Position numbers and translations under genes: made by a program
Notes under the pieces: model-generated
Seen by the model: only the letters and a program-made list of their open reading frames with translations
The model's database searches: none
What the model was told of the DNA's origin: nothing
Shown here: positions 1-32,000 of the stretch, piece by piece
Layout of the letters: each line of letters begins with the position of its first letter
Numbering within the stretch: position 1 is the stretch's first letter
Source of the DNA: Candidatus Harpocratesius repetitus
Lineage (GTDB): Archaea; Asgardarchaeota; Lokiarchaeia; Sigyniarchaeales; Promethearchaeaceae
Length of the DNA: 32,000 bases
Reading direction: 5' to 3'
Assembly: GCA_021498095.1 (NCBI GenBank)
Contig: JAIZWK010000001.1
Span: 2,940,001-2,972,000 of the forward strand

Positions 1-1
1 A

Positions 2-952
2 CTTGAATTTTTCCTTTTAAAACAAGGAAATCACTTTGAGACACCAAAACCTGTTGATTTTCGAGGTTATTTCGGAGCAGATGACTCTGAATTAGATCAT
101 TTAATTCGTCGGAAGATTGCAGTTTACGCAGAAAAATTTCCTGGAATTACTGTTGAAACTGTCCATCATGAAGTTGCTCGTTCTCAACATGAAATTAGTA
201 TGAAATATGACAATGCATTAAAAATGGCAGATTCTACAATGACAATGAAGATGGTAGTAAAAGTTGTGGCTGCTCAGCATAATATGTTAGCAACATTTAT
301 GCCAAAACCTTGGGCAGGACAAAATGGTTCAGGAATGCATGTTCATCAGAGCTTATGGGATGTTAATAGCAACCAAAATGCCTTTTTTGATCCAGATGAT
401 CCAAATCAAATTTCAGAAACTCTTCGCTATTTCATTGCAGGTCAATTAAAACATGCCCATAGTATGACTGCTTTGCTTAATTCATGGCCAAATTCATACA
501 AACGCTTAGTTCCTGGATATGAAGCACCTACTTTAATTGCTTGGGGATTTAAAAATCGATCTATGTTAATTAGAGTTCCGAATTTCTTTAATAAAGCCAA
601 TTCTGCAAGATGTGAAATTAGGAACCCTGATCCTGCTGGAAATCCCTATTTGCAGTATGCAGCATTACTAAACGCAGGATTGGATGGAATTAAATATAAG
701 ATTGAGCCCCCTAAGCCGATTGATGTTAATTTGTTCCACTTATCTGCAGATGAATTAAAAAATATGGGAATTGATAACATACCAACAAGTTTAGATGAAG
801 CACTTCGCCATATGGAGCAATCAACATTTACTCGTGAATTGCTTGGTGATGAAGCATATCAAGCATATTGCGATCTCAAATGGAAAGAATATAATTTATA
901 CCGCACTCAGGTAACTGAATGGGAATTAAAGCGATACTCTCAAGTACTCTAA
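2..952 (+). CDS. glnA: Glutamine synthetase type I, 5' end outside the window
   Basis: Frame is open from base 2 (LEFF...HHEV...QHEI) into the listed ORF. Motifs KPWAGQNGSGMH, KRLVPGYEAP, NRSMLIRVP and EIRNPDPAGNPYL. Confidence 0.96.
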   Translation, partial: LEFFLLKQGNHFETPKPVDFRGYFGADDSELDHLIRRKIAVYAEKFPGITVETVHHEVARSQHEISMKYDNALKMADSTMTMKMVVKVVAAQHNMLATFMPKPWAGQNGSGMHVHQSLWDVNSNQNAFFDPDDPNQISETLRYFIAGQLKHAHSMTALLNSWPNSYKRLVPGYEAPTLIAWGFKNRSMLIRVPNFFNKANSARCEIRNPDPAGNPYLQYAALLNAGLDGIKYKIEPPKPIDVNLFHLSADELKNMGIDNIPTSLDEALRHMEQSTFTRELLGDEAYQAYCDLKWKEYNLYRTQVTEWELKRYSQVL

Positions 953-961
953 TTTTTTTCT

Positions 962-1027
962 TTTGCATTTTACTAGCTTTTTGCTAGCTTTTTGCTTGCT
1001 ATTTGCTTGCTATTTGCTTGCTATTTG
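962..1027 (+). repeat. 11-bp tandem repeat just after the glnA stop
   Basis: CTAGCTTTTTG x2 (973-994), then CTTGCTATTTG x3 (995-1027), plus a degenerate unit at 962-972. Confidence 0.9.
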
Positions 1028-1160
1028 CCATTCTCTTATTTTTATTTTAATATAATTAACTCTTTAAAAAAGCATACCACATCTAATAGTTTTACATTTC
1101 ACCGACAAATTTCAGCTCAAAATCATTAAAATATTCTATTAAATTATCAATCTCTTTGTT

Positions 1161-1170
1161 TTTTATATAT
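1161..1170 (+). promoter_or_regulatory. Putative TATA box of the MutS-like gene
   Basis: TTTTATATAT about 25 bp upstream of ATG 1195, consistent with a leaderless transcript. Confidence 0.45.
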
Positions 1171-1194
1171 ATACTTTCCAGAATACCCTTAAAC

Positions 1195-3447
1195 ATGGCA
1201 GTTACTCAAAAAAAAACAATAACACATCTTAATACTGGCTACCATATTGATCTAGCTCATTTTCCAGGTATTGGTCAAAAAACTATGGAAAAATTACTCA
1301 TATACTATGGTTCAGATGAAAAAGCTTTAGATGCAATTAAAAAGGGCTTTATTGGATGTGCACCTGGATTTACTTTTAAACAGGCACTTCGTTTTTCTCA
1401 AACATATTTTGAACTAACTGAAAAACTGTCTGTTTCTGATGTTATTAGGACACCAGATATGTTAGAGATATTCCATCAGATTCAGGCACTTATTAGCAAA
1501 TATATGAAAACAGAATATTCCAAGCAAAAATTACATTTTTATTTTCCTCTTCCTTCTTCAAAAATCCAATTGATTAAAAAACGCCAAAAATATTTTAGAA
1601 ATGCAATAGAATTTTTCTCAAAATACCATGAAATGCTTGAAAAGCAAAATTTTTCTTTATTATTAAAAAAATTAAACAATTTACAACAATTGGAGTCATA
1701 TTCAAAAATCTCAAGCAGAATTTATCTTAGCGATTCAAAAAAAGTAATACAAAATTTAAAGCAGCGTAGATTTGGAGATGCCATAATCACAGAATTTATC
1801 GATTTAGAAAAGAACTCTGATATTGATGGATTATTATCGCAATACTCAAGGAATTTTAATGTAGTCATATATTTAGGAAATAATCTCAGTAAAATTCCTG
1901 ATTTACCTAATTTAATTACTTTTGTTCCACAAGAAATCTCTGAAGAACAGATAATTCCAGAACATATCATAAATTTTTTCAGTTATAATAAAGATCTCAT
2001 CCAAAATATGATTAAAATCGTAGTTGCATTAAAAAGTACAAAAGAAACAACTTTGTTAAATTATTTTTTAAACAAAATTGATCTTCAAAAACTAAAGCAC
2101 ATTAAAGAAAATGCATCAATTTTAAATTTAAATGGAGATATACGTGAAAGAATAGATTTAACTCTTGATAGTTATAAACAAGTTTATCGGAACTTTAATT
2201 CAATTATATCTGAAGTTGAAGGAAGAATAAATCAAGAGATCCAACAAGAAATCGGAGATCGATCTATTGAAATTCAAGGAAAACAGATCTTGAACCTTTT
2301 TCGAAGTGATATAACTGCTGAATCTTTACGGACGTATATTCCTGCAGAGGTTGATGAACTAATTAATGAGATTATTCAAAAAAATTTAGATTTCATGAAA
2401 AAAGAGTTACTTCTGCCAAATTCTATGGATGATTTGCTAACTAAATTAATTCCAGAGTTTTTAGAATATCCTTTTCACTTAGACGATTCTGGAATTCTTA
2501 CAATCGAAAAAGTAATTACAGCTAGATATTTTACACATCGATTTAATTTAATGAGAAAAATCGCTTCAGAATTAAGACAAACTCACCAATATTTACTAGA
2601 ATTGCATCAAACACTTTTAGAATTCGAGTTTTTCTTCAGTATTGGGGAATTTGCATTACAATATCAATTGACTATACCTAAGTTAGTTGAAAATAATAAA
2701 GGATTTTTAGGAAAGTCGTTGTTAAATCTTAATTTAGTTCAAAATTATTTAAATGATCGAGAAAATCCGTCAATTTCAACAGAACCACCCATTCCTATCT
2801 CATATCAGATTGGGTTTATTTCTGAAACACAAAATAAAAAAGAATATGTATCAATTGATGCTAATCTAGCATTGTTAACAGGAAGTAATTCAGGGGGGAA
2901 AACTATGTGTCTTTTAACAGCAGCTCAATCAATAATATTAGCGCAAATGGGATTTCCGAGTTTAGGTTCTTTTTACTTTTTTCCATTTGATGAATTATAT
3001 TTCTTTAAAAAATCAAGTGGGCAAATTTCAGCTGGAGCATTTGAAACAACTCTATTACAATTTGTATCAATGGCAAAATCTTCAGCATTAAAATTAATTT
3101 TCGCTGACGAATTAGAAGCAATTACTGAACCAACTGCAGCTGCAAAAGTTTTAGCTAGTATATTCACATTAATTCTTTCAAATCCACAAAACTTCGGAAT
3201 ATTTGTTACACATTTAGGAGAATTAATACTTTCAGAATTATCAGAAGACACACGTGAAAGAATTAGACTGGACGGTATCGAGGCTAAAGGTTTAGATGAA
3301 AAACTTAACTTGATTGTAGATCGAAATCCCCGATATCATTATCTTGCAAATTCTACACCAGAATTGATTCTTACTCGATTATCAAAATCAGGAAATAGTG
3401 ATCAACAAGAATTCTTTATGCAAGTTTTAAAAAAATTTACCCATTAG
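1195..3447 (+). CDS. MutS-family ATPase with N-terminal helix-hairpin-helix (archaeal MutS5/MutS2-like)
   Basis: HhH motif FPGIGQKT; Walker A LTGSNSGGKT; Walker B FADELEAITEP; FVTH. No mismatch-recognition domain I (no GxFYE) and no Smr domain. ATG 1195 is preferred over TTG 1156. Confidence 0.85.
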   Translation: MAVTQKKTITHLNTGYHIDLAHFPGIGQKTMEKLLIYYGSDEKALDAIKKGFIGCAPGFTFKQALRFSQTYFELTEKLSVSDVIRTPDMLEIFHQIQALISKYMKTEYSKQKLHFYFPLPSSKIQLIKKRQKYFRNAIEFFSKYHEMLEKQNFSLLLKKLNNLQQLESYSKISSRIYLSDSKKVIQNLKQRRFGDAIITEFIDLEKNSDIDGLLSQYSRNFNVVIYLGNNLSKIPDLPNLITFVPQEISEEQIIPEHIINFFSYNKDLIQNMIKIVVALKSTKETTLLNYFLNKIDLQKLKHIKENASILNLNGDIRERIDLTLDSYKQVYRNFNSIISEVEGRINQEIQQEIGDRSIEIQGKQILNLFRSDITAESLRTYIPAEVDELINEIIQKNLDFMKKELLLPNSMDDLLTKLIPEFLEYPFHLDDSGILTIEKVITARYFTHRFNLMRKIASELRQTHQYLLELHQTLLEFEFFFSIGEFALQYQLTIPKLVENNKGFLGKSLLNLNLVQNYLNDRENPSISTEPPIPISYQIGFISETQNKKEYVSIDANLALLTGSNSGGKTMCLLTAAQSIILAQMGFPSLGSFYFFPFDELYFFKKSSGQISAGAFETTLLQFVSMAKSSALKLIFADELEAITEPTAAAKVLASIFTLILSNPQNFGIFVTHLGELILSELSEDTRERIRLDGIEAKGLDEKLNLIVDRNPRYHYLANSTPELILTRLSKSGNSDQQEFFMQVLKKFTH

Positions 3448-3501
3448 CAAATTTAATTGCAAAGAAGTAAATTTTTTTTTTAAGTTAACTTAAAAATAAC
3501 T

Positions 3502-3894
3502 ATGGTTGATTCATCAAAAAAATTAGTCGTGAAACAATATCAATGCCCAGTATGTAAAAAAATCCATACAATTAAATTTGAACCTGATTTTGCAAAAAAT
3601 CGAGTAAAATATCCTTTTACATATGCATTTATGCATAAATTTGAATCCCCGACTAATATTGAAGATCATGAAAAGGATGTATTAACCACTTTGTATATAG
3701 ATGCACATCTAAATATTAGAGGTGTTGAAGCTGTTTTGGCAGATGATAATACCAATATTTTATCAAAAGAAACTTCTTACGAGATGATTACAAAGTTAAC
3801 TAAGGTAATTCTCGAAATGCAGAGTGAATTGGATGAAATGCAAGAAAAATATACAGCTTTAAAATTAAAATGTGAACAAGCAAATATAAAATAA
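3502..3894 (+). CDS. Hypothetical CxxC/His Zn-binding protein with C-terminal coiled coil
   Basis: CPVC...YPFTYAFMH...LYIDAHLNIRGVE; heptad-rich C-terminus (LEMQSELDEMQEKYTALKLK). Confidence 0.7.
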   Translation: MVDSSKKLVVKQYQCPVCKKIHTIKFEPDFAKNRVKYPFTYAFMHKFESPTNIEDHEKDVLTTLYIDAHLNIRGVEAVLADDNTNILSKETSYEMITKLTKVILEMQSELDEMQEKYTALKLKCEQANIK

Positions 3895-3993
3895 AAGAAA
3901 TTACCTTTTTCATCAATCACGCTAATCTTTATTTTGAAAATATAATATTGCACTTTATTTGAAAAATTGCTTAGAAACACCTCATTTTTCTTC

Positions 3994-5259
3994 TTAGTGC
4001 CACTTTATTGATGCTAAAAATAAAGGAATTGTATCTTTTTCTAAAACAGATACTTTTTTTAAATGAATTGGTTTCTTCCATCTCTTCGGACCCCATTTTA
4101 TTTCAAATCCAATCAAAATACTATCTATTAATAAAACAACATCCACTTCAGAGTGATTTTTCCAATAAAAAGTAGGATAAATTCTACTAAAATGCGAAGC
4201 TACAATACTCTCAACTAAATTTTCTGATAGAACAGTTGAATTTGTATACTCTGATAATATTTTAACTATAAATGGATCAATAAAGTGAATTTTCTTGTTT
4301 TTTCGATATTTAATTTGCTTTTCAGGTGAAATTAAATAAAGAATATTTAATAAATACAAGTTCTCTAACGTTTCAATATATGCATTGACAGTATGGGGAG
4401 AATTGATTGATGTGTTTTTTGAGATTGAGAGCCAACTAATGGGAGAAACTCGAGATTCTAATAAATATTTGAATATTTCTTTCATGTATGTTTCATTTTT
4501 TTTGAATTTAAGAAGATCTCCACGAATCCAATCGAGATAAGTGCGTTTTGTACTCATTTGGATTTTTTTCAAATTGAAAAAATTCTGAATTGGGATAGGA
4601 AATCCTCCAGTTTTAAGATAATCTTGAAAGAGAGCTTGAATTCGATTTTTATATATTAAATTTGGTTGAATTATTTGTTCAACTGTTAAAGATGAATTAA
4701 ATGATGAGATGACTAAGTCTTTTAAAAAGAGTGAGGTATATTCTTGAAAGCTCAAAGGAAGCAATAAATAATCCTGTCCATTACCCCGTCTACCAGGAAA
4801 TCTTTCCTTCTCTTTTAATAATTCAATGCTAGATGAACCAGTAATTATCAAAATTGATTTTTTGAATAGATTTTGATCTATTCGAGATTTAATTGCGCGC
4901 CACCATTCTTTTACGAAAGTTATTTCATCTAAAATAATAATAGTTATTGAGCTATTTCTACTAATCTGGCGGGAAATAAAATTATCTAATATTTCTCCTA
5001 ATTCTTGAAAATTTATCAATTCATCACATGGATAATACAATATATTGTGTGGATTTTCACCATTCTCCAATAAATTGTGAATTAATATTTTTATAGTAGT
5101 TGTCTTGCCCACTTGTCGAGGACCAGTTAAAAAATGAAGAGAAAATGGCTCTAATGTGATTTTTTCAATTATATCAGGGATCCATTTGATCTGTTTTTGT
5201 TGCCAATTTTGAAAATTCTCGTCTTCTTCGCCTATCCACCATGGATTATAACGTTCCAT
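3994..5259 (-). CDS. AAA+ ATPase, COG1373/DUF4143 type
   Basis: TGPRQVGKTT Walker A; ILDEI Walker B; ITGSS; YLKTGGFP; C-terminal EVDVV...EIKW nuclease-like remnant. Confidence 0.88.
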   Translation of the reverse strand: MERYNPWWIGEEDENFQNWQQKQIKWIPDIIEKITLEPFSLHFLTGPRQVGKTTTIKILIHNLLENGENPHNILYYPCDELINFQELGEILDNFISRQISRNSSITIIILDEITFVKEWWRAIKSRIDQNLFKKSILIITGSSSIELLKEKERFPGRRGNGQDYLLLPLSFQEYTSLFLKDLVISSFNSSLTVEQIIQPNLIYKNRIQALFQDYLKTGGFPIPIQNFFNLKKIQMSTKRTYLDWIRGDLLKFKKNETYMKEIFKYLLESRVSPISWLSISKNTSINSPHTVNAYIETLENLYLLNILYLISPEKQIKYRKNKKIHFIDPFIVKILSEYTNSTVLSENLVESIVASHFSRIYPTFYWKNHSEVDVVLLIDSILIGFEIKWGPKRWKKPIHLKKVSVLEKDTIPLFLASIKWH

Positions 5260-5280
5260 AAATAAAAAATAGGTTTTTTA

Positions 5281-5343
5281 TTTATATGTATTTGCATTTT
5301 CATTGCAAATTGTTTATATTTGTATTTGCATTTTCATTGCAAA
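5281..5343. repeat. Direct repeat of 23 bp, each copy an imperfect palindrome TTTGCA-N7-TGCAAA
   Basis: TGTATTTGCATTTTCATTGCAAA at 5287-5309 and 5321-5343. The second copy overlaps the flavoprotein stop codon. Confidence 0.9.
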
Positions 5344-5999
5344 ATATTCATTTTTTTTTTTCCTAATTTTTCTCCCATTAACAATGCTTTACGCATCAAT
5401 TTCTCTTTTTTATTTGAATTAAATTGAAATAAAGTATCTGTATATATAATTTTTCCAACTACAGAGCCATTTAACTTCTTTACATATCTTTTCATAGCAT
5501 TTATTGCAGGTGAAATCTCGTTCATTAAATATCTGAAAGGTACTGTGGCAGCAGTTATTAAAATGTAGCGTTTGTATTTGAAATCTTCATATTTTGGCCC
5601 GAAGTTGGAAATACTTTCAAACAATTTTTTAATTTTTTCCCATTTGGTTAATTTATAAAATTTATCGGCATTTTTTGGATTATACATGGCATATCCGGTA
5701 TGTCGATCAAAAAAGCTTTTCATAATTCCTGTTATGTTTGCCCAATATACAGGACTTCCAAGAATAATTATATCTGCTTCTCGCAATTTTTGAAAAATTA
5801 AATTAAAATCATCTTGTAAAATACATGTTCCAATATTTGAACAAGCCCAACATGATTTACAAAAATCAATCTTGTAATCATATAAATATATAATTTCACC
5901 GATATTTCCTTTCTTTTCTGCACCTTTAATAATTTGTTTTGCAATTGTACTAACATTTCCTCTTTTTAACGGAGACCCGATTATTGCAAGAATTCTCAT
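5334..5999 (-). CDS. Iron-sulfur flavoprotein (Isf) / NADPH-dependent FMN reductase family
   Basis: IIGSPLKRGN flavodoxin loop; CKSCWAC-x5-C 4Fe-4S motif; ILGSPVYW...MKSFFDR. Confidence 0.88.
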   Translation of the reverse strand: MRILAIIGSPLKRGNVSTIAKQIIKGAEKKGNIGEIIYLYDYKIDFCKSCWACSNIGTCILQDDFNLIFQKLREADIIILGSPVYWANITGIMKSFFDRHTGYAMYNPKNADKFYKLTKWEKIKKLFESISNFGPKYEDFKYKRYILITAATVPFRYLMNEISPAINAMKRYVKKLNGSVVGKIIYTDTLFQFNSNKKEKLMRKALLMGEKLGKKKMNILQ

Positions 6000-6098
6000 A
6001 ATAATTGAGAAGAATTTTCTTTATCTTAAAATCAAAGAAGTTATTTTTTTCTGATTAAGTAATAAAATAATTACTTAAAATTATTAATTAATTATGAA

Positions 6099-6554
6099 AT
6101 GCGTGAAAATGAACGAGAAACATTCAAAGAACTAATTAATCTTTTTCCTCAAATAATTCAAACATCAAATCTTTGTATTCAGCGCGAATTACATAATTTT
6201 ACTCATAATAAGAAAAGAATTGACATGGAACGAAAAGATTTAAAGCAAATAATCTCGATTATTCAAGGTAAATGGACCTTGGAAATACTTTATATAATTC
6301 GAATATATAGAACAATTAACTTTAATGAAATAAAAAAACACTTAACAAAAATTAGTTCAACAATCTTGGCGAAAAGATTAAAAAAGCTAGAAGATCTACA
6401 AATGATTCAAAGATCTATTATTGATGTTCATCCTATACGCGTTTTTTACTCATTGTCGCACTTCGGTTCAAATTTCGTTCATTTAATGCTTCCAATATTC
6501 ATCTATTCCCTCACAGAAATTCATTTCCCAGAAAAAGAAAAAAAAAGAAGTTAG
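6099..6554 (+). CDS. HxlR-family winged-helix transcriptional regulator (real start may be ATG 6225)
   Basis: IIQGKWTLEIL...FNEI...ISSTILAKRLKKLE...P.RVFYSLS.FG; divergent from the flavoprotein gene. Confidence 0.88.
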   Translation: MRENERETFKELINLFPQIIQTSNLCIQRELHNFTHNKKRIDMERKDLKQIISIIQGKWTLEILYIIRIYRTINFNEIKKHLTKISSTILAKRLKKLEDLQMIQRSIIDVHPIRVFYSLSHFGSNFVHLMLPIFIYSLTEIHFPEKEKKRS

Positions 6555-6631
6555 ACTAATTAAATTAATTAAACTTCAAAATTTATCAAAGACTTTTTTT
6601 CAGTACTTTGATAATTTTGAAGAATTTCATC

Positions 6632-7912
6632 CTACTTAACTAATACTTTTTCGATTTGCTCTAAAGCCCAATCAATTTCTTCTTTTTTAATAACAATGGG
6701 AGGTGCAAATCTGATTGTAGTAATATGAGTATCTTTTGCTAAAATTCCGTGTTCTTTAAATTGTTCAACAAATTGGCGCGCATTTCCATCAAATTCTACT
6801 GCAATTAACAAACCGCGCCCTCGGACTTCCTTAATAGGTACTTTAGTTTCTTTGGATGCTATTTTTCTTAAGCCTTCTTGAAAATATTCACCCAATTCAG
6901 CTGCGCGCTCTGCTAATTTCTCATCGATCAATATATCTAATGCTTTAGATGCAACTGCACAAGCTAGGGAATTTCCACCAAATGTACTTCCATGAGTTCC
7001 TGGTTTAATTACTTCAGGTCCGACAATATCTGCATTAGTTACAATAGCAGAAACCGGATATACTCCACCACCTAAAGCTTTCCCAAGGAGGAACATATCT
7101 GGCTTTACATTCTCGTGATCTAGTGCAAATAATTTACCAGTGCGACATAACCCAGATTGAATTTCATCTGCAATCATTAACACGTTGTATTTTGAACAAA
7201 TTTCACGGACTTTAGTGTAGTATCCTTTTGGTGGAACCTTAACACCTGCTTCACCTTGGATTGGCTCAAATAAGAATGCAGCAACATTTTCTGGACCTAA
7301 TTTTAAAATTGTATCTTCTAATTCTTGAGCATCACCATAGGAAATGATTTCGAAACCTGGAGTAAACGGTCCAAAATTTCCATAGTAATTTCCATGCTGG
7401 ATATCTGTGCTGAAACCAACAATTGTTATCGTTCTTCCGTGAAAATTATCGCGACAAACAATAATTTTTGCTTGATTTTTCGGAATATTCTTTTTAATAT
7501 ATCCCCATGCGCGTGCAACTTTTAATCCAGTTTCTACAGCTTCTGCCCCAGTATTCATTGGTAGAGCCATAATTCCAGAATTCTTCGGATCATTTAGATG
7601 AGGCCCGACTACTTCACAGAGTTTTTTCAAGTAAGGACCCATTTGATCATTACAGAAAGCACGTGAAGTAACAGCTACTTTTTTAATTTGTTCTTCCATA
7701 GCTTTTATGATTTCTGGATGGCAGTGTCCCATATTTTGACTGGAATATGCTGAAAGACAATCTAGGTATTTTCGACCTTCTGGATCCCAGACCCAGCATC
7801 GTTCTGCTCGAGAAATTACCACTTCTAAAGGATGATAATTATGTGCACCATATTTATGATCCATTTCAATATATTCTTGTGATGTTGGCATGATATTCAC
7901 CATATTTTTCAT
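6632..7912 (-). CDS. rocD: Ornithine aminotransferase (class III PLP)
   Basis: YGAHNYHPL, LSAYS..N.GHCHP, MNTGAEAVET, FHGRT, EPIQGEAG, DEIQSGLCRTG, LGKALGGG (PLP Lys), HGSTFGGN. Confidence 0.93.
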   Translation of the reverse strand: MKNMVNIMPTSQEYIEMDHKYGAHNYHPLEVVISRAERCWVWDPEGRKYLDCLSAYSSQNMGHCHPEIIKAMEEQIKKVAVTSRAFCNDQMGPYLKKLCEVVGPHLNDPKNSGIMALPMNTGAEAVETGLKVARAWGYIKKNIPKNQAKIIVCRDNFHGRTITIVGFSTDIQHGNYYGNFGPFTPGFEIISYGDAQELEDTILKLGPENVAAFLFEPIQGEAGVKVPPKGYYTKVREICSKYNVLMIADEIQSGLCRTGKLFALDHENVKPDMFLLGKALGGGVYPVSAIVTNADIVGPEVIKPGTHGSTFGGNSLACAVASKALDILIDEKLAERAAELGEYFQEGLRKIASKETKVPIKEVRGRGLLIAVEFDGNARQFVEQFKEHGILAKDTHITTIRFAPPIVIKKEEIDWALEQIEKVLVK

Positions 7913-7932
7913 AAAATTAAAAAAATTCCTAT

Positions 7933-8844
7933 TTACTCTAAGTAAAAGGAAGTTCCAGCTTTACCTAGTAATGACGCTTTAATATTGTCGATAGAAGTAA
8001 TAATTGCTTGCTCTCCACCTTCTTCTAAGAAATTAATACAAGCTTGAATCTTAGGACCCATACTCCCAGCAGGAAATTGCCCTTCTTCTAAGTATTTCTT
8101 TGCATCTGATACTGAAAGTCGATCTAATCTGATTTCATCTGGTTTACCAAAATTAAGAGCGACTTTTTCTTCATCAGTTGCAATTATTAGAATATTTGCT
8201 CCAATTTGTGCACCTAAACGTGCTGTTGCTAAATCTTTATCAATAACTGCTTCGACACCCTTGATTTTTTTATTTTCCTTAATTACAGGAATTCCACCGC
8301 CACCACATGCAATTACAATAAAATTATCTTCAATAAGTCGCTTAATTTCCCGATATTGGAAGATCTTATGAGGTTTTGGTGAAGGAACAACACGTCTCCA
8401 TCCTTTAGATGTATGAACAAAACCTGGTTTTGGATGTTCATAGGCAGGACCAATTGGCTTAGTTGGATTCTGAAAAGCAGGATCATCTTTTTTAACTTGA
8501 GTGTAGGTCAAAACGGTTAAAAATAATTTAGCTTTGTTCAATCCAATTCTCATAAGTTCTTCATCTAAGGTAGATTCAATCATAAATCCAATTTGACCTT
8601 GTGTTTGTGCTCCAATAATCGAGAGGGGCATTTTTGGAACTTCATCACATGCTTCTTGTTGAAGTAGAAGATTTCCTGACTGAGGACCATTACCGTGAGT
8701 TATAACAATTTGATAATCACGTGAGAGCTCGGCAATTTGGCGAACAGGCATCCGGATATTCGCTAATTGCTCCTCTGCAGTTCCCCGTTGACCTTTCTGA
8801 ATTAAAGCATTTCCTCCCAAAGCTACGATAAGTGTTTTCATCAT
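7933..8844 (-). CDS. arcC: Carbamate kinase
   Basis: VALGGNAL, THGNGPQ, KPIGP, GGGGIPV, AVIDKD, GSMGPK. Confidence 0.96.
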   Translation of the reverse strand: MMKTLIVALGGNALIQKGQRGTAEEQLANIRMPVRQIAELSRDYQIVITHGNGPQSGNLLLQQEACDEVPKMPLSIIGAQTQGQIGFMIESTLDEELMRIGLNKAKLFLTVLTYTQVKKDDPAFQNPTKPIGPAYEHPKPGFVHTSKGWRRVVPSPKPHKIFQYREIKRLIEDNFIVIACGGGGIPVIKENKKIKGVEAVIDKDLATARLGAQIGANILIIATDEEKVALNFGKPDEIRLDRLSVSDAKKYLEEGQFPAGSMGPKIQACINFLEEGGEQAIITSIDNIKASLLGKAGTSFYLE

Positions 8845-8896
8845 TTTTCACCTGTTGCCATAATCTTTTTTTTAATAGAGACTAAATTATTCCTAC

Positions 8897-9853
8897 TTAA
8901 TTCATTAGATTGAGTAAGAATAGAATAATTGCTTTTTGCACATGCAGCCGATTTTCTGCTTGATCAAACACTATTGATTGTGGACCATCAATTACTTCAG
9001 CAGTTTCTTCATAGCCACGTTTCGCGGGCAAGCAGTTCATAAATATACAATCGGGTTTAGCTGCTTCCATTACCTTGGAATTAACTTGATAAGGCATCAA
9101 ATCCTTTACCCGTTTTTCTTCTTCTTCTTTAGGAATCCCATAAGACATCCAAGAATCTGCATAAATAATATCTGCATCATGTGCACCTTCCATCACATCA
9201 TGAACCACACGAACAACAGCACCTGTATCTTTTGAAATTTCCTTACATTCATCAATTACTTCTTGTTCAGGTGCATATTCAGGATCTGATGGACAAACAA
9301 CATCCATTTTCATTCCAAACATTGCGCACATTCGCATTAAGTCATAAGTAACGTTATTTCGACAATCACCATAAAATGACAGTTTTAAGCCATCGAAAGT
9401 GCCCTTCTTTTCCTTTATTGTTTGGAAATCACATAAGATTTGACAAGGATGTGCAAAATCATCTAACATATTAATTACAGGAACGCCAGCATTTGCAGCG
9501 ATTTTTTGTATTTCTTCTCTCTTAAAAACTCGAGCTGCAATCATATCTACATATCGAGACGCACATTTTGTTGTATCTTCAATAGTTTCTTTGACCCCTA
9601 AGGGAGAATCTTTTACTGAATAGAAAATCGCATGTCCACCTAATTGTTCCATTCCAGTTTCAAAAGAAACTCGAGTTCGCAAAGAAGGTTTTGCGAATAG
9701 CATTAAAAGAGTTCGATTCTTTAATTTTGAAGTATATTTTGGATTCCAACGATCTGCTTTCATTTGAATTGCGTAATCAATGATCTGTTCACATTCAGCA
9801 CGTGTAAAATCCGTTACTTTAGTTAAATGTCGTAAAGCCATATTTTTCACCAT
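8897..9853 (-). CDS. arcB: Ornithine carbamoyltransferase, probably catabolic
   Basis: FAKPSLRTRVSFE, HPCQ, DSWMS, FMNCLPA, FDQAENRLH; adjacent to carbamate kinase. Confidence 0.94.
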   Translation of the reverse strand: MVKNMALRHLTKVTDFTRAECEQIIDYAIQMKADRWNPKYTSKLKNRTLLMLFAKPSLRTRVSFETGMEQLGGHAIFYSVKDSPLGVKETIEDTTKCASRYVDMIAARVFKREEIQKIAANAGVPVINMLDDFAHPCQILCDFQTIKEKKGTFDGLKLSFYGDCRNNVTYDLMRMCAMFGMKMDVVCPSDPEYAPEQEVIDECKEISKDTGAVVRVVHDVMEGAHDADIIYADSWMSYGIPKEEEEKRVKDLMPYQVNSKVMEAAKPDCIFMNCLPAKRGYEETAEVIDGPQSIVFDQAENRLHVQKAIILFLLNLMN

Positions 9854-9895
9854 TTTTTTCTCTTTTTTAGGAAAGTAATTTTTGTTTATTTTTTG

Positions 9896-9913
9896 TCGAT
9901 ATTATTGTATCGA
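9896..9913. promoter_or_regulatory. Operator-like palindrome TCGATA-N6-TATCGA upstream of arcB
   Basis: Perfect 6-bp inverted repeat lying between a minus-strand TATA-like tract (about 9940-9950) and the arcB start. Confidence 0.4.
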
Positions 9914-10044
9914 TAATAATACCTTCTTTCTCTTTAATCTATAATATATTTTGAGAAATTAAAAAAAAGAACTCGATAAATAACTTTACTAAGTCATTCA
10001 TCAATTCTTGTTATTTTTAAATTACTTTTTTATGTGTTTTTCAA

Positions 10045-11394
10045 TTATTTCTTTACATATTTTTCGATGAATTCATCAAGCATTGATTCGATTGAAGGAG
10101 TGCCGATGCATTCAATATCATAGTCAATTCTAACAATTGGCTTATTACATTTAATCAATCGGCTTAAATCAATAGGACTTCCATCAATTACAACATCAGC
10201 TGGAATGGCATTAATTGTGGCTTCTAAATCTTTGATTTGATTTTCATCATATCCCATAGCAGGTACAATTTCTTGTAATTGCTTAAATTCTTCAAAGATT
10301 TTCTTCTGTGATCCTTGTAAATAAGGCTTTGGATCAACAATTTCACAATTATTTTGTTTGGCTGCAATATATCCTGCACCAATTGCCATATGTCCATGTG
10401 TTAAAGTTGGACCATCTTCAACCACAACGACTTTCTTGTTTTTAATCAAATCTGCTTTTCCATCTTGAACTGTTACAACAGAATTACTTCGGATAACAGG
10501 TGCATTTGGATTTAATATTTTCAAATTATCTTCAACAATTTTAACATCTTCTGGTTTAGCAGAATTTAATTTATTTAGTACAAATGCTTCACAAATTCGA
10601 GCGTTTACTTCTCCAGGGTAAAATTTCAGTTCATGTCCTGGTCGTAAAGGATCTACAACTGTGAACATTAAATCTGGGACATAAAATGAGATTTCATTAT
10701 TTCCACCATCAAAGACAATAATATCAGCTTCTTTTTCGGCTTCCTCTAAAATTTTACCATAATCAACACCAGAATAAATTACTAATCCTTGTTCAATATA
10801 TGGTTCATATTCTTCACGTTCCTCAATTGTGCATTTATATTTATCCAAATCTTCATATGTAGCAAATCGCATACAAGTTTGTTCAACAAGATCACCGTAT
10901 GGCATAGGTTCACGCACAGCTACGACTTTATATCCCTTTTCTTTTAAATATCGATAAGTAGCTCGAGAAACTTGAGATTTACCACATCCTGTTCGCACAG
11001 CTGTAATTGCAACAACTGGTTTTTTGGATTTAATTTGAGTAAAGCGGGGGCTGATTAAACGATAATTCGCTCCAGCTGCTAATGCTCGAGCACCTTTATG
11101 CATAACATCTTCATGAGCAACATCACTATACGCAAAAACAACTTCATCAATTTGATTTTCTTTAACGAAATCAACCAAATTTGTTTCAGGAATCATTGGA
11201 ATTCCATCTGGATATAATTTTCCAGCTAATTCAGCAGGATATTTACGTTCAACACCTTCTAAGGTACCCACATTTTGTTCTCCAGCCATCGTAAAGGCGC
11301 GTACATCATATTCCTCATTGTCTCGGAAAACTGTGTTAAAACAGTGAAAGTCAAATCCGAGAGCACCAATAATAACAACTTTTTTTCGTTCCAT
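10045..11394 (-). CDS. arcE: ArcE-like arginine synthetase (cyclic 2,3-diphosphoglycerate synthetase-like P-loop NTPase family)
   Basis: VVIIGA.G.DFH.FN, YPAELAG.LYPDGIP, AVRTGCGKS P-loop, REPMPYG, EEREEYE, DGGNN, VEDGPTLTHG, PAMGY. Context is OTC plus carbamate kinase with no arcA. SD GAGGA at 11401-11405. Confidence 0.8.
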   Translation of the reverse strand: MERKKVVIIGALGFDFHCFNTVFRDNEEYDVRAFTMAGEQNVGTLEGVERKYPAELAGKLYPDGIPMIPETNLVDFVKENQIDEVVFAYSDVAHEDVMHKGARALAAGANYRLISPRFTQIKSKKPVVAITAVRTGCGKSQVSRATYRYLKEKGYKVVAVREPMPYGDLVEQTCMRFATYEDLDKYKCTIEEREEYEPYIEQGLVIYSGVDYGKILEEAEKEADIIVFDGGNNEISFYVPDLMFTVVDPLRPGHELKFYPGEVNARICEAFVLNKLNSAKPEDVKIVEDNLKILNPNAPVIRSNSVVTVQDGKADLIKNKKVVVVEDGPTLTHGHMAIGAGYIAAKQNNCEIVDPKPYLQGSQKKIFEEFKQLQEIVPAMGYDENQIKDLEATINAIPADVVIDGSPIDLSRLIKCNKPIVRIDYDIECIGTPSIESMLDEFIEKYVKK

Positions 11395-11505
11395 ATTAAT
11401 TCCTCAATTTTCATTGTGTATTTCTTAATTTTTATGCAATTTCTACGATTTATAATGTATTGCAGATTCTCATCTATTTTTATTATAGATTAAGTTAATA
11501 GCAAT

Positions 11506-11674
11506 GAATAAAAATGACTCCGCTTTATTCGTTTAAACGTAAAATACGTTCACAAATGAAGGGAGGAAATCTATGAACGAGCAGTGAGAGTGGGGTAGCG
11601 AGTTCTCACAAGACCCCAATACCAAAAAGATCTCGTTCACACTTCTAAATATTATCTCCTAAGTGTGTTCATTT
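11506..11674 (-). ncRNA. Putative structured leader RNA (attenuator/riboswitch-like) or sRNA upstream of arcE
   Basis: Core 11574-11640 is about 49% GC (33/67) in AT-rich DNA. Helices: 11574-81/11632-39, 11584-89/11604-09 and 11591-96/11613-18 (crossing, i.e. pseudoknot), 11638-44/11661-67, 11536-41/11545-50, 11506-12/11524-30. Strand inferred from context. Confidence 0.55.
11652..11672 (-). CDS. Putative leader peptide MNTLRR
   Basis: ATG AAC ACA CTT AGG AGA TAA. Two Arg codons directly before the stop, upstream of an arginine catabolic cluster. Confidence 0.3.
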   Translation of the reverse strand: MNTLRR

Positions 11675-11681
11675 AACCTTC

Positions 11682-11696
11682 TATTTAAAATTTCTG
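11682..11696 (-). promoter_or_regulatory. BRE-TATA promoter candidate (CAGAAAT TTTAAATA)
   Basis: Matches the archaeal BRE cRnaAnt plus TTTAAATA; predicts a start site near 11655-11660. Confidence 0.5.
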
Positions 11697-11973
11697 CTCT
11701 CCAATTCAAAAAGAAGTCAATTTCTCTAATTTGGGATAATGGGGTGAATTATACCTATAATTTTCCAAAAGCAGTTGAATTCAACTATATTCAAGATAGA
11801 CATGAGCCCAAAAAATAAGTAAACACAATAAGTGAAAAAATCAAATATCATCATTTATATTAATATCGCTTTTTTTTTATTCTAGTATCCCAACTTTTTT
11901 TAACAGGAATAAAATTAGAGAAAAAATAAATATCGACTTTCAAGGATAAAAAATAATTATAACTTAAAAAATT

Positions 11974-12294
11974 TTAAATAATTTCTATGTTTTCTTCAGC
12001 ATATCCAAGCTTCAATAAAAATTGTTTTAATTTCTTGCGATGATCACCTTGAATTTCAATAGAATTCCCTTTTACAGTGCCTCCACTCGCACAAAAACTT
12101 TTCGCTTTTTTTGCTATCTTCTTAAGGTTTGCTCCTTGAAAATTGCTAAAGTTCACGACACTAGTTAATTTTCCCCACTTTCTTTTATCAATTGTGATAG
12201 TAATTTTCTGGTCTTCTTGAGCTAATGATTCACAAACACATAACTCGATAGGAAGCGAGCATTTTGGACATATTCCGACTAAATCTTTTGGCAA
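11974..12294 (-). CDS. sui1: Translation initiation factor aIF1 (SUI1), apparent TTG start
   Basis: ICPKCSLPIELCVCE...KRKWGKLTSVV...FCASGGTVKGNSIEIQGDHR. SD GGAGTGA 10 nt before the TTG; no in-frame ATG near the N-terminus. Confidence 0.93.
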   Translation of the reverse strand: MPKDLVGICPKCSLPIELCVCESLAQEDQKITITIDKRKWGKLTSVVNFSNFQGANLKKIAKKAKSFCASGGTVKGNSIEIQGDHRKKLKQFLLKLGYAEENIEII

Positions 12295-12416
12295 ATCTGG
12301 TATTTCACTCCAATAATTAAATATTATAATTAAATTGTATAAAGAACCAGCTATGGATCTTTACTAATGTAAGTTACTATTGATAAAATATAAATCTACT
12401 CGTTAAAATTTGGTTG

Positions 12417-13943
12417 TTATTGGGAATTAGAAGAATTTAACGATTTTTTTATCTTAGTAAAGGTAGCGATAAAAAATCCAGCTGTATGATTATGTAGAGG
12501 GGAAAATCGACTCATAGCTTTTTGAAGAGATAAAATATCACATATATTGGATTTCTTACGTGCTATTTGTTCAATGGAGTAAGAAGAAGGATACCAAGAA
12601 GGAAGAGAGACTGGAATTAGTGGTTTCAAATCATAAATAAAATCAATGAAATGTAATTCATTTTCTTCAGGATACATGCTACATGTGGAGTAGACTATAA
12701 TTCCTCCGGGTTTTAATAATCTAAAGGCATGATAGAATAACTCTTTTTGTAATAATACATGTTTTTGAAGAAAATTGGGAGACTGTCGCCATTTAATACC
12801 AGGATTTGAATGGAATGTTCCACTACCCGTACATGGAGCATCTAGAAAAATCAAATCAAAATTATTTATTTCTCGAAAACATGGATTTATTCCATCAGAT
12901 TGAATAATATTTATATTTTCTTCAAAACTTAAGGATGAAATTAAACGAACACGCTGAGTATGAATATCTTGGGCAATTATCTTATCATTTTCACTAGTAA
13001 ATGACGAAATAATACGTGTTTTACTGCCTGGAGCTGCACAATAATCTAAAATCATTAATGGATGAAAATATTTTGCATTAACAGTACCTATTGCATGAAA
13101 TCCTGCATATATGGAAAGAATTGAAGGAATTTCTTGAATATATCCCCCGATTTTCTTAAAATCAAGTTGTGAATTTAAAATTGGTTTAAATTTACTTTCA
13201 ATAATAAAAAGTGAAGGAAATTTGGAATGTTGTTCAAAAATAATTTGGTTTTTTTTACAGATTCTTTCAAATTTCTCATGATTATTTGATTTAACAAATA
13301 CTCCAAACAATCCTTTCTCATTAATAGTTGAAATCGCCTTAATTTGACCTTTTAACGAATGATCATCCATTATTTTACTCATTTGATTTAAAAAGAAAGA
13401 TGGCATGGCAAACAGGAGACTTTGCTGTTCAATCAACGATTTTCCTTTTAAAGCAATATCCCAATTAAAACTCTTAATTCTCCGATAAAAATAAGAAAAT
13501 TGCTTTTTAATGAGATATTTTGGTAATAGTGAATAAAGTTCCTGCCAAAGATCTTCAAAACTAGCATGTTCATAACGAATTCGATATGCAATATACAAAA
13601 ATATACCATTTTTTAATAAAGATGGAATCTCCTTTTTTGTTTTGACACCCCGAAAAGTTTTTCGCACGATGTATTGAAGTTGATTCTGGTATCTTATTAT
13701 TTCAACTTTATAATGATAAATCCAATTTGAATTAATATTCAAGGAAAAATTAGAAGATATCTTAGAATAAGATTGAGATATCCTAGAACTAGATTGAGAT
13801 ATCTTAGAATTAGAGTGAAAAATCATAGAAAGAGCGCGAAGTATAATGGAAAGGGAATCAGAAGCAATATATACATCATTTTTCTTAAGATTTACGAGAT
13901 TGCTTTCTTTCTTTAATTGCTGTTCAAAATTTTTTTTTTTCAT
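12417..13943 (-). CDS. RsmB/NOL1/NOP2/Sun family RNA m5C methyltransferase
   Basis: LDYCAAPGSKT, IAQDIH, LDAPCTGSG and VYSTCS (both catalytic Cys), AGFFIA. Confidence 0.9.
   Translation of the reverse strand: MKKKNFEQQLKKESNLVNLKKNDVYIASDSLSIILRALSMIFHSNSKISQSSSRISQSYSKISSNFSLNINSNWIYHYKVEIIRYQNQLQYIVRKTFRGVKTKKEIPSLLKNGIFLYIAYRIRYEHASFEDLWQELYSLLPKYLIKKQFSYFYRRIKSFNWDIALKGKSLIEQQSLLFAMPSFFLNQMSKIMDDHSLKGQIKAISTINEKGLFGVFVKSNNHEKFERICKKNQIIFEQHSKFPSLFIIESKFKPILNSQLDFKKIGGYIQEIPSILSIYAGFHAIGTVNAKYFHPLMILDYCAAPGSKTRIISSFTSENDKIIAQDIHTQRVRLISSLSFEENINIIQSDGINPCFREINNFDLIFLDAPCTGSGTFHSNPGIKWRQSPNFLQKHVLLQKELFYHAFRLLKPGGIIVYSTCSMYPEENELHFIDFIYDLKPLIPVSLPSWYPSSYSIEQIARKKSNICDILSLQKAMSRFSPLHNHTAGFFIATFTKIKKSLNSSNSQ
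13755..13817 (-). repeat. 21-bp x3 in-frame tandem repeat in the methyltransferase N-terminus
   Basis: Plus strand AGATATCTTAGAATAAGATTG / AGATATCCTAGAACTAGATTG / AGATATCTTAGAATTAGAGTG; encodes the SKISQSS-SRISQSY-SKIS stretch. Confidence 0.9.
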
Positions 13944-13990
13944 TTCATTGTTCGTGCCTCTCTGGTATTTCCCTCATTTGCTTAGTTCTT

Positions 13991-14040
13991 TAATTATTTG
14001 TAATTCTTTTTAATCACTTGTAATTATTTTTAATTTTTGA
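13991..14040 (-). repeat. 10-bp period degenerate tandem repeat straddling the MFS stop codon
   Basis: TAATTATTTG TAATTCTTTT TAATCACTTG TAATTATTTT TAATTTTTGA. Confidence 0.7.
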
Positions 14041-15537
14041 AACAAATTTTTCATCCTTTGATCTAAAAGCAATAATTTCCATTGTGTCTTTGCTATCTAC
14101 TTCAATCTCTTTAGAAATATTTCGCCATAACCATAAAGGAATAAAATACCACAAAATACTTAAAATCAAAAGGAGTTTTCCATTTACTACATGAAATAAG
14201 AATTCATAAATGTAATATTGAAATGCAATGAACATATAGGTGAATCCCTTACCGAATTGATCAGAAAAGTGAAGCATGGCTTGTGAAGTGCCCATATGTT
14301 CTGGTAGATTTACCTCAAGTAAAGTTGGAGTGCGATTAATCGTTATACTAGCCACAAAAAAGCTTCCAAAGAAAAGTGCTAAGAAATAAAAGGAATAAGC
14401 TGGATAAAAGAAAAAGATAGAGGTTATCAATTTAAAATACAGAATAGGGTTAATTGTATTATTCAGTAAAGCAGGATTTATTTCCAAATTCGAATATTCT
14501 ACAGGATTTATTACTAAAAACGCCAAAATAAATAGAGGTATGGCAAGAATGATCCCTAAATATGTAAAATGTGCCCTTAATCGAGGAGATTTGCGATGAA
14601 TTAGATCAAAAATTGGCCCTAATACAAGAGTCCCAATAAAATAACCAGCCCCAGCAGCAGCTGCAAATATTTGAGATATTTGGATGCGGATATTATCAGG
14701 AAACGATGCAAAAGGGAAAGATGTGAGATAAAAAACCAAAAACGAGCTCATAATTGCCCCAGGGATAACTGCAAAGAAAGATAAAATTACAATATTTCGG
14801 TTAGTCTTCCGTTTCCAAATAATTTTAAAATCCTTTCGCGAAATTCGAAATGGATAAGCTAAATTTCCTTCACGTAGTTGTTCTCCTAAATTTTTATCAA
14901 ATAATTCAACTGAACTTGCACCCCGTTCAGGAAATTGGAAAAAAAGCAGTAAAACAAAAAGAATTACTGTAATTATGGATAAAATAACAAAAGAAAATTT
15001 CCAATGCAAATTCCACACATTTATTGGAGTTATAAAACCAGAAAGAAAATTTCCTGATACATTCCCCAAAGCATTAACAAAAGCCAGAATTCCGAATATT
15101 GTTGACCAGTATTTTGCTGAAATATAATCTGCTAAAAGAGAATAAATAATAGGAATCAATGCACCATATCCAATAGCAGTAATAATTCTACCAGTTAAAA
15201 ATAATGGAAACTTTCTAGCCATTGTACAAAAAATTAATCCAATGATAAAAAATATAAGAGAACCTTGCAAGATGCGTTTTCGATGAATTTTATCAATGAG
15301 ATAACCCCAAATTAGTGAGATTAATGCCCCAATTAATATAAATATCGCCTCTTCAAACATAATGTATGTTAAAGATGGTAGAGAAAAGTAATTTATGACG
15401 ATACTGTAAATTGCTGGAATTAAGTTCACTGTAGTGGCTCCAATCAATAAAAAGGTAATTAGTATCAAGATCTGACAAAATTTTACAATTTTTCTACTGA
15501 AAATCCTTTTAGAACTATTCACACTGATCTTGATCAC
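14014..15537 (-). CDS. MFS transporter
   Basis: About 12 hydrophobic segments; WGYLIDKIHRKRIL motif A; GRIITAIGYG motif B; GTG start with GAGAGGG upstream. Confidence 0.88.
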   Translation of the reverse strand: MIKISVNSSKRIFSRKIVKFCQILILITFLLIGATTVNLIPAIYSIVINYFSLPSLTYIMFEEAIFILIGALISLIWGYLIDKIHRKRILQGSLIFFIIGLIFCTMARKFPLFLTGRIITAIGYGALIPIIYSLLADYISAKYWSTIFGILAFVNALGNVSGNFLSGFITPINVWNLHWKFSFVILSIITVILFVLLLFFQFPERGASSVELFDKNLGEQLREGNLAYPFRISRKDFKIIWKRKTNRNIVILSFFAVIPGAIMSSFLVFYLTSFPFASFPDNIRIQISQIFAAAAGAGYFIGTLVLGPIFDLIHRKSPRLRAHFTYLGIILAIPLFILAFLVINPVEYSNLEINPALLNNTINPILYFKLITSIFFFYPAYSFYFLALFFGSFFVASITINRTPTLLEVNLPEHMGTSQAMLHFSDQFGKGFTYMFIAFQYYIYEFLFHVVNGKLLLILSILWYFIPLWLWRNISKEIEVDSKDTMEIIAFRSKDEKFVSKIKNNYK

Positions 15538-15667
15538 ACCCTCTCATCCGTTTTGTTCCAATAATAATTATTAATTTGATGATTTTACCGATAACATGAT
15601 AATAAAAATGAACCTAATAAGATTTTTGGGAAATAAGAAAAAAAAGTAGGATCTAGCTTTGATTTTT

Positions 15668-15710
15668 TTGATTAATTTGATTAATTTGATCAATTTGATA
15701 AATTTGATCA
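15668..15710 (-). repeat. 9-bp tandem repeat just after the membrane protein stop
   Basis: TTGATTAAT TTGATTAAT TTGATCAAT TTGATAAAT TTGATCA. Confidence 0.88.
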
Positions 15711-15712
15711 TT

Positions 15713-16819
15713 TTAATTTGGTTCTAGTTGAATTAAAGCACCGCATTTTGTACATTTTCTAGCAGAAAGTGGCAACTTTTTTTTACAAACTGGACAATAA
15801 TAAAAATCCTTTGAAGGATCTACCTTAATATTATGGATTTTTGATGCGGAAGGGTGTTTTATATAAAACTTATCATCGTTTTGATAAATTTTTAATTTTT
15901 GTTCTCGAATATAGAAAAAAGCACTTCCAATTAAAGCAGGGAAAGGCAAAAACCAAATGTTCTCCAGTAAATGCATGCAAAAGTAATAAAATAATACAAT
16001 CCAGATATTTCGGCTTGAAGGATCAATAAATTGATAATATTTTTCATCAGAATATCCTAACATTCCAATCATAGGATCTGAAATAATTGCTCCAATTAGA
16101 AAAGGAATAAAAACACCAATAAAAAACAGAATTAACATGGTTTTAACATTACCTTGTAGATAAAATTTTCCTCCCCGAATAGCTTGTCTTCCGCCATGTT
16201 CATCAATAATTATTGCATGAATAATAAAAATACCTTTAATGAAAAAATAAACCCCCGGAAGAATCATCAAAATTGTACCAAATGTAATGATAATTGGAAA
16301 AAAGATGAGATAAAGAATTGTTATTAGTGTTTGCTCTTTTGATTGGAAAGCAGCAAAAACAGACAATTTCCATGAACGTGAACCGTCAAGTTCGTTTGTT
16401 TGAATATAATAGATTTTTCCTGTTGTAATTAAAGTTAAGAATAAAATTGAAAAGAAGGGAATTGACCATCTTCCTAATAGTGTTAATGAAGTAAAAATCT
16501 GATAATTTGTTTTTAGAGAATTCTCTTCTGGAGTCAAAGTACCACTATTGGATATTTTTTCAATAATTGCAGTATATTCTGGATTTATATTGTGAATGTA
16601 CCAATCAGCGGGAATATAGATTAATCGAAATACTGCAGTTAAAAAACTAATTAATACTAATAAACCTAAAGTTGGAAGTGCCGTCTTTATGAATATTTTC
16701 CAAGCATCGGCAAATACATCCTTTAAATGGATGGAAGTTGGTTGAAGTCCAAGGGAATTGTCCGGAGGAGTAGTATCAAGATCAATTCGTTGTGAATGAT
16801 TTTTTGAAGTAGGATTCAT
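15713..16819 (-). CDS. Polytopic membrane protein with C-terminal zinc ribbon
   Basis: About 6 TM segments; C-terminal CPVC-x10-CTKC. Confidence 0.75.
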   Translation of the reverse strand: MNPTSKNHSQRIDLDTTPPDNSLGLQPTSIHLKDVFADAWKIFIKTALPTLGLLVLISFLTAVFRLIYIPADWYIHNINPEYTAIIEKISNSGTLTPEENSLKTNYQIFTSLTLLGRWSIPFFSILFLTLITTGKIYYIQTNELDGSRSWKLSVFAAFQSKEQTLITILYLIFFPIIITFGTILMILPGVYFFIKGIFIIHAIIIDEHGGRQAIRGGKFYLQGNVKTMLILFFIGVFIPFLIGAIISDPMIGMLGYSDEKYYQFIDPSSRNIWIVLFYYFCMHLLENIWFLPFPALIGSAFFYIREQKLKIYQNDDKFYIKHPSASKIHNIKVDPSKDFYYCPVCKKKLPLSARKCTKCGALIQLEPN

Positions 16820-16920
16820 TATTGGTAAGAATGAAATGATGTAGAAAATATTTATTATTATATTCTAATACAAATGGATACACAATTGCAGATATTCAAT
16901 ATTAATCTTAGTTGAAAAAA

Positions 16921-17889
16921 ATGATAACATATCAAGATATTCAGCAAGCATATCAGCGAATTAAATCTGAAATTAATCATACTCCTGTAATGACTTCCAG
17001 AATGCTGAATAAAGATTTAGGAGCAGAAGTTTACTTTAAATGTGAGAATTATCAACGAGTGGGAGCTTTTAAATTTCGAGGTGCTTTTAATGCCATCAGT
17101 CAACTTTCTCATGAGCAGAAAAAGTTAGGAGTTGTTACTCATTCAAGTGGGAATCATGCTCAAGCTGTGGCATTAGCCGCTTCTATATTACATATTCCAG
17201 CTACAATTGTTATGCCTGAAAACTCCCCTAAAGTAAAAATAAATGCAACTCAAAATACTTACGGAGCCCGAGTTGTTTTATGTAAGAATACTGTTCAATC
17301 CAGGCAAGAAACATGCCAAAGAATAATGGAAAATGAAGGTCAAACCTTAATTCATCCTTATGATAATGATGAAATAATTGCTGGAGCAGGGACAGCTGCT
17401 TATGAATTGCTGTTAGAAGTTAATGATCTTGACATAATAATTACTCCAGTTGGTGGCGGAGGATTACTAAGCGGAACCAGCATTGCTGCCAAAGGATTCA
17501 ATCAAAATTGCGAAATTTATGCAGGAGAACCTTTAAATGCCGATGATGCATATCGTTCATTAATTTCAGGAAAAATTCAAACCAACAAAAATCCAATAAC
17601 GATTGCAGATGGACTTCGAACTAATTTATGCCCTCGAACATTTCAAATCATCCAAAATAATGTAAATGCAATAGTTCGTGTATCAGAGAAGGAAATCATT
17701 AGTGCAATGCGTTTTCTATGGGAAAGAATGAAATTGGTTGTTGAACCATCCAGCGCAGTTCCCTTGGCTGCATTAAAAACTGGAGAAATCGAAATCAAAG
17801 ATAAAAAAATTGGAGTAATTTTAAGTGGGGGAAATGTCGATCTTAATGCATTTTTTGAATATCTATCTTCATACATTGCTGAAAAATGA
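16921..17889 (+). CDS. PLP fold-II serine racemase / Ser-Thr (or 3-hydroxyaspartate) dehydratase, no ACT domain
   Basis: FKCENYQRVGAFKFRGA (PLP Lys), VVTHSSGNHAQA, PVGGGGL, TIADGL, VEPS, ILSGGNVD. ATG 16921 is preferred over TTG 16912. Confidence 0.88.
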   Translation: MITYQDIQQAYQRIKSEINHTPVMTSRMLNKDLGAEVYFKCENYQRVGAFKFRGAFNAISQLSHEQKKLGVVTHSSGNHAQAVALAASILHIPATIVMPENSPKVKINATQNTYGARVVLCKNTVQSRQETCQRIMENEGQTLIHPYDNDEIIAGAGTAAYELLLEVNDLDIIITPVGGGGLLSGTSIAAKGFNQNCEIYAGEPLNADDAYRSLISGKIQTNKNPITIADGLRTNLCPRTFQIIQNNVNAIVRVSEKEIISAMRFLWERMKLVVEPSSAVPLAALKTGEIEIKDKKIGVILSGGNVDLNAFFEYLSSYIAEK

Positions 17890-17911
17890 AACGAATTAAG
17901 GAGGAAGCTAA

Positions 17912-18697
17912 GTGAAAATCGGATATATTCAGTTTAATCCTGTTTTTGGAGAAAAAGAAACAAATTTTCATACTGTAGAAAAAATAACTAAAGGAGTAAA
18001 AGCTGATTTACTGGTACTTCCAGAATTATTTGCTACAGGTTATACTTTCAATTCAAAAATCGAAGCGGAACAAATGTCGGAAAAACAAGGTGAAGAAACA
18101 ACCAATTTTTTGCAAGATCTTTCATCGTCTACTAGAGCTATTTTAGTTGGAGGATTCATTGAGAAAATTAATAATAAAATCTTTAATGCTGCTTTAGTGG
18201 TAAATGAGAAGCAAGTAATTGGCATATATGAAAAAGTTCATCTTTTTTACAAAGAGAAACTTTGGTTTGAGCCAGGTAATAGGGGATTTCAAGTCTGGAA
18301 ATTTCAGAACTGGAATCTTGGTGTGATGATATGTTTTGATTGGATATTTCCCGAATCTTGCAGATCACTCTCATTACAAGGAGCGGACATTATTGCCCAT
18401 CCTGCAAATTTAGTCCTTCCCTATTGTCAACGCTCTATGATAACCAGAAGCTTAGAAAATCGTGTCTTTACCATTACTGCGAATAGATTCGGTAAAGAGC
18501 ATCGTGGACAAGATAATTTTTCATTTTCTGGAGGTTCACAAATTACTGATCCAAGTGGAAATGTGCTCATTTCAGCAGAAAAAAATGAGACCAAAGTTGA
18601 TATTGTTGATATAGATCCTTCTGTAGCACATAATAAACAGATGAACGAATACAACAATCTTTTTAAAGATCGGAGAAATCAATATTATTTTTTATAA
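17912..18697 (+). CDS. Carbon-nitrogen hydrolase (nitrilase/amidase family)
   Basis: Catalytic triad motifs LPELF, YEKVHLF, ICFDWIFPE; ENRVF..TANRFG; GTG start with SD AAGGAGG. Confidence 0.92.
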   Translation: MKIGYIQFNPVFGEKETNFHTVEKITKGVKADLLVLPELFATGYTFNSKIEAEQMSEKQGEETTNFLQDLSSSTRAILVGGFIEKINNKIFNAALVVNEKQVIGIYEKVHLFYKEKLWFEPGNRGFQVWKFQNWNLGVMICFDWIFPESCRSLSLQGADIIAHPANLVLPYCQRSMITRSLENRVFTITANRFGKEHRGQDNFSFSGGSQITDPSGNVLISAEKNETKVDIVDIDPSVAHNKQMNEYNNLFKDRRNQYYFL

Positions 18698-18700
18698 CTA

Positions 18701-18744
18701 TTTTTTGACACTTTTTTGAAGCTTTTTTGATATTTTTTTGAATC
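18701..18744 (+). repeat. 11-bp phased T-tract repeat just after the nitrilase stop
   Basis: TTTTTTGACAC TTTTTTGAAGC TTTTTTGATAT TTTTTTGAATC. Confidence 0.85.
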
Positions 18745-21428
18745 GTTTAAATCTTAATGAAAAAAGATTCAGTATTAAGCGATTTATTTTTGTTTTTGCA
18801 AATTCTTTTATGGAAAAATCACCAAATGATCAATATATAATGCCAACCATTCATCTTGAAAAATCGGCTCAATCTTTAATGCTAAATTTTGGTGATCATG
18901 CCATAAATTTTCATCTTCATAATGATATAATTTATTTTTCTCTTCAAAATAACTCTATATCTTTAATGGACTGTACTGGTGCTATTTTTCTGCAGAAAGA
19001 TCGAAAATTATTCAAGTTAATTCCATCTATCATTAATAATTCCTTAGCTACTACTGAAATTATAGATTTTGATAACGAAATAGGAACTGGTAAGCAAATT
19101 CAATTAAAATGTTATTTTAAATCCTTGGAAGATTTAACACTGGAGCTTCCATGTCGATGGCGCTTTCAATTTTATACATATCGAAAAAATGGTCTAAAAT
19201 TTAATTCCAATCCTATTTTTTTAAGTATTCAGATATTACTGGATTTAATTCCAACTAAGTTAGCATCTTATGGATTATATGCTTATGCACCATTATATTG
19301 TGAAAATAACGGAACACTACATTTAATACAAGAAAATAAGATTCAAAATCCAGAGAATATCACTTTCTTTTCAAACGGATGGCAGTCTTGGTCGAATAAT
19401 TATTTACTTACCTATTATGATAAATGGACATCATCACCTGTTAAATTGGCGCGCATTAACATGGAAAATCAAGAAAAATTACTTAAGGGAAGATACCAAA
19501 CTGAATGGCACACAGTAATTTCTGATATAACAAGTCAATCGAACTTAATTCTTGCTTTCATTACTCTTAAAGATCAATTCTCTCGAATTGTAATGAATCG
19601 TCTCAAATCTGAAGGAAAAATCGAATGGTTATGCGCTTATTCACAATGTGATTCAATTATCCTTCAAGATTTGAATGAAGGTTTGCGTAAATCGGAAACC
19701 TTGATGGTTTCTTTAAATAAAACTCCTGAGGCTTATGAAATCCTAACAGAAATCTGCAGAATTGGGGGATCAATTGCCAAAAAACCAAATGCGGATAAAA
19801 TTTTAACAGGGTGGTGTAGCTGGTATTATTATTATACTAAAGTTAAGGAAACAGATGTAATTTCGAATTTAGAGTTCTTTAAGAACAATTCAGATTATCC
19901 TATAGATTTAATCCAGTTAGATGATGGTTATCAAACAGCTATTGGAGATTGGGGAACGCAAAATTCCCTGTTTAATTCAAAATTTCCTCATGGCTTAAAA
20001 TGGTTAGTAGAGAAAATTCATCAAACATCATTTCAGGCAGGACTTTGGATTACACCCTTCTTTATGACAAAAAATTCAGAATTCTTTCAAAAACACAATG
20101 AATGGATGCTGAAAAATAAAAAAAATAGGCCTGTATCGACTGCTTTCAATTGGGGTGCAAACCAATATGCTATTGATCTTAGCCGCCCTGAGGTCTTAAA
20201 TTATTTAACTAATCAAGCCCGAACTATATCTCATGAATGGGGTTTCGATTTTCTAAAAATCGATTTTTTATATGCTTCAGAAGCAGTTGATTTCATTTAT
20301 CATAATCAAAAATATTCACGCGCTCAAATTCTCAGAAGAGGTTTACAATCAATTCGAAATGGATTTGGAGATGCAAAGAAGATATTAGGATGTGGCTGTC
20401 CTCTTGGTCCCGCTGTAGGAATGGTTGATATTATGCGTATAGGACCAGATACGGCCGCAAGTTGGTTTAAAAACGAATTTTTGTTTTATAAAGTGGCAAA
20501 AATTTCGGTAACATCCTTAAAAGCTGCCTTAAAATCAACAATTCAACGCTCCTATATGCATAATACGTGGTGGATTAATGATCCCGATTGTGTTATTGTC
20601 AGAGAAAATCGATCCCAACTAACAGAAGCTGAAATTCAGTTAGAGTTAACCATTTTTGGTTTAAGTGGAGGACAAATCTTAATTTCTGATGATGAGAAAC
20701 GTGTAAGTCGAGAACGTCTGGATCTTTTAAACCGATTATTACCACCTTATTCACATTCATTTAAAAAATTAACACAAAATAAGGTAATTAAAAGAACAAA
20801 TCAAGATCAAGCAATATTGCCTGAATCAACTCCATTAGATTTATTTTCATCTCAATATCCTTCCCTTTTTGCTAAAACAATTGATATCTATAATATTTCT
20901 GCATCAAAGAGGCATTTAATATGCGTGATCAACTGGAATAACCATAAATCAGATAAGACATACTATCTAAATCAACTAATTATCTATAAGTACCATTGTT
21001 TATATAAAAAAGGGCAGCAATTTGTTGTTTTCGATTATTGGAATGAAGAAATACTAGGAATTTATAAATTTGATGAAAAAATTTTGTTGCAATCCATTCC
21101 CAGACATGGTTGCAAATACTTAGCATTAATTCCTCTTATTCAAGTCGAATCTTTTCCTTTATTTATTTCATCTACCATTCACATCTGTCAAGGTGTATTA
21201 GAAATTAAAAGAATAGAATTAAACGAAAAAAGTGGGGCAATGATAATCAATTTGGAAATACCAGGAAAACATGCAGGTGATCTATATTTCTTTGCTAAAG
21301 AAAAATTCTCCGTTCCATCATGTACTCACACAATTACAAAAAAGCAGACAAAATGGGGTTTTATTTATAAAATTCATGTATATATTGAATATTCAAGCAA
21401 AATTGAAATTGTTTGGGAAAGAAGATAA
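18738..21428 (+). CDS. GH36-type alpha-galactosidase (real start probably ATG 18810 or 18840)
   Basis: GWCSWYYYY, IQLDDGYQ, SKFPHGLK, GLWITPF, FLKIDF (nucleophile), MRIGPD (acid/base), WINDPDC. Confidence 0.88.
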   Translation: MNRLNLNEKRFSIKRFIFVFANSFMEKSPNDQYIMPTIHLEKSAQSLMLNFGDHAINFHLHNDIIYFSLQNNSISLMDCTGAIFLQKDRKLFKLIPSIINNSLATTEIIDFDNEIGTGKQIQLKCYFKSLEDLTLELPCRWRFQFYTYRKNGLKFNSNPIFLSIQILLDLIPTKLASYGLYAYAPLYCENNGTLHLIQENKIQNPENITFFSNGWQSWSNNYLLTYYDKWTSSPVKLARINMENQEKLLKGRYQTEWHTVISDITSQSNLILAFITLKDQFSRIVMNRLKSEGKIEWLCAYSQCDSIILQDLNEGLRKSETLMVSLNKTPEAYEILTEICRIGGSIAKKPNADKILTGWCSWYYYYTKVKETDVISNLEFFKNNSDYPIDLIQLDDGYQTAIGDWGTQNSLFNSKFPHGLKWLVEKIHQTSFQAGLWITPFFMTKNSEFFQKHNEWMLKNKKNRPVSTAFNWGANQYAIDLSRPEVLNYLTNQARTISHEWGFDFLKIDFLYASEAVDFIYHNQKYSRAQILRRGLQSIRNGFGDAKKILGCGCPLGPAVGMVDIMRIGPDTAASWFKNEFLFYKVAKISVTSLKAALKSTIQRSYMHNTWWINDPDCVIVRENRSQLTEAEIQLELTIFGLSGGQILISDDEKRVSRERLDLLNRLLPPYSHSFKKLTQNKVIKRTNQDQAILPESTPLDLFSSQYPSLFAKTIDIYNISASKRHLICVINWNNHKSDKTYYLNQLIIYKYHCLYKKGQQFVVFDYWNEEILGIYKFDEKILLQSIPRHGCKYLALIPLIQVESFPLFISSTIHICQGVLEIKRIELNEKSGAMIINLEIPGKHAGDLYFFAKEKFSVPSCTHTITKKQTKWGFIYKIHVYIEYSSKIEIVWERR

Positions 21429-21445
21429 AAAAATGTTTTATTATT

Positions 21446-21856
21446 TTATTTTACTTTTAGGATTTTTTTTACAATTGGAGTAAATTCTTCAAATTCATAG
21501 ATATTTCCGTTCCAATTTTTCATTGTTTCTGGAGTTATGAATTTTTCAAAGGCGTCAATAATAGCAGTCAGAATTTGATCAATTTTTTTTTCCTTCAATT
21601 TTGTTTCTTTACCTGCAATAAATACATAATAAAGTGGCATTTTTTTTCCAATTCTTAACATAATTCGTAATTTACCAAGTTCAAATGTTGAAATAAAATC
21701 ACCACTAGCCATACGTGCGAATTGTAAAACACCTGTAAGGTAACTGGCGGTTAATAACATTGATTGATCTTCTTTATTTTCTGTTTTTGTTGTACAGAAA
21801 TAAAATAAAATTTGACCACCGCGATCTAGAATGTATAATTCTTGTCGTTTGCTCAT
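21446..21856 (-). CDS. Stand-alone longin-domain protein
   Basis: ELYILDRGGQILF beta-hairpin, ASYLTGVLQFA helix, three strands, C-terminal helices ending WNGNIYEFEEF..IV; 136 aa. Confidence 0.7.
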   Translation of the reverse strand: MSKRQELYILDRGGQILFYFCTTKTENKEDQSMLLTASYLTGVLQFARMASGDFISTFELGKLRIMLRIGKKMPLYYVFIAGKETKLKEKKIDQILTAIIDAFEKFITPETMKNWNGNIYEFEEFTPIVKKILKVK

Positions 21857-22042
21857 TGTAATACTCCGATATTTGTACCTAGTTAAATTTTTGTTCTATT
21901 TAAATATATTTTTCCTAATTATCGTGGATTTTTCGCATTTTTCTGAATTTTACAATTATTTAATAAATTACTAATCAAAAAAGATTAAACAAAAAAGTAA
22001 TATTTGAAAAATATAAAAAAAGCAAATTAGCAAGCTTAACAA

Positions 22043-23185
22043 TTAATCAGCTACAGAAATATCTTCACTGGAAGATTCTTTCTTAGTTGTTTCATAGGTC
22101 TTCTTGAAAATATAATATTGATCCTTCAAAGTATCTAAAGCCATTAAAAGGACTTGCTCATTTTGAGATTTTTCACGATATTGTTTTCGAATAGTGTCTA
22201 CCAGATATTCTGGATAAATTGGTTCGAGTTTAAAGTCACAAGTAAGACAATAATATTCATTTCCATTTGTATCTTGAAAAACTGCAATCATTTTATTTTC
22301 CCACATGATTTTCAAGACTTGATCCACATCATCTACACCCTTTTTACGAAGTTTTTCCAAATCATTACGGGTAACAATAGCTTCACGTAGTAGTTTCAGA
22401 ACTTCATAAGCAGGAGGATTCAAAATAATCTCTTCAATAATCTTAAGATTATCTGCTTCACTTGGGATGTAATTTGTAAAGAAATGTCTGACTTCAGTCT
22501 TATACATATCTACTAAAGTTTCAGGAAGATGTCTATCTACAGGGTCTTTCAATAATTGAATTGGTGGGAGCCGAAATATGGCAAGATCTTCGATCAGAAA
22601 CACCAAATCGGATGAAATTCCCTTTACTGAAACGACTTTAACCATACCATTTTTTACCAGTGATGCAATAACATTTTCGGAATCAACCAGACCATCCCGA
22701 TAAACATCTCGTAACCAAACCGCGAGTTCTGATTTTGGGATAGCCACTTCTTGGTGTAACCGATTTATTATCAAACGTTTTATCTCATTATTTATGATTG
22801 ATGCATAACGTTGTTCTTGAGTTAAAGTGGGGTAAACAGATAATCGTTGGAAATAAGTCGGCAAAATTTGTTCTAAATTTGGAGTTCCAATATTAGTTAG
22901 AATCTGCCGAGATATTTCTATCATCCCTTCTTCAAATGAATCAGGATCTTCAGTCGTTAACAATAAAAGAATCACATATATAGAAGATTCAGGACCAGTA
23001 TAATAAGAAGCAAGGTTAATTGGTCCTGCTGTTAGTGAAACCATACCTGCTTCTCCAGTAAACTCATGTTGCGAATATAATTGCATCATGGTTTTTTCTT
23101 CTAAATTGATTCCTTCGGGATATGTTGCAACGATTTCAACACCTGTTCGTTCATCCCAATGCATGATAACCATTCCACTTGGCAT
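22043..23185 (-). CDS. uDENN/longin-like N-terminal domain plus two winged-helix-like domains (NPRL2/DENN-like)
   Basis: GMVIMHWDERTGVEIVATYP start resembles the uDENN F/W-D-xx-G-P hairpin; two later helix-helix-helix-wing segments (KSEL...SLVKNGMVKV; RNDL...IMWENKMIAV). Confidence 0.6.
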   Translation of the reverse strand: MPSGMVIMHWDERTGVEIVATYPEGINLEEKTMMQLYSQHEFTGEAGMVSLTAGPINLASYYTGPESSIYVILLLLTTEDPDSFEEGMIEISRQILTNIGTPNLEQILPTYFQRLSVYPTLTQEQRYASIINNEIKRLIINRLHQEVAIPKSELAVWLRDVYRDGLVDSENVIASLVKNGMVKVVSVKGISSDLVFLIEDLAIFRLPPIQLLKDPVDRHLPETLVDMYKTEVRHFFTNYIPSEADNLKIIEEIILNPPAYEVLKLLREAIVTRNDLEKLRKKGVDDVDQVLKIMWENKMIAVFQDTNGNEYYCLTCDFKLEPIYPEYLVDTIRKQYREKSQNEQVLLMALDTLKDQYYIFKKTYETTKKESSSEDISVAD

Positions 23186-26100
23186 TTAAAATCCTCCTCC
23201 TTGTTTTTGGTCTTCAGAACCAATTTTAGATTCCATTTTGACAGCTTTTGGACCTTTTAAGTCTAAAATATCTTCTAAATCTAGATCAAGGAATTTCCAA
23301 GCATTTCCATACTTATCAGCAAGAAGTTCGTGATAACTACGCATAATTGGGTCATCACTTATTGTTGCATTTTTACTTATTTCCTTCATAGTCTGATCGA
23401 TCTTCTTAATTGTTTCAGGAATTCTAAGATATCGAATATACTTTGTGCTACCAACAATAGCAATTGCAATTAAAGCTACACTTCCACCAATATATACGAA
23501 TATTTTCGGAATATGAGTACCTGCAATTACATATTCTGGAGGTGTTATTGAAATTGTGATAGTGTAGGGATTAATTGAATAGTTTGCTTTCTGGATGTAA
23601 ATTGTTGCAGAGTCAGTAATAGCAGAAATCAATGCATTATATTCATCAGTATCAGTTTTAATAATATATTCATATACTCCAGGCTGTTTCTCTTCAAAAG
23701 AATATGTTTTTCCTCTATAATTCATAGTAACAGTAGCATTTGTCAATGGTTGATTATTATTCACTGGATCTGTCAAAGTTAATTGGATGATTATATCTTC
23801 ACCTTGTGGTTGGGATACTACATTATCTTGTAACTCCGATGGAACTGCCAATTTTACAGGTTTTGGTTCGATTTGTATTGTGATTGAACCAGCTCGTTCT
23901 AGATAATTTGCCTTACCCATATGAATTATCAAAAGGTAAGTACCAATTGATCTATTTGCAGTATCGAAATCTAAAAGATAGATTCCATTCCCTAACTCTT
24001 GAAGCTGACCGATTTGAGTTTCACCACTAACTTCCCATTCATAATAAGCTAAATCCGCATTTTCAATTCCATTTCCAATTGCATCTTCATAAGTAATCAT
24101 GAAAAGATGTTCTGTAGTTACATTTATCTTCAAAGTATTTTGTAAAAAGATGGAATTATTAATAGTTGTTTCAATTCGATTGATATCTACATAAATACTT
24201 AATGTTTGAGTTGTATATTGTGATTTAGCTGCTTGGATATGAATTGTATATGTTCCAACTCCGAGGAATTGGGTTGAATTGAATGTTATTTCATAATGAC
24301 CGCTACCTGTATGAATTAAATCTCCAGTAAAATCGGCAATCTGTCCTACAGAATATGTAATTAATGCATTTGTAATTGGAATGTCATTTACAAGATCTTC
24401 ATATAGAATACTAATGGTGAAATTTTCATTCCAAGTCAAGGAATAATCAACAGAATAATCACTCGTCATGTTAGTTGTTACAGTTAGAACATTTACTGTA
24501 ATTAGAACTTCACGAGCACCATAAGTCGATTTAGAGGCAGAAATAATAAATGTATAAGTGCCAGTTTGTTCTAAAAGTGTACTTGAAAATTCAATTAGAT
24601 AAATCCCAGATCCTTGGCCGATTAAGTTCCCAGTAAAACTAGAATCATCTGTAAGAGTATAAGTAACAGAAGCATTATTTATTGCTACAGGGTTATTCAA
24701 ATTTGTAACATTCATATATTGAACCTGAAGTATAATATTTTGTGTCCAATAGAGTGTGATTTCTTCATTTGAAGCATTAAGTTGAGTTGGAATTAAACCA
24801 ATATCAACAATTATGCTTAATTGTTTCGTTTCATATTGATTCTTCGTTGCAGTGACCAAAAATGTAAAAGTCCCTTGTCCAAAATCGTCAGCATTCAATG
24901 TAATATTGTACCAACCACTCCCAGTATGAGAAATTACTCCTGTATCAGAAAAACCATTTGGTCCTGTAACTTCATATGAGACAGTTGCATCAGATGTAAT
25001 TGGTATAGGAGTTCCTGTTTCATTGTTTTGATAAAGTAAAGCGAGAGTAAAGGAATTACCTAATTGAACTACGATTGATTCATCTACTGCAGTTAATGAA
25101 GTCGGGATAGTTGCAACTTCGACTGTAATAGTTAAGTTACGTGTTAAATAATGGTTTTTCTGAGCAATAATGTTATATACATATGTTCCTTTCTCTGGTA
25201 AATCTTCAGATGGATTAAAGGATTTTAAATAAACTCCATCGCTTAAATGTGTTAAAAATCCAGAACTTGTATATCCATTAGGACCAATTACAGTGTACGT
25301 AATTGTTCCATCAGTTATTGGAACAGTACTTGCTCCATGAGTATCTTCAAATGTACAATTTAATATATAATCATTTTCCCAAGCAACTGAAATCAATGTG
25401 CTTTCTGGTGTCAATCTTGTGGTGATTTGTTTTACATTTACAATAATGGAAATTCGCTGAGTTTCATATTCAGATTTACTTGCTTCAATTTGGATAGTAT
25501 AAGATCCTGTGGTTCCAAACATAGTTGAGCTGAAATCTTTTGAGTAATATCCGTTGCTTTGGAAATCTAAGGTACCTACAAGACTATCCATTCCAGAAAC
25601 ACTATAAGATACAGATGCATCTGTTGAGATCGGGATTGGATTTTGCGAATCGGAAACATCTTCATATGTGACTCCTAGAGTGAAAAGCTCTCCCCAATAT
25701 ATATCAATGGTTGTTGCATCAGGAGTTAAACTAGTTTGTACAATTGCTATGTCAACAGAAATTGTGAGAACTTGAGTTTCATATTGATTTTTTGTAGCAG
25801 TGACTACAAAAGTATATGTTCCCGCTTCAGGAAAAGTATGATTCTCTGCACTATATGTTATATTATAATCACCATTTCCTGTGTGGGATAACTGAGTATG
25901 ATTTTCATAACCATTTGGTCCTGTAAAATCAACAGATACATTTCCATCTGTAATAGCTACAGCCGCACCTCTAATATCCATAAATGTTGTTGAGATTGTA
26001 AAACTTTCTCCCCATGTTATTGCAATATTAGATTCTGGAGTAGTAAACTCTGTAGGAACAATTGATATATCAACAGTTATCCATACTTGACTTGTTTTGT

Positions 26101-29100
26101 AAAATTCCTTTTCTGCTAAAATTTGGAAATTATATTCACCTGCTTGTCCGAAATCAGTACTATTTAAGGTAATGCTGTAAATTCCAGGAGTTGCAGTTTC
26201 AGTCAATGGATGCGGTGTAAAAGTTGGATCTCCGAAAATATAATAATAGACATCGGCCCCACTTATTGCATAATTATTTACAACATCTGTATAATTTATT
26301 GTAAATGTAAAGTTCTCTTCCCAATAAAGTTCTATAGGATCAATGTAATCTGCACTGTTAATTGAAGTGTTTATCTCTTTAATAATTAAATCAAATGAAA
26401 GCGTCTGAGAACTATAATTCACATGACTAACATCAAAATTTATTTGATATTGTCCCAAACTTGCTACTTTAGATGTGTTTATTGAGAAGGTATAGTTTGT
26501 ATATCCACCACCACTTACTTCACTCATAGCTTGATTTGAATCATAATCCCAATCAATGGTTGCGGTGGCGCTGCCGACATCTGCAGAATTTGCTTGGTAA
26601 ACTAAAGTGACAGAGACTTGAGTACCATAATAAACTTCAAGAGTAGAACCTATAAGAGATGATTCAGTATAGACCGCTGCAGTTGTAGCAATGGGATTAA
26701 TTGTTATTGTTTTTACAAGAGGTGTTGGATCTCCGCCATATCCTGTAGTCGATGCCCAAACACTCAATTGAAAAACATTACTTGCTTCATCCACCGAAAT
26801 TCCATCCTTTTCAGGATTGATTTGAATACGATAAATTCCAGTACTTATTCGAGTAACACTTGCATTATAATAAACTTCTTGTAAGGTTTCTACATTTTCT
26901 AAACGAACTCCTACTGAATCAGCATTAAATAATGTAGCTGGATTTGTTTTATAAGAAACAGATACATTTATGTCAAAGGATAGTGTGCTTGAAAAATCGA
27001 AGTTGGTTGGAATCGCTGTGATATTTGTAAGATATGTTTGGTAATCATCAGGGTATATAGAGACATTAAATGTAACCTCATTATATCCAGCTAAAGTAAA
27101 ATTATAGGAATCCACAAAACTTCCAGTATCACTAGCATTTTTAAAAGTTTTTTGACTTCCGCCATAATAAACATAAGCGGTATAGTTTCCCTGTGAAGGT
27201 GATCCATCTTTCAACTTATACCAAAAATTGAATCCAAATGAATCTTGAGCAACACCAAGTTCATCACTTGTTAAATTAACTAATGAAACACCATTTTGAA
27301 CAATTTCTACCATTGCACCTTCAATATTAACTCCATCAGGATCAACTACAGTAATTTTTTGCTGAGCAATAGGGATTTCTACATCTTTTACATAAGTTTC
27401 CTGTAATTCCATATAAATTTGACCATATTGAACAATATTTGAATCATTATGAGTGCGAATCTTGATATTTAATCCATAAATTGGTTTAACATAATTCCAG
27501 AGATAATATTCTTCTGACCAATCTTTGACATTATTTCCAGTAAAATCTTCAGTGTATGTTTTTAGTAGATTAAATCCACCTTGATTATCTAAACCATAAA
27601 CATCAACTCTAGAAATATATGAACTAATATTAGAGAGAGAAATATTCCACCAATTTATCGATTGGTCACCGATTTGATTAATAGAAGTCCCAGTAGTTCC
27701 ATTTGCATAAATGAACCATTGATATTCATAATCTCCACCGGTTAAATCAGTTGGAACACTTGCATTTAGATCATGAGTTGCTTCAGTTAGTGCTTGTTGA
27801 TCTAAGGAACTATTAAGAATAGGTGTAATTGATGGGTTGTAATTAGTATTTTGATAATCAATAGAGAAATTATATTCATTTCCAGGATTTCTATTTAACC
27901 AAATTGCAGTCGCTTCACCAGAACCGTCTAAATTATATTCAGCAAGATTTGAAGTATCACCCCATGTTCCTTCATAAAGTGTTAGATTTCCAAGACTTAC
28001 GGGGTTATTATCTACATCATGTACTTTGAAATGAATTTGCCAGAGATCTGAATCAATAATAAATGTTTCCCTAGTATTATTAATTGTAACTGTCCCTGAA
28101 AATATTGAATGATTCCCAAATTGATTTTGGATTGAAACATTTAAGTTGTAGGTTGAAAAATCAAGATCTGCAAATTGTGCTGTTCCATCAGATGAACTTA
28201 TTAAGATTTCAGAATAATCCCCTGGACCGTTTTTATTATCTAGTATCACACCTAAATTGGAAATTGGATACTTATCAACATCATAAACTTGAATTGTAAG
28301 ATCTGGTGGCTTAATTTGTGAGGAATAAGTTGAAATTTCAGGTGCAGCTGCAAGTATACGAGAATCATATGCACCAAAAATATTTGTCATTTGACTAGAA
28401 TAAACATAATAATTTCCGATATAATATCCTTCTTCAGGACTTTGCCATTCGGGATTTGTCATATCAGATTGTTCCCAAACTGATATCCGCCCATCATAAT
28501 ATGTACTTGTATCAGGTCCACTATAACAATTAGCAATTATTTCCATCATTCCATCGTTGTCTGGATCGCCAAATCTTGGAAATGTGATTCTTGAATACAA
28601 AACATCTTCTTTATACCATTCTATTTGTCCTAAATTGATTGAATTATCTCCCTCAACTTCATAAACTCGAATAGTAGTTGAATTTGTATTCTCACTATTT
28701 CCCATTAATACTTCCATATTACCATCATTATCCCAGTCTGCAACATCAGAAACAATACCATTTGGTGTATTTGTTATAAAATTAGCTTTCCAATCTAGTG
28801 CAGTTCCATTCCATTCCCATAAATGAATATAACCATAATAATTTCCACCTAGTAAAACCTCAATTTTTCCATCAAAGTCAATATCTTCAGCAATTATTGA
28901 ATAAACATATCTAGGAATATGTCGATCAGTGTTATTACTTGTATAACCATACCAATCATAAGAACTCGTAGTAGTATTATATAGAAAATATCCAAATCCA
29001 TAATTTCCTGCATAATTACCTACTACTATATCCATCCAACCATCATTGTTAAGATCAACTAAAGATGCATGCATTATTCGATATGGAAGAATTAAGCGAT

Positions 29101-30271
29101 TTTCGATATACATCGTTTTATTTGAGTAAATTCCATAAATTACGATAGAATATTTACTATTTGCATCATAACCATAATCAGGTGCTATGATTTCTGTTTT
29201 TCCATCATGATCCATATCCCATGCATAAATATCATAATGAGTACTACCGTATGTGGTATTTAATCCTTCAAAATAATAACGTGTGTTCCAAATAGATTGC
29301 CACTGACCTGTTTCGCTGTTATAATCAACAAATTTAAAATCATCATTTATATCATTCATTACTAATTCTACATTGCCATCACCATCAAAATCACCTGCTG
29401 CCATATCAAAAAAGTTCTGCAAATAATCATATTGGCGTGGTTCTCCCATGGTTAAAGAGAGATCTTCATCCCAAATGGTTAATTCACCATATCCAATATC
29501 TGCGCTTTTTCGATAACTACCATAGGCTAAATGATAATTCCCATCACTCACTGGGTCAGAATACCAATTGTAGTTAGTTTTCCAAGTTAAAGCTGAGTCA
29601 AGAGAATCTTTCGGACCATTTGATACAATATCAAAATAAACCATCAAGGTTACATTAGTATTTGCTTCCATCATTCCAGGAATTTCAATCCATAATCGAC
29701 CAGTTGCATTATTCAAAGCATTGAAAACATTTTCTGTGGGAATGAATAACGATTTTAAAAGATACTGTTTCGAATCAGAGTAACTTGAGTTTGCAACAAT
29801 CATAGAACCTGAAGCATCATATTGAATCACTCTGATGGAATTTTCATCAAATTCCTCCGATGATAAACTTAAATCGCTTAAAATCGAAGTAAAATTAAGA
29901 TATAAATTAATTGAATAGTTTGTTCTATTATAGAAGGATGAATTTACTTCTATAGGAAAACGATATGTCCAATCAGTGCTCCACCATTCATAATCTAATC
30001 CAGAATCGTAATTTGCAGAACTTGCAGGATTAAATTGGGGTGCTTGGATATCATTTATCGGCGAAAATTCTGATTCATCTGAAAATGTATCTCCATTGAA
30101 ATAAGTCAAAGGAGAACTCTGAGATGACTCAGAATTAGAAGAAATTGCGATATTCACATTCCAAGTTGATAAAGAAAGTAGAAATATCACAATTATACCC
30201 GAAATATAACGAGAGTTCTTAGAATTCATATGAAAACCACTTATCATTGAACTTTTGATTAAATGAATCAC
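23186..30271 (-). CDS. Giant secreted, membrane-anchored surface protein: signal peptide, DUF2341-like domain, FG-GAP/VCBS beta-propeller, carboxypeptidase-regulatory-like domains, about 11 Ig-like repeats, TM helix, about 85-aa cytoplasmic tail
   Basis: Six DxDxDG-type motifs (GDFDGDG, DMDHDG, DLNNDG, DIDFDG, DWDNDG, DPDNDG); about 100-aa repeats with W.E.FT...Y.D and G.Y..I.A.K..Y; many NxS/T sequons; TM IFVYIGGSVALIAIAIVGS. Start may be ATG 30229. Confidence 0.88.
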   Translation of the reverse strand: MIHLIKSSMISGFHMNSKNSRYISGIIVIFLLSLSTWNVNIAISSNSESSQSSPLTYFNGDTFSDESEFSPINDIQAPQFNPASSANYDSGLDYEWWSTDWTYRFPIEVNSSFYNRTNYSINLYLNFTSILSDLSLSSEEFDENSIRVIQYDASGSMIVANSSYSDSKQYLLKSLFIPTENVFNALNNATGRLWIEIPGMMEANTNVTLMVYFDIVSNGPKDSLDSALTWKTNYNWYSDPVSDGNYHLAYGSYRKSADIGYGELTIWDEDLSLTMGEPRQYDYLQNFFDMAAGDFDGDGNVELVMNDINDDFKFVDYNSETGQWQSIWNTRYYFEGLNTTYGSTHYDIYAWDMDHDGKTEIIAPDYGYDANSKYSIVIYGIYSNKTMYIENRLILPYRIMHASLVDLNNDGWMDIVVGNYAGNYGFGYFLYNTTTSSYDWYGYTSNNTDRHIPRYVYSIIAEDIDFDGKIEVLLGGNYYGYIHLWEWNGTALDWKANFITNTPNGIVSDVADWDNDGNMEVLMGNSENTNSTTIRVYEVEGDNSINLGQIEWYKEDVLYSRITFPRFGDPDNDGMMEIIANCYSGPDTSTYYDGRISVWEQSDMTNPEWQSPEEGYYIGNYYVYSSQMTNIFGAYDSRILAAAPEISTYSSQIKPPDLTIQVYDVDKYPISNLGVILDNKNGPGDYSEILISSSDGTAQFADLDFSTYNLNVSIQNQFGNHSIFSGTVTINNTRETFIIDSDLWQIHFKVHDVDNNPVSLGNLTLYEGTWGDTSNLAEYNLDGSGEATAIWLNRNPGNEYNFSIDYQNTNYNPSITPILNSSLDQQALTEATHDLNASVPTDLTGGDYEYQWFIYANGTTGTSINQIGDQSINWWNISLSNISSYISRVDVYGLDNQGGFNLLKTYTEDFTGNNVKDWSEEYYLWNYVKPIYGLNIKIRTHNDSNIVQYGQIYMELQETYVKDVEIPIAQQKITVVDPDGVNIEGAMVEIVQNGVSLVNLTSDELGVAQDSFGFNFWYKLKDGSPSQGNYTAYVYYGGSQKTFKNASDTGSFVDSYNFTLAGYNEVTFNVSIYPDDYQTYLTNITAIPTNFDFSSTLSFDINVSVSYKTNPATLFNADSVGVRLENVETLQEVYYNASVTRISTGIYRIQINPEKDGISVDEASNVFQLSVWASTTGYGGDPTPLVKTITINPIATTAAVYTESSLIGSTLEVYYGTQVSVTLVYQANSADVGSATATIDWDYDSNQAMSEVSGGGYTNYTFSINTSKVASLGQYQINFDVSHVNYSSQTLSFDLIIKEINTSINSADYIDPIELYWEENFTFTINYTDVVNNYAISGADVYYYIFGDPTFTPHPLTETATPGIYSITLNSTDFGQAGEYNFQILAEKEFYKTSQVWITVDISIVPTEFTTPESNIAITWGESFTISTTFMDIRGAAVAITDGNVSVDFTGPNGYENHTQLSHTGNGDYNITYSAENHTFPEAGTYTFVVTATKNQYETQVLTISVDIAIVQTSLTPDATTIDIYWGELFTLGVTYEDVSDSQNPIPISTDASVSYSVSGMDSLVGTLDFQSNGYYSKDFSSTMFGTTGSYTIQIEASKSEYETQRISIIVNVKQITTRLTPESTLISVAWENDYILNCTFEDTHGASTVPITDGTITYTVIGPNGYTSSGFLTHLSDGVYLKSFNPSEDLPEKGTYVYNIIAQKNHYLTRNLTITVEVATIPTSLTAVDESIVVQLGNSFTLALLYQNNETGTPIPITSDATVSYEVTGPNGFSDTGVISHTGSGWYNITLNADDFGQGTFTFLVTATKNQYETKQLSIIVDIGLIPTQLNASNEEITLYWTQNIILQVQYMNVTNLNNPVAINNASVTYTLTDDSSFTGNLIGQGSGIYLIEFSSTLLEQTGTYTFIISASKSTYGAREVLITVNVLTVTTNMTSDYSVDYSLTWNENFTISILYEDLVNDIPITNALITYSVGQIADFTGDLIHTGSGHYEITFNSTQFLGVGTYTIHIQAAKSQYTTQTLSIYVDINRIETTINNSIFLQNTLKINVTTEHLFMITYEDAIGNGIENADLAYYEWEVSGETQIGQLQELGNGIYLLDFDTANRSIGTYLLIIHMGKANYLERAGSITIQIEPKPVKLAVPSELQDNVVSQPQGEDIIIQLTLTDPVNNNQPLTNATVTMNYRGKTYSFEEKQPGVYEYIIKTDTDEYNALISAITDSATIYIQKANYSINPYTITISITPPEYVIAGTHIPKIFVYIGGSVALIAIAIVGSTKYIRYLRIPETIKKIDQTMKEISKNATISDDPIMRSYHELLADKYGNAWKFLDLDLEDILDLKGPKAVKMESKIGSEDQKQGGGF
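23193..23200 (-). promoter_or_regulatory. Shine-Dalgarno GGAGGAGG embedded in the last codons of the giant gene
   Basis: ...GGA GGA GGA TTT TAA ATG: the stop directly abuts the start of the 380-aa gene. Confidence 0.8.
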
Positions 30272-30483
30272 ATTATTTTGTTGTAAATAATTAAAGAAAA
30301 ATCAAGTTAAGTAAACCTATAAACATTTGCTGACAATTTAATTGATAATACTATTTTTGAAAAGAAGAAACCATAAAATTTATTAATTTAATTATGAAAT
30401 CCAGATAATTGCACGATATTTTTAACATAACTATTTAAAATTAGATAAAAGAACAAAAAAATCTTGATAGAATTTTGGAAATT

Positions 30484-31146
30484 TTAAAAAATAATACTTT
30501 GAATTACATAAAGTATATTTAAGTAGAAAATTTTTGTAACCCACCAAAAGATAATTAATTCAATATAAGCTTCAATTATGCCCATTATTGTATCAGATAC
30601 AAAATGACACCCCAGCATTATTCGAGAAATGGCAATTAATAAATTCAAAATAAAAAATAAAGGAATACTCCAAAAAGGCAACCAAATTAACGCAATTAAC
30701 CCATATAAAATTGTAGAATGATGACAATGACCAGATGGAAAACTATAACCATGTCCTGTACTATCTAAGCGAATAATTGTCTCATTTTGCTTGAAAGGAC
30801 GGTGTCTTTTAATCAAATTTTTAATTATATAATAAATCACGAAAGATTGAAAAAATCCGGTGAAAAAAAGAGTAATATAAGTTAAATCCTTAATATATAA
30901 TCCATAAACACCAAAAAAAAGAAAAACAAAAAGCCAAATTCTTGGATCTCCCAAAAAGGACAGAATTTGCCAAATCCAACGAATTTTTTGTAAATTTGAA
31001 TTATGATATAAAAACTCTGTAAGTTTTTTATCTTTACTATCAAAAATAGGAAACATTTGAGCTATAAAGTCTGATTCTTGATTTCTATTCTGAAATAAAG
31101 CAGAATTATTTTTTTCATCTATTGAATTACTTTGTTGTTGAGTCAT
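30484..31146 (-). CDS. PAP2-family membrane phosphatase (lipid/isoprenyl-phosphate phosphatase-like)
   Basis: KNLIKRHRP, YSFPSGH, SRIMLGCHFVSD. Confidence 0.92.
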   Translation of the reverse strand: MTQQQSNSIDEKNNSALFQNRNQESDFIAQMFPIFDSKDKKLTEFLYHNSNLQKIRWIWQILSFLGDPRIWLFVFLFFGVYGLYIKDLTYITLFFTGFFQSFVIYYIIKNLIKRHRPFKQNETIIRLDSTGHGYSFPSGHCHHSTILYGLIALIWLPFWSIPLFFILNLLIAISRIMLGCHFVSDTIMGIIEAYIELIIFWWVTKIFYLNILYVIQSIIF

Positions 31147-31999
31147 TTTTTTTCTCCTGTCTTTTTTGGAGTTTTAAAGCCATAGTATGAAGCTTCATAA
31201 TTTCAAAAGGAACACGTAAACAGAATCGAACATGAAATCCTGAATAAGTCTGTCTGCGATAAAAATTAAATAAACTCATATAATGTTTTGAAAAACCATG
31301 AGAAGTAAAATAATTGCAGATTTCTGTAAGTTTGGCTGTTTTTTGAAATAAATAAAAAAAAGAAGCCCGAAGTGCCCATTTATATGCTTCTAAAATATAT
31401 TTATTAAATTTCCGATCAAAAGGGATAATCAATATGGCTCCATAAGCTAAAAAAAGTGTCATTAAAAGAGATTTTAGAATTTGTAGATATGAATATGGAG
31501 TTTCATCCATTGATAGATCTAATTGTCCATATAACACAGTTGCACCTTTTTTCAGCGAATCAAGAACAATCTTATCTGGGGCTAAAAACCTTGAAATAGT
31601 TCGATTTACCGAAAGTATTCTTGCAAACTTATCATTCTGCCAATCATCTTCCCTACAAATGAAATGAGAGCAAAACATTCCTGTTTTTCGCTCTACTACG
31701 CGAAGAATTCTCTCAATTAAGTTTTTTGGATATGAAAGATAATTATGTTTGATTTCTATGGTTTGTAAAATATGATGAATTTTTCTTATCTTTCTAAAGG
31801 AGACTTTATTTGAAACAACTAATAATAAATCAACGTCAGAATTATTCGTGATTGTCCCATAAGAAAGAGAACCAAATAAAACAATTGATTTTATTGAATC
31901 TTTACCAAGATAATGTGAAACTGTAGAAACTACTTCAAAAATATATTTTTGTGCATCCTTTGGTAACTTTAAGATTTTATTATTTTTAGATAAAAGATT
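31127..31999 (-). CDS. Pol-beta-like nucleotidyltransferase with helical C-terminal domain, 5' end outside the window
   Basis: The frame is open upstream of the listed ATG 31678 to the window edge and reads SIVLFGSLSYGTITNNSDVDLLLVV (GS...DxD). Overlaps the PAP2 gene by 20 bp. Confidence 0.82.
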   Translation of the reverse strand, partial: NLLSKNNKILKLPKDAQKYIFEVVSTVSHYLGKDSIKSIVLFGSLSYGTITNNSDVDLLLVVSNKVSFRKIRKIHHILQTIEIKHNYLSYPKNLIERILRVVERKTGMFCSHFICREDDWQNDKFARILSVNRTISRFLAPDKIVLDSLKKGATVLYGQLDLSMDETPYSYLQILKSLLMTLFLAYGAILIIPFDRKFNKYILEAYKWALRASFFYLFQKTAKLTEICNYFTSHGFSKHYMSLFNFYRRQTYSGFHVRFCLRVPFEIMKLHTMALKLQKRQEKKNDSTTK

Positions 32000-32000
32000 G

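What the first reader, a model, noticed from the sequence alone, without database searches (positions are those of the whole stretch)
6632..11394. Arginine catabolic cluster without arginine deiminase: arcE-arcB-arcC-rocD
Seen: four co-oriented genes encoding a cDPG-synthetase-like P-loop protein, OTC, carbamate kinase and ornithine aminotransferase. No arcA and no arcD antiporter lie in the window. Established (from memory): in Thermococcus kodakarensis the ArcE arginine synthetase converts Arg + ADP + Pi to citrulline + NH3 + ATP, so ArcE-ArcB-ArcC can yield 2 ATP per arginine versus 1 for the deiminase route. Inference: this Asgard archaeon conserves energy that way and passes ornithine to glutamate semialdehyde via RocD instead of exporting it. 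That would fit an amino-acid-fermenting lifestyle.
Basis: partly seen in the sequence, partly recalled or inferred. Interest (0 to 1): 0.72.

Follow-up and report, generated by a model that had tools for sequence, protein, structure and literature searches.

The report
Asgard arginine synthetase (ArcE) gene cluster
This Asgard archaeon carries arcE-arcB-arcC-rocD, a pathway described in 2024 that breaks arginine down with two ATP gained; it is a sound but ordinary new member of that pathway.

Summary
Four co-oriented minus-strand genes at 6632-11394 encode ArcE, ornithine carbamoyltransferase, carbamate kinase and ornithine aminotransferase.

The 449-aa P-loop protein has no Pfam or NCBIfam hit. 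Its model matches the characterised T. kodakarensis arginine synthetase ArcE (Q5JHM5) over the full length: 56% identity, TM 0.95. True cDPG synthetases reach only 13-18% identity and TM 0.45-0.50.

The closed 4.36-Mb genome shows no arginine deiminase, arginase, argG/argH, carbamoyl-phosphate synthetase, ornithine or proline synthesis genes, or ArcD antiporter. It does have pyrB and hypF. The cluster therefore most likely runs catabolically and is also the only recognisable source of carbamoyl phosphate, as in Thermococcus.

The four genes stay together in related Promethearchaeum contigs. ArcE homologues occur in 248 of 301 Asgard genomes searched, and the 2024 paper already lists Lokiarchaeota. 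This scan has noted ArcE clusters in at least 83 other genomes, some with rocD.

Open points:
- No known enzyme is found for RocD's product: no ALDH, proC, proA or ornithine cyclodeaminase.
- An oligo-T run after arcE suggests two transcription units.
- A lineage-restricted structured leader precedes arcE.

Verdict: a new member of a known kind, of modest interest.

The parts
10045..11394 (-). arcE, arginine synthetase (449 aa; P-loop motif RTGCGKS at residues 134-140)
   Evidence: AlphaFold model pLDDT 92.8. Best Swiss-Prot structural match is Q5JHM5, ArcE of T. kodakarensis: 56% identity, TM 0.95/0.96, rmsd 1.7, full length. cDPG synthetases reach 13-18% identity and TM 0.45-0.50. Single copy in the genome.
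8897..9853 (-). arcB, ornithine carbamoyltransferase (318 aa)
   Evidence: TIGR00658 374 bits (cut-off 280.85); Pfam OTCace_N plus OTCace. It is the only OTC-type gene in the genome besides pyrB.
7933..8844 (-). arcC, carbamate kinase (303 aa)
   Evidence: TIGR00746 371.5 bits (cut-off 358.25); Pfam AA_kinase.
6632..7912 (-). rocD, ornithine--oxo-acid (delta) aminotransferase (426 aa)
   Evidence: TIGR01885 518.3 bits (cut-off 378.4); Pfam Aminotran_3 over the full length. It follows arcC in L044 (91% identity) and L047 (86%).
9961..9968 (-). oligo-T run (T8) about 75 nt after the arcE stop; probable archaeal termination signal between arcE and arcB
   Evidence: Sequence read. A run of T7-T10 is kept at the same place in four related loci. 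Its function is inferred.
11680..11693 (-). TATA-box-like block AAATTTTAAATAGA; probable arcE promoter
   Evidence: Nearly invariant across five related upstream regions: 13 of 14 positions, with position 12 G or T. Its function is inferred.
11505..11649 (-). conserved structured 5' leader of arcE: a 13-bp long-range helix and a 4-bp helix, each enclosing a stretch whose sequence varies (a hairpin by single-sequence folds and eye), then GAGUCAUUUUUA
   Evidence: Six sequences give an RNAalifold consensus with 99% of cells paired. Three pairs change on both sides, but this is a single event between two clades. No Rfam match. The covariance model finds nothing upstream of arcE in the 29 loci from other Asgard genomes that were searched.

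Best explanation
The cluster encodes the arginine synthetase pathway, extended by ornithine aminotransferase, and runs in the direction of arginine breakdown.

Proposed steps:
1. ArcE: arginine + ADP + Pi -> citrulline + NH3 + ATP. Inferred from orthology.
2. ArcB: citrulline + Pi -> ornithine + carbamoyl phosphate.
3. ArcC: carbamoyl phosphate + ADP -> ATP + carbamate (-> CO2 + NH3). Part of the carbamoyl phosphate is diverted to PyrB for pyrimidines and to HypF for [NiFe]-hydrogenase maturation, because the genome has no carbamoyl-phosphate synthetase.
4. RocD: ornithine + 2-oxoglutarate -> glutamate 5-semialdehyde/P5C + glutamate. Glutamate dehydrogenase regenerates the 2-oxoglutarate.
5. 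The fate of the semialdehyde is unknown. My guess, with low confidence, is oxidation to glutamate by one of the six aldehyde:ferredoxin oxidoreductases.

arcE probably has its own promoter, structured leader and oligo-T terminator. arcB-arcC-rocD probably form a second transcription unit.

Shown here: gene identities, orthology to the characterised enzyme, conserved synteny, and the genome-wide gene inventory. Inferred: reaction direction, ATP yield, transcription units and step 5.
For: ArcE orthology:
- 56% identity, TM 0.95, full length to the biochemically characterised Q5JHM5, on a model with pLDDT 92.8.
- Walker-A-type RTGxGK[S] is nearly invariant in 36 homologues.

The other three genes pass curated equivalog cut-offs.

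Linkage:
- The four-gene order is kept in L044 (87/85/84/91% identity, unrelated flanks) and L047. It is kept in part on the truncated contigs L048, L050 and L052.
- A natural carbamate kinase-ArcE fusion exists (P0131).

Genome inventory, closed 4.36-Mb genome:
- No ADI, argG (16), CPS (17) or true argH (18).
- No argC, proB or proline dehydrogenase (68-70), nor proA (37). There is thus no recognisable source of ornithine other than arginine.
- The only arginase-family gene is agmatinase-like and sits beside deoxyhypusine synthase.
- pyrB and hypF are present, so carbamoyl phosphate is needed.
- GDH in 3-4 copies and AOR in 6 copies are present.

Literature:
- Reaction, equilibrium and the two-ATP yield: PMC11032458.
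- The pathway as carbamoyl-phosphate source in CPS-less Thermococcales: PMC13260591.
Against: - There are no expression or biochemical data for this organism.
- The ArcE reaction is close to equilibrium (delta-G0' -6.8 kJ/mol at 80 C) and reversible in vivo in T. kodakarensis, so direction cannot be read from sequence.
- No arginine importer was identified.
- RocD's product has no recognised consumer: no ALDH family member at all, and no proC, proA or ornithine cyclodeaminase. The RocD step as written ends in an unexplained intermediate.
- In 16 of the 20 other Asgard loci examined, no arcB or arcC lies within about 7 kb of arcE. Where one does, it is 5-7 kb away in three loci and adjacent (arcC) in one. 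The tight cluster is therefore a lineage feature rather than a rule.
Confidence: 0.8

Rival explanations
1. The cluster works biosynthetically. Carbamate kinase makes carbamoyl phosphate, OTC makes citrulline, ArcE makes arginine from citrulline + ATP + NH3, and RocD supplies ornithine from glutamate semialdehyde.
For: The genome lacks argG and argH, so this would be its only route to arginine. ArcE is reversible and supports growth on citrulline in T. kodakarensis. The 2024 paper proposes a biosynthetic role in some bacteria.
Against: No source of ornithine or glutamate semialdehyde is found: argC, proA, proB and proline dehydrogenase are all missing in the own genome and in both same-genus genomes. 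The bacteria proposed as biosynthetic have CPS and ornithine synthesis; this genome has neither.
Confidence: 0.1
2. The main physiological role is anabolic rather than energetic. Arginine is sacrificed to supply carbamoyl phosphate for pyrimidines and hydrogenase maturation, and ornithine/P5C for proline. ATP gain is incidental.
For: CPS is absent while pyrB and hypF are present. In T. kodakarensis, arcE and arcB deletions cause pyrimidine auxotrophy and loss of hydrogenase-dependent growth, whereas arcC deletion has little effect. proA, proB and proC are absent, so proline has no recognised synthesis route.
Against: arcC, which only dissipates carbamoyl phosphate for ATP, is kept inside the conserved cluster. 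No P5C reductase is found to finish proline synthesis. The two roles are not mutually exclusive.
Confidence: 0.25
3. The first gene is a cyclic 2,3-diphosphoglycerate synthetase or a GTPase, as public annotation of its close homologues says, and is merely adjacent to arginine genes.
For: Source names on homologues read 'cyclic 2,3-diphosphoglycerate synthase' and 'GTPase'. There is a remote fold relationship to cDPGS.
Against: Identity to 13 reviewed cDPG synthetases is only 13-18%, with TM 0.45-0.50. That set includes T. kodakarensis's own cDPGS (Q5JDW8). ArcE of the same organism gives 56% identity and TM 0.95. Synteny with arcB and arcC is conserved.
Confidence: 0.01

Closest known systems
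Arginine synthetase pathway of Thermococcus kodakarensis (ArcE TK2200/Q5JHM5, ArcB, ArcC; Michimori et al. 2024, PMC11032458; 2026, PMC13260591)
   Same: ArcE orthologue (56% identity, same fold). OTC and carbamate kinase are present. The genome likewise lacks ADI, argG/argH and CPS while keeping pyrB and hypF, which implies the same dual role: ATP gain and carbamoyl-phosphate supply.
   Different: According to earlier notes of this scan (not checked here), the three T. kodakarensis genes bear distant locus tags (TK2200, TK0871, TK2158) and so are scattered; here they are clustered. An ornithine aminotransferase gene is added here. Ornithine cyclodeaminase and every known P5C-converting enzyme are missing. 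The host is a low-GC (about 31%) Asgard archaeon and probably not a hyperthermophile. A conserved structured leader precedes arcE.
Classical arginine deiminase pathway (arcA-arcB-arcC with arcD antiporter)
   Same: The OTC and carbamate kinase steps, and the overall conversion of arginine to ornithine, CO2 and 2 NH3.
   Different: No arcA and no arcD are present. The first step is replaced by an ATP-forming P-loop enzyme, giving 2 ATP rather than 1. Ornithine is apparently metabolised rather than exchanged.
Bacterial ArcE-OTC-carbamate kinase(-transcarbamylase)-RocD operons noted earlier in this scan (e1-5231546, e1-1232799)
   Same: ArcE, OTC, carbamate kinase and an ornithine aminotransferase in one cluster without ADI.
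   Different: Those are bacterial and often carry an extra ATCase-like transcarbamylase, which is absent here. I did not re-examine those loci.
Cyclic 2,3-diphosphoglycerate synthetase (e.g. Methanothermus fervidus, PDB 8oru/8ork) and LpxK (PDB 4ehy)
   Same: Remote homologues with the same P-loop core. They are the nearest solved structures, as the 2024 paper also reported for LpxK.
   Different: 13-18% identity and TM below 0.5 over the whole chain, with a different substrate. Not the same family.
Bacillus-type arginase route (RocF-RocD-RocA)
   Same: RocD-type ornithine aminotransferase (TIGR01885) downstream of ornithine formation.
   Different: No arginase and no P5C dehydrogenase or any ALDH family member.

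Membership tests
Arginine synthetase ArcE (TK2200/Q5JHM5 family) | Full-length sequence and fold similarity to the biochemically characterised T. kodakarensis enzyme | tested here: met
   56% identity, TM 0.95/0.96, rmsd 1.7, residues 2-449 against 5-448 of 448.
Arginine synthetase ArcE (TK2200/Q5JHM5 family) | Clearly separate from cDPG synthetases | tested here: met
   13-18% identity, TM 0.45-0.50 to 13 reviewed cDPGS; phmmer E 0.003 to PDB 9sxb.
Arginine synthetase ArcE (TK2200/Q5JHM5 family) | P-loop (Walker A) nucleotide-binding motif | tested here: met
   RTGCGKS at residues 134-140. R134, T135, G136, G138 and K139 are at least 90% conserved in 36 homologues.
Arginine synthetase ArcE (TK2200/Q5JHM5 family) | Genomic association with arcB and/or arcC, and absence of arcA | tested here: met
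   Adjacent arcB and arcC here and in five related contigs. A natural CK-ArcE fusion, P0131. No PF02274 hit in the own genome.
Arginine synthetase ArcE (TK2200/Q5JHM5 family) | Catalyses Arg + ADP + Pi <-> Cit + NH3 + ATP | not testable with these tools
   Needs an enzyme assay.
Ornithine carbamoyltransferase (TIGR00658) | Score above the curated equivalog cut-off; both OTCace domains | tested here: met
   374 bits against 280.85. It scores below the cut-offs for putrescine, N-acetylornithine and aspartate carbamoyltransferases.
Carbamate kinase (TIGR00746) | Score above the curated equivalog cut-off | tested here: met
   371.5 bits against 358.25.
Ornithine--oxo-acid transaminase RocD/OAT (TIGR01885) | Score above the curated equivalog cut-off; class-III aminotransferase fold | tested here: met
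   518.3 bits against 378.4. The ArgD, GABA-AT and putrescine-AT models all score below their cut-offs.
Classical ADI pathway (arcABCD) | Arginine deiminase (arcA, PF02274) | tested here: not met
   No match in the closed genome.
Classical ADI pathway (arcABCD) | Arginine/ornithine antiporter ArcD (APC type or DcuC type) | tested here: not met
   TIGR03810: no match. PF03606: no match in the three genomes of the genus.
Cyclic 2,3-diphosphoglycerate synthetase | Close similarity to characterised cDPGS | tested here: not met
   No second paralogue in the genome.

The most novel reading that the evidence does not exclude
The roughly 145-nt conserved, structured leader in front of arcE (11505-11649) ends in a stem followed by an oligo-U run. 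It could be a metabolite-sensing or protein-binding transcription attenuator that gates arginine breakdown, responding to arginine, citrulline or adenylate charge. That would be a riboswitch-like control element specific to a cultivable Asgard lineage. Separately, the RocD product would have to be consumed by an as yet unrecognised enzyme, for example an aldehyde:ferredoxin oxidoreductase acting on glutamate semialdehyde.
Probability: 0.15. Interest if true: 0.7.

Novelty: new member of a known kind. Interest (0 to 1): 0.3.

Why it matters
The finding gives a concrete, testable account of arginine use in a closed Asgard genome whose near relatives are named Promethearchaeum. Arginine would yield two substrate-level ATP, and it would be the only recognisable source of carbamoyl phosphate for pyrimidines and for maturation of the [NiFe] hydrogenases. 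If so, arginine supply is a nutritional dependency worth considering when cultivating these slow-growing archaea.

It also shows that public annotation of this gene in Asgard genomes ('cyclic 2,3-diphosphoglycerate synthase', 'GTPase') is wrong and should read arginine synthetase.

The pathway itself was published in 2024 and Lokiarchaeota were already listed as carriers, so the conceptual gain is small.

Tried and rejected
Two cluster look-ups of 20 representatives gave no Thermococcus names. The question was settled instead by the Swiss-Prot fold search.
- No supplementary files are held for the 2024 paper.
- RNA evidence for co-transcription: no RNA holder was listed.
- Rfam at gathering thresholds and tRNA scans of the window found nothing.
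- The sigma-70 promoter and intrinsic-terminator scan was at background level and is not suited to archaea.
- A covariance model of the leader, searched over the window and 41 further loci (29 of them arcE loci from other Asgard genomes), found nothing convincing outside the training clade.
- A pattern hit in an 'Anaerolineaceae' MAG contig (L051) turned out to be a Shine-Dalgarno sequence plus start codon of an unrelated gene on the other strand. It is probably chance.
- The leader block as a plus-strand small ORF: rejected, because the 4-15-codon frames are not conserved (read).
- The Arg-Arg uORF (MNTLRR) attenuator idea from note e1-5448896: the uORF is not conserved. Relatives read MYSNRK, MQLSSNHKSEV or M-stop.
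- The PF02274 count in the phylum (153 of 301) is inflated by short or weak amidinotransferase-like hits. Only about 7-10 genomes have full-length, strong ADI-type matches, and most of these also have ArcE, so strict complementarity does not hold in Asgard.
- Literature searches for arginine synthetase or carbamate kinase in Asgard archaea found nothing specific. The MK-D1 isolation paper does not mention arginine.
Full report
**Observation**

The window is G000:C1:2940001-2972000 of a closed 4.36-Mb genome.

| Coordinates | Length |
|---|---|
| 10045-11394 | 449 aa |
| 8897-9853 | 318 aa |
| 7933-8844 | 303 aa |
| 6632-7912 | 426 aa |

The last three pass curated equivalog cut-offs:
- Ornithine carbamoyltransferase, TIGR00658: 374 bits against 280.85.
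- Carbamate kinase, TIGR00746: 371.5 against 358.25.
- Ornithine--oxo-acid transaminase, TIGR01885: 518.3 against 378.4.

The first protein (P0001) matches no Pfam or NCBIfam model. Against PDB sequences it finds only a cDPG synthetase, at E 0.003.

**Identity of the first gene**

I aligned P0001 with 35 homologues (A1). The AlphaFold model has mean pLDDT 92.8 and pTM 0.91.

Foldseek against reviewed UniProt models gives these matches:
- Rank 1 is Q5JHM5, 'Arginine synthetase ArcE' of Thermococcus kodakarensis: 56% identity, TM 0.95/0.96, rmsd 1.7 A, over the full length.
- The next 13 hits are cDPG synthetases, including T. kodakarensis's own Q5JDW8: 13-18% identity and TM 0.45-0.50.
- LpxK kinases follow.

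The PDB search agrees, with cDPGS 8oru at TM 0.46 and LpxK 4ehy next. The 2024 paper also found LpxK as the structural neighbour of TK2200.

The P-loop RTGCGKS (residues 134-140) is nearly invariant in the family. The gene is single-copy, and the genome holds no cDPGS-like paralogue.

The gene is an arcE orthologue. Public names on its close homologues ('cyclic 2,3-diphosphoglycerate synthase', 'GTPase') are misannotations.

**Linkage of the four genes**

- A same-genus genome (G094, contig L044) has arcE-arcB-arcC-rocD in the same order at 87/85/84/91% identity. Its flanks are unrelated: a histidine kinase, an HD domain protein, an Fe-S assembly protein and a MutS-like protein.
- Promethearchaeum sp. 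MAG contigs show RsmB-leader-arcE-arcB-arcC(-rocD) (L047, L048, L050).
- A metagenome contig carries arcE-arcB at 93/91% identity (L052).
- A natural fusion protein joins a carbamate kinase domain (TIGR00746, 340 bits) to ArcE (P0131).

Outside this lineage the genes are usually not adjacent. In 20 other Asgard loci with about 7 kb of flank on each side, arcB or arcC was nearby in only four.

**Transcription units (inference)**

The gaps between genes are 191, 52 and 20 nt. The 191-nt arcE-arcB spacer carries a T8 run at 9961-9968. A run of T7-T10 is kept at the same place in four related loci, and oligo-T is the usual archaeal termination signal. AT-rich, TATA-like sequence follows it.

I therefore think arcE and arcB-arcC-rocD are two units. 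No RNA data could be found to check this.

**Genome context and direction**

Families with no match above their cut-offs, in the closed genome:

| Family |
|---|
| Arginine deiminase |
| Argininosuccinate synthetase |
| CPS large subunit (only weak ATP-grasp hits) |
| Argininosuccinate lyase (77 bits against 279.5) |
| APC-type ArcD |
| DcuC-type ArcD |
| proC |
| proA |
| Any ALDH family member |
| Ornithine cyclodeaminase |
| argC |
| proB |
| Proline dehydrogenase |

The calls from 68 onward, including, also covered the two other genomes of the genus.

The only arginase-family gene is agmatinase-like and lies next to deoxyhypusine synthase. It belongs to polyamine/hypusine metabolism.

Families that are present:
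- pyrB, 366 bits.
- hypF, 711 bits.
- Three to four glutamate dehydrogenases.
- Six aldehyde:ferredoxin oxidoreductases.

Two consequences follow:
- With no route to ornithine or glutamate semialdehyde other than from arginine, the biosynthetic direction has no substrate. The catabolic direction is much the more likely.
- With pyrB and hypF present but no CPS, the ArcE/ArcB steps are the only recognisable source of carbamoyl phosphate. This is exactly the situation shown genetically for T. kodakarensis (PMC13260591).

**Mechanism**

Taken from PMC11032458:
1. ArcE converts arginine + ADP + Pi to citrulline + NH3 + ATP (delta-G0' -6.8 kJ/mol at 80 C).
2. OTC phosphorolyses citrulline.
3. Carbamate kinase yields a second ATP.

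Here RocD would then transaminate ornithine to glutamate 5-semialdehyde/P5C, with GDH recycling 2-oxoglutarate.

The weak point is the next step. No P5C dehydrogenase, P5C reductase, ProA or ornithine cyclodeaminase exists in the genome. I suggest oxidation by an AOR, which is pure inference. An unrecognised reductase making proline is equally open.

**Distribution and prior knowledge**

- ArcE homologues at E <= 1e-20 occur in 248 of 301 Asgard genomes sampled.
- Full-length, strong ADI matches occur in only about 7-10 of 301.
- The 2024 paper already lists Lokiarchaeota among arcE carriers.
- This scan has notes on ArcE clusters in at least 83 other genomes, including bacterial operons with RocD.
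- I found no paper discussing the pathway in Asgard archaea specifically.

The finding is thus a correct annotation of a known pathway in a lineage where it is common.

The 580-nt region upstream of arcE contains blocks that are invariant or nearly so across two sub-clades:
- A TATA-like AAATTTTAAATAGA at 11680-11693.
- A roughly 145-nt element at 11505-11649.

Within the element:
- GAAGUGUGAACGA pairs with UCGUUCAUAGAUUUC. This is a 13-bp helix enclosing a stretch whose sequence differs between the clades; single-sequence folds and inspection suggest a hairpin there.
- CUCC pairs with GGAG. This helix encloses a second variable stretch, also a likely hairpin.
- GAGUCAUUUUUA follows.

Across six sequences, 99% of cells pair. 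Three pairs change on both sides, but that is a single evolutionary event between the two clades, so the support is weak.

There is no Rfam match. A covariance model finds nothing convincing upstream of arcE in other Asgard families.

The Arg-Arg uORF proposed in note e1-5448896 is not conserved.

The element looks like a lineage-specific cis-regulatory leader with a terminator-like 3' end. What it senses is unknown.

**Side observations from the ArcE tree**

In a tree of 47 sequences, rooted at the midpoint for drawing only, Asgard ArcEs fall into two groups:
- The window's type clusters with homologues at 68-74% identity. These are one same-family and one same-order locus, plus MAG proteins that NCBI labels Loki-, Hermod-, Hod- and Odinarchaeota.
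- The ArcEs from the other loci tested sit with Thermoproteota-like sequences.

The ichthyosporean Creolimax homologue (P0130) branches next to the window's type with 100/98 support. Green-algal homologues (Pycnococcus, Pseudoscourfieldia) and an intein-containing ArcE also exist. I did not pursue these.

**Verdict**

This is a new member of a known kind, of modest interest (0.3). The open questions are the fate of RocD's product and the function of the arcE leader.

Noticed in passing
window 11505-11649 (-), promoter-like block 11680-11693: A conserved structured leader lies upstream of arcE, ending in a stem plus oligo-U. It is present in six related Promethearchaeum-type sequences and not detected upstream of arcE in other Asgard families. 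The Arg-Arg uORF proposed for it is not conserved.
   Followed up: partly
whole genome G000: The closed genome has no aldehyde dehydrogenase (PF00171) family member at all, and no proA, proB, proC, ornithine cyclodeaminase or proline dehydrogenase. Both proline supply and the fate of glutamate semialdehyde are unexplained.
   Followed up: partly
P0131 (766 aa, metagenomic): A natural fusion of a carbamate kinase domain (residues 3-309) with an ArcE domain (329-754). This is Rosetta-stone support for the functional link between the two enzymes.
   Followed up: partly
P0130 (Creolimax fragrantissima), P0287-P0289 (Pycnococcus, Pseudoscourfieldia); tree: Eukaryotic ArcE homologues exist. The ichthyosporean one groups with the window's (Loki-type) ArcE clade at 100/98 support, apart from a second Asgard ArcE type that sits with Thermoproteota-like sequences. 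Direction of transfer, or contamination, was not examined.
   Followed up: partly
P0194 (806 aa): An ArcE homologue interrupted by an intein with a LAGLIDADG homing-endonuclease domain.
   Followed up: no
homologues P0003, P0008, P0023 and others: NCBI names for Asgard ArcE orthologues are 'cyclic 2,3-diphosphoglycerate synthase' or 'GTPase'. No Pfam or NCBIfam model covers the family yet.
   Followed up: yes
window 16912-17889 (+) and 17912-18697 (+): An adjacent pair: a PLP-dependent serine/threonine or hydroxyaspartate dehydratase-like enzyme (below equivalog cut-offs) and an archaeal nitrilase-family C-N hydrolase. This may be another amino-acid deamination module.
   Followed up: no
window 23186-30271 (-): A giant 2361-aa protein with FG-GAP repeats and a weak MG2 (alpha-2-macroglobulin-like) hit, followed by a 380-aa ORF with no family.
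   Followed up: no
window 6099-6554 (+), 5334-5999 (-): An HxlR-type regulator lies convergent with rocD, next to an NADPH-dependent FMN reductase-like gene. Neither was found on the related contig L044, so they are probably not part of the arginine cluster.
   Followed up: partly
L051:3125-3226 (JAYFNV010000118.1, 'Anaerolineaceae' MAG): An exact match to two leader blocks, but there it is the Shine-Dalgarno sequence plus ATG of a large secreted protein on the opposite strand, with no arc genes nearby. It is probably a chance match in AT-rich DNA.
   Followed up: partly

Follow-up and report, generated by a model that had tools for sequence, protein, structure and literature searches.

A conserved structured RNA upstream of arcE-like genes in Promethearchaeaceae, a candidate cis-regulatory leader

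The minus strand upstream of the arcE-like gene of Candidatus Harpocratesius repetitus encodes a conserved, structured RNA. Conservation and structure support an arcE-linked, putatively regulatory RNA well; the element is probably a new type of leader that controls its operon in cis, and a candidate for an orphan riboswitch. We lean towards the view that this previously undescribed, lineage-specific RNA acts in cis as the 5′ leader of an operon encoding arcE, ornithine carbamoyltransferase (OTC) and carbamate kinase. As far as the searches reached, the motif appears restricted to three Promethearchaeaceae genera and related metagenomic lineages.

Results

Genomic setting

The window, i.e. the whole stretch of 32,000 nucleotides that was analysed, comes from a genome assembled as a single contig of 4.36 Mb with 31% GC; its family also includes Promethearchaeum syntrophicum MK-D1 and Lokiarchaeum ossiferum B35. 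The element is housed in a minus-strand gap of 579 nt (11395-11973), downstream of an aIF1/SUI1 gene and upstream of a four-gene cluster spanning 6632-11394 on the same strand (Table 1). The aIF1/SUI1 ORF was listed with a TTG start and 106 amino acids; the homologue of a relative (L185:298-672) has 124 amino acids, which leaves the start codon uncertain.

The 449 amino acid protein encoded by the first gene of the cluster matched no Pfam or NCBIfam profile. Its homologues carry the names 'cyclic 2,3-diphosphoglycerate synthase' or 'GTPase', which match the descriptions of ArcE in PMC11032458, where TK2200 was annotated as a putative GTPase and had low similarity to cDPG synthase homologues; it was therefore taken to be arcE-like. 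The product is thus designated ArcE (arginine synthetase)-like by the names of its homologues. The same publication mentions Lokiarchaeota arcE homologues and presents the arginine synthetase pathway, a recent discovery, which conserves energy (PMC11032458).

Table 1. Features of the arcE upstream region and of the downstream cluster (window coordinates)
Feature	Position	Strand	Remarks
aIF1/SUI1 gene	11974-12294	-	upstream neighbour
BRE + TATA box TTTAAATA	11682..11696 (TATA 11689-11682)	-	matches TTTAWATA perfectly, 15/15; fixed distance to element
uORF MNTLRR*	11652..11672	-	not conserved; probably not transcribed
Predicted transcription start (T|A/G)	11657..11660	-	~23-26 nt after TATA box
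A/U-rich lead	~14 nt long, from predicted start	-	not conserved
Invariant 5′ core strand AGAAGUGUG	11638..11646	-	5′ strand of P1 base; identical 15/15
Hairpin P1	11566..11645	-	~80-nt rod; invariant base, covarying genus-specific upper part
Invariant core strand CAUAGAUUUCCUC	11563..11575	-	3′ P1 base + 5′ P2 base; identical 15/15
Hairpin P2	11518..11565	-	abuts P1 directly; base CCUC[C/U/A]...[G/A/U]GAG covaries
Invariant 3′ strand GAGUCAUUUUU with U5 tract	11510..11520 (U5 11514-11510)	-	identical 15/15
Spacer	11395..11509	-	non-conserved; holds arcE Shine-Dalgarno GAGGA 11405-11401
arcE-like gene, 449 aa	10045-11394	-	ATG at 11394
Ornithine carbamoyltransferase	8897-9853	-	Pfam + NCBIfam
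Carbamate kinase	7933-8844	-	Pfam + NCBIfam
Ornithine aminotransferase	6632-7912	-	Pfam + NCBIfam

Anatomy of the element

Two hairpins, P1 and P2, make up the element, an RNA of ~150 nt with a motif of ~137 nt. Judged by its match to the consensus, the BRE-TATA upstream would work as the promoter of the element, and at the usual archaeal TATA-to-start spacing transcription is predicted to begin at ~11660-11657. The three invariant strands jointly build the bases of both hairpins. The base of P1 consists of eight pairs, two of them G.U, its 3′ strand being interrupted by a bulge of two nucleotides, AG. P2 is followed by UCAUUUUU, a 3′ tail containing the U5 tract; GAGUCAUUUUU and its U5 may serve as a terminator or as a switching strand. 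Above their bases both P1 and P2 keep the form of a hairpin while the sequence is wholly different between lineages, the upper part of P2 being made up of unrelated sequences and the distal parts of P1 differing between genera, which leaves the element without a large universally conserved aptamer. The spacer between the U tract and the arcE ATG ranged from 36 to 188 nt across lineages and held no perfect TATA box.

Within the distal part of P1 (11584-11617), the apical loop can pair with the 3′ strand of the internal loop in 5/5 sequences of the window's genus, as GUGAGA:UCUCAC in the window and as GUGA:UCAC, GGAA:UUUC, UGGG:UCCA and UGGA:UCCG in the relatives. The same bases could extend the nested stem in three of the five, and the pairing was absent from the other genera.

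Distribution and linkage to arcE

A BLASTN search against relatives revealed one significant match, with 69% identity over window positions 11768-11505, in a genome of the same genus, where it was also upstream of an arcE homologue. Gathering arcE loci across the family and aligning their upstream regions showed a conserved island upstream of arcE in seven genomes of genera g1, g5 and g6; in the same alignment, genus g3 had arcE and lacked the element. The first covariance model, R1, was built from these seven sequences and searched against 151 genomes of the order, which gave exactly one copy per genome in the seven source genomes and no copy in the remaining 144. Pattern scanning of public metagenome and genome contigs yielded 159 stretches, nearly all of them chance matches, and only the metagenomic L092 and already known genomes passed the covariance model. 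Close ArcE homologues and their contigs added seven further metagenomic or MAG lineages, bringing the total to 15 distinct element sequences (seven genomes, L092 and these seven lineages). Promethearchaeum syntrophicum MK-D1 and Lokiarchaeum ossiferum are among the carriers. L186:1-100 was excluded from the alignment, as it was identical to L185 from mid-P1 onward with unrelated GC-rich sequence before this point and probably represents a chimeric assembly.

A second model, R2, was run on 151 genomes sampled across the phylum; beyond G000 and G001 there were only three weak matches, which had no arcE nearby and were judged to be chance. With filters off, R2 found nothing above noise at 21 arcE loci from other lineages. 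Neither the L198 arcE nor the arcE genes of family f3 were preceded by the element. Additionally, the lineage of L198 and L199 (75% ArcE identity), without a leader element, has an ABC transporter gene after the arcE homologue instead of OTC.

Upstream of the f3 arcE genes (L206, L208, L209, L211-L216, L218, L219, L221 and L203) there is a different conserved block of ~95 nt, located ~30-130 nt before the start and ordered GTGGGTYATCATTCCC, ATAGAATTNATAATCTTAATAAT, GTCCCAAATTA, TATGATGATCA. A UCAUCAU/AUGAUGA pairing is possible in this block, with some compensatory changes. Only short strings (TTTAG..GTG.G and TTCATAGA) were common to the f3 block and the window's element, and homology between them was not established.

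Each of the 15 elements immediately preceded an arcE gene and was oriented as that gene is, with one copy per genome. The gene on the other side varied by lineage and was SUI1, a histidine kinase/response-regulator protein, RsmB or unknown ORFs. Downstream of arcE, OTC was the next gene in seven fetched loci, four of which also had carbamate kinase.

Evidence for a conserved RNA structure

The 221-nt region was more stable than its shuffles (z = -2.3) and forms a GC island of 0.48-0.54 against a background of 0.2-0.3. In the 15-sequence alignment, which was fitted to the model and therefore biases pair and covariation counts, 91.2% of cells were paired compared to 37-58% with the 3′ partners slid by 1-3 columns, changes on both sides were present at 11/23 pairs, and the covariation score was 0.252 compared to a shuffled-column mean of 0.123, a value of 0.252 being reached by 0/500 shuffles. 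Independent MFE folds recovered the bases of both P1 and P2 in 15/15 sequences. The P1 helix (helix 1) was 97% paired with four pairs changed on both sides, as judged by RNAalifold and the pair counts. The base of P2 was 100% paired, and its pair 116:192 occurred as four types (UA, CG, UG and AU). G.U pairs, both invariant and variable, fix the functional strand as that of arcE, since many of them would be C.A mismatches on the other strand. The feature is a real, conserved, structured RNA.

The invariant blocks could also be read as protein-binding sites, that is, as transcription-factor operators around the promoter with the hairpins being incidental, and the arcE genes of the sister family f3 are preceded by another conserved block, which overlaps TATA-like words. 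The compensatory changes and the G.U-tolerant pairing are, however, specific to one strand, the hairpins are conserved where the sequence is not, and 45-180 nt separate the TATA box from the blocks that follow it. An element acting only at the DNA level is on this evidence very unlikely.

A search with Infernal against Rfam, which the sequence-only reading had suggested, returned no relevant match. There was no Rfam 15 match in the window at gathering thresholds, including guanidine-I to -IV, TPP, fluoride and T-box, and at E <= 10 the region 10500-13000 gave only an unrelated mir-7 match at 12442-12478. No tRNA or tmRNA genes were found.

Other classes of feature were compared with the region and rejected. 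A 35-codon GTG ORF across P1 and P2 was not preserved, Promethearchaeum having in-frame stops; the variation of P1 length by non-multiples of three and the stops in the frames speak against any coding function. When the 15 aligned sequences were inspected, there was no ACA after P2 and no hinge between P1 and P2, as an H/ACA guide RNA would have, and there were no C/D boxes. The conserved bulge showed no GA.AG signature of a K-turn in the 15 aligned sequences, and no signatures matching a loop E or a T-box (UGGN and specifier). Pairing of the A/U-rich 5′ lead with the 3′ tail was not conserved, and neither was an AGGAG-type antiterminator in the lead.

The upstream reading frame and attenuation

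The sequence-only reading had proposed that ribosomes stalled at the two Arg codons of the uORF MNTLRR choose among mutually exclusive helices 1:2, 2:3 and 3:4, as in a leader-peptide transcription attenuator. Every string that it listed was present at its minus-strand position, namely the uORF ATG..TAA (11672-11652), CACACUU (11667-61), AAGUGUG (11644-38), GUGAACGAG (11640-32), CUCGUUCAU (11581-73), GUGAACG (11553-47), UACGUU (11541-36), GAAUAAA/UUUAUUC and the BRE-TATA (11696-82). The uORF and the complementary strings of an attenuator thus exist in the window, and the nearest relative, L092, has a six-codon uORF (MYSNRK) with one Arg codon.

Comparison with the other lineages divided the cascade, which as a set of mutually exclusive helices is not conserved. 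Helix 2:3 corresponds to the lower part of P1 and was present in 15/15 lineages with compensatory changes, whereas the partner strands of helices 1:2 and 3:4 were missing in relatives, as were those of the GAAUAAA/UUUAUUC hairpin; all three pairings are specific to this genome. Helix 4:5 is the tip of P2 in the window's genome; P2 itself occurs in all lineages, with sequences unrelated to this tip. Aligning the arcE upstream regions of relatives and scoring covariation upheld the structure and not the Arg codons, which number two in the window and one in L092 and do not occur in the other 13 lineages. The Arg-Arg uORF is specific to the window. At the equivalent position G001 has an ORF of 11 codons and L. 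ossiferum one of 19, neither containing Arg; Promethearchaeum has ATG-TAG, and L187 and L190 have no ATG there, so that the length of the frame ranges from 1 to 19 codons. In addition, transcription is predicted from the invariant TATA box to start ~11-13 nt downstream of the uORF ATG.

Leader-peptide attenuation was rejected because the uORF is not conserved and its ATG precedes the predicted start; with no conserved leader peptide, cognate codons or 1:2/3:4 alternatives, the attenuator logic is unsupported, and we give this explanation almost no credence. The caveat attached to it, that a start inside the uORF would favour a riboswitch or sRNA, is the reading that the evidence favours, and conservation supports a structured, arcE-linked, leader-type RNA that would start at the promoter that had been named.

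Leader of arcE or separate gene

The strong invariant promoter, the compact two-hairpin body and the invariant U-rich 3′ end would also suit a stand-alone sRNA gene, transcribed from its own promoter as a ~150-nt species that ends at U5 and would either work in trans or bind a protein; arcE would then depend on a proximal promoter. Members of the window's genus have an AT-rich spacer of 70-188 nt before arcE, which contains TATA-like words with two mismatches. TATA-like words with 1-2 mismatches are present in the spacers of some lineages, including several in the window and TTTACATA in Promethearchaeum, where it immediately follows the U tract. Given such words, arcE may have a promoter of its own.

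Against a separate gene, the linkage to arcE and the orientation are strict in 15/15 despite changing upstream neighbours. The gap between the U tract and the ATG is only 36-48 nt in five lineages, and the gaps of L190 and L. ossiferum contain no good TATA box, the TATA-like words being no closer than 2-3 mismatches. L190 and L192 keep a canonical SD, GAGGAA, which a proximal promoter would exclude from the transcript. Furthermore, U5 is frequent inside genes and would be a weak stop, and neither a second copy nor a target-like complement was noticed. We consider a small RNA gene separate from arcE doubtful, and the 5′ leader remains our preferred reading.

SD-type words (GGAGG, AGGAG, GAGGA, GGTGA and AGTGA) were enriched 5-8x at -18 to -3 of ORF starts over the whole genome of G000, which indicates that SD-led leadered mRNAs are common in this Asgard genome. 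The genome-wide position of the TATA box, by exact 8-mer, gave only a weak signal. A public MK-D1 'RNA-Seq' run (L155:2000-5200) contained one 54-kb contig of uniform depth over genes and spacers, which behaves like DNA or pervasive coverage and thus cannot show starts, ends or read-through. In two sediment metatranscriptomes the matches were confined to arcE coding sequence of 90-95% relatives.

A passive 5′ UTR structure that senses nothing, such as a 5′ exonuclease stabiliser, a ribosome standby site or a translation element, would fit the long stable hairpins at the 5′ end of the predicted transcript, and no conserved alternative terminator/antiterminator pair was found. Such a structure does not readily account for the ~35 invariant nt of the RNA, as the ArcE proteins of the element-bearing lineages are only 79-89% identical and adjacent helical positions covary freely. 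Invariant nucleotides beside a covarying helix argue for sequence-specific recognition rather than bulk structure, and a purely passive role is improbable.

A possible two-state switch

For a regulatory leader we infer the following scheme, from the start of transcription through a switch between two states to its output and its effector. Transcription would start ~25 nt after the invariant TATA box and give an RNA with a short A/U-rich lead, the long P1, the abutting P2 and UCAUUUUU, in which the functional core would be the ~35 invariant nt at the P1/P2 junction and the distal hairpin parts would be only structurally constrained. In the first state, AGAAGUG would pair with the 3′ strand of P1 itself, CAUAGAUUUC, giving two stacked hairpins with the U tract free. 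In the second, AGAAGUG would pair with CAUUUUU, giving a three-way junction in which UAGAUUUC is unpaired and the U tract is buried. An effector, either an arginine-pathway metabolite or a protein sensing one, would select between the two states, and this choice would set the amount of transcript or translation reaching arcE. Candidates suggested by the operon are arginine, citrulline, ornithine, carbamoyl phosphate, energy charge or a sensing protein.

The three-way-junction fold costs 1.4-3.3 kcal/mol over the MFE in 15/15 sequences, an energy scale typical of switches whose state is selected by a ligand or a protein. If a strand has to match two partners, this would account for invariant helical strands beside covarying pairs. 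The AGAAGUG:CAUUUUU complementarity is not statistically surprising, as a U run pairs with any purine run, and its strands, all of them invariant, show no covariation. A conserved terminator/antiterminator pair of the classical kind was not found in the 15 sequences. A scan for bacterial-type promoters and terminators found no terminator.

According to PMC8716108, archaeal termination works via U tracts and aCPSF1/FttA and not via bacterial intrinsic terminators. Across the whole genome of G000, sense-strand TTTTT occurred at ~5.0/kb inside ORFs of at least 150 amino acids compared to 11.4/kb for AAAAA, and 44% of such ORFs had a T5 run in the 40 nt that follow the stop, compared to 36% for A5. 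As U5 is common inside ORFs, it is unlikely to be an efficient stop on its own, and any termination would be context-dependent.

Two other pairings of the 3′ region were compared by eye and were not conserved. CAUUUUU could pair with the A-rich sequence before the arcE AUG over 6-10 bp in g5, g6 and L190 and 7 bp in G001, with only 4-5 bp in the window and L092. UUCCUC could pair with the SD GAGGAA in only four lineages.

In its most specific form, the scheme would make the element the first Asgard-specific riboswitch class. The ligand, either arginine itself or a metabolite of the pathway such as citrulline, ornithine, carbamoyl phosphate or ADP/ATP, would bind at the invariant junction, where UAGAUUUC lies between P1, P2 and the AGAAGUG/CAUUUUU helix. 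Binding would bury the U tract and so switch on the ATP-yielding arginine synthetase operon. We put this forward as speculation and think it unlikely to be correct.

Discussion

Asgard archaea are the closest prokaryotic relatives of eukaryotes and, to our knowledge, structured cis-regulatory RNAs are scarce in archaea. Our literature search found no described Asgard cis-regulatory RNA or riboswitch. Both of the cultured model Lokiarchaeia, P. syntrophicum MK-D1 and L. ossiferum, carry the element, which at ~137 nt is short enough for direct biochemistry. These organisms live by fermenting amino acids, a way of life for which the arginine synthetase pathway plausibly matters. If the element is regulatory, it would offer a concrete route to studying how Asgard archaea use RNA in gene control and how they terminate transcription. 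Were an Asgard riboswitch with an arginine-pathway ligand to prove true, it would be the first validated natural arginine-pathway riboswitch, with U-tract masking as an archaeal expression platform; a proposed fungal arginine riboswitch has not been convincingly validated (PMC5473149). If the element is only an sRNA, it would still be a new conserved non-coding RNA family for Promethearchaeaceae.

The trp, his and leu leader-peptide attenuators are likewise upstream of amino-acid operons and have a hairpin followed by a U run. The element differs from them in that neither a leader ORF nor cognate codons nor 1:2/2:3/3:4 alternatives are conserved. TPP and fluoride are the commonest riboswitch classes in archaea (PMC5473149), and the element would resemble them as a cis-acting structured leader in an archaeon; however, it matches neither class and precedes an amino-acid catabolic operon.

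Bacterial orphan and transcription-termination riboswitches share more with it: a structure that is conserved and covaries, occurs once in each genome and lies in the 5′ region of a metabolic operon, with an invariant core at a helix junction, a strand with two possible partners and a 3′ U tract. In contrast to these, the element has neither an Rfam family nor a canonical terminator/antiterminator pair; its distal helices are not conserved between genera, and it occurs in an Asgard archaeon.

In Bacillus, some catabolic operons have leaders at which a protein mediates antitermination, for example HutP/hut and the LicT-type RAT sites. These also place a short invariant RNA site by a U-rich stop signal before a substrate-inducible catabolic operon. 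The element shows no sequence similarity to them, and no candidate RNA-binding regulator is encoded beside it, its neighbours being variable. Of the systems compared, orphan riboswitch candidates and these protein-dependent antitermination leaders come closest to the element.

Follow-up and report, generated by a model that had tools for sequence, protein, structure and literature searches.

What does a giant archaeal surface protein reach inside the cell when its gene runs directly into that of a longin protein? Asgard archaea carry many eukaryotic-type longin, roadblock, and small-GTPase genes, almost none of which has a known partner or role, and their partners can seldom be read from gene order (PMC10933270). 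The locus considered here lies in a window of 32,000 nucleotides (the whole stretch of DNA that was analysed) from Candidatus Harpocratesius repetitus. The reading preferred below, with a probability of about 0.6, is an Asgard-wide two-gene cassette in which a surface protein is paired with an NPRL2-like adaptor that clamps its tail and whose longin domain docks a client of the GTPase type.

The ORF listing places three minus-strand genes where a sequence-only reading had put them, and the sequence bears out the junction that it described, GGAGGAGGA-TTT-TAA-ATG, as well as the gap of 186 nt (Table 1). Read from GTG, the gene of the giant has 2361 codons. The gene calls of close relatives (2353 and 2351 aa) begin at the ATG eight codons in, and this ATG, at position 30247, is the probable start, giving 2353 aa.

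Table 1. Features of the locus, with positions counted from the first letter of the window.
Feature	Positions	Strand	Basis
Giant type-I surface protein gene	23186..30271	-	ORF, translation, gene calls of relatives
N-terminal hydrophobic segment, residues 25-43	30143..30199	-	Kyte-Doolittle window 1.91
FG-GAP repeat head, residues ~285-600	28472..29419	-	Pfam, motif positions
Stalk, at least 8 tandem repeats of ~105 aa	23852..26374	-	repeat anchors, paralogue identity
Single transmembrane helix, residues 2254-2276	23444..23512	-	hydropathy up to 2.26; conserved in paralogue
Cytoplasmic tail domain, 85 aa, residues 2277-2361	23189..23443	-	alignment of 29 tails, tail HMM
Predicted adaptor-binding part of tail	23264-23419	-	interface residues 12-63 of 88-aa piece
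Putative Shine-Dalgarno site GGAGGAGGA for adaptor gene	23192..23200	-	sequence, anti-SD, conservation
TAA-ATG abutment, putative translational coupling site	23183..23188	-	sequence; other loci
380-aa adaptor gene, longin + winged helix + winged helix	22043..23185	-	ORF, translation, model
Adaptor longin domain, residues 1-121	22823..23185	-	structure match, invariant columns, interface list
First winged-helix unit, residues 123-206	22568..22819	-	model; ArsR/MarR-type wHTH matches, Z 8.2-8.8
Second winged helix (residues 243-323) and C-terminal helices (324-375)	22046..22459	-	model, interface residues
Spacer, 186 nt, adaptor stop to longin gene	21857..22042	-	sequence read
136-aa stand-alone longin protein gene	21446..21856	-	ORF; Pfam Fuz_longin_1

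The stop codon of the giant directly abuts the ATG of the adaptor gene, and GGAGGAGGA is made up of the closing Gly-Gly-Gly codons of the giant. As a Shine-Dalgarno sequence, its GGAGG matches perfectly the end of both 16S rRNA copies in the genome, ...GGAUCACCUCCU (anti-SD CCUCC), in agreement with the earlier proposal that these codons act as the ribosome-binding site of the abutting gene. The same arrangement is found in 35 of 35 other Loki-type loci checked, with a stop-to-ATG gap of -1 to +3 nt and an in-frame GGAGG 7-15 nt upstream of the ATG, and is far beyond chance; the C-terminal GG of the giants is invariant in the tail alignment. From these features we infer that the adaptor gene is translationally coupled to that of the giant. 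A ribosome ending the tail would meet GGAGG in the last glycine codons and restart at the abutting ATG, so that synthesis of the 380-aa partner would take place at the membrane and keep pace with that of the giant.

The spacer beyond the adaptor gene has a different character. Runs of T7, T5, T6, and T6 lie just past the adaptor stop, followed by a TATA-like TTTAAATA, and GGAG precedes the ATG of the longin gene. As archaea are known to use oligo-T termination and TATA promoters, the spacer probably holds a terminator and a separate promoter, and this order of T-runs and TATA-like box suggests that the 136-aa longin has its own transcript.

The giant begins with a hydrophobic segment that, judged from its hydropathy, is a signal peptide or signal anchor. 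Its head matches FG-GAP_3 (51.2 bits against a cut-off of 26.9, in five stretches) and FG-GAP (25.9 bits; cut-off 22.1) in Pfam and contains six D-x-D/N-x-D/N-G motifs between residues 294 and 574. A model of this putative beta-propeller, which in integrin alpha has seven blades, is all-beta with ~24 strands, at a pLDDT of 50.3 that is too low for use (alignment of four sequences). The stalk repeats span roughly residues 1300 to 2140, with anchors at 1378, 1484, 1589, 1904, 2006, and 2110, and are probably Ig-like beta-sandwiches; Filamin and MG2 match them in Pfam below threshold only. The stalk is the part common to the giant and its paralogue in the genome. N-glycosylation sequons number 58, against 35.5 expected from composition.

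The description as a single-pass surface protein with FG-GAP repeats, a repeat stalk, and a tail is upheld. The label 'integrin-like' holds as an analogy only, because FG-GAP is one among several exchangeable heads; those of paralogous cassettes differ, e.g. Laminin_G_3 and CarboxypepD_reg. Integrin alpha has the same layout of FG-GAP head, beta-sandwich stalk, one transmembrane helix, and short adaptor-bound tail, but the homology is confined to the FG-GAP repeats. The translated tail of the giant lacks the GFFKR motif, and its own conserved tail motifs differ. We know of no beta subunit for the giant, and the integrin adaptors talin and kindlin have folds unrelated to that of the 380-aa protein.

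Pfam has no match for the 380-aa protein, whose 432 homologues are all uncharacterised and, where named, all come from Asgard archaea. In its AF2 model (pLDDT 87.6) a longin fold of topology b-b-a-b-b-b-a precedes two winged-helix units. The longin strands comprise residues 4-11, 15-22, 47-53, 56-62, and 69-76, and the helices residues 30-43, 81-98, and 103-115. The best longin match by VIA-align is 8fw5_B (Z 12.5, rmsd 2.6 A, 119 aligned), a 362-residue GATOR1 chain that we take to be NPRL2 from its length. Further longin matches are a Lokiarchaeota longin (Z 11.5), Vamp7 (10.6), Lst4 (10.4), and sedlin (10.0); the longin domains of Npr2, Lst4, FNIP2, DENND1A, Mon1/Ccz1, and Fuzzy match after NPRL2, and AP sigma and mu chains (Z 8.2-9.5) and roadblock chains (Z 8.1-8.4) match more weakly. 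NPRL2 is also the top whole-chain match in the AlphaFold DB Swiss-Prot search (E 2.3e-4, probability 0.99, global TM-score 0.24), and ESCRT-II subunits are, with it, among the best whole-protein matches. At the sequence level, Pfam NPR2/NPR3 matches none of 35 adaptor family members even at E <= 1, a profile search of the PDB gives only two chance matches (E 0.6), and the longin domain has no sequence match to characterised GAP or GEF longins.

Structure searches thus confirm the proposed longin/winged-helix fold, with NPRL2 as best match. The accompanying label 'uDENN' is too specific, because central and downstream DENN parts are absent; DENND1A aligns to residues 1-120 alone (Z 10.1). A tripartite DENN protein (uDENN, central DENN, and dDENN) does not fit the remainder of the model, which consists of the two winged helices. 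The longin domain is the most conserved part of the adaptor, with 24 of the 56 invariant columns within residues 1-125. In its first hairpin W10, R13, and G15 are invariant and D11 is present in at least 90% of sequences; the GP and WD motifs of longin GAPs have been placed at the first longin hairpin (PMC12290439). No catalytic residue or arginine is placed in the adaptor.

Two motifs mark the cytoplasmic tail, which starts TKYIRYLRIPETIKK: a membrane-proximal R-I-P-x-x-[IV]-K, and W-x-x-L-[DG]-L-x-L-x-x-I-L. An alignment of 29 tails has I, P, K, W, and GG invariant, and the giant of the window scores 105 bits against the tail HMM. The tail-adaptor complex that the sequence-only reading had suggested modelling reaches an ipSAE of 0.76 (runs 0.75-0.77), against 0.00 for the best of three controls. 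Of 80 solved complexes 58 reach the ipSAE mark that it passes, as do 2 of 110 mismatched pairs; these counts hold only roughly, because the analysis's own alignments were used. At least 75% of contacts agree between runs, and the partner pLDDT is 72. The predicted interface takes in adaptor residues 200-241 and 319-357; the tail-binding surface is formed by residues 200-241 together with the second winged helix and C-terminal helices, and conserved residues are covered on both sides. The longin domain is left out of the interface. That the prediction merely reproduces a known complex is unlikely, because no relative with a solved structure was found by sequence. Binding of the tail by the 380-aa protein is supported rather than shown by the model, and natural fusions of the two support it as well.

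The conserved unit is the pair of genes, i.e. a giant with a ~85-aa tail domain and the abutting adaptor, a layout kept in all 35 other Loki-type loci. The genome has a second, anciently diverged cassette, with adaptors 62% identical and giants 41% identical over the C-terminal 1063 aa, including the transmembrane helix and tail. The tail HMM matches exactly two ORFs in the genome, which has exactly two close adaptors (1:1), and L. ossiferum has three cassettes in tandem and a fourth elsewhere. Across the phylum the adaptor profile matches 293 of 400 genomes at E <= 1e-20. In distant lineages the two genes stay together, though their order varies, and the tail motif can still be recognised (E 2.8e-13 and 2.2e-5). 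In 11 protein clusters a transmembrane helix, the tail domain, a short linker, and a full adaptor are fused in frame into one chain, and one such fusion was verified on DNA.

The fusions also bear on whether the 380-aa protein could be a membrane-tethered winged-helix transcription factor, freed to DNA when the giant senses a ligand. In favour, each helical unit resembles the DNA-binding winged helices of ArsR/MarR type (Z 8.1-8.8), and one source annotates an adaptor homologue as an ArsR-family regulator. However, the fusion to the membrane protein is permanent in the eleven clusters, the adaptor is strongly acidic (pI 4.8, net charge -20), and the helices at the recognition position, SENVIASLVK and VDQVLKIMWE, have a single Lys each and no Arg. 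The second winged helix is, moreover, the predicted tail-binding surface, and in NPRL2 and the ESCRT-II subunits, the best whole-protein matches, winged helices serve protein contacts. A role in transcription is highly improbable on this evidence.

If the winged-helix half holds the tail, as the preferred cassette reading has it, the free longin domain needs a client, and the earlier claim of small-GTPase control is relevant here. At the locus itself no such link is visible: the nearest GTPase genes in the genome lie 7.4 kb away, beyond the giant gene of the window, and 26 kb from the second cassette, and the flanks (mostly 1.5 kb) of ~34 Loki-type loci contain none. From other Asgard lineages the claim gains indirect support. 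An Arf-like GTPase with an N-terminal domain of 125-170 aa is encoded within 1.5 kb of the adaptor in 7 of 14 distant-lineage loci, and at 1.8 kb in an eighth. In one distant-lineage operon the giant, adaptor, and GTPase genes follow in order with overlapping stops and starts. The fusion verified on DNA is flanked by two GTPase genes, both extended in the N-terminal domain; one of them gives a sub-threshold Roadblock match. These neighbours suggest that the cassette is linked to GTPase-type machinery.

A simpler role for the 380-aa protein would be that of an escort, binding the tail only for the insertion, glycosylation, positioning (e.g. in protrusions), or turnover of the giant, with no signal and no GTPase partner. 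All of the tail-binding evidence fits an escort equally well, synthesis coupled at the membrane would meet the needs of a dedicated escort, and no GTPase gene stands beside either cassette or in the Loki-type flanks. Such an escort is nevertheless unlikely. The most conserved part of the adaptor is the longin domain, which is not used for tail binding, and a second conserved partner is thereby implied; longin-GTPase genes are operon partners in other lineages; and a permanent in-frame fusion would be unusual for a transient escort.

A candidate partner closer to hand is the 136-aa protein, which scores above the gathering cut-off of the Fuz/Mon1/HPS1 first-longin-domain family (Fuz_longin_1, PF19036; 28.8 bits, cut-off 26.1, residues 7-113). 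It has 454 relatives (cluster representatives at E <= 0.001), and the best 150 of these are mostly stand-alone proteins of 120-150 aa, with no GTPase fusions among them. Its family resembles the N-terminal domains of the adaptor-adjacent GTPases (hhalign probability 89.8%, E 1.8e-6, 113 columns), and the pairwise match to an N-terminal domain of a GTPase is weak (E 0.003 and 1.2). The protein stands in this genus where some other lineages have a longin-GTPase gene, and it may be a lineage-specific partner of the adaptor.

The sequence-only reading went further and proposed a stoichiometric receptor-adaptor module. For the giant and the 380-aa protein this is well backed by abutment, 1:1 co-occurrence, fusions, and the complex model, but the small longin is not a conserved member; likewise, the gene order is conserved across Asgard genomes for the pair, whereas adjacency of the third gene is confined to this genus. 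An obligate module of all three proteins, with a longin-longin heterodimer at its core, would account for the small longins that adjoin both ancient cassettes of the genome and are mutual best paralogues within it, for retention of the trio in the 97% and 83% relatives, for the charge contrast between a basic small longin (pI 9.4) and an acidic adaptor longin domain (pI 4.2), and for the remote similarity to the longin domains of adaptor-adjacent GTPases. Such a module is quite unlikely, however. Two closed genomes of the family have orthologues of the small longin (67% and 56% identical), in each case megabases away from every cassette; no such longin occurs in the cassette syntenic with the second one, in the sister cassette of the window's clade, or in the flanks covered for the other Loki-type loci. 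The longin of the second cassette is on the opposite strand, and the spacer of the first points to a separate transcript.

The two-gene cassette would then work as follows. A glycosylated type-I surface protein would present an exchangeable head (FG-GAP here) on a repeat stalk, with one transmembrane helix and a tail domain of ~85 aa. The second winged helix and C-terminal helices of the adaptor are predicted to clamp the membrane-proximal tail motifs, as the fusions support, and the strongly conserved, acidic, NPRL2-like longin domain would be left free as a docking platform. Neighbours elsewhere make a longin- or roadblock-type partner the likeliest client, especially a longin-fused Arf-like small GTPase, through which the surface protein would be tied to sorting, positioning, or signalling under GTPase control. 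The full extension, an Asgard transmembrane surface-to-small-GTPase system in which variable type-I surface receptors recruit the NPRL2-like adaptor by their conserved tails and its longin domain exerts control over a longin-fused Arf-like GTPase or is itself controlled by it, is tentative and rather unlikely.

Known systems share parts of this arrangement. NPRL2 and NPRL3 (Npr2 and Npr3 in yeast) are longin subunits of GATOR1/SEACIT, a GAP complex for RagA/Gtr1. They resemble the adaptor in length and in domain order, with winged-helix-type domains after an N-terminal longin domain, and a GTPase gene neighbours the adaptor in other Asgard lineages. Unlike them, the adaptor family is restricted to Asgard archaea, has no sequence-level relation to them, and is predicted to bind a surface-protein tail through its C-terminal half, which NPRL2 is not known to do; to our knowledge it also has no DEPDC5-like partner. 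AP complexes, which have longin-like folds in their sigma subunits and mu N-terminal domains, are recruited by Arf GTPases and recognise cargo tails. They likewise place a longin-fold protein on a membrane-protein tail, with an Arf-like GTPase nearby in some Asgard lineages, but here the winged-helix half rather than the longin is predicted to hold the tail and adaptin trunk subunits are absent, and the resemblance is one of logic only. The roadblock/longin GTPase platforms MglA-MglB and Ragulator-Rag show, by analogy, how the free longin domain may be expected to work. They lack an attached surface receptor, and the adjacent GTPases of other Asgard lineages have an N-terminal longin/roadblock-like domain.

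The adaptor family is probably among the families with an 'NPRL2-like longin domain' catalogued in Asgard genomes (Liu et al., bioRxiv 10.1101/2020.10.19.343400) and enriched in L. ossiferum (PMC9834061), which share its organisms and longin type. Neither of these papers reports a surface-protein operon; the operons that they name are only ESCRT and LAMTOR1-like/Rab-like GTPase/DENN. In MK-D1, GTPase genes are generally not in operons with roadblock or longin genes (Tran et al., PMC10933270). No published description of the surface-protein/adaptor module was found; the conservation of the pair, and its occasional fusion, point to an undescribed link from the surface to GTPase-type machinery.

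The cassette offers a concrete candidate partner, the inner tail of giant surface proteins, for one large longin family, and the same operon names a candidate GTPase in some lineages. 'Complex surface proteins' have been seen on cultured Loki cells and proposed to act in cell-cell contact (PMC9834061), and the giants may be among them. Should the path from surface protein to adaptor to GTPase prove true, the Asgard cell surface would have its first physical connection to eukaryote-like regulators inside the cell, and the path would represent a prokaryotic forerunner of the eukaryotic logic by which receptor or cargo tails, adaptors, and small GTPases act together in trafficking and nutrient signalling.

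Candidatus Harpocratesius repetitus has a closed genome of 4.36 Mb, and the nearest database relatives of the window's proteins carry the names Candidatus Harpocratesius, Lokiarchaeum and Promethearchaeota. ORF calls recover the three minus-strand reading frames of the sequence-only reading with the same coordinates and sizes: a very large type-I surface protein (the giant), the abutting gene of a putative cytoplasmic adaptor, and a small longin. In close relatives, gene calls place the start of the giant at an ATG 8 codons in, which gives a protein of 2353 aa. The giant/adaptor junction reads GGAGGAGGA TTT TAA ATG, and 186 nt separate the adaptor from the small longin, both as first described. 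As both copies of the 16S rRNA end in GGAUCACCUCCU, the GGAGG at the junction pairs perfectly with the anti-Shine–Dalgarno sequence. Window positions 23189-23200 are dual coding, in that the adaptor Shine–Dalgarno sequence fixes an invariant Gly-Gly near the C-terminus of all giants in the family.

Coding features of the locus (window positions)
Feature	Position	Strand	Product
Giant ORF	23186..30271	-	2361 aa, counted from GTG
Adaptor ORF	22043..23185	-	380 aa
Small longin ORF	21446..21856	-	136 aa

The flanks (window 30484-31999 and 16912-21428) are syntenic in the relatives at 97% and 83%. They encode a PAP2 phosphatase and a nucleotidyltransferase upstream, and a GH31/melibiase-like 896-aa protein, a CN hydrolase and a PLP enzyme downstream, genes with no evident functional tie to the giant and adaptor. 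Elsewhere in the window (6632-11394), co-oriented genes encode an ornithine carbamoyltransferase, an amino-acid (carbamate-type) kinase, a class-III aminotransferase and a 449-aa protein with a weak P-loop kinase match.

Across the genomes compared, the conserved unit is the giant–adaptor gene pair, or cassette. Every one of the 35 other Loki-type loci examined has a long ORF on the same strand that ends at the adaptor gene, with its stop -1 to +3 nt from the adaptor ATG and a GGAGG 7-15 nt before that ATG. In other, more distant Asgard lineages the pair is kept with the genes in either order: an adaptor followed by type-I proteins of 2216 and 1551 aa that still match the tail HMM, or surface proteins (1610-aa and 868-aa, type I) followed by the adaptor. 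Synteny across Asgard genomes, proposed as a check on the sequence-only reading, therefore holds for the pair. Among 29 aligned tails, I, P, K and W are invariant, as is the C-terminal GG, because the Shine–Dalgarno sequence imposes it. With an adaptor profile, 293 of 400 genomes of the phylum give a match, among them 73 of 90 high-quality genomes, 13/13 in the window's own family and 133/135 in the largest family; some families nearly lack the protein (1/31, 0/12 and 1/22). Eleven protein clusters of 756-1956 aa carry a complete adaptor at the C-terminus (44-49% identity), and all 11 share the order TM helix, tail domain, short linker and adaptor; one of them was checked on its DNA. Chance adjacency of giant and adaptor is ruled out by this conservation and by the fusions.

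The cassette is also present in multiple copies within genomes. A second cassette, ∼2.7 Mb away in the same genome, pairs a giant of 2598 aa with a 377-aa adaptor, the giant's stop being 1 nt from the adaptor. Over their last 1063 residues, TM helix and tail included, the two giants share 41% identity; the tail HMM matches exactly two ORFs in the genome, these giants, and close adaptors also number exactly two. The two adaptors fall in separate clades of the family tree, so the duplication is old. Lokiarchaeum ossiferum harbors three tandem cassettes and a fourth elsewhere, each with a 1-nt gap and with heads that differ from one another (e.g. Laminin_G_3). At the tandem locus (CP104013; L009, 1-19714), the adaptors score 662, 662 and 661 bits against the family profile and the giants vary in length, head and juxtamembrane sequence. 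Near-equal adaptor scores beside such variable giants suggest either recent homogenisation of the adaptors or strong constraint on them next to fast-evolving receptors.

The adaptor matches no Pfam family, and 35 members scanned gave scattered weak matches only; a profile search against PDB sequences returned chance matches and no solved relative. Its 432 homologues in the protein database are all uncharacterised, the named ones exclusively from Asgard archaea, and a protein atlas search yielded only 'hypothetical protein' clusters from Promethearchaeota and Thorarchaeota. In a confident model built from 35 homologues (pLDDT 87.6, pTM 0.78), residues 1-121 have longin topology, and behind them come two winged-helix units and long helices at the C-terminus. 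Foldseek matches this model to GATOR1 chains (NPRL2/NPRL3), Fuzzy, CCZ1, DENND10/11 and longin SNAREs. In a second, Foldseek-independent structural aligner, the top match is the GATOR1 chain 8fw5_B of 362 residues (Z 12.5, rmsd 2.6 Å, 119 aligned), which we take to be NPRL2 from its length. It is followed by a Lokiarchaeota longin domain (Z 11.5), SEA complex Npr2 (10.8), and Vamp7, Lst4, FNIP2 and DENND1A (∼10); each of the two helical units matches winged helices of ArsR/MarR type (Z 8.1-8.8). With the model and two agreeing fold searches, 'longin plus winged helices, NPRL2-like' is the right description. The searches thus returned the longin folds anticipated for this protein, a GATOR1 chain foremost, and of the original label 'uDENN/longin-wHTH' the longin and winged helices stand, but 'uDENN' is too specific as the central and downstream DENN parts are missing. 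NPRL2-like longin families have already been catalogued in Asgard genomes (bioRxiv 10.1101/2020.10.19.343400; PMC9834061). In the openly accessible literature searched, no description was found that pairs such adaptors with surface proteins.

A complex of the adaptor with the giant's tail, one of the models proposed as a check, was predicted from one alignment for each partner and reached an ipSAE of 0.76 (runs 0.75-0.77) against 0.00 for the best of three controls. Of 80 solved complexes 58 reached that mark, and of 110 mismatched pairs 2 did, figures that are only approximate here because the author's own alignments served as input. The runs share at least 75% of their contacts, the pLDDT of the partner is 72, and recall of a known structure is unlikely since no similar complex has been solved. 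On the adaptor the predicted interface takes in residues 200-241 and 319-357, and on the 88-aa tail piece residues 12-63; the conserved tail Pro (RIP motif) and Trp (W-x-x-L-D-L motif) sit within it, and the longin domain of the adaptor is left free. The prediction supports binding of the adaptor to the giant's tail. The adaptor is unlikely to act instead as a regulator that binds DNA: it is an acidic protein (pI 4.8), with one Lys and no Arg in each helix at a recognition position, its second winged helix is predicted to clamp the tail, and its fused forms are anchored in the membrane.

Residues 25-43 of the giant form a hydrophobic signal near the N-terminus, residues 2254-2276 its only TM helix, and residues 2277-2361 a tail of 85 aa. 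Its N-glycosylation sequons number 58, with 35.5 expected from composition, and ∼105-aa repeats form a stalk over roughly residues 1300-2140. Pfam matches above cut-off are FG-GAP_3 (51.2 bits) and FG-GAP (25.9 bits), and there are six D-x-D/N-x-D/N-G motifs. An AF2 model of the head (residues 215-680), from a 4-sequence alignment, has a pLDDT of only 50.3 and was left out of the fold searches. The FG-GAP repeats behind the name 'integrin-like adhesin' are assigned from sequence, a seven-blade propeller is putative, and the integrin likeness is an analogy; the paralogous 2598-aa giant has no FG-GAP match.

The small longin matches Pfam Fuz_longin_1 (28.8 bits, cut-off 26.1). The giant–adaptor–longin trio is retained in the 97% and 83% relatives, and the second cassette has a small longin alongside on the opposite strand, the closest paralogue that the 136-aa protein has in this genome. 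Two closed genomes of the family have orthologues, 67% and 56% identical, and in both these are megabases away from any cassette. No longin is present at the cassette syntenic with the genome's second cassette or at the sister cassette of the window's clade, and none was found beside other Loki-type loci within the flanking DNA compared. The proposed third member of the module is thus kept in close relatives but its adjacency is lost outside the genus, and on gene order its membership is specific to this genus. Four T-runs past the adaptor stop and a TATA-like box ahead of the longin gene, both in the 186-nt spacer, suggest that the longin has its own transcript. Each of the two old cassettes has come to stand beside a different longin paralogue, a placement that hints at a lineage-specific partnership; a basic small longin (pI 9.4) and an acidic longin domain in the adaptor (pI 4.2) would fit.

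A word-based search for fused, longer forms of the small longin was negative. Ten of the longer proteins among its best 150 profile matches were scanned and contain no GTPase domain; they include TPR–longin fusions, a tandem longin and one longin that also gives a weak wHTH match. In P0171, P0214 and P0233, relatives of the small longin are joined to the C-terminus of 535-694-aa TPR proteins. TPR proteins also occur near cassettes, one of 684 aa by the genome's second cassette and one of 662 aa by the syntenic cassette.

The connection to small GTPases differs between lineages. Longin–GTPase fusions have been described, and in MK-D1 GTPase genes are rarely in operons with roadblock or longin genes (PMC10933270); a 2025 study ties one Asgard longin class to eukaryotic GAP longins through a GP motif and an arginine finger (PMC12290439). 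The genome has 52 Arf-family-like matches, none adjoining either cassette (the nearest are 7.4 kb past the giant and 26 kb from the second cassette), and none was found near ∼34 Loki-type loci within the flanks compared, mostly 1.5 kb. In the distant lineages, 7 of 14 adaptor loci, a count that includes related, non-independent genomes, have within 1.5 kb a protein with a 125-170-aa N-terminal domain and an Arf-like GTPase, and an eighth has one at 1.8 kb; GTPase gene density there is only about one per 56-100 kb. The DNA-verified fused gene is flanked by a pair of GTPase genes with extended N-terminal domains, one with a sub-threshold Roadblock/LC7 match. The small-longin family aligns end to end with the N-terminal domains of the adaptor-adjacent GTPases (hhalign probability 89.8%, E 1.8e-6), and BLASTP of the small longin against two of these GTPases is weak (E 0.003 and 1.2), so that a fair signal of relationship comes from profile–profile comparison only. 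The adaptor longin domain gives profile probabilities below 2% against both groups.

Related gene sets occur elsewhere. One genome has a three-gene operon with overlapping stops and starts (L065, G002:C1:2340000-2356000, 6119-12967) that encodes a type-I surface protein of 1610 aa, an adaptor of 374 aa and a 306-aa protein of N-terminal domain and Arf-like GTPase. A same-class genome repeats a block (L064, G128:C6:272000-291900, 2245-11072; G128:C1 ∼442741-446018; G128:C11 ∼119819-124648) of three genes, in the order longin-only protein (126-139 aa, with homology to the longin domain of the adaptor), Arf-like GTPase fusion of 528-573 aa and adaptor; at L064, the locus followed further, a type-I surface protein comes after the adaptor. 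Outside the window, the genome itself holds within 11 kb (G000:C1:2138982-2149964) a distant adaptor paralogue of 346 aa with the full architecture (E 6e-26), a longin-only protein of 127 aa related to the adaptor N-terminal domain (E 1.4e-22) and an ORF of 681 aa whose Arf-like GTPase domain is at 2149566-2149964.

The small-GTPase control first proposed thus finds longin-type Arf-like GTPases near the adaptor in distant lineages but none beside the cassettes here, and a link is plausible from gene neighborhoods, on indirect evidence. The adaptor could also be purely an assembly or sorting escort for the giant, which would account for the Loki-type loci without a GTPase but leaves unexplained the extreme conservation of the free longin domain. 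No part of the adaptor is better conserved than this domain (24 of the 56 invariant columns fall in residues 1-125), and, being free of the predicted interface, it implies a second conserved partner. With the comparative evidence and the controlled complex model combined, the reading of giant and adaptor as a receptor and its adaptor is well supported.
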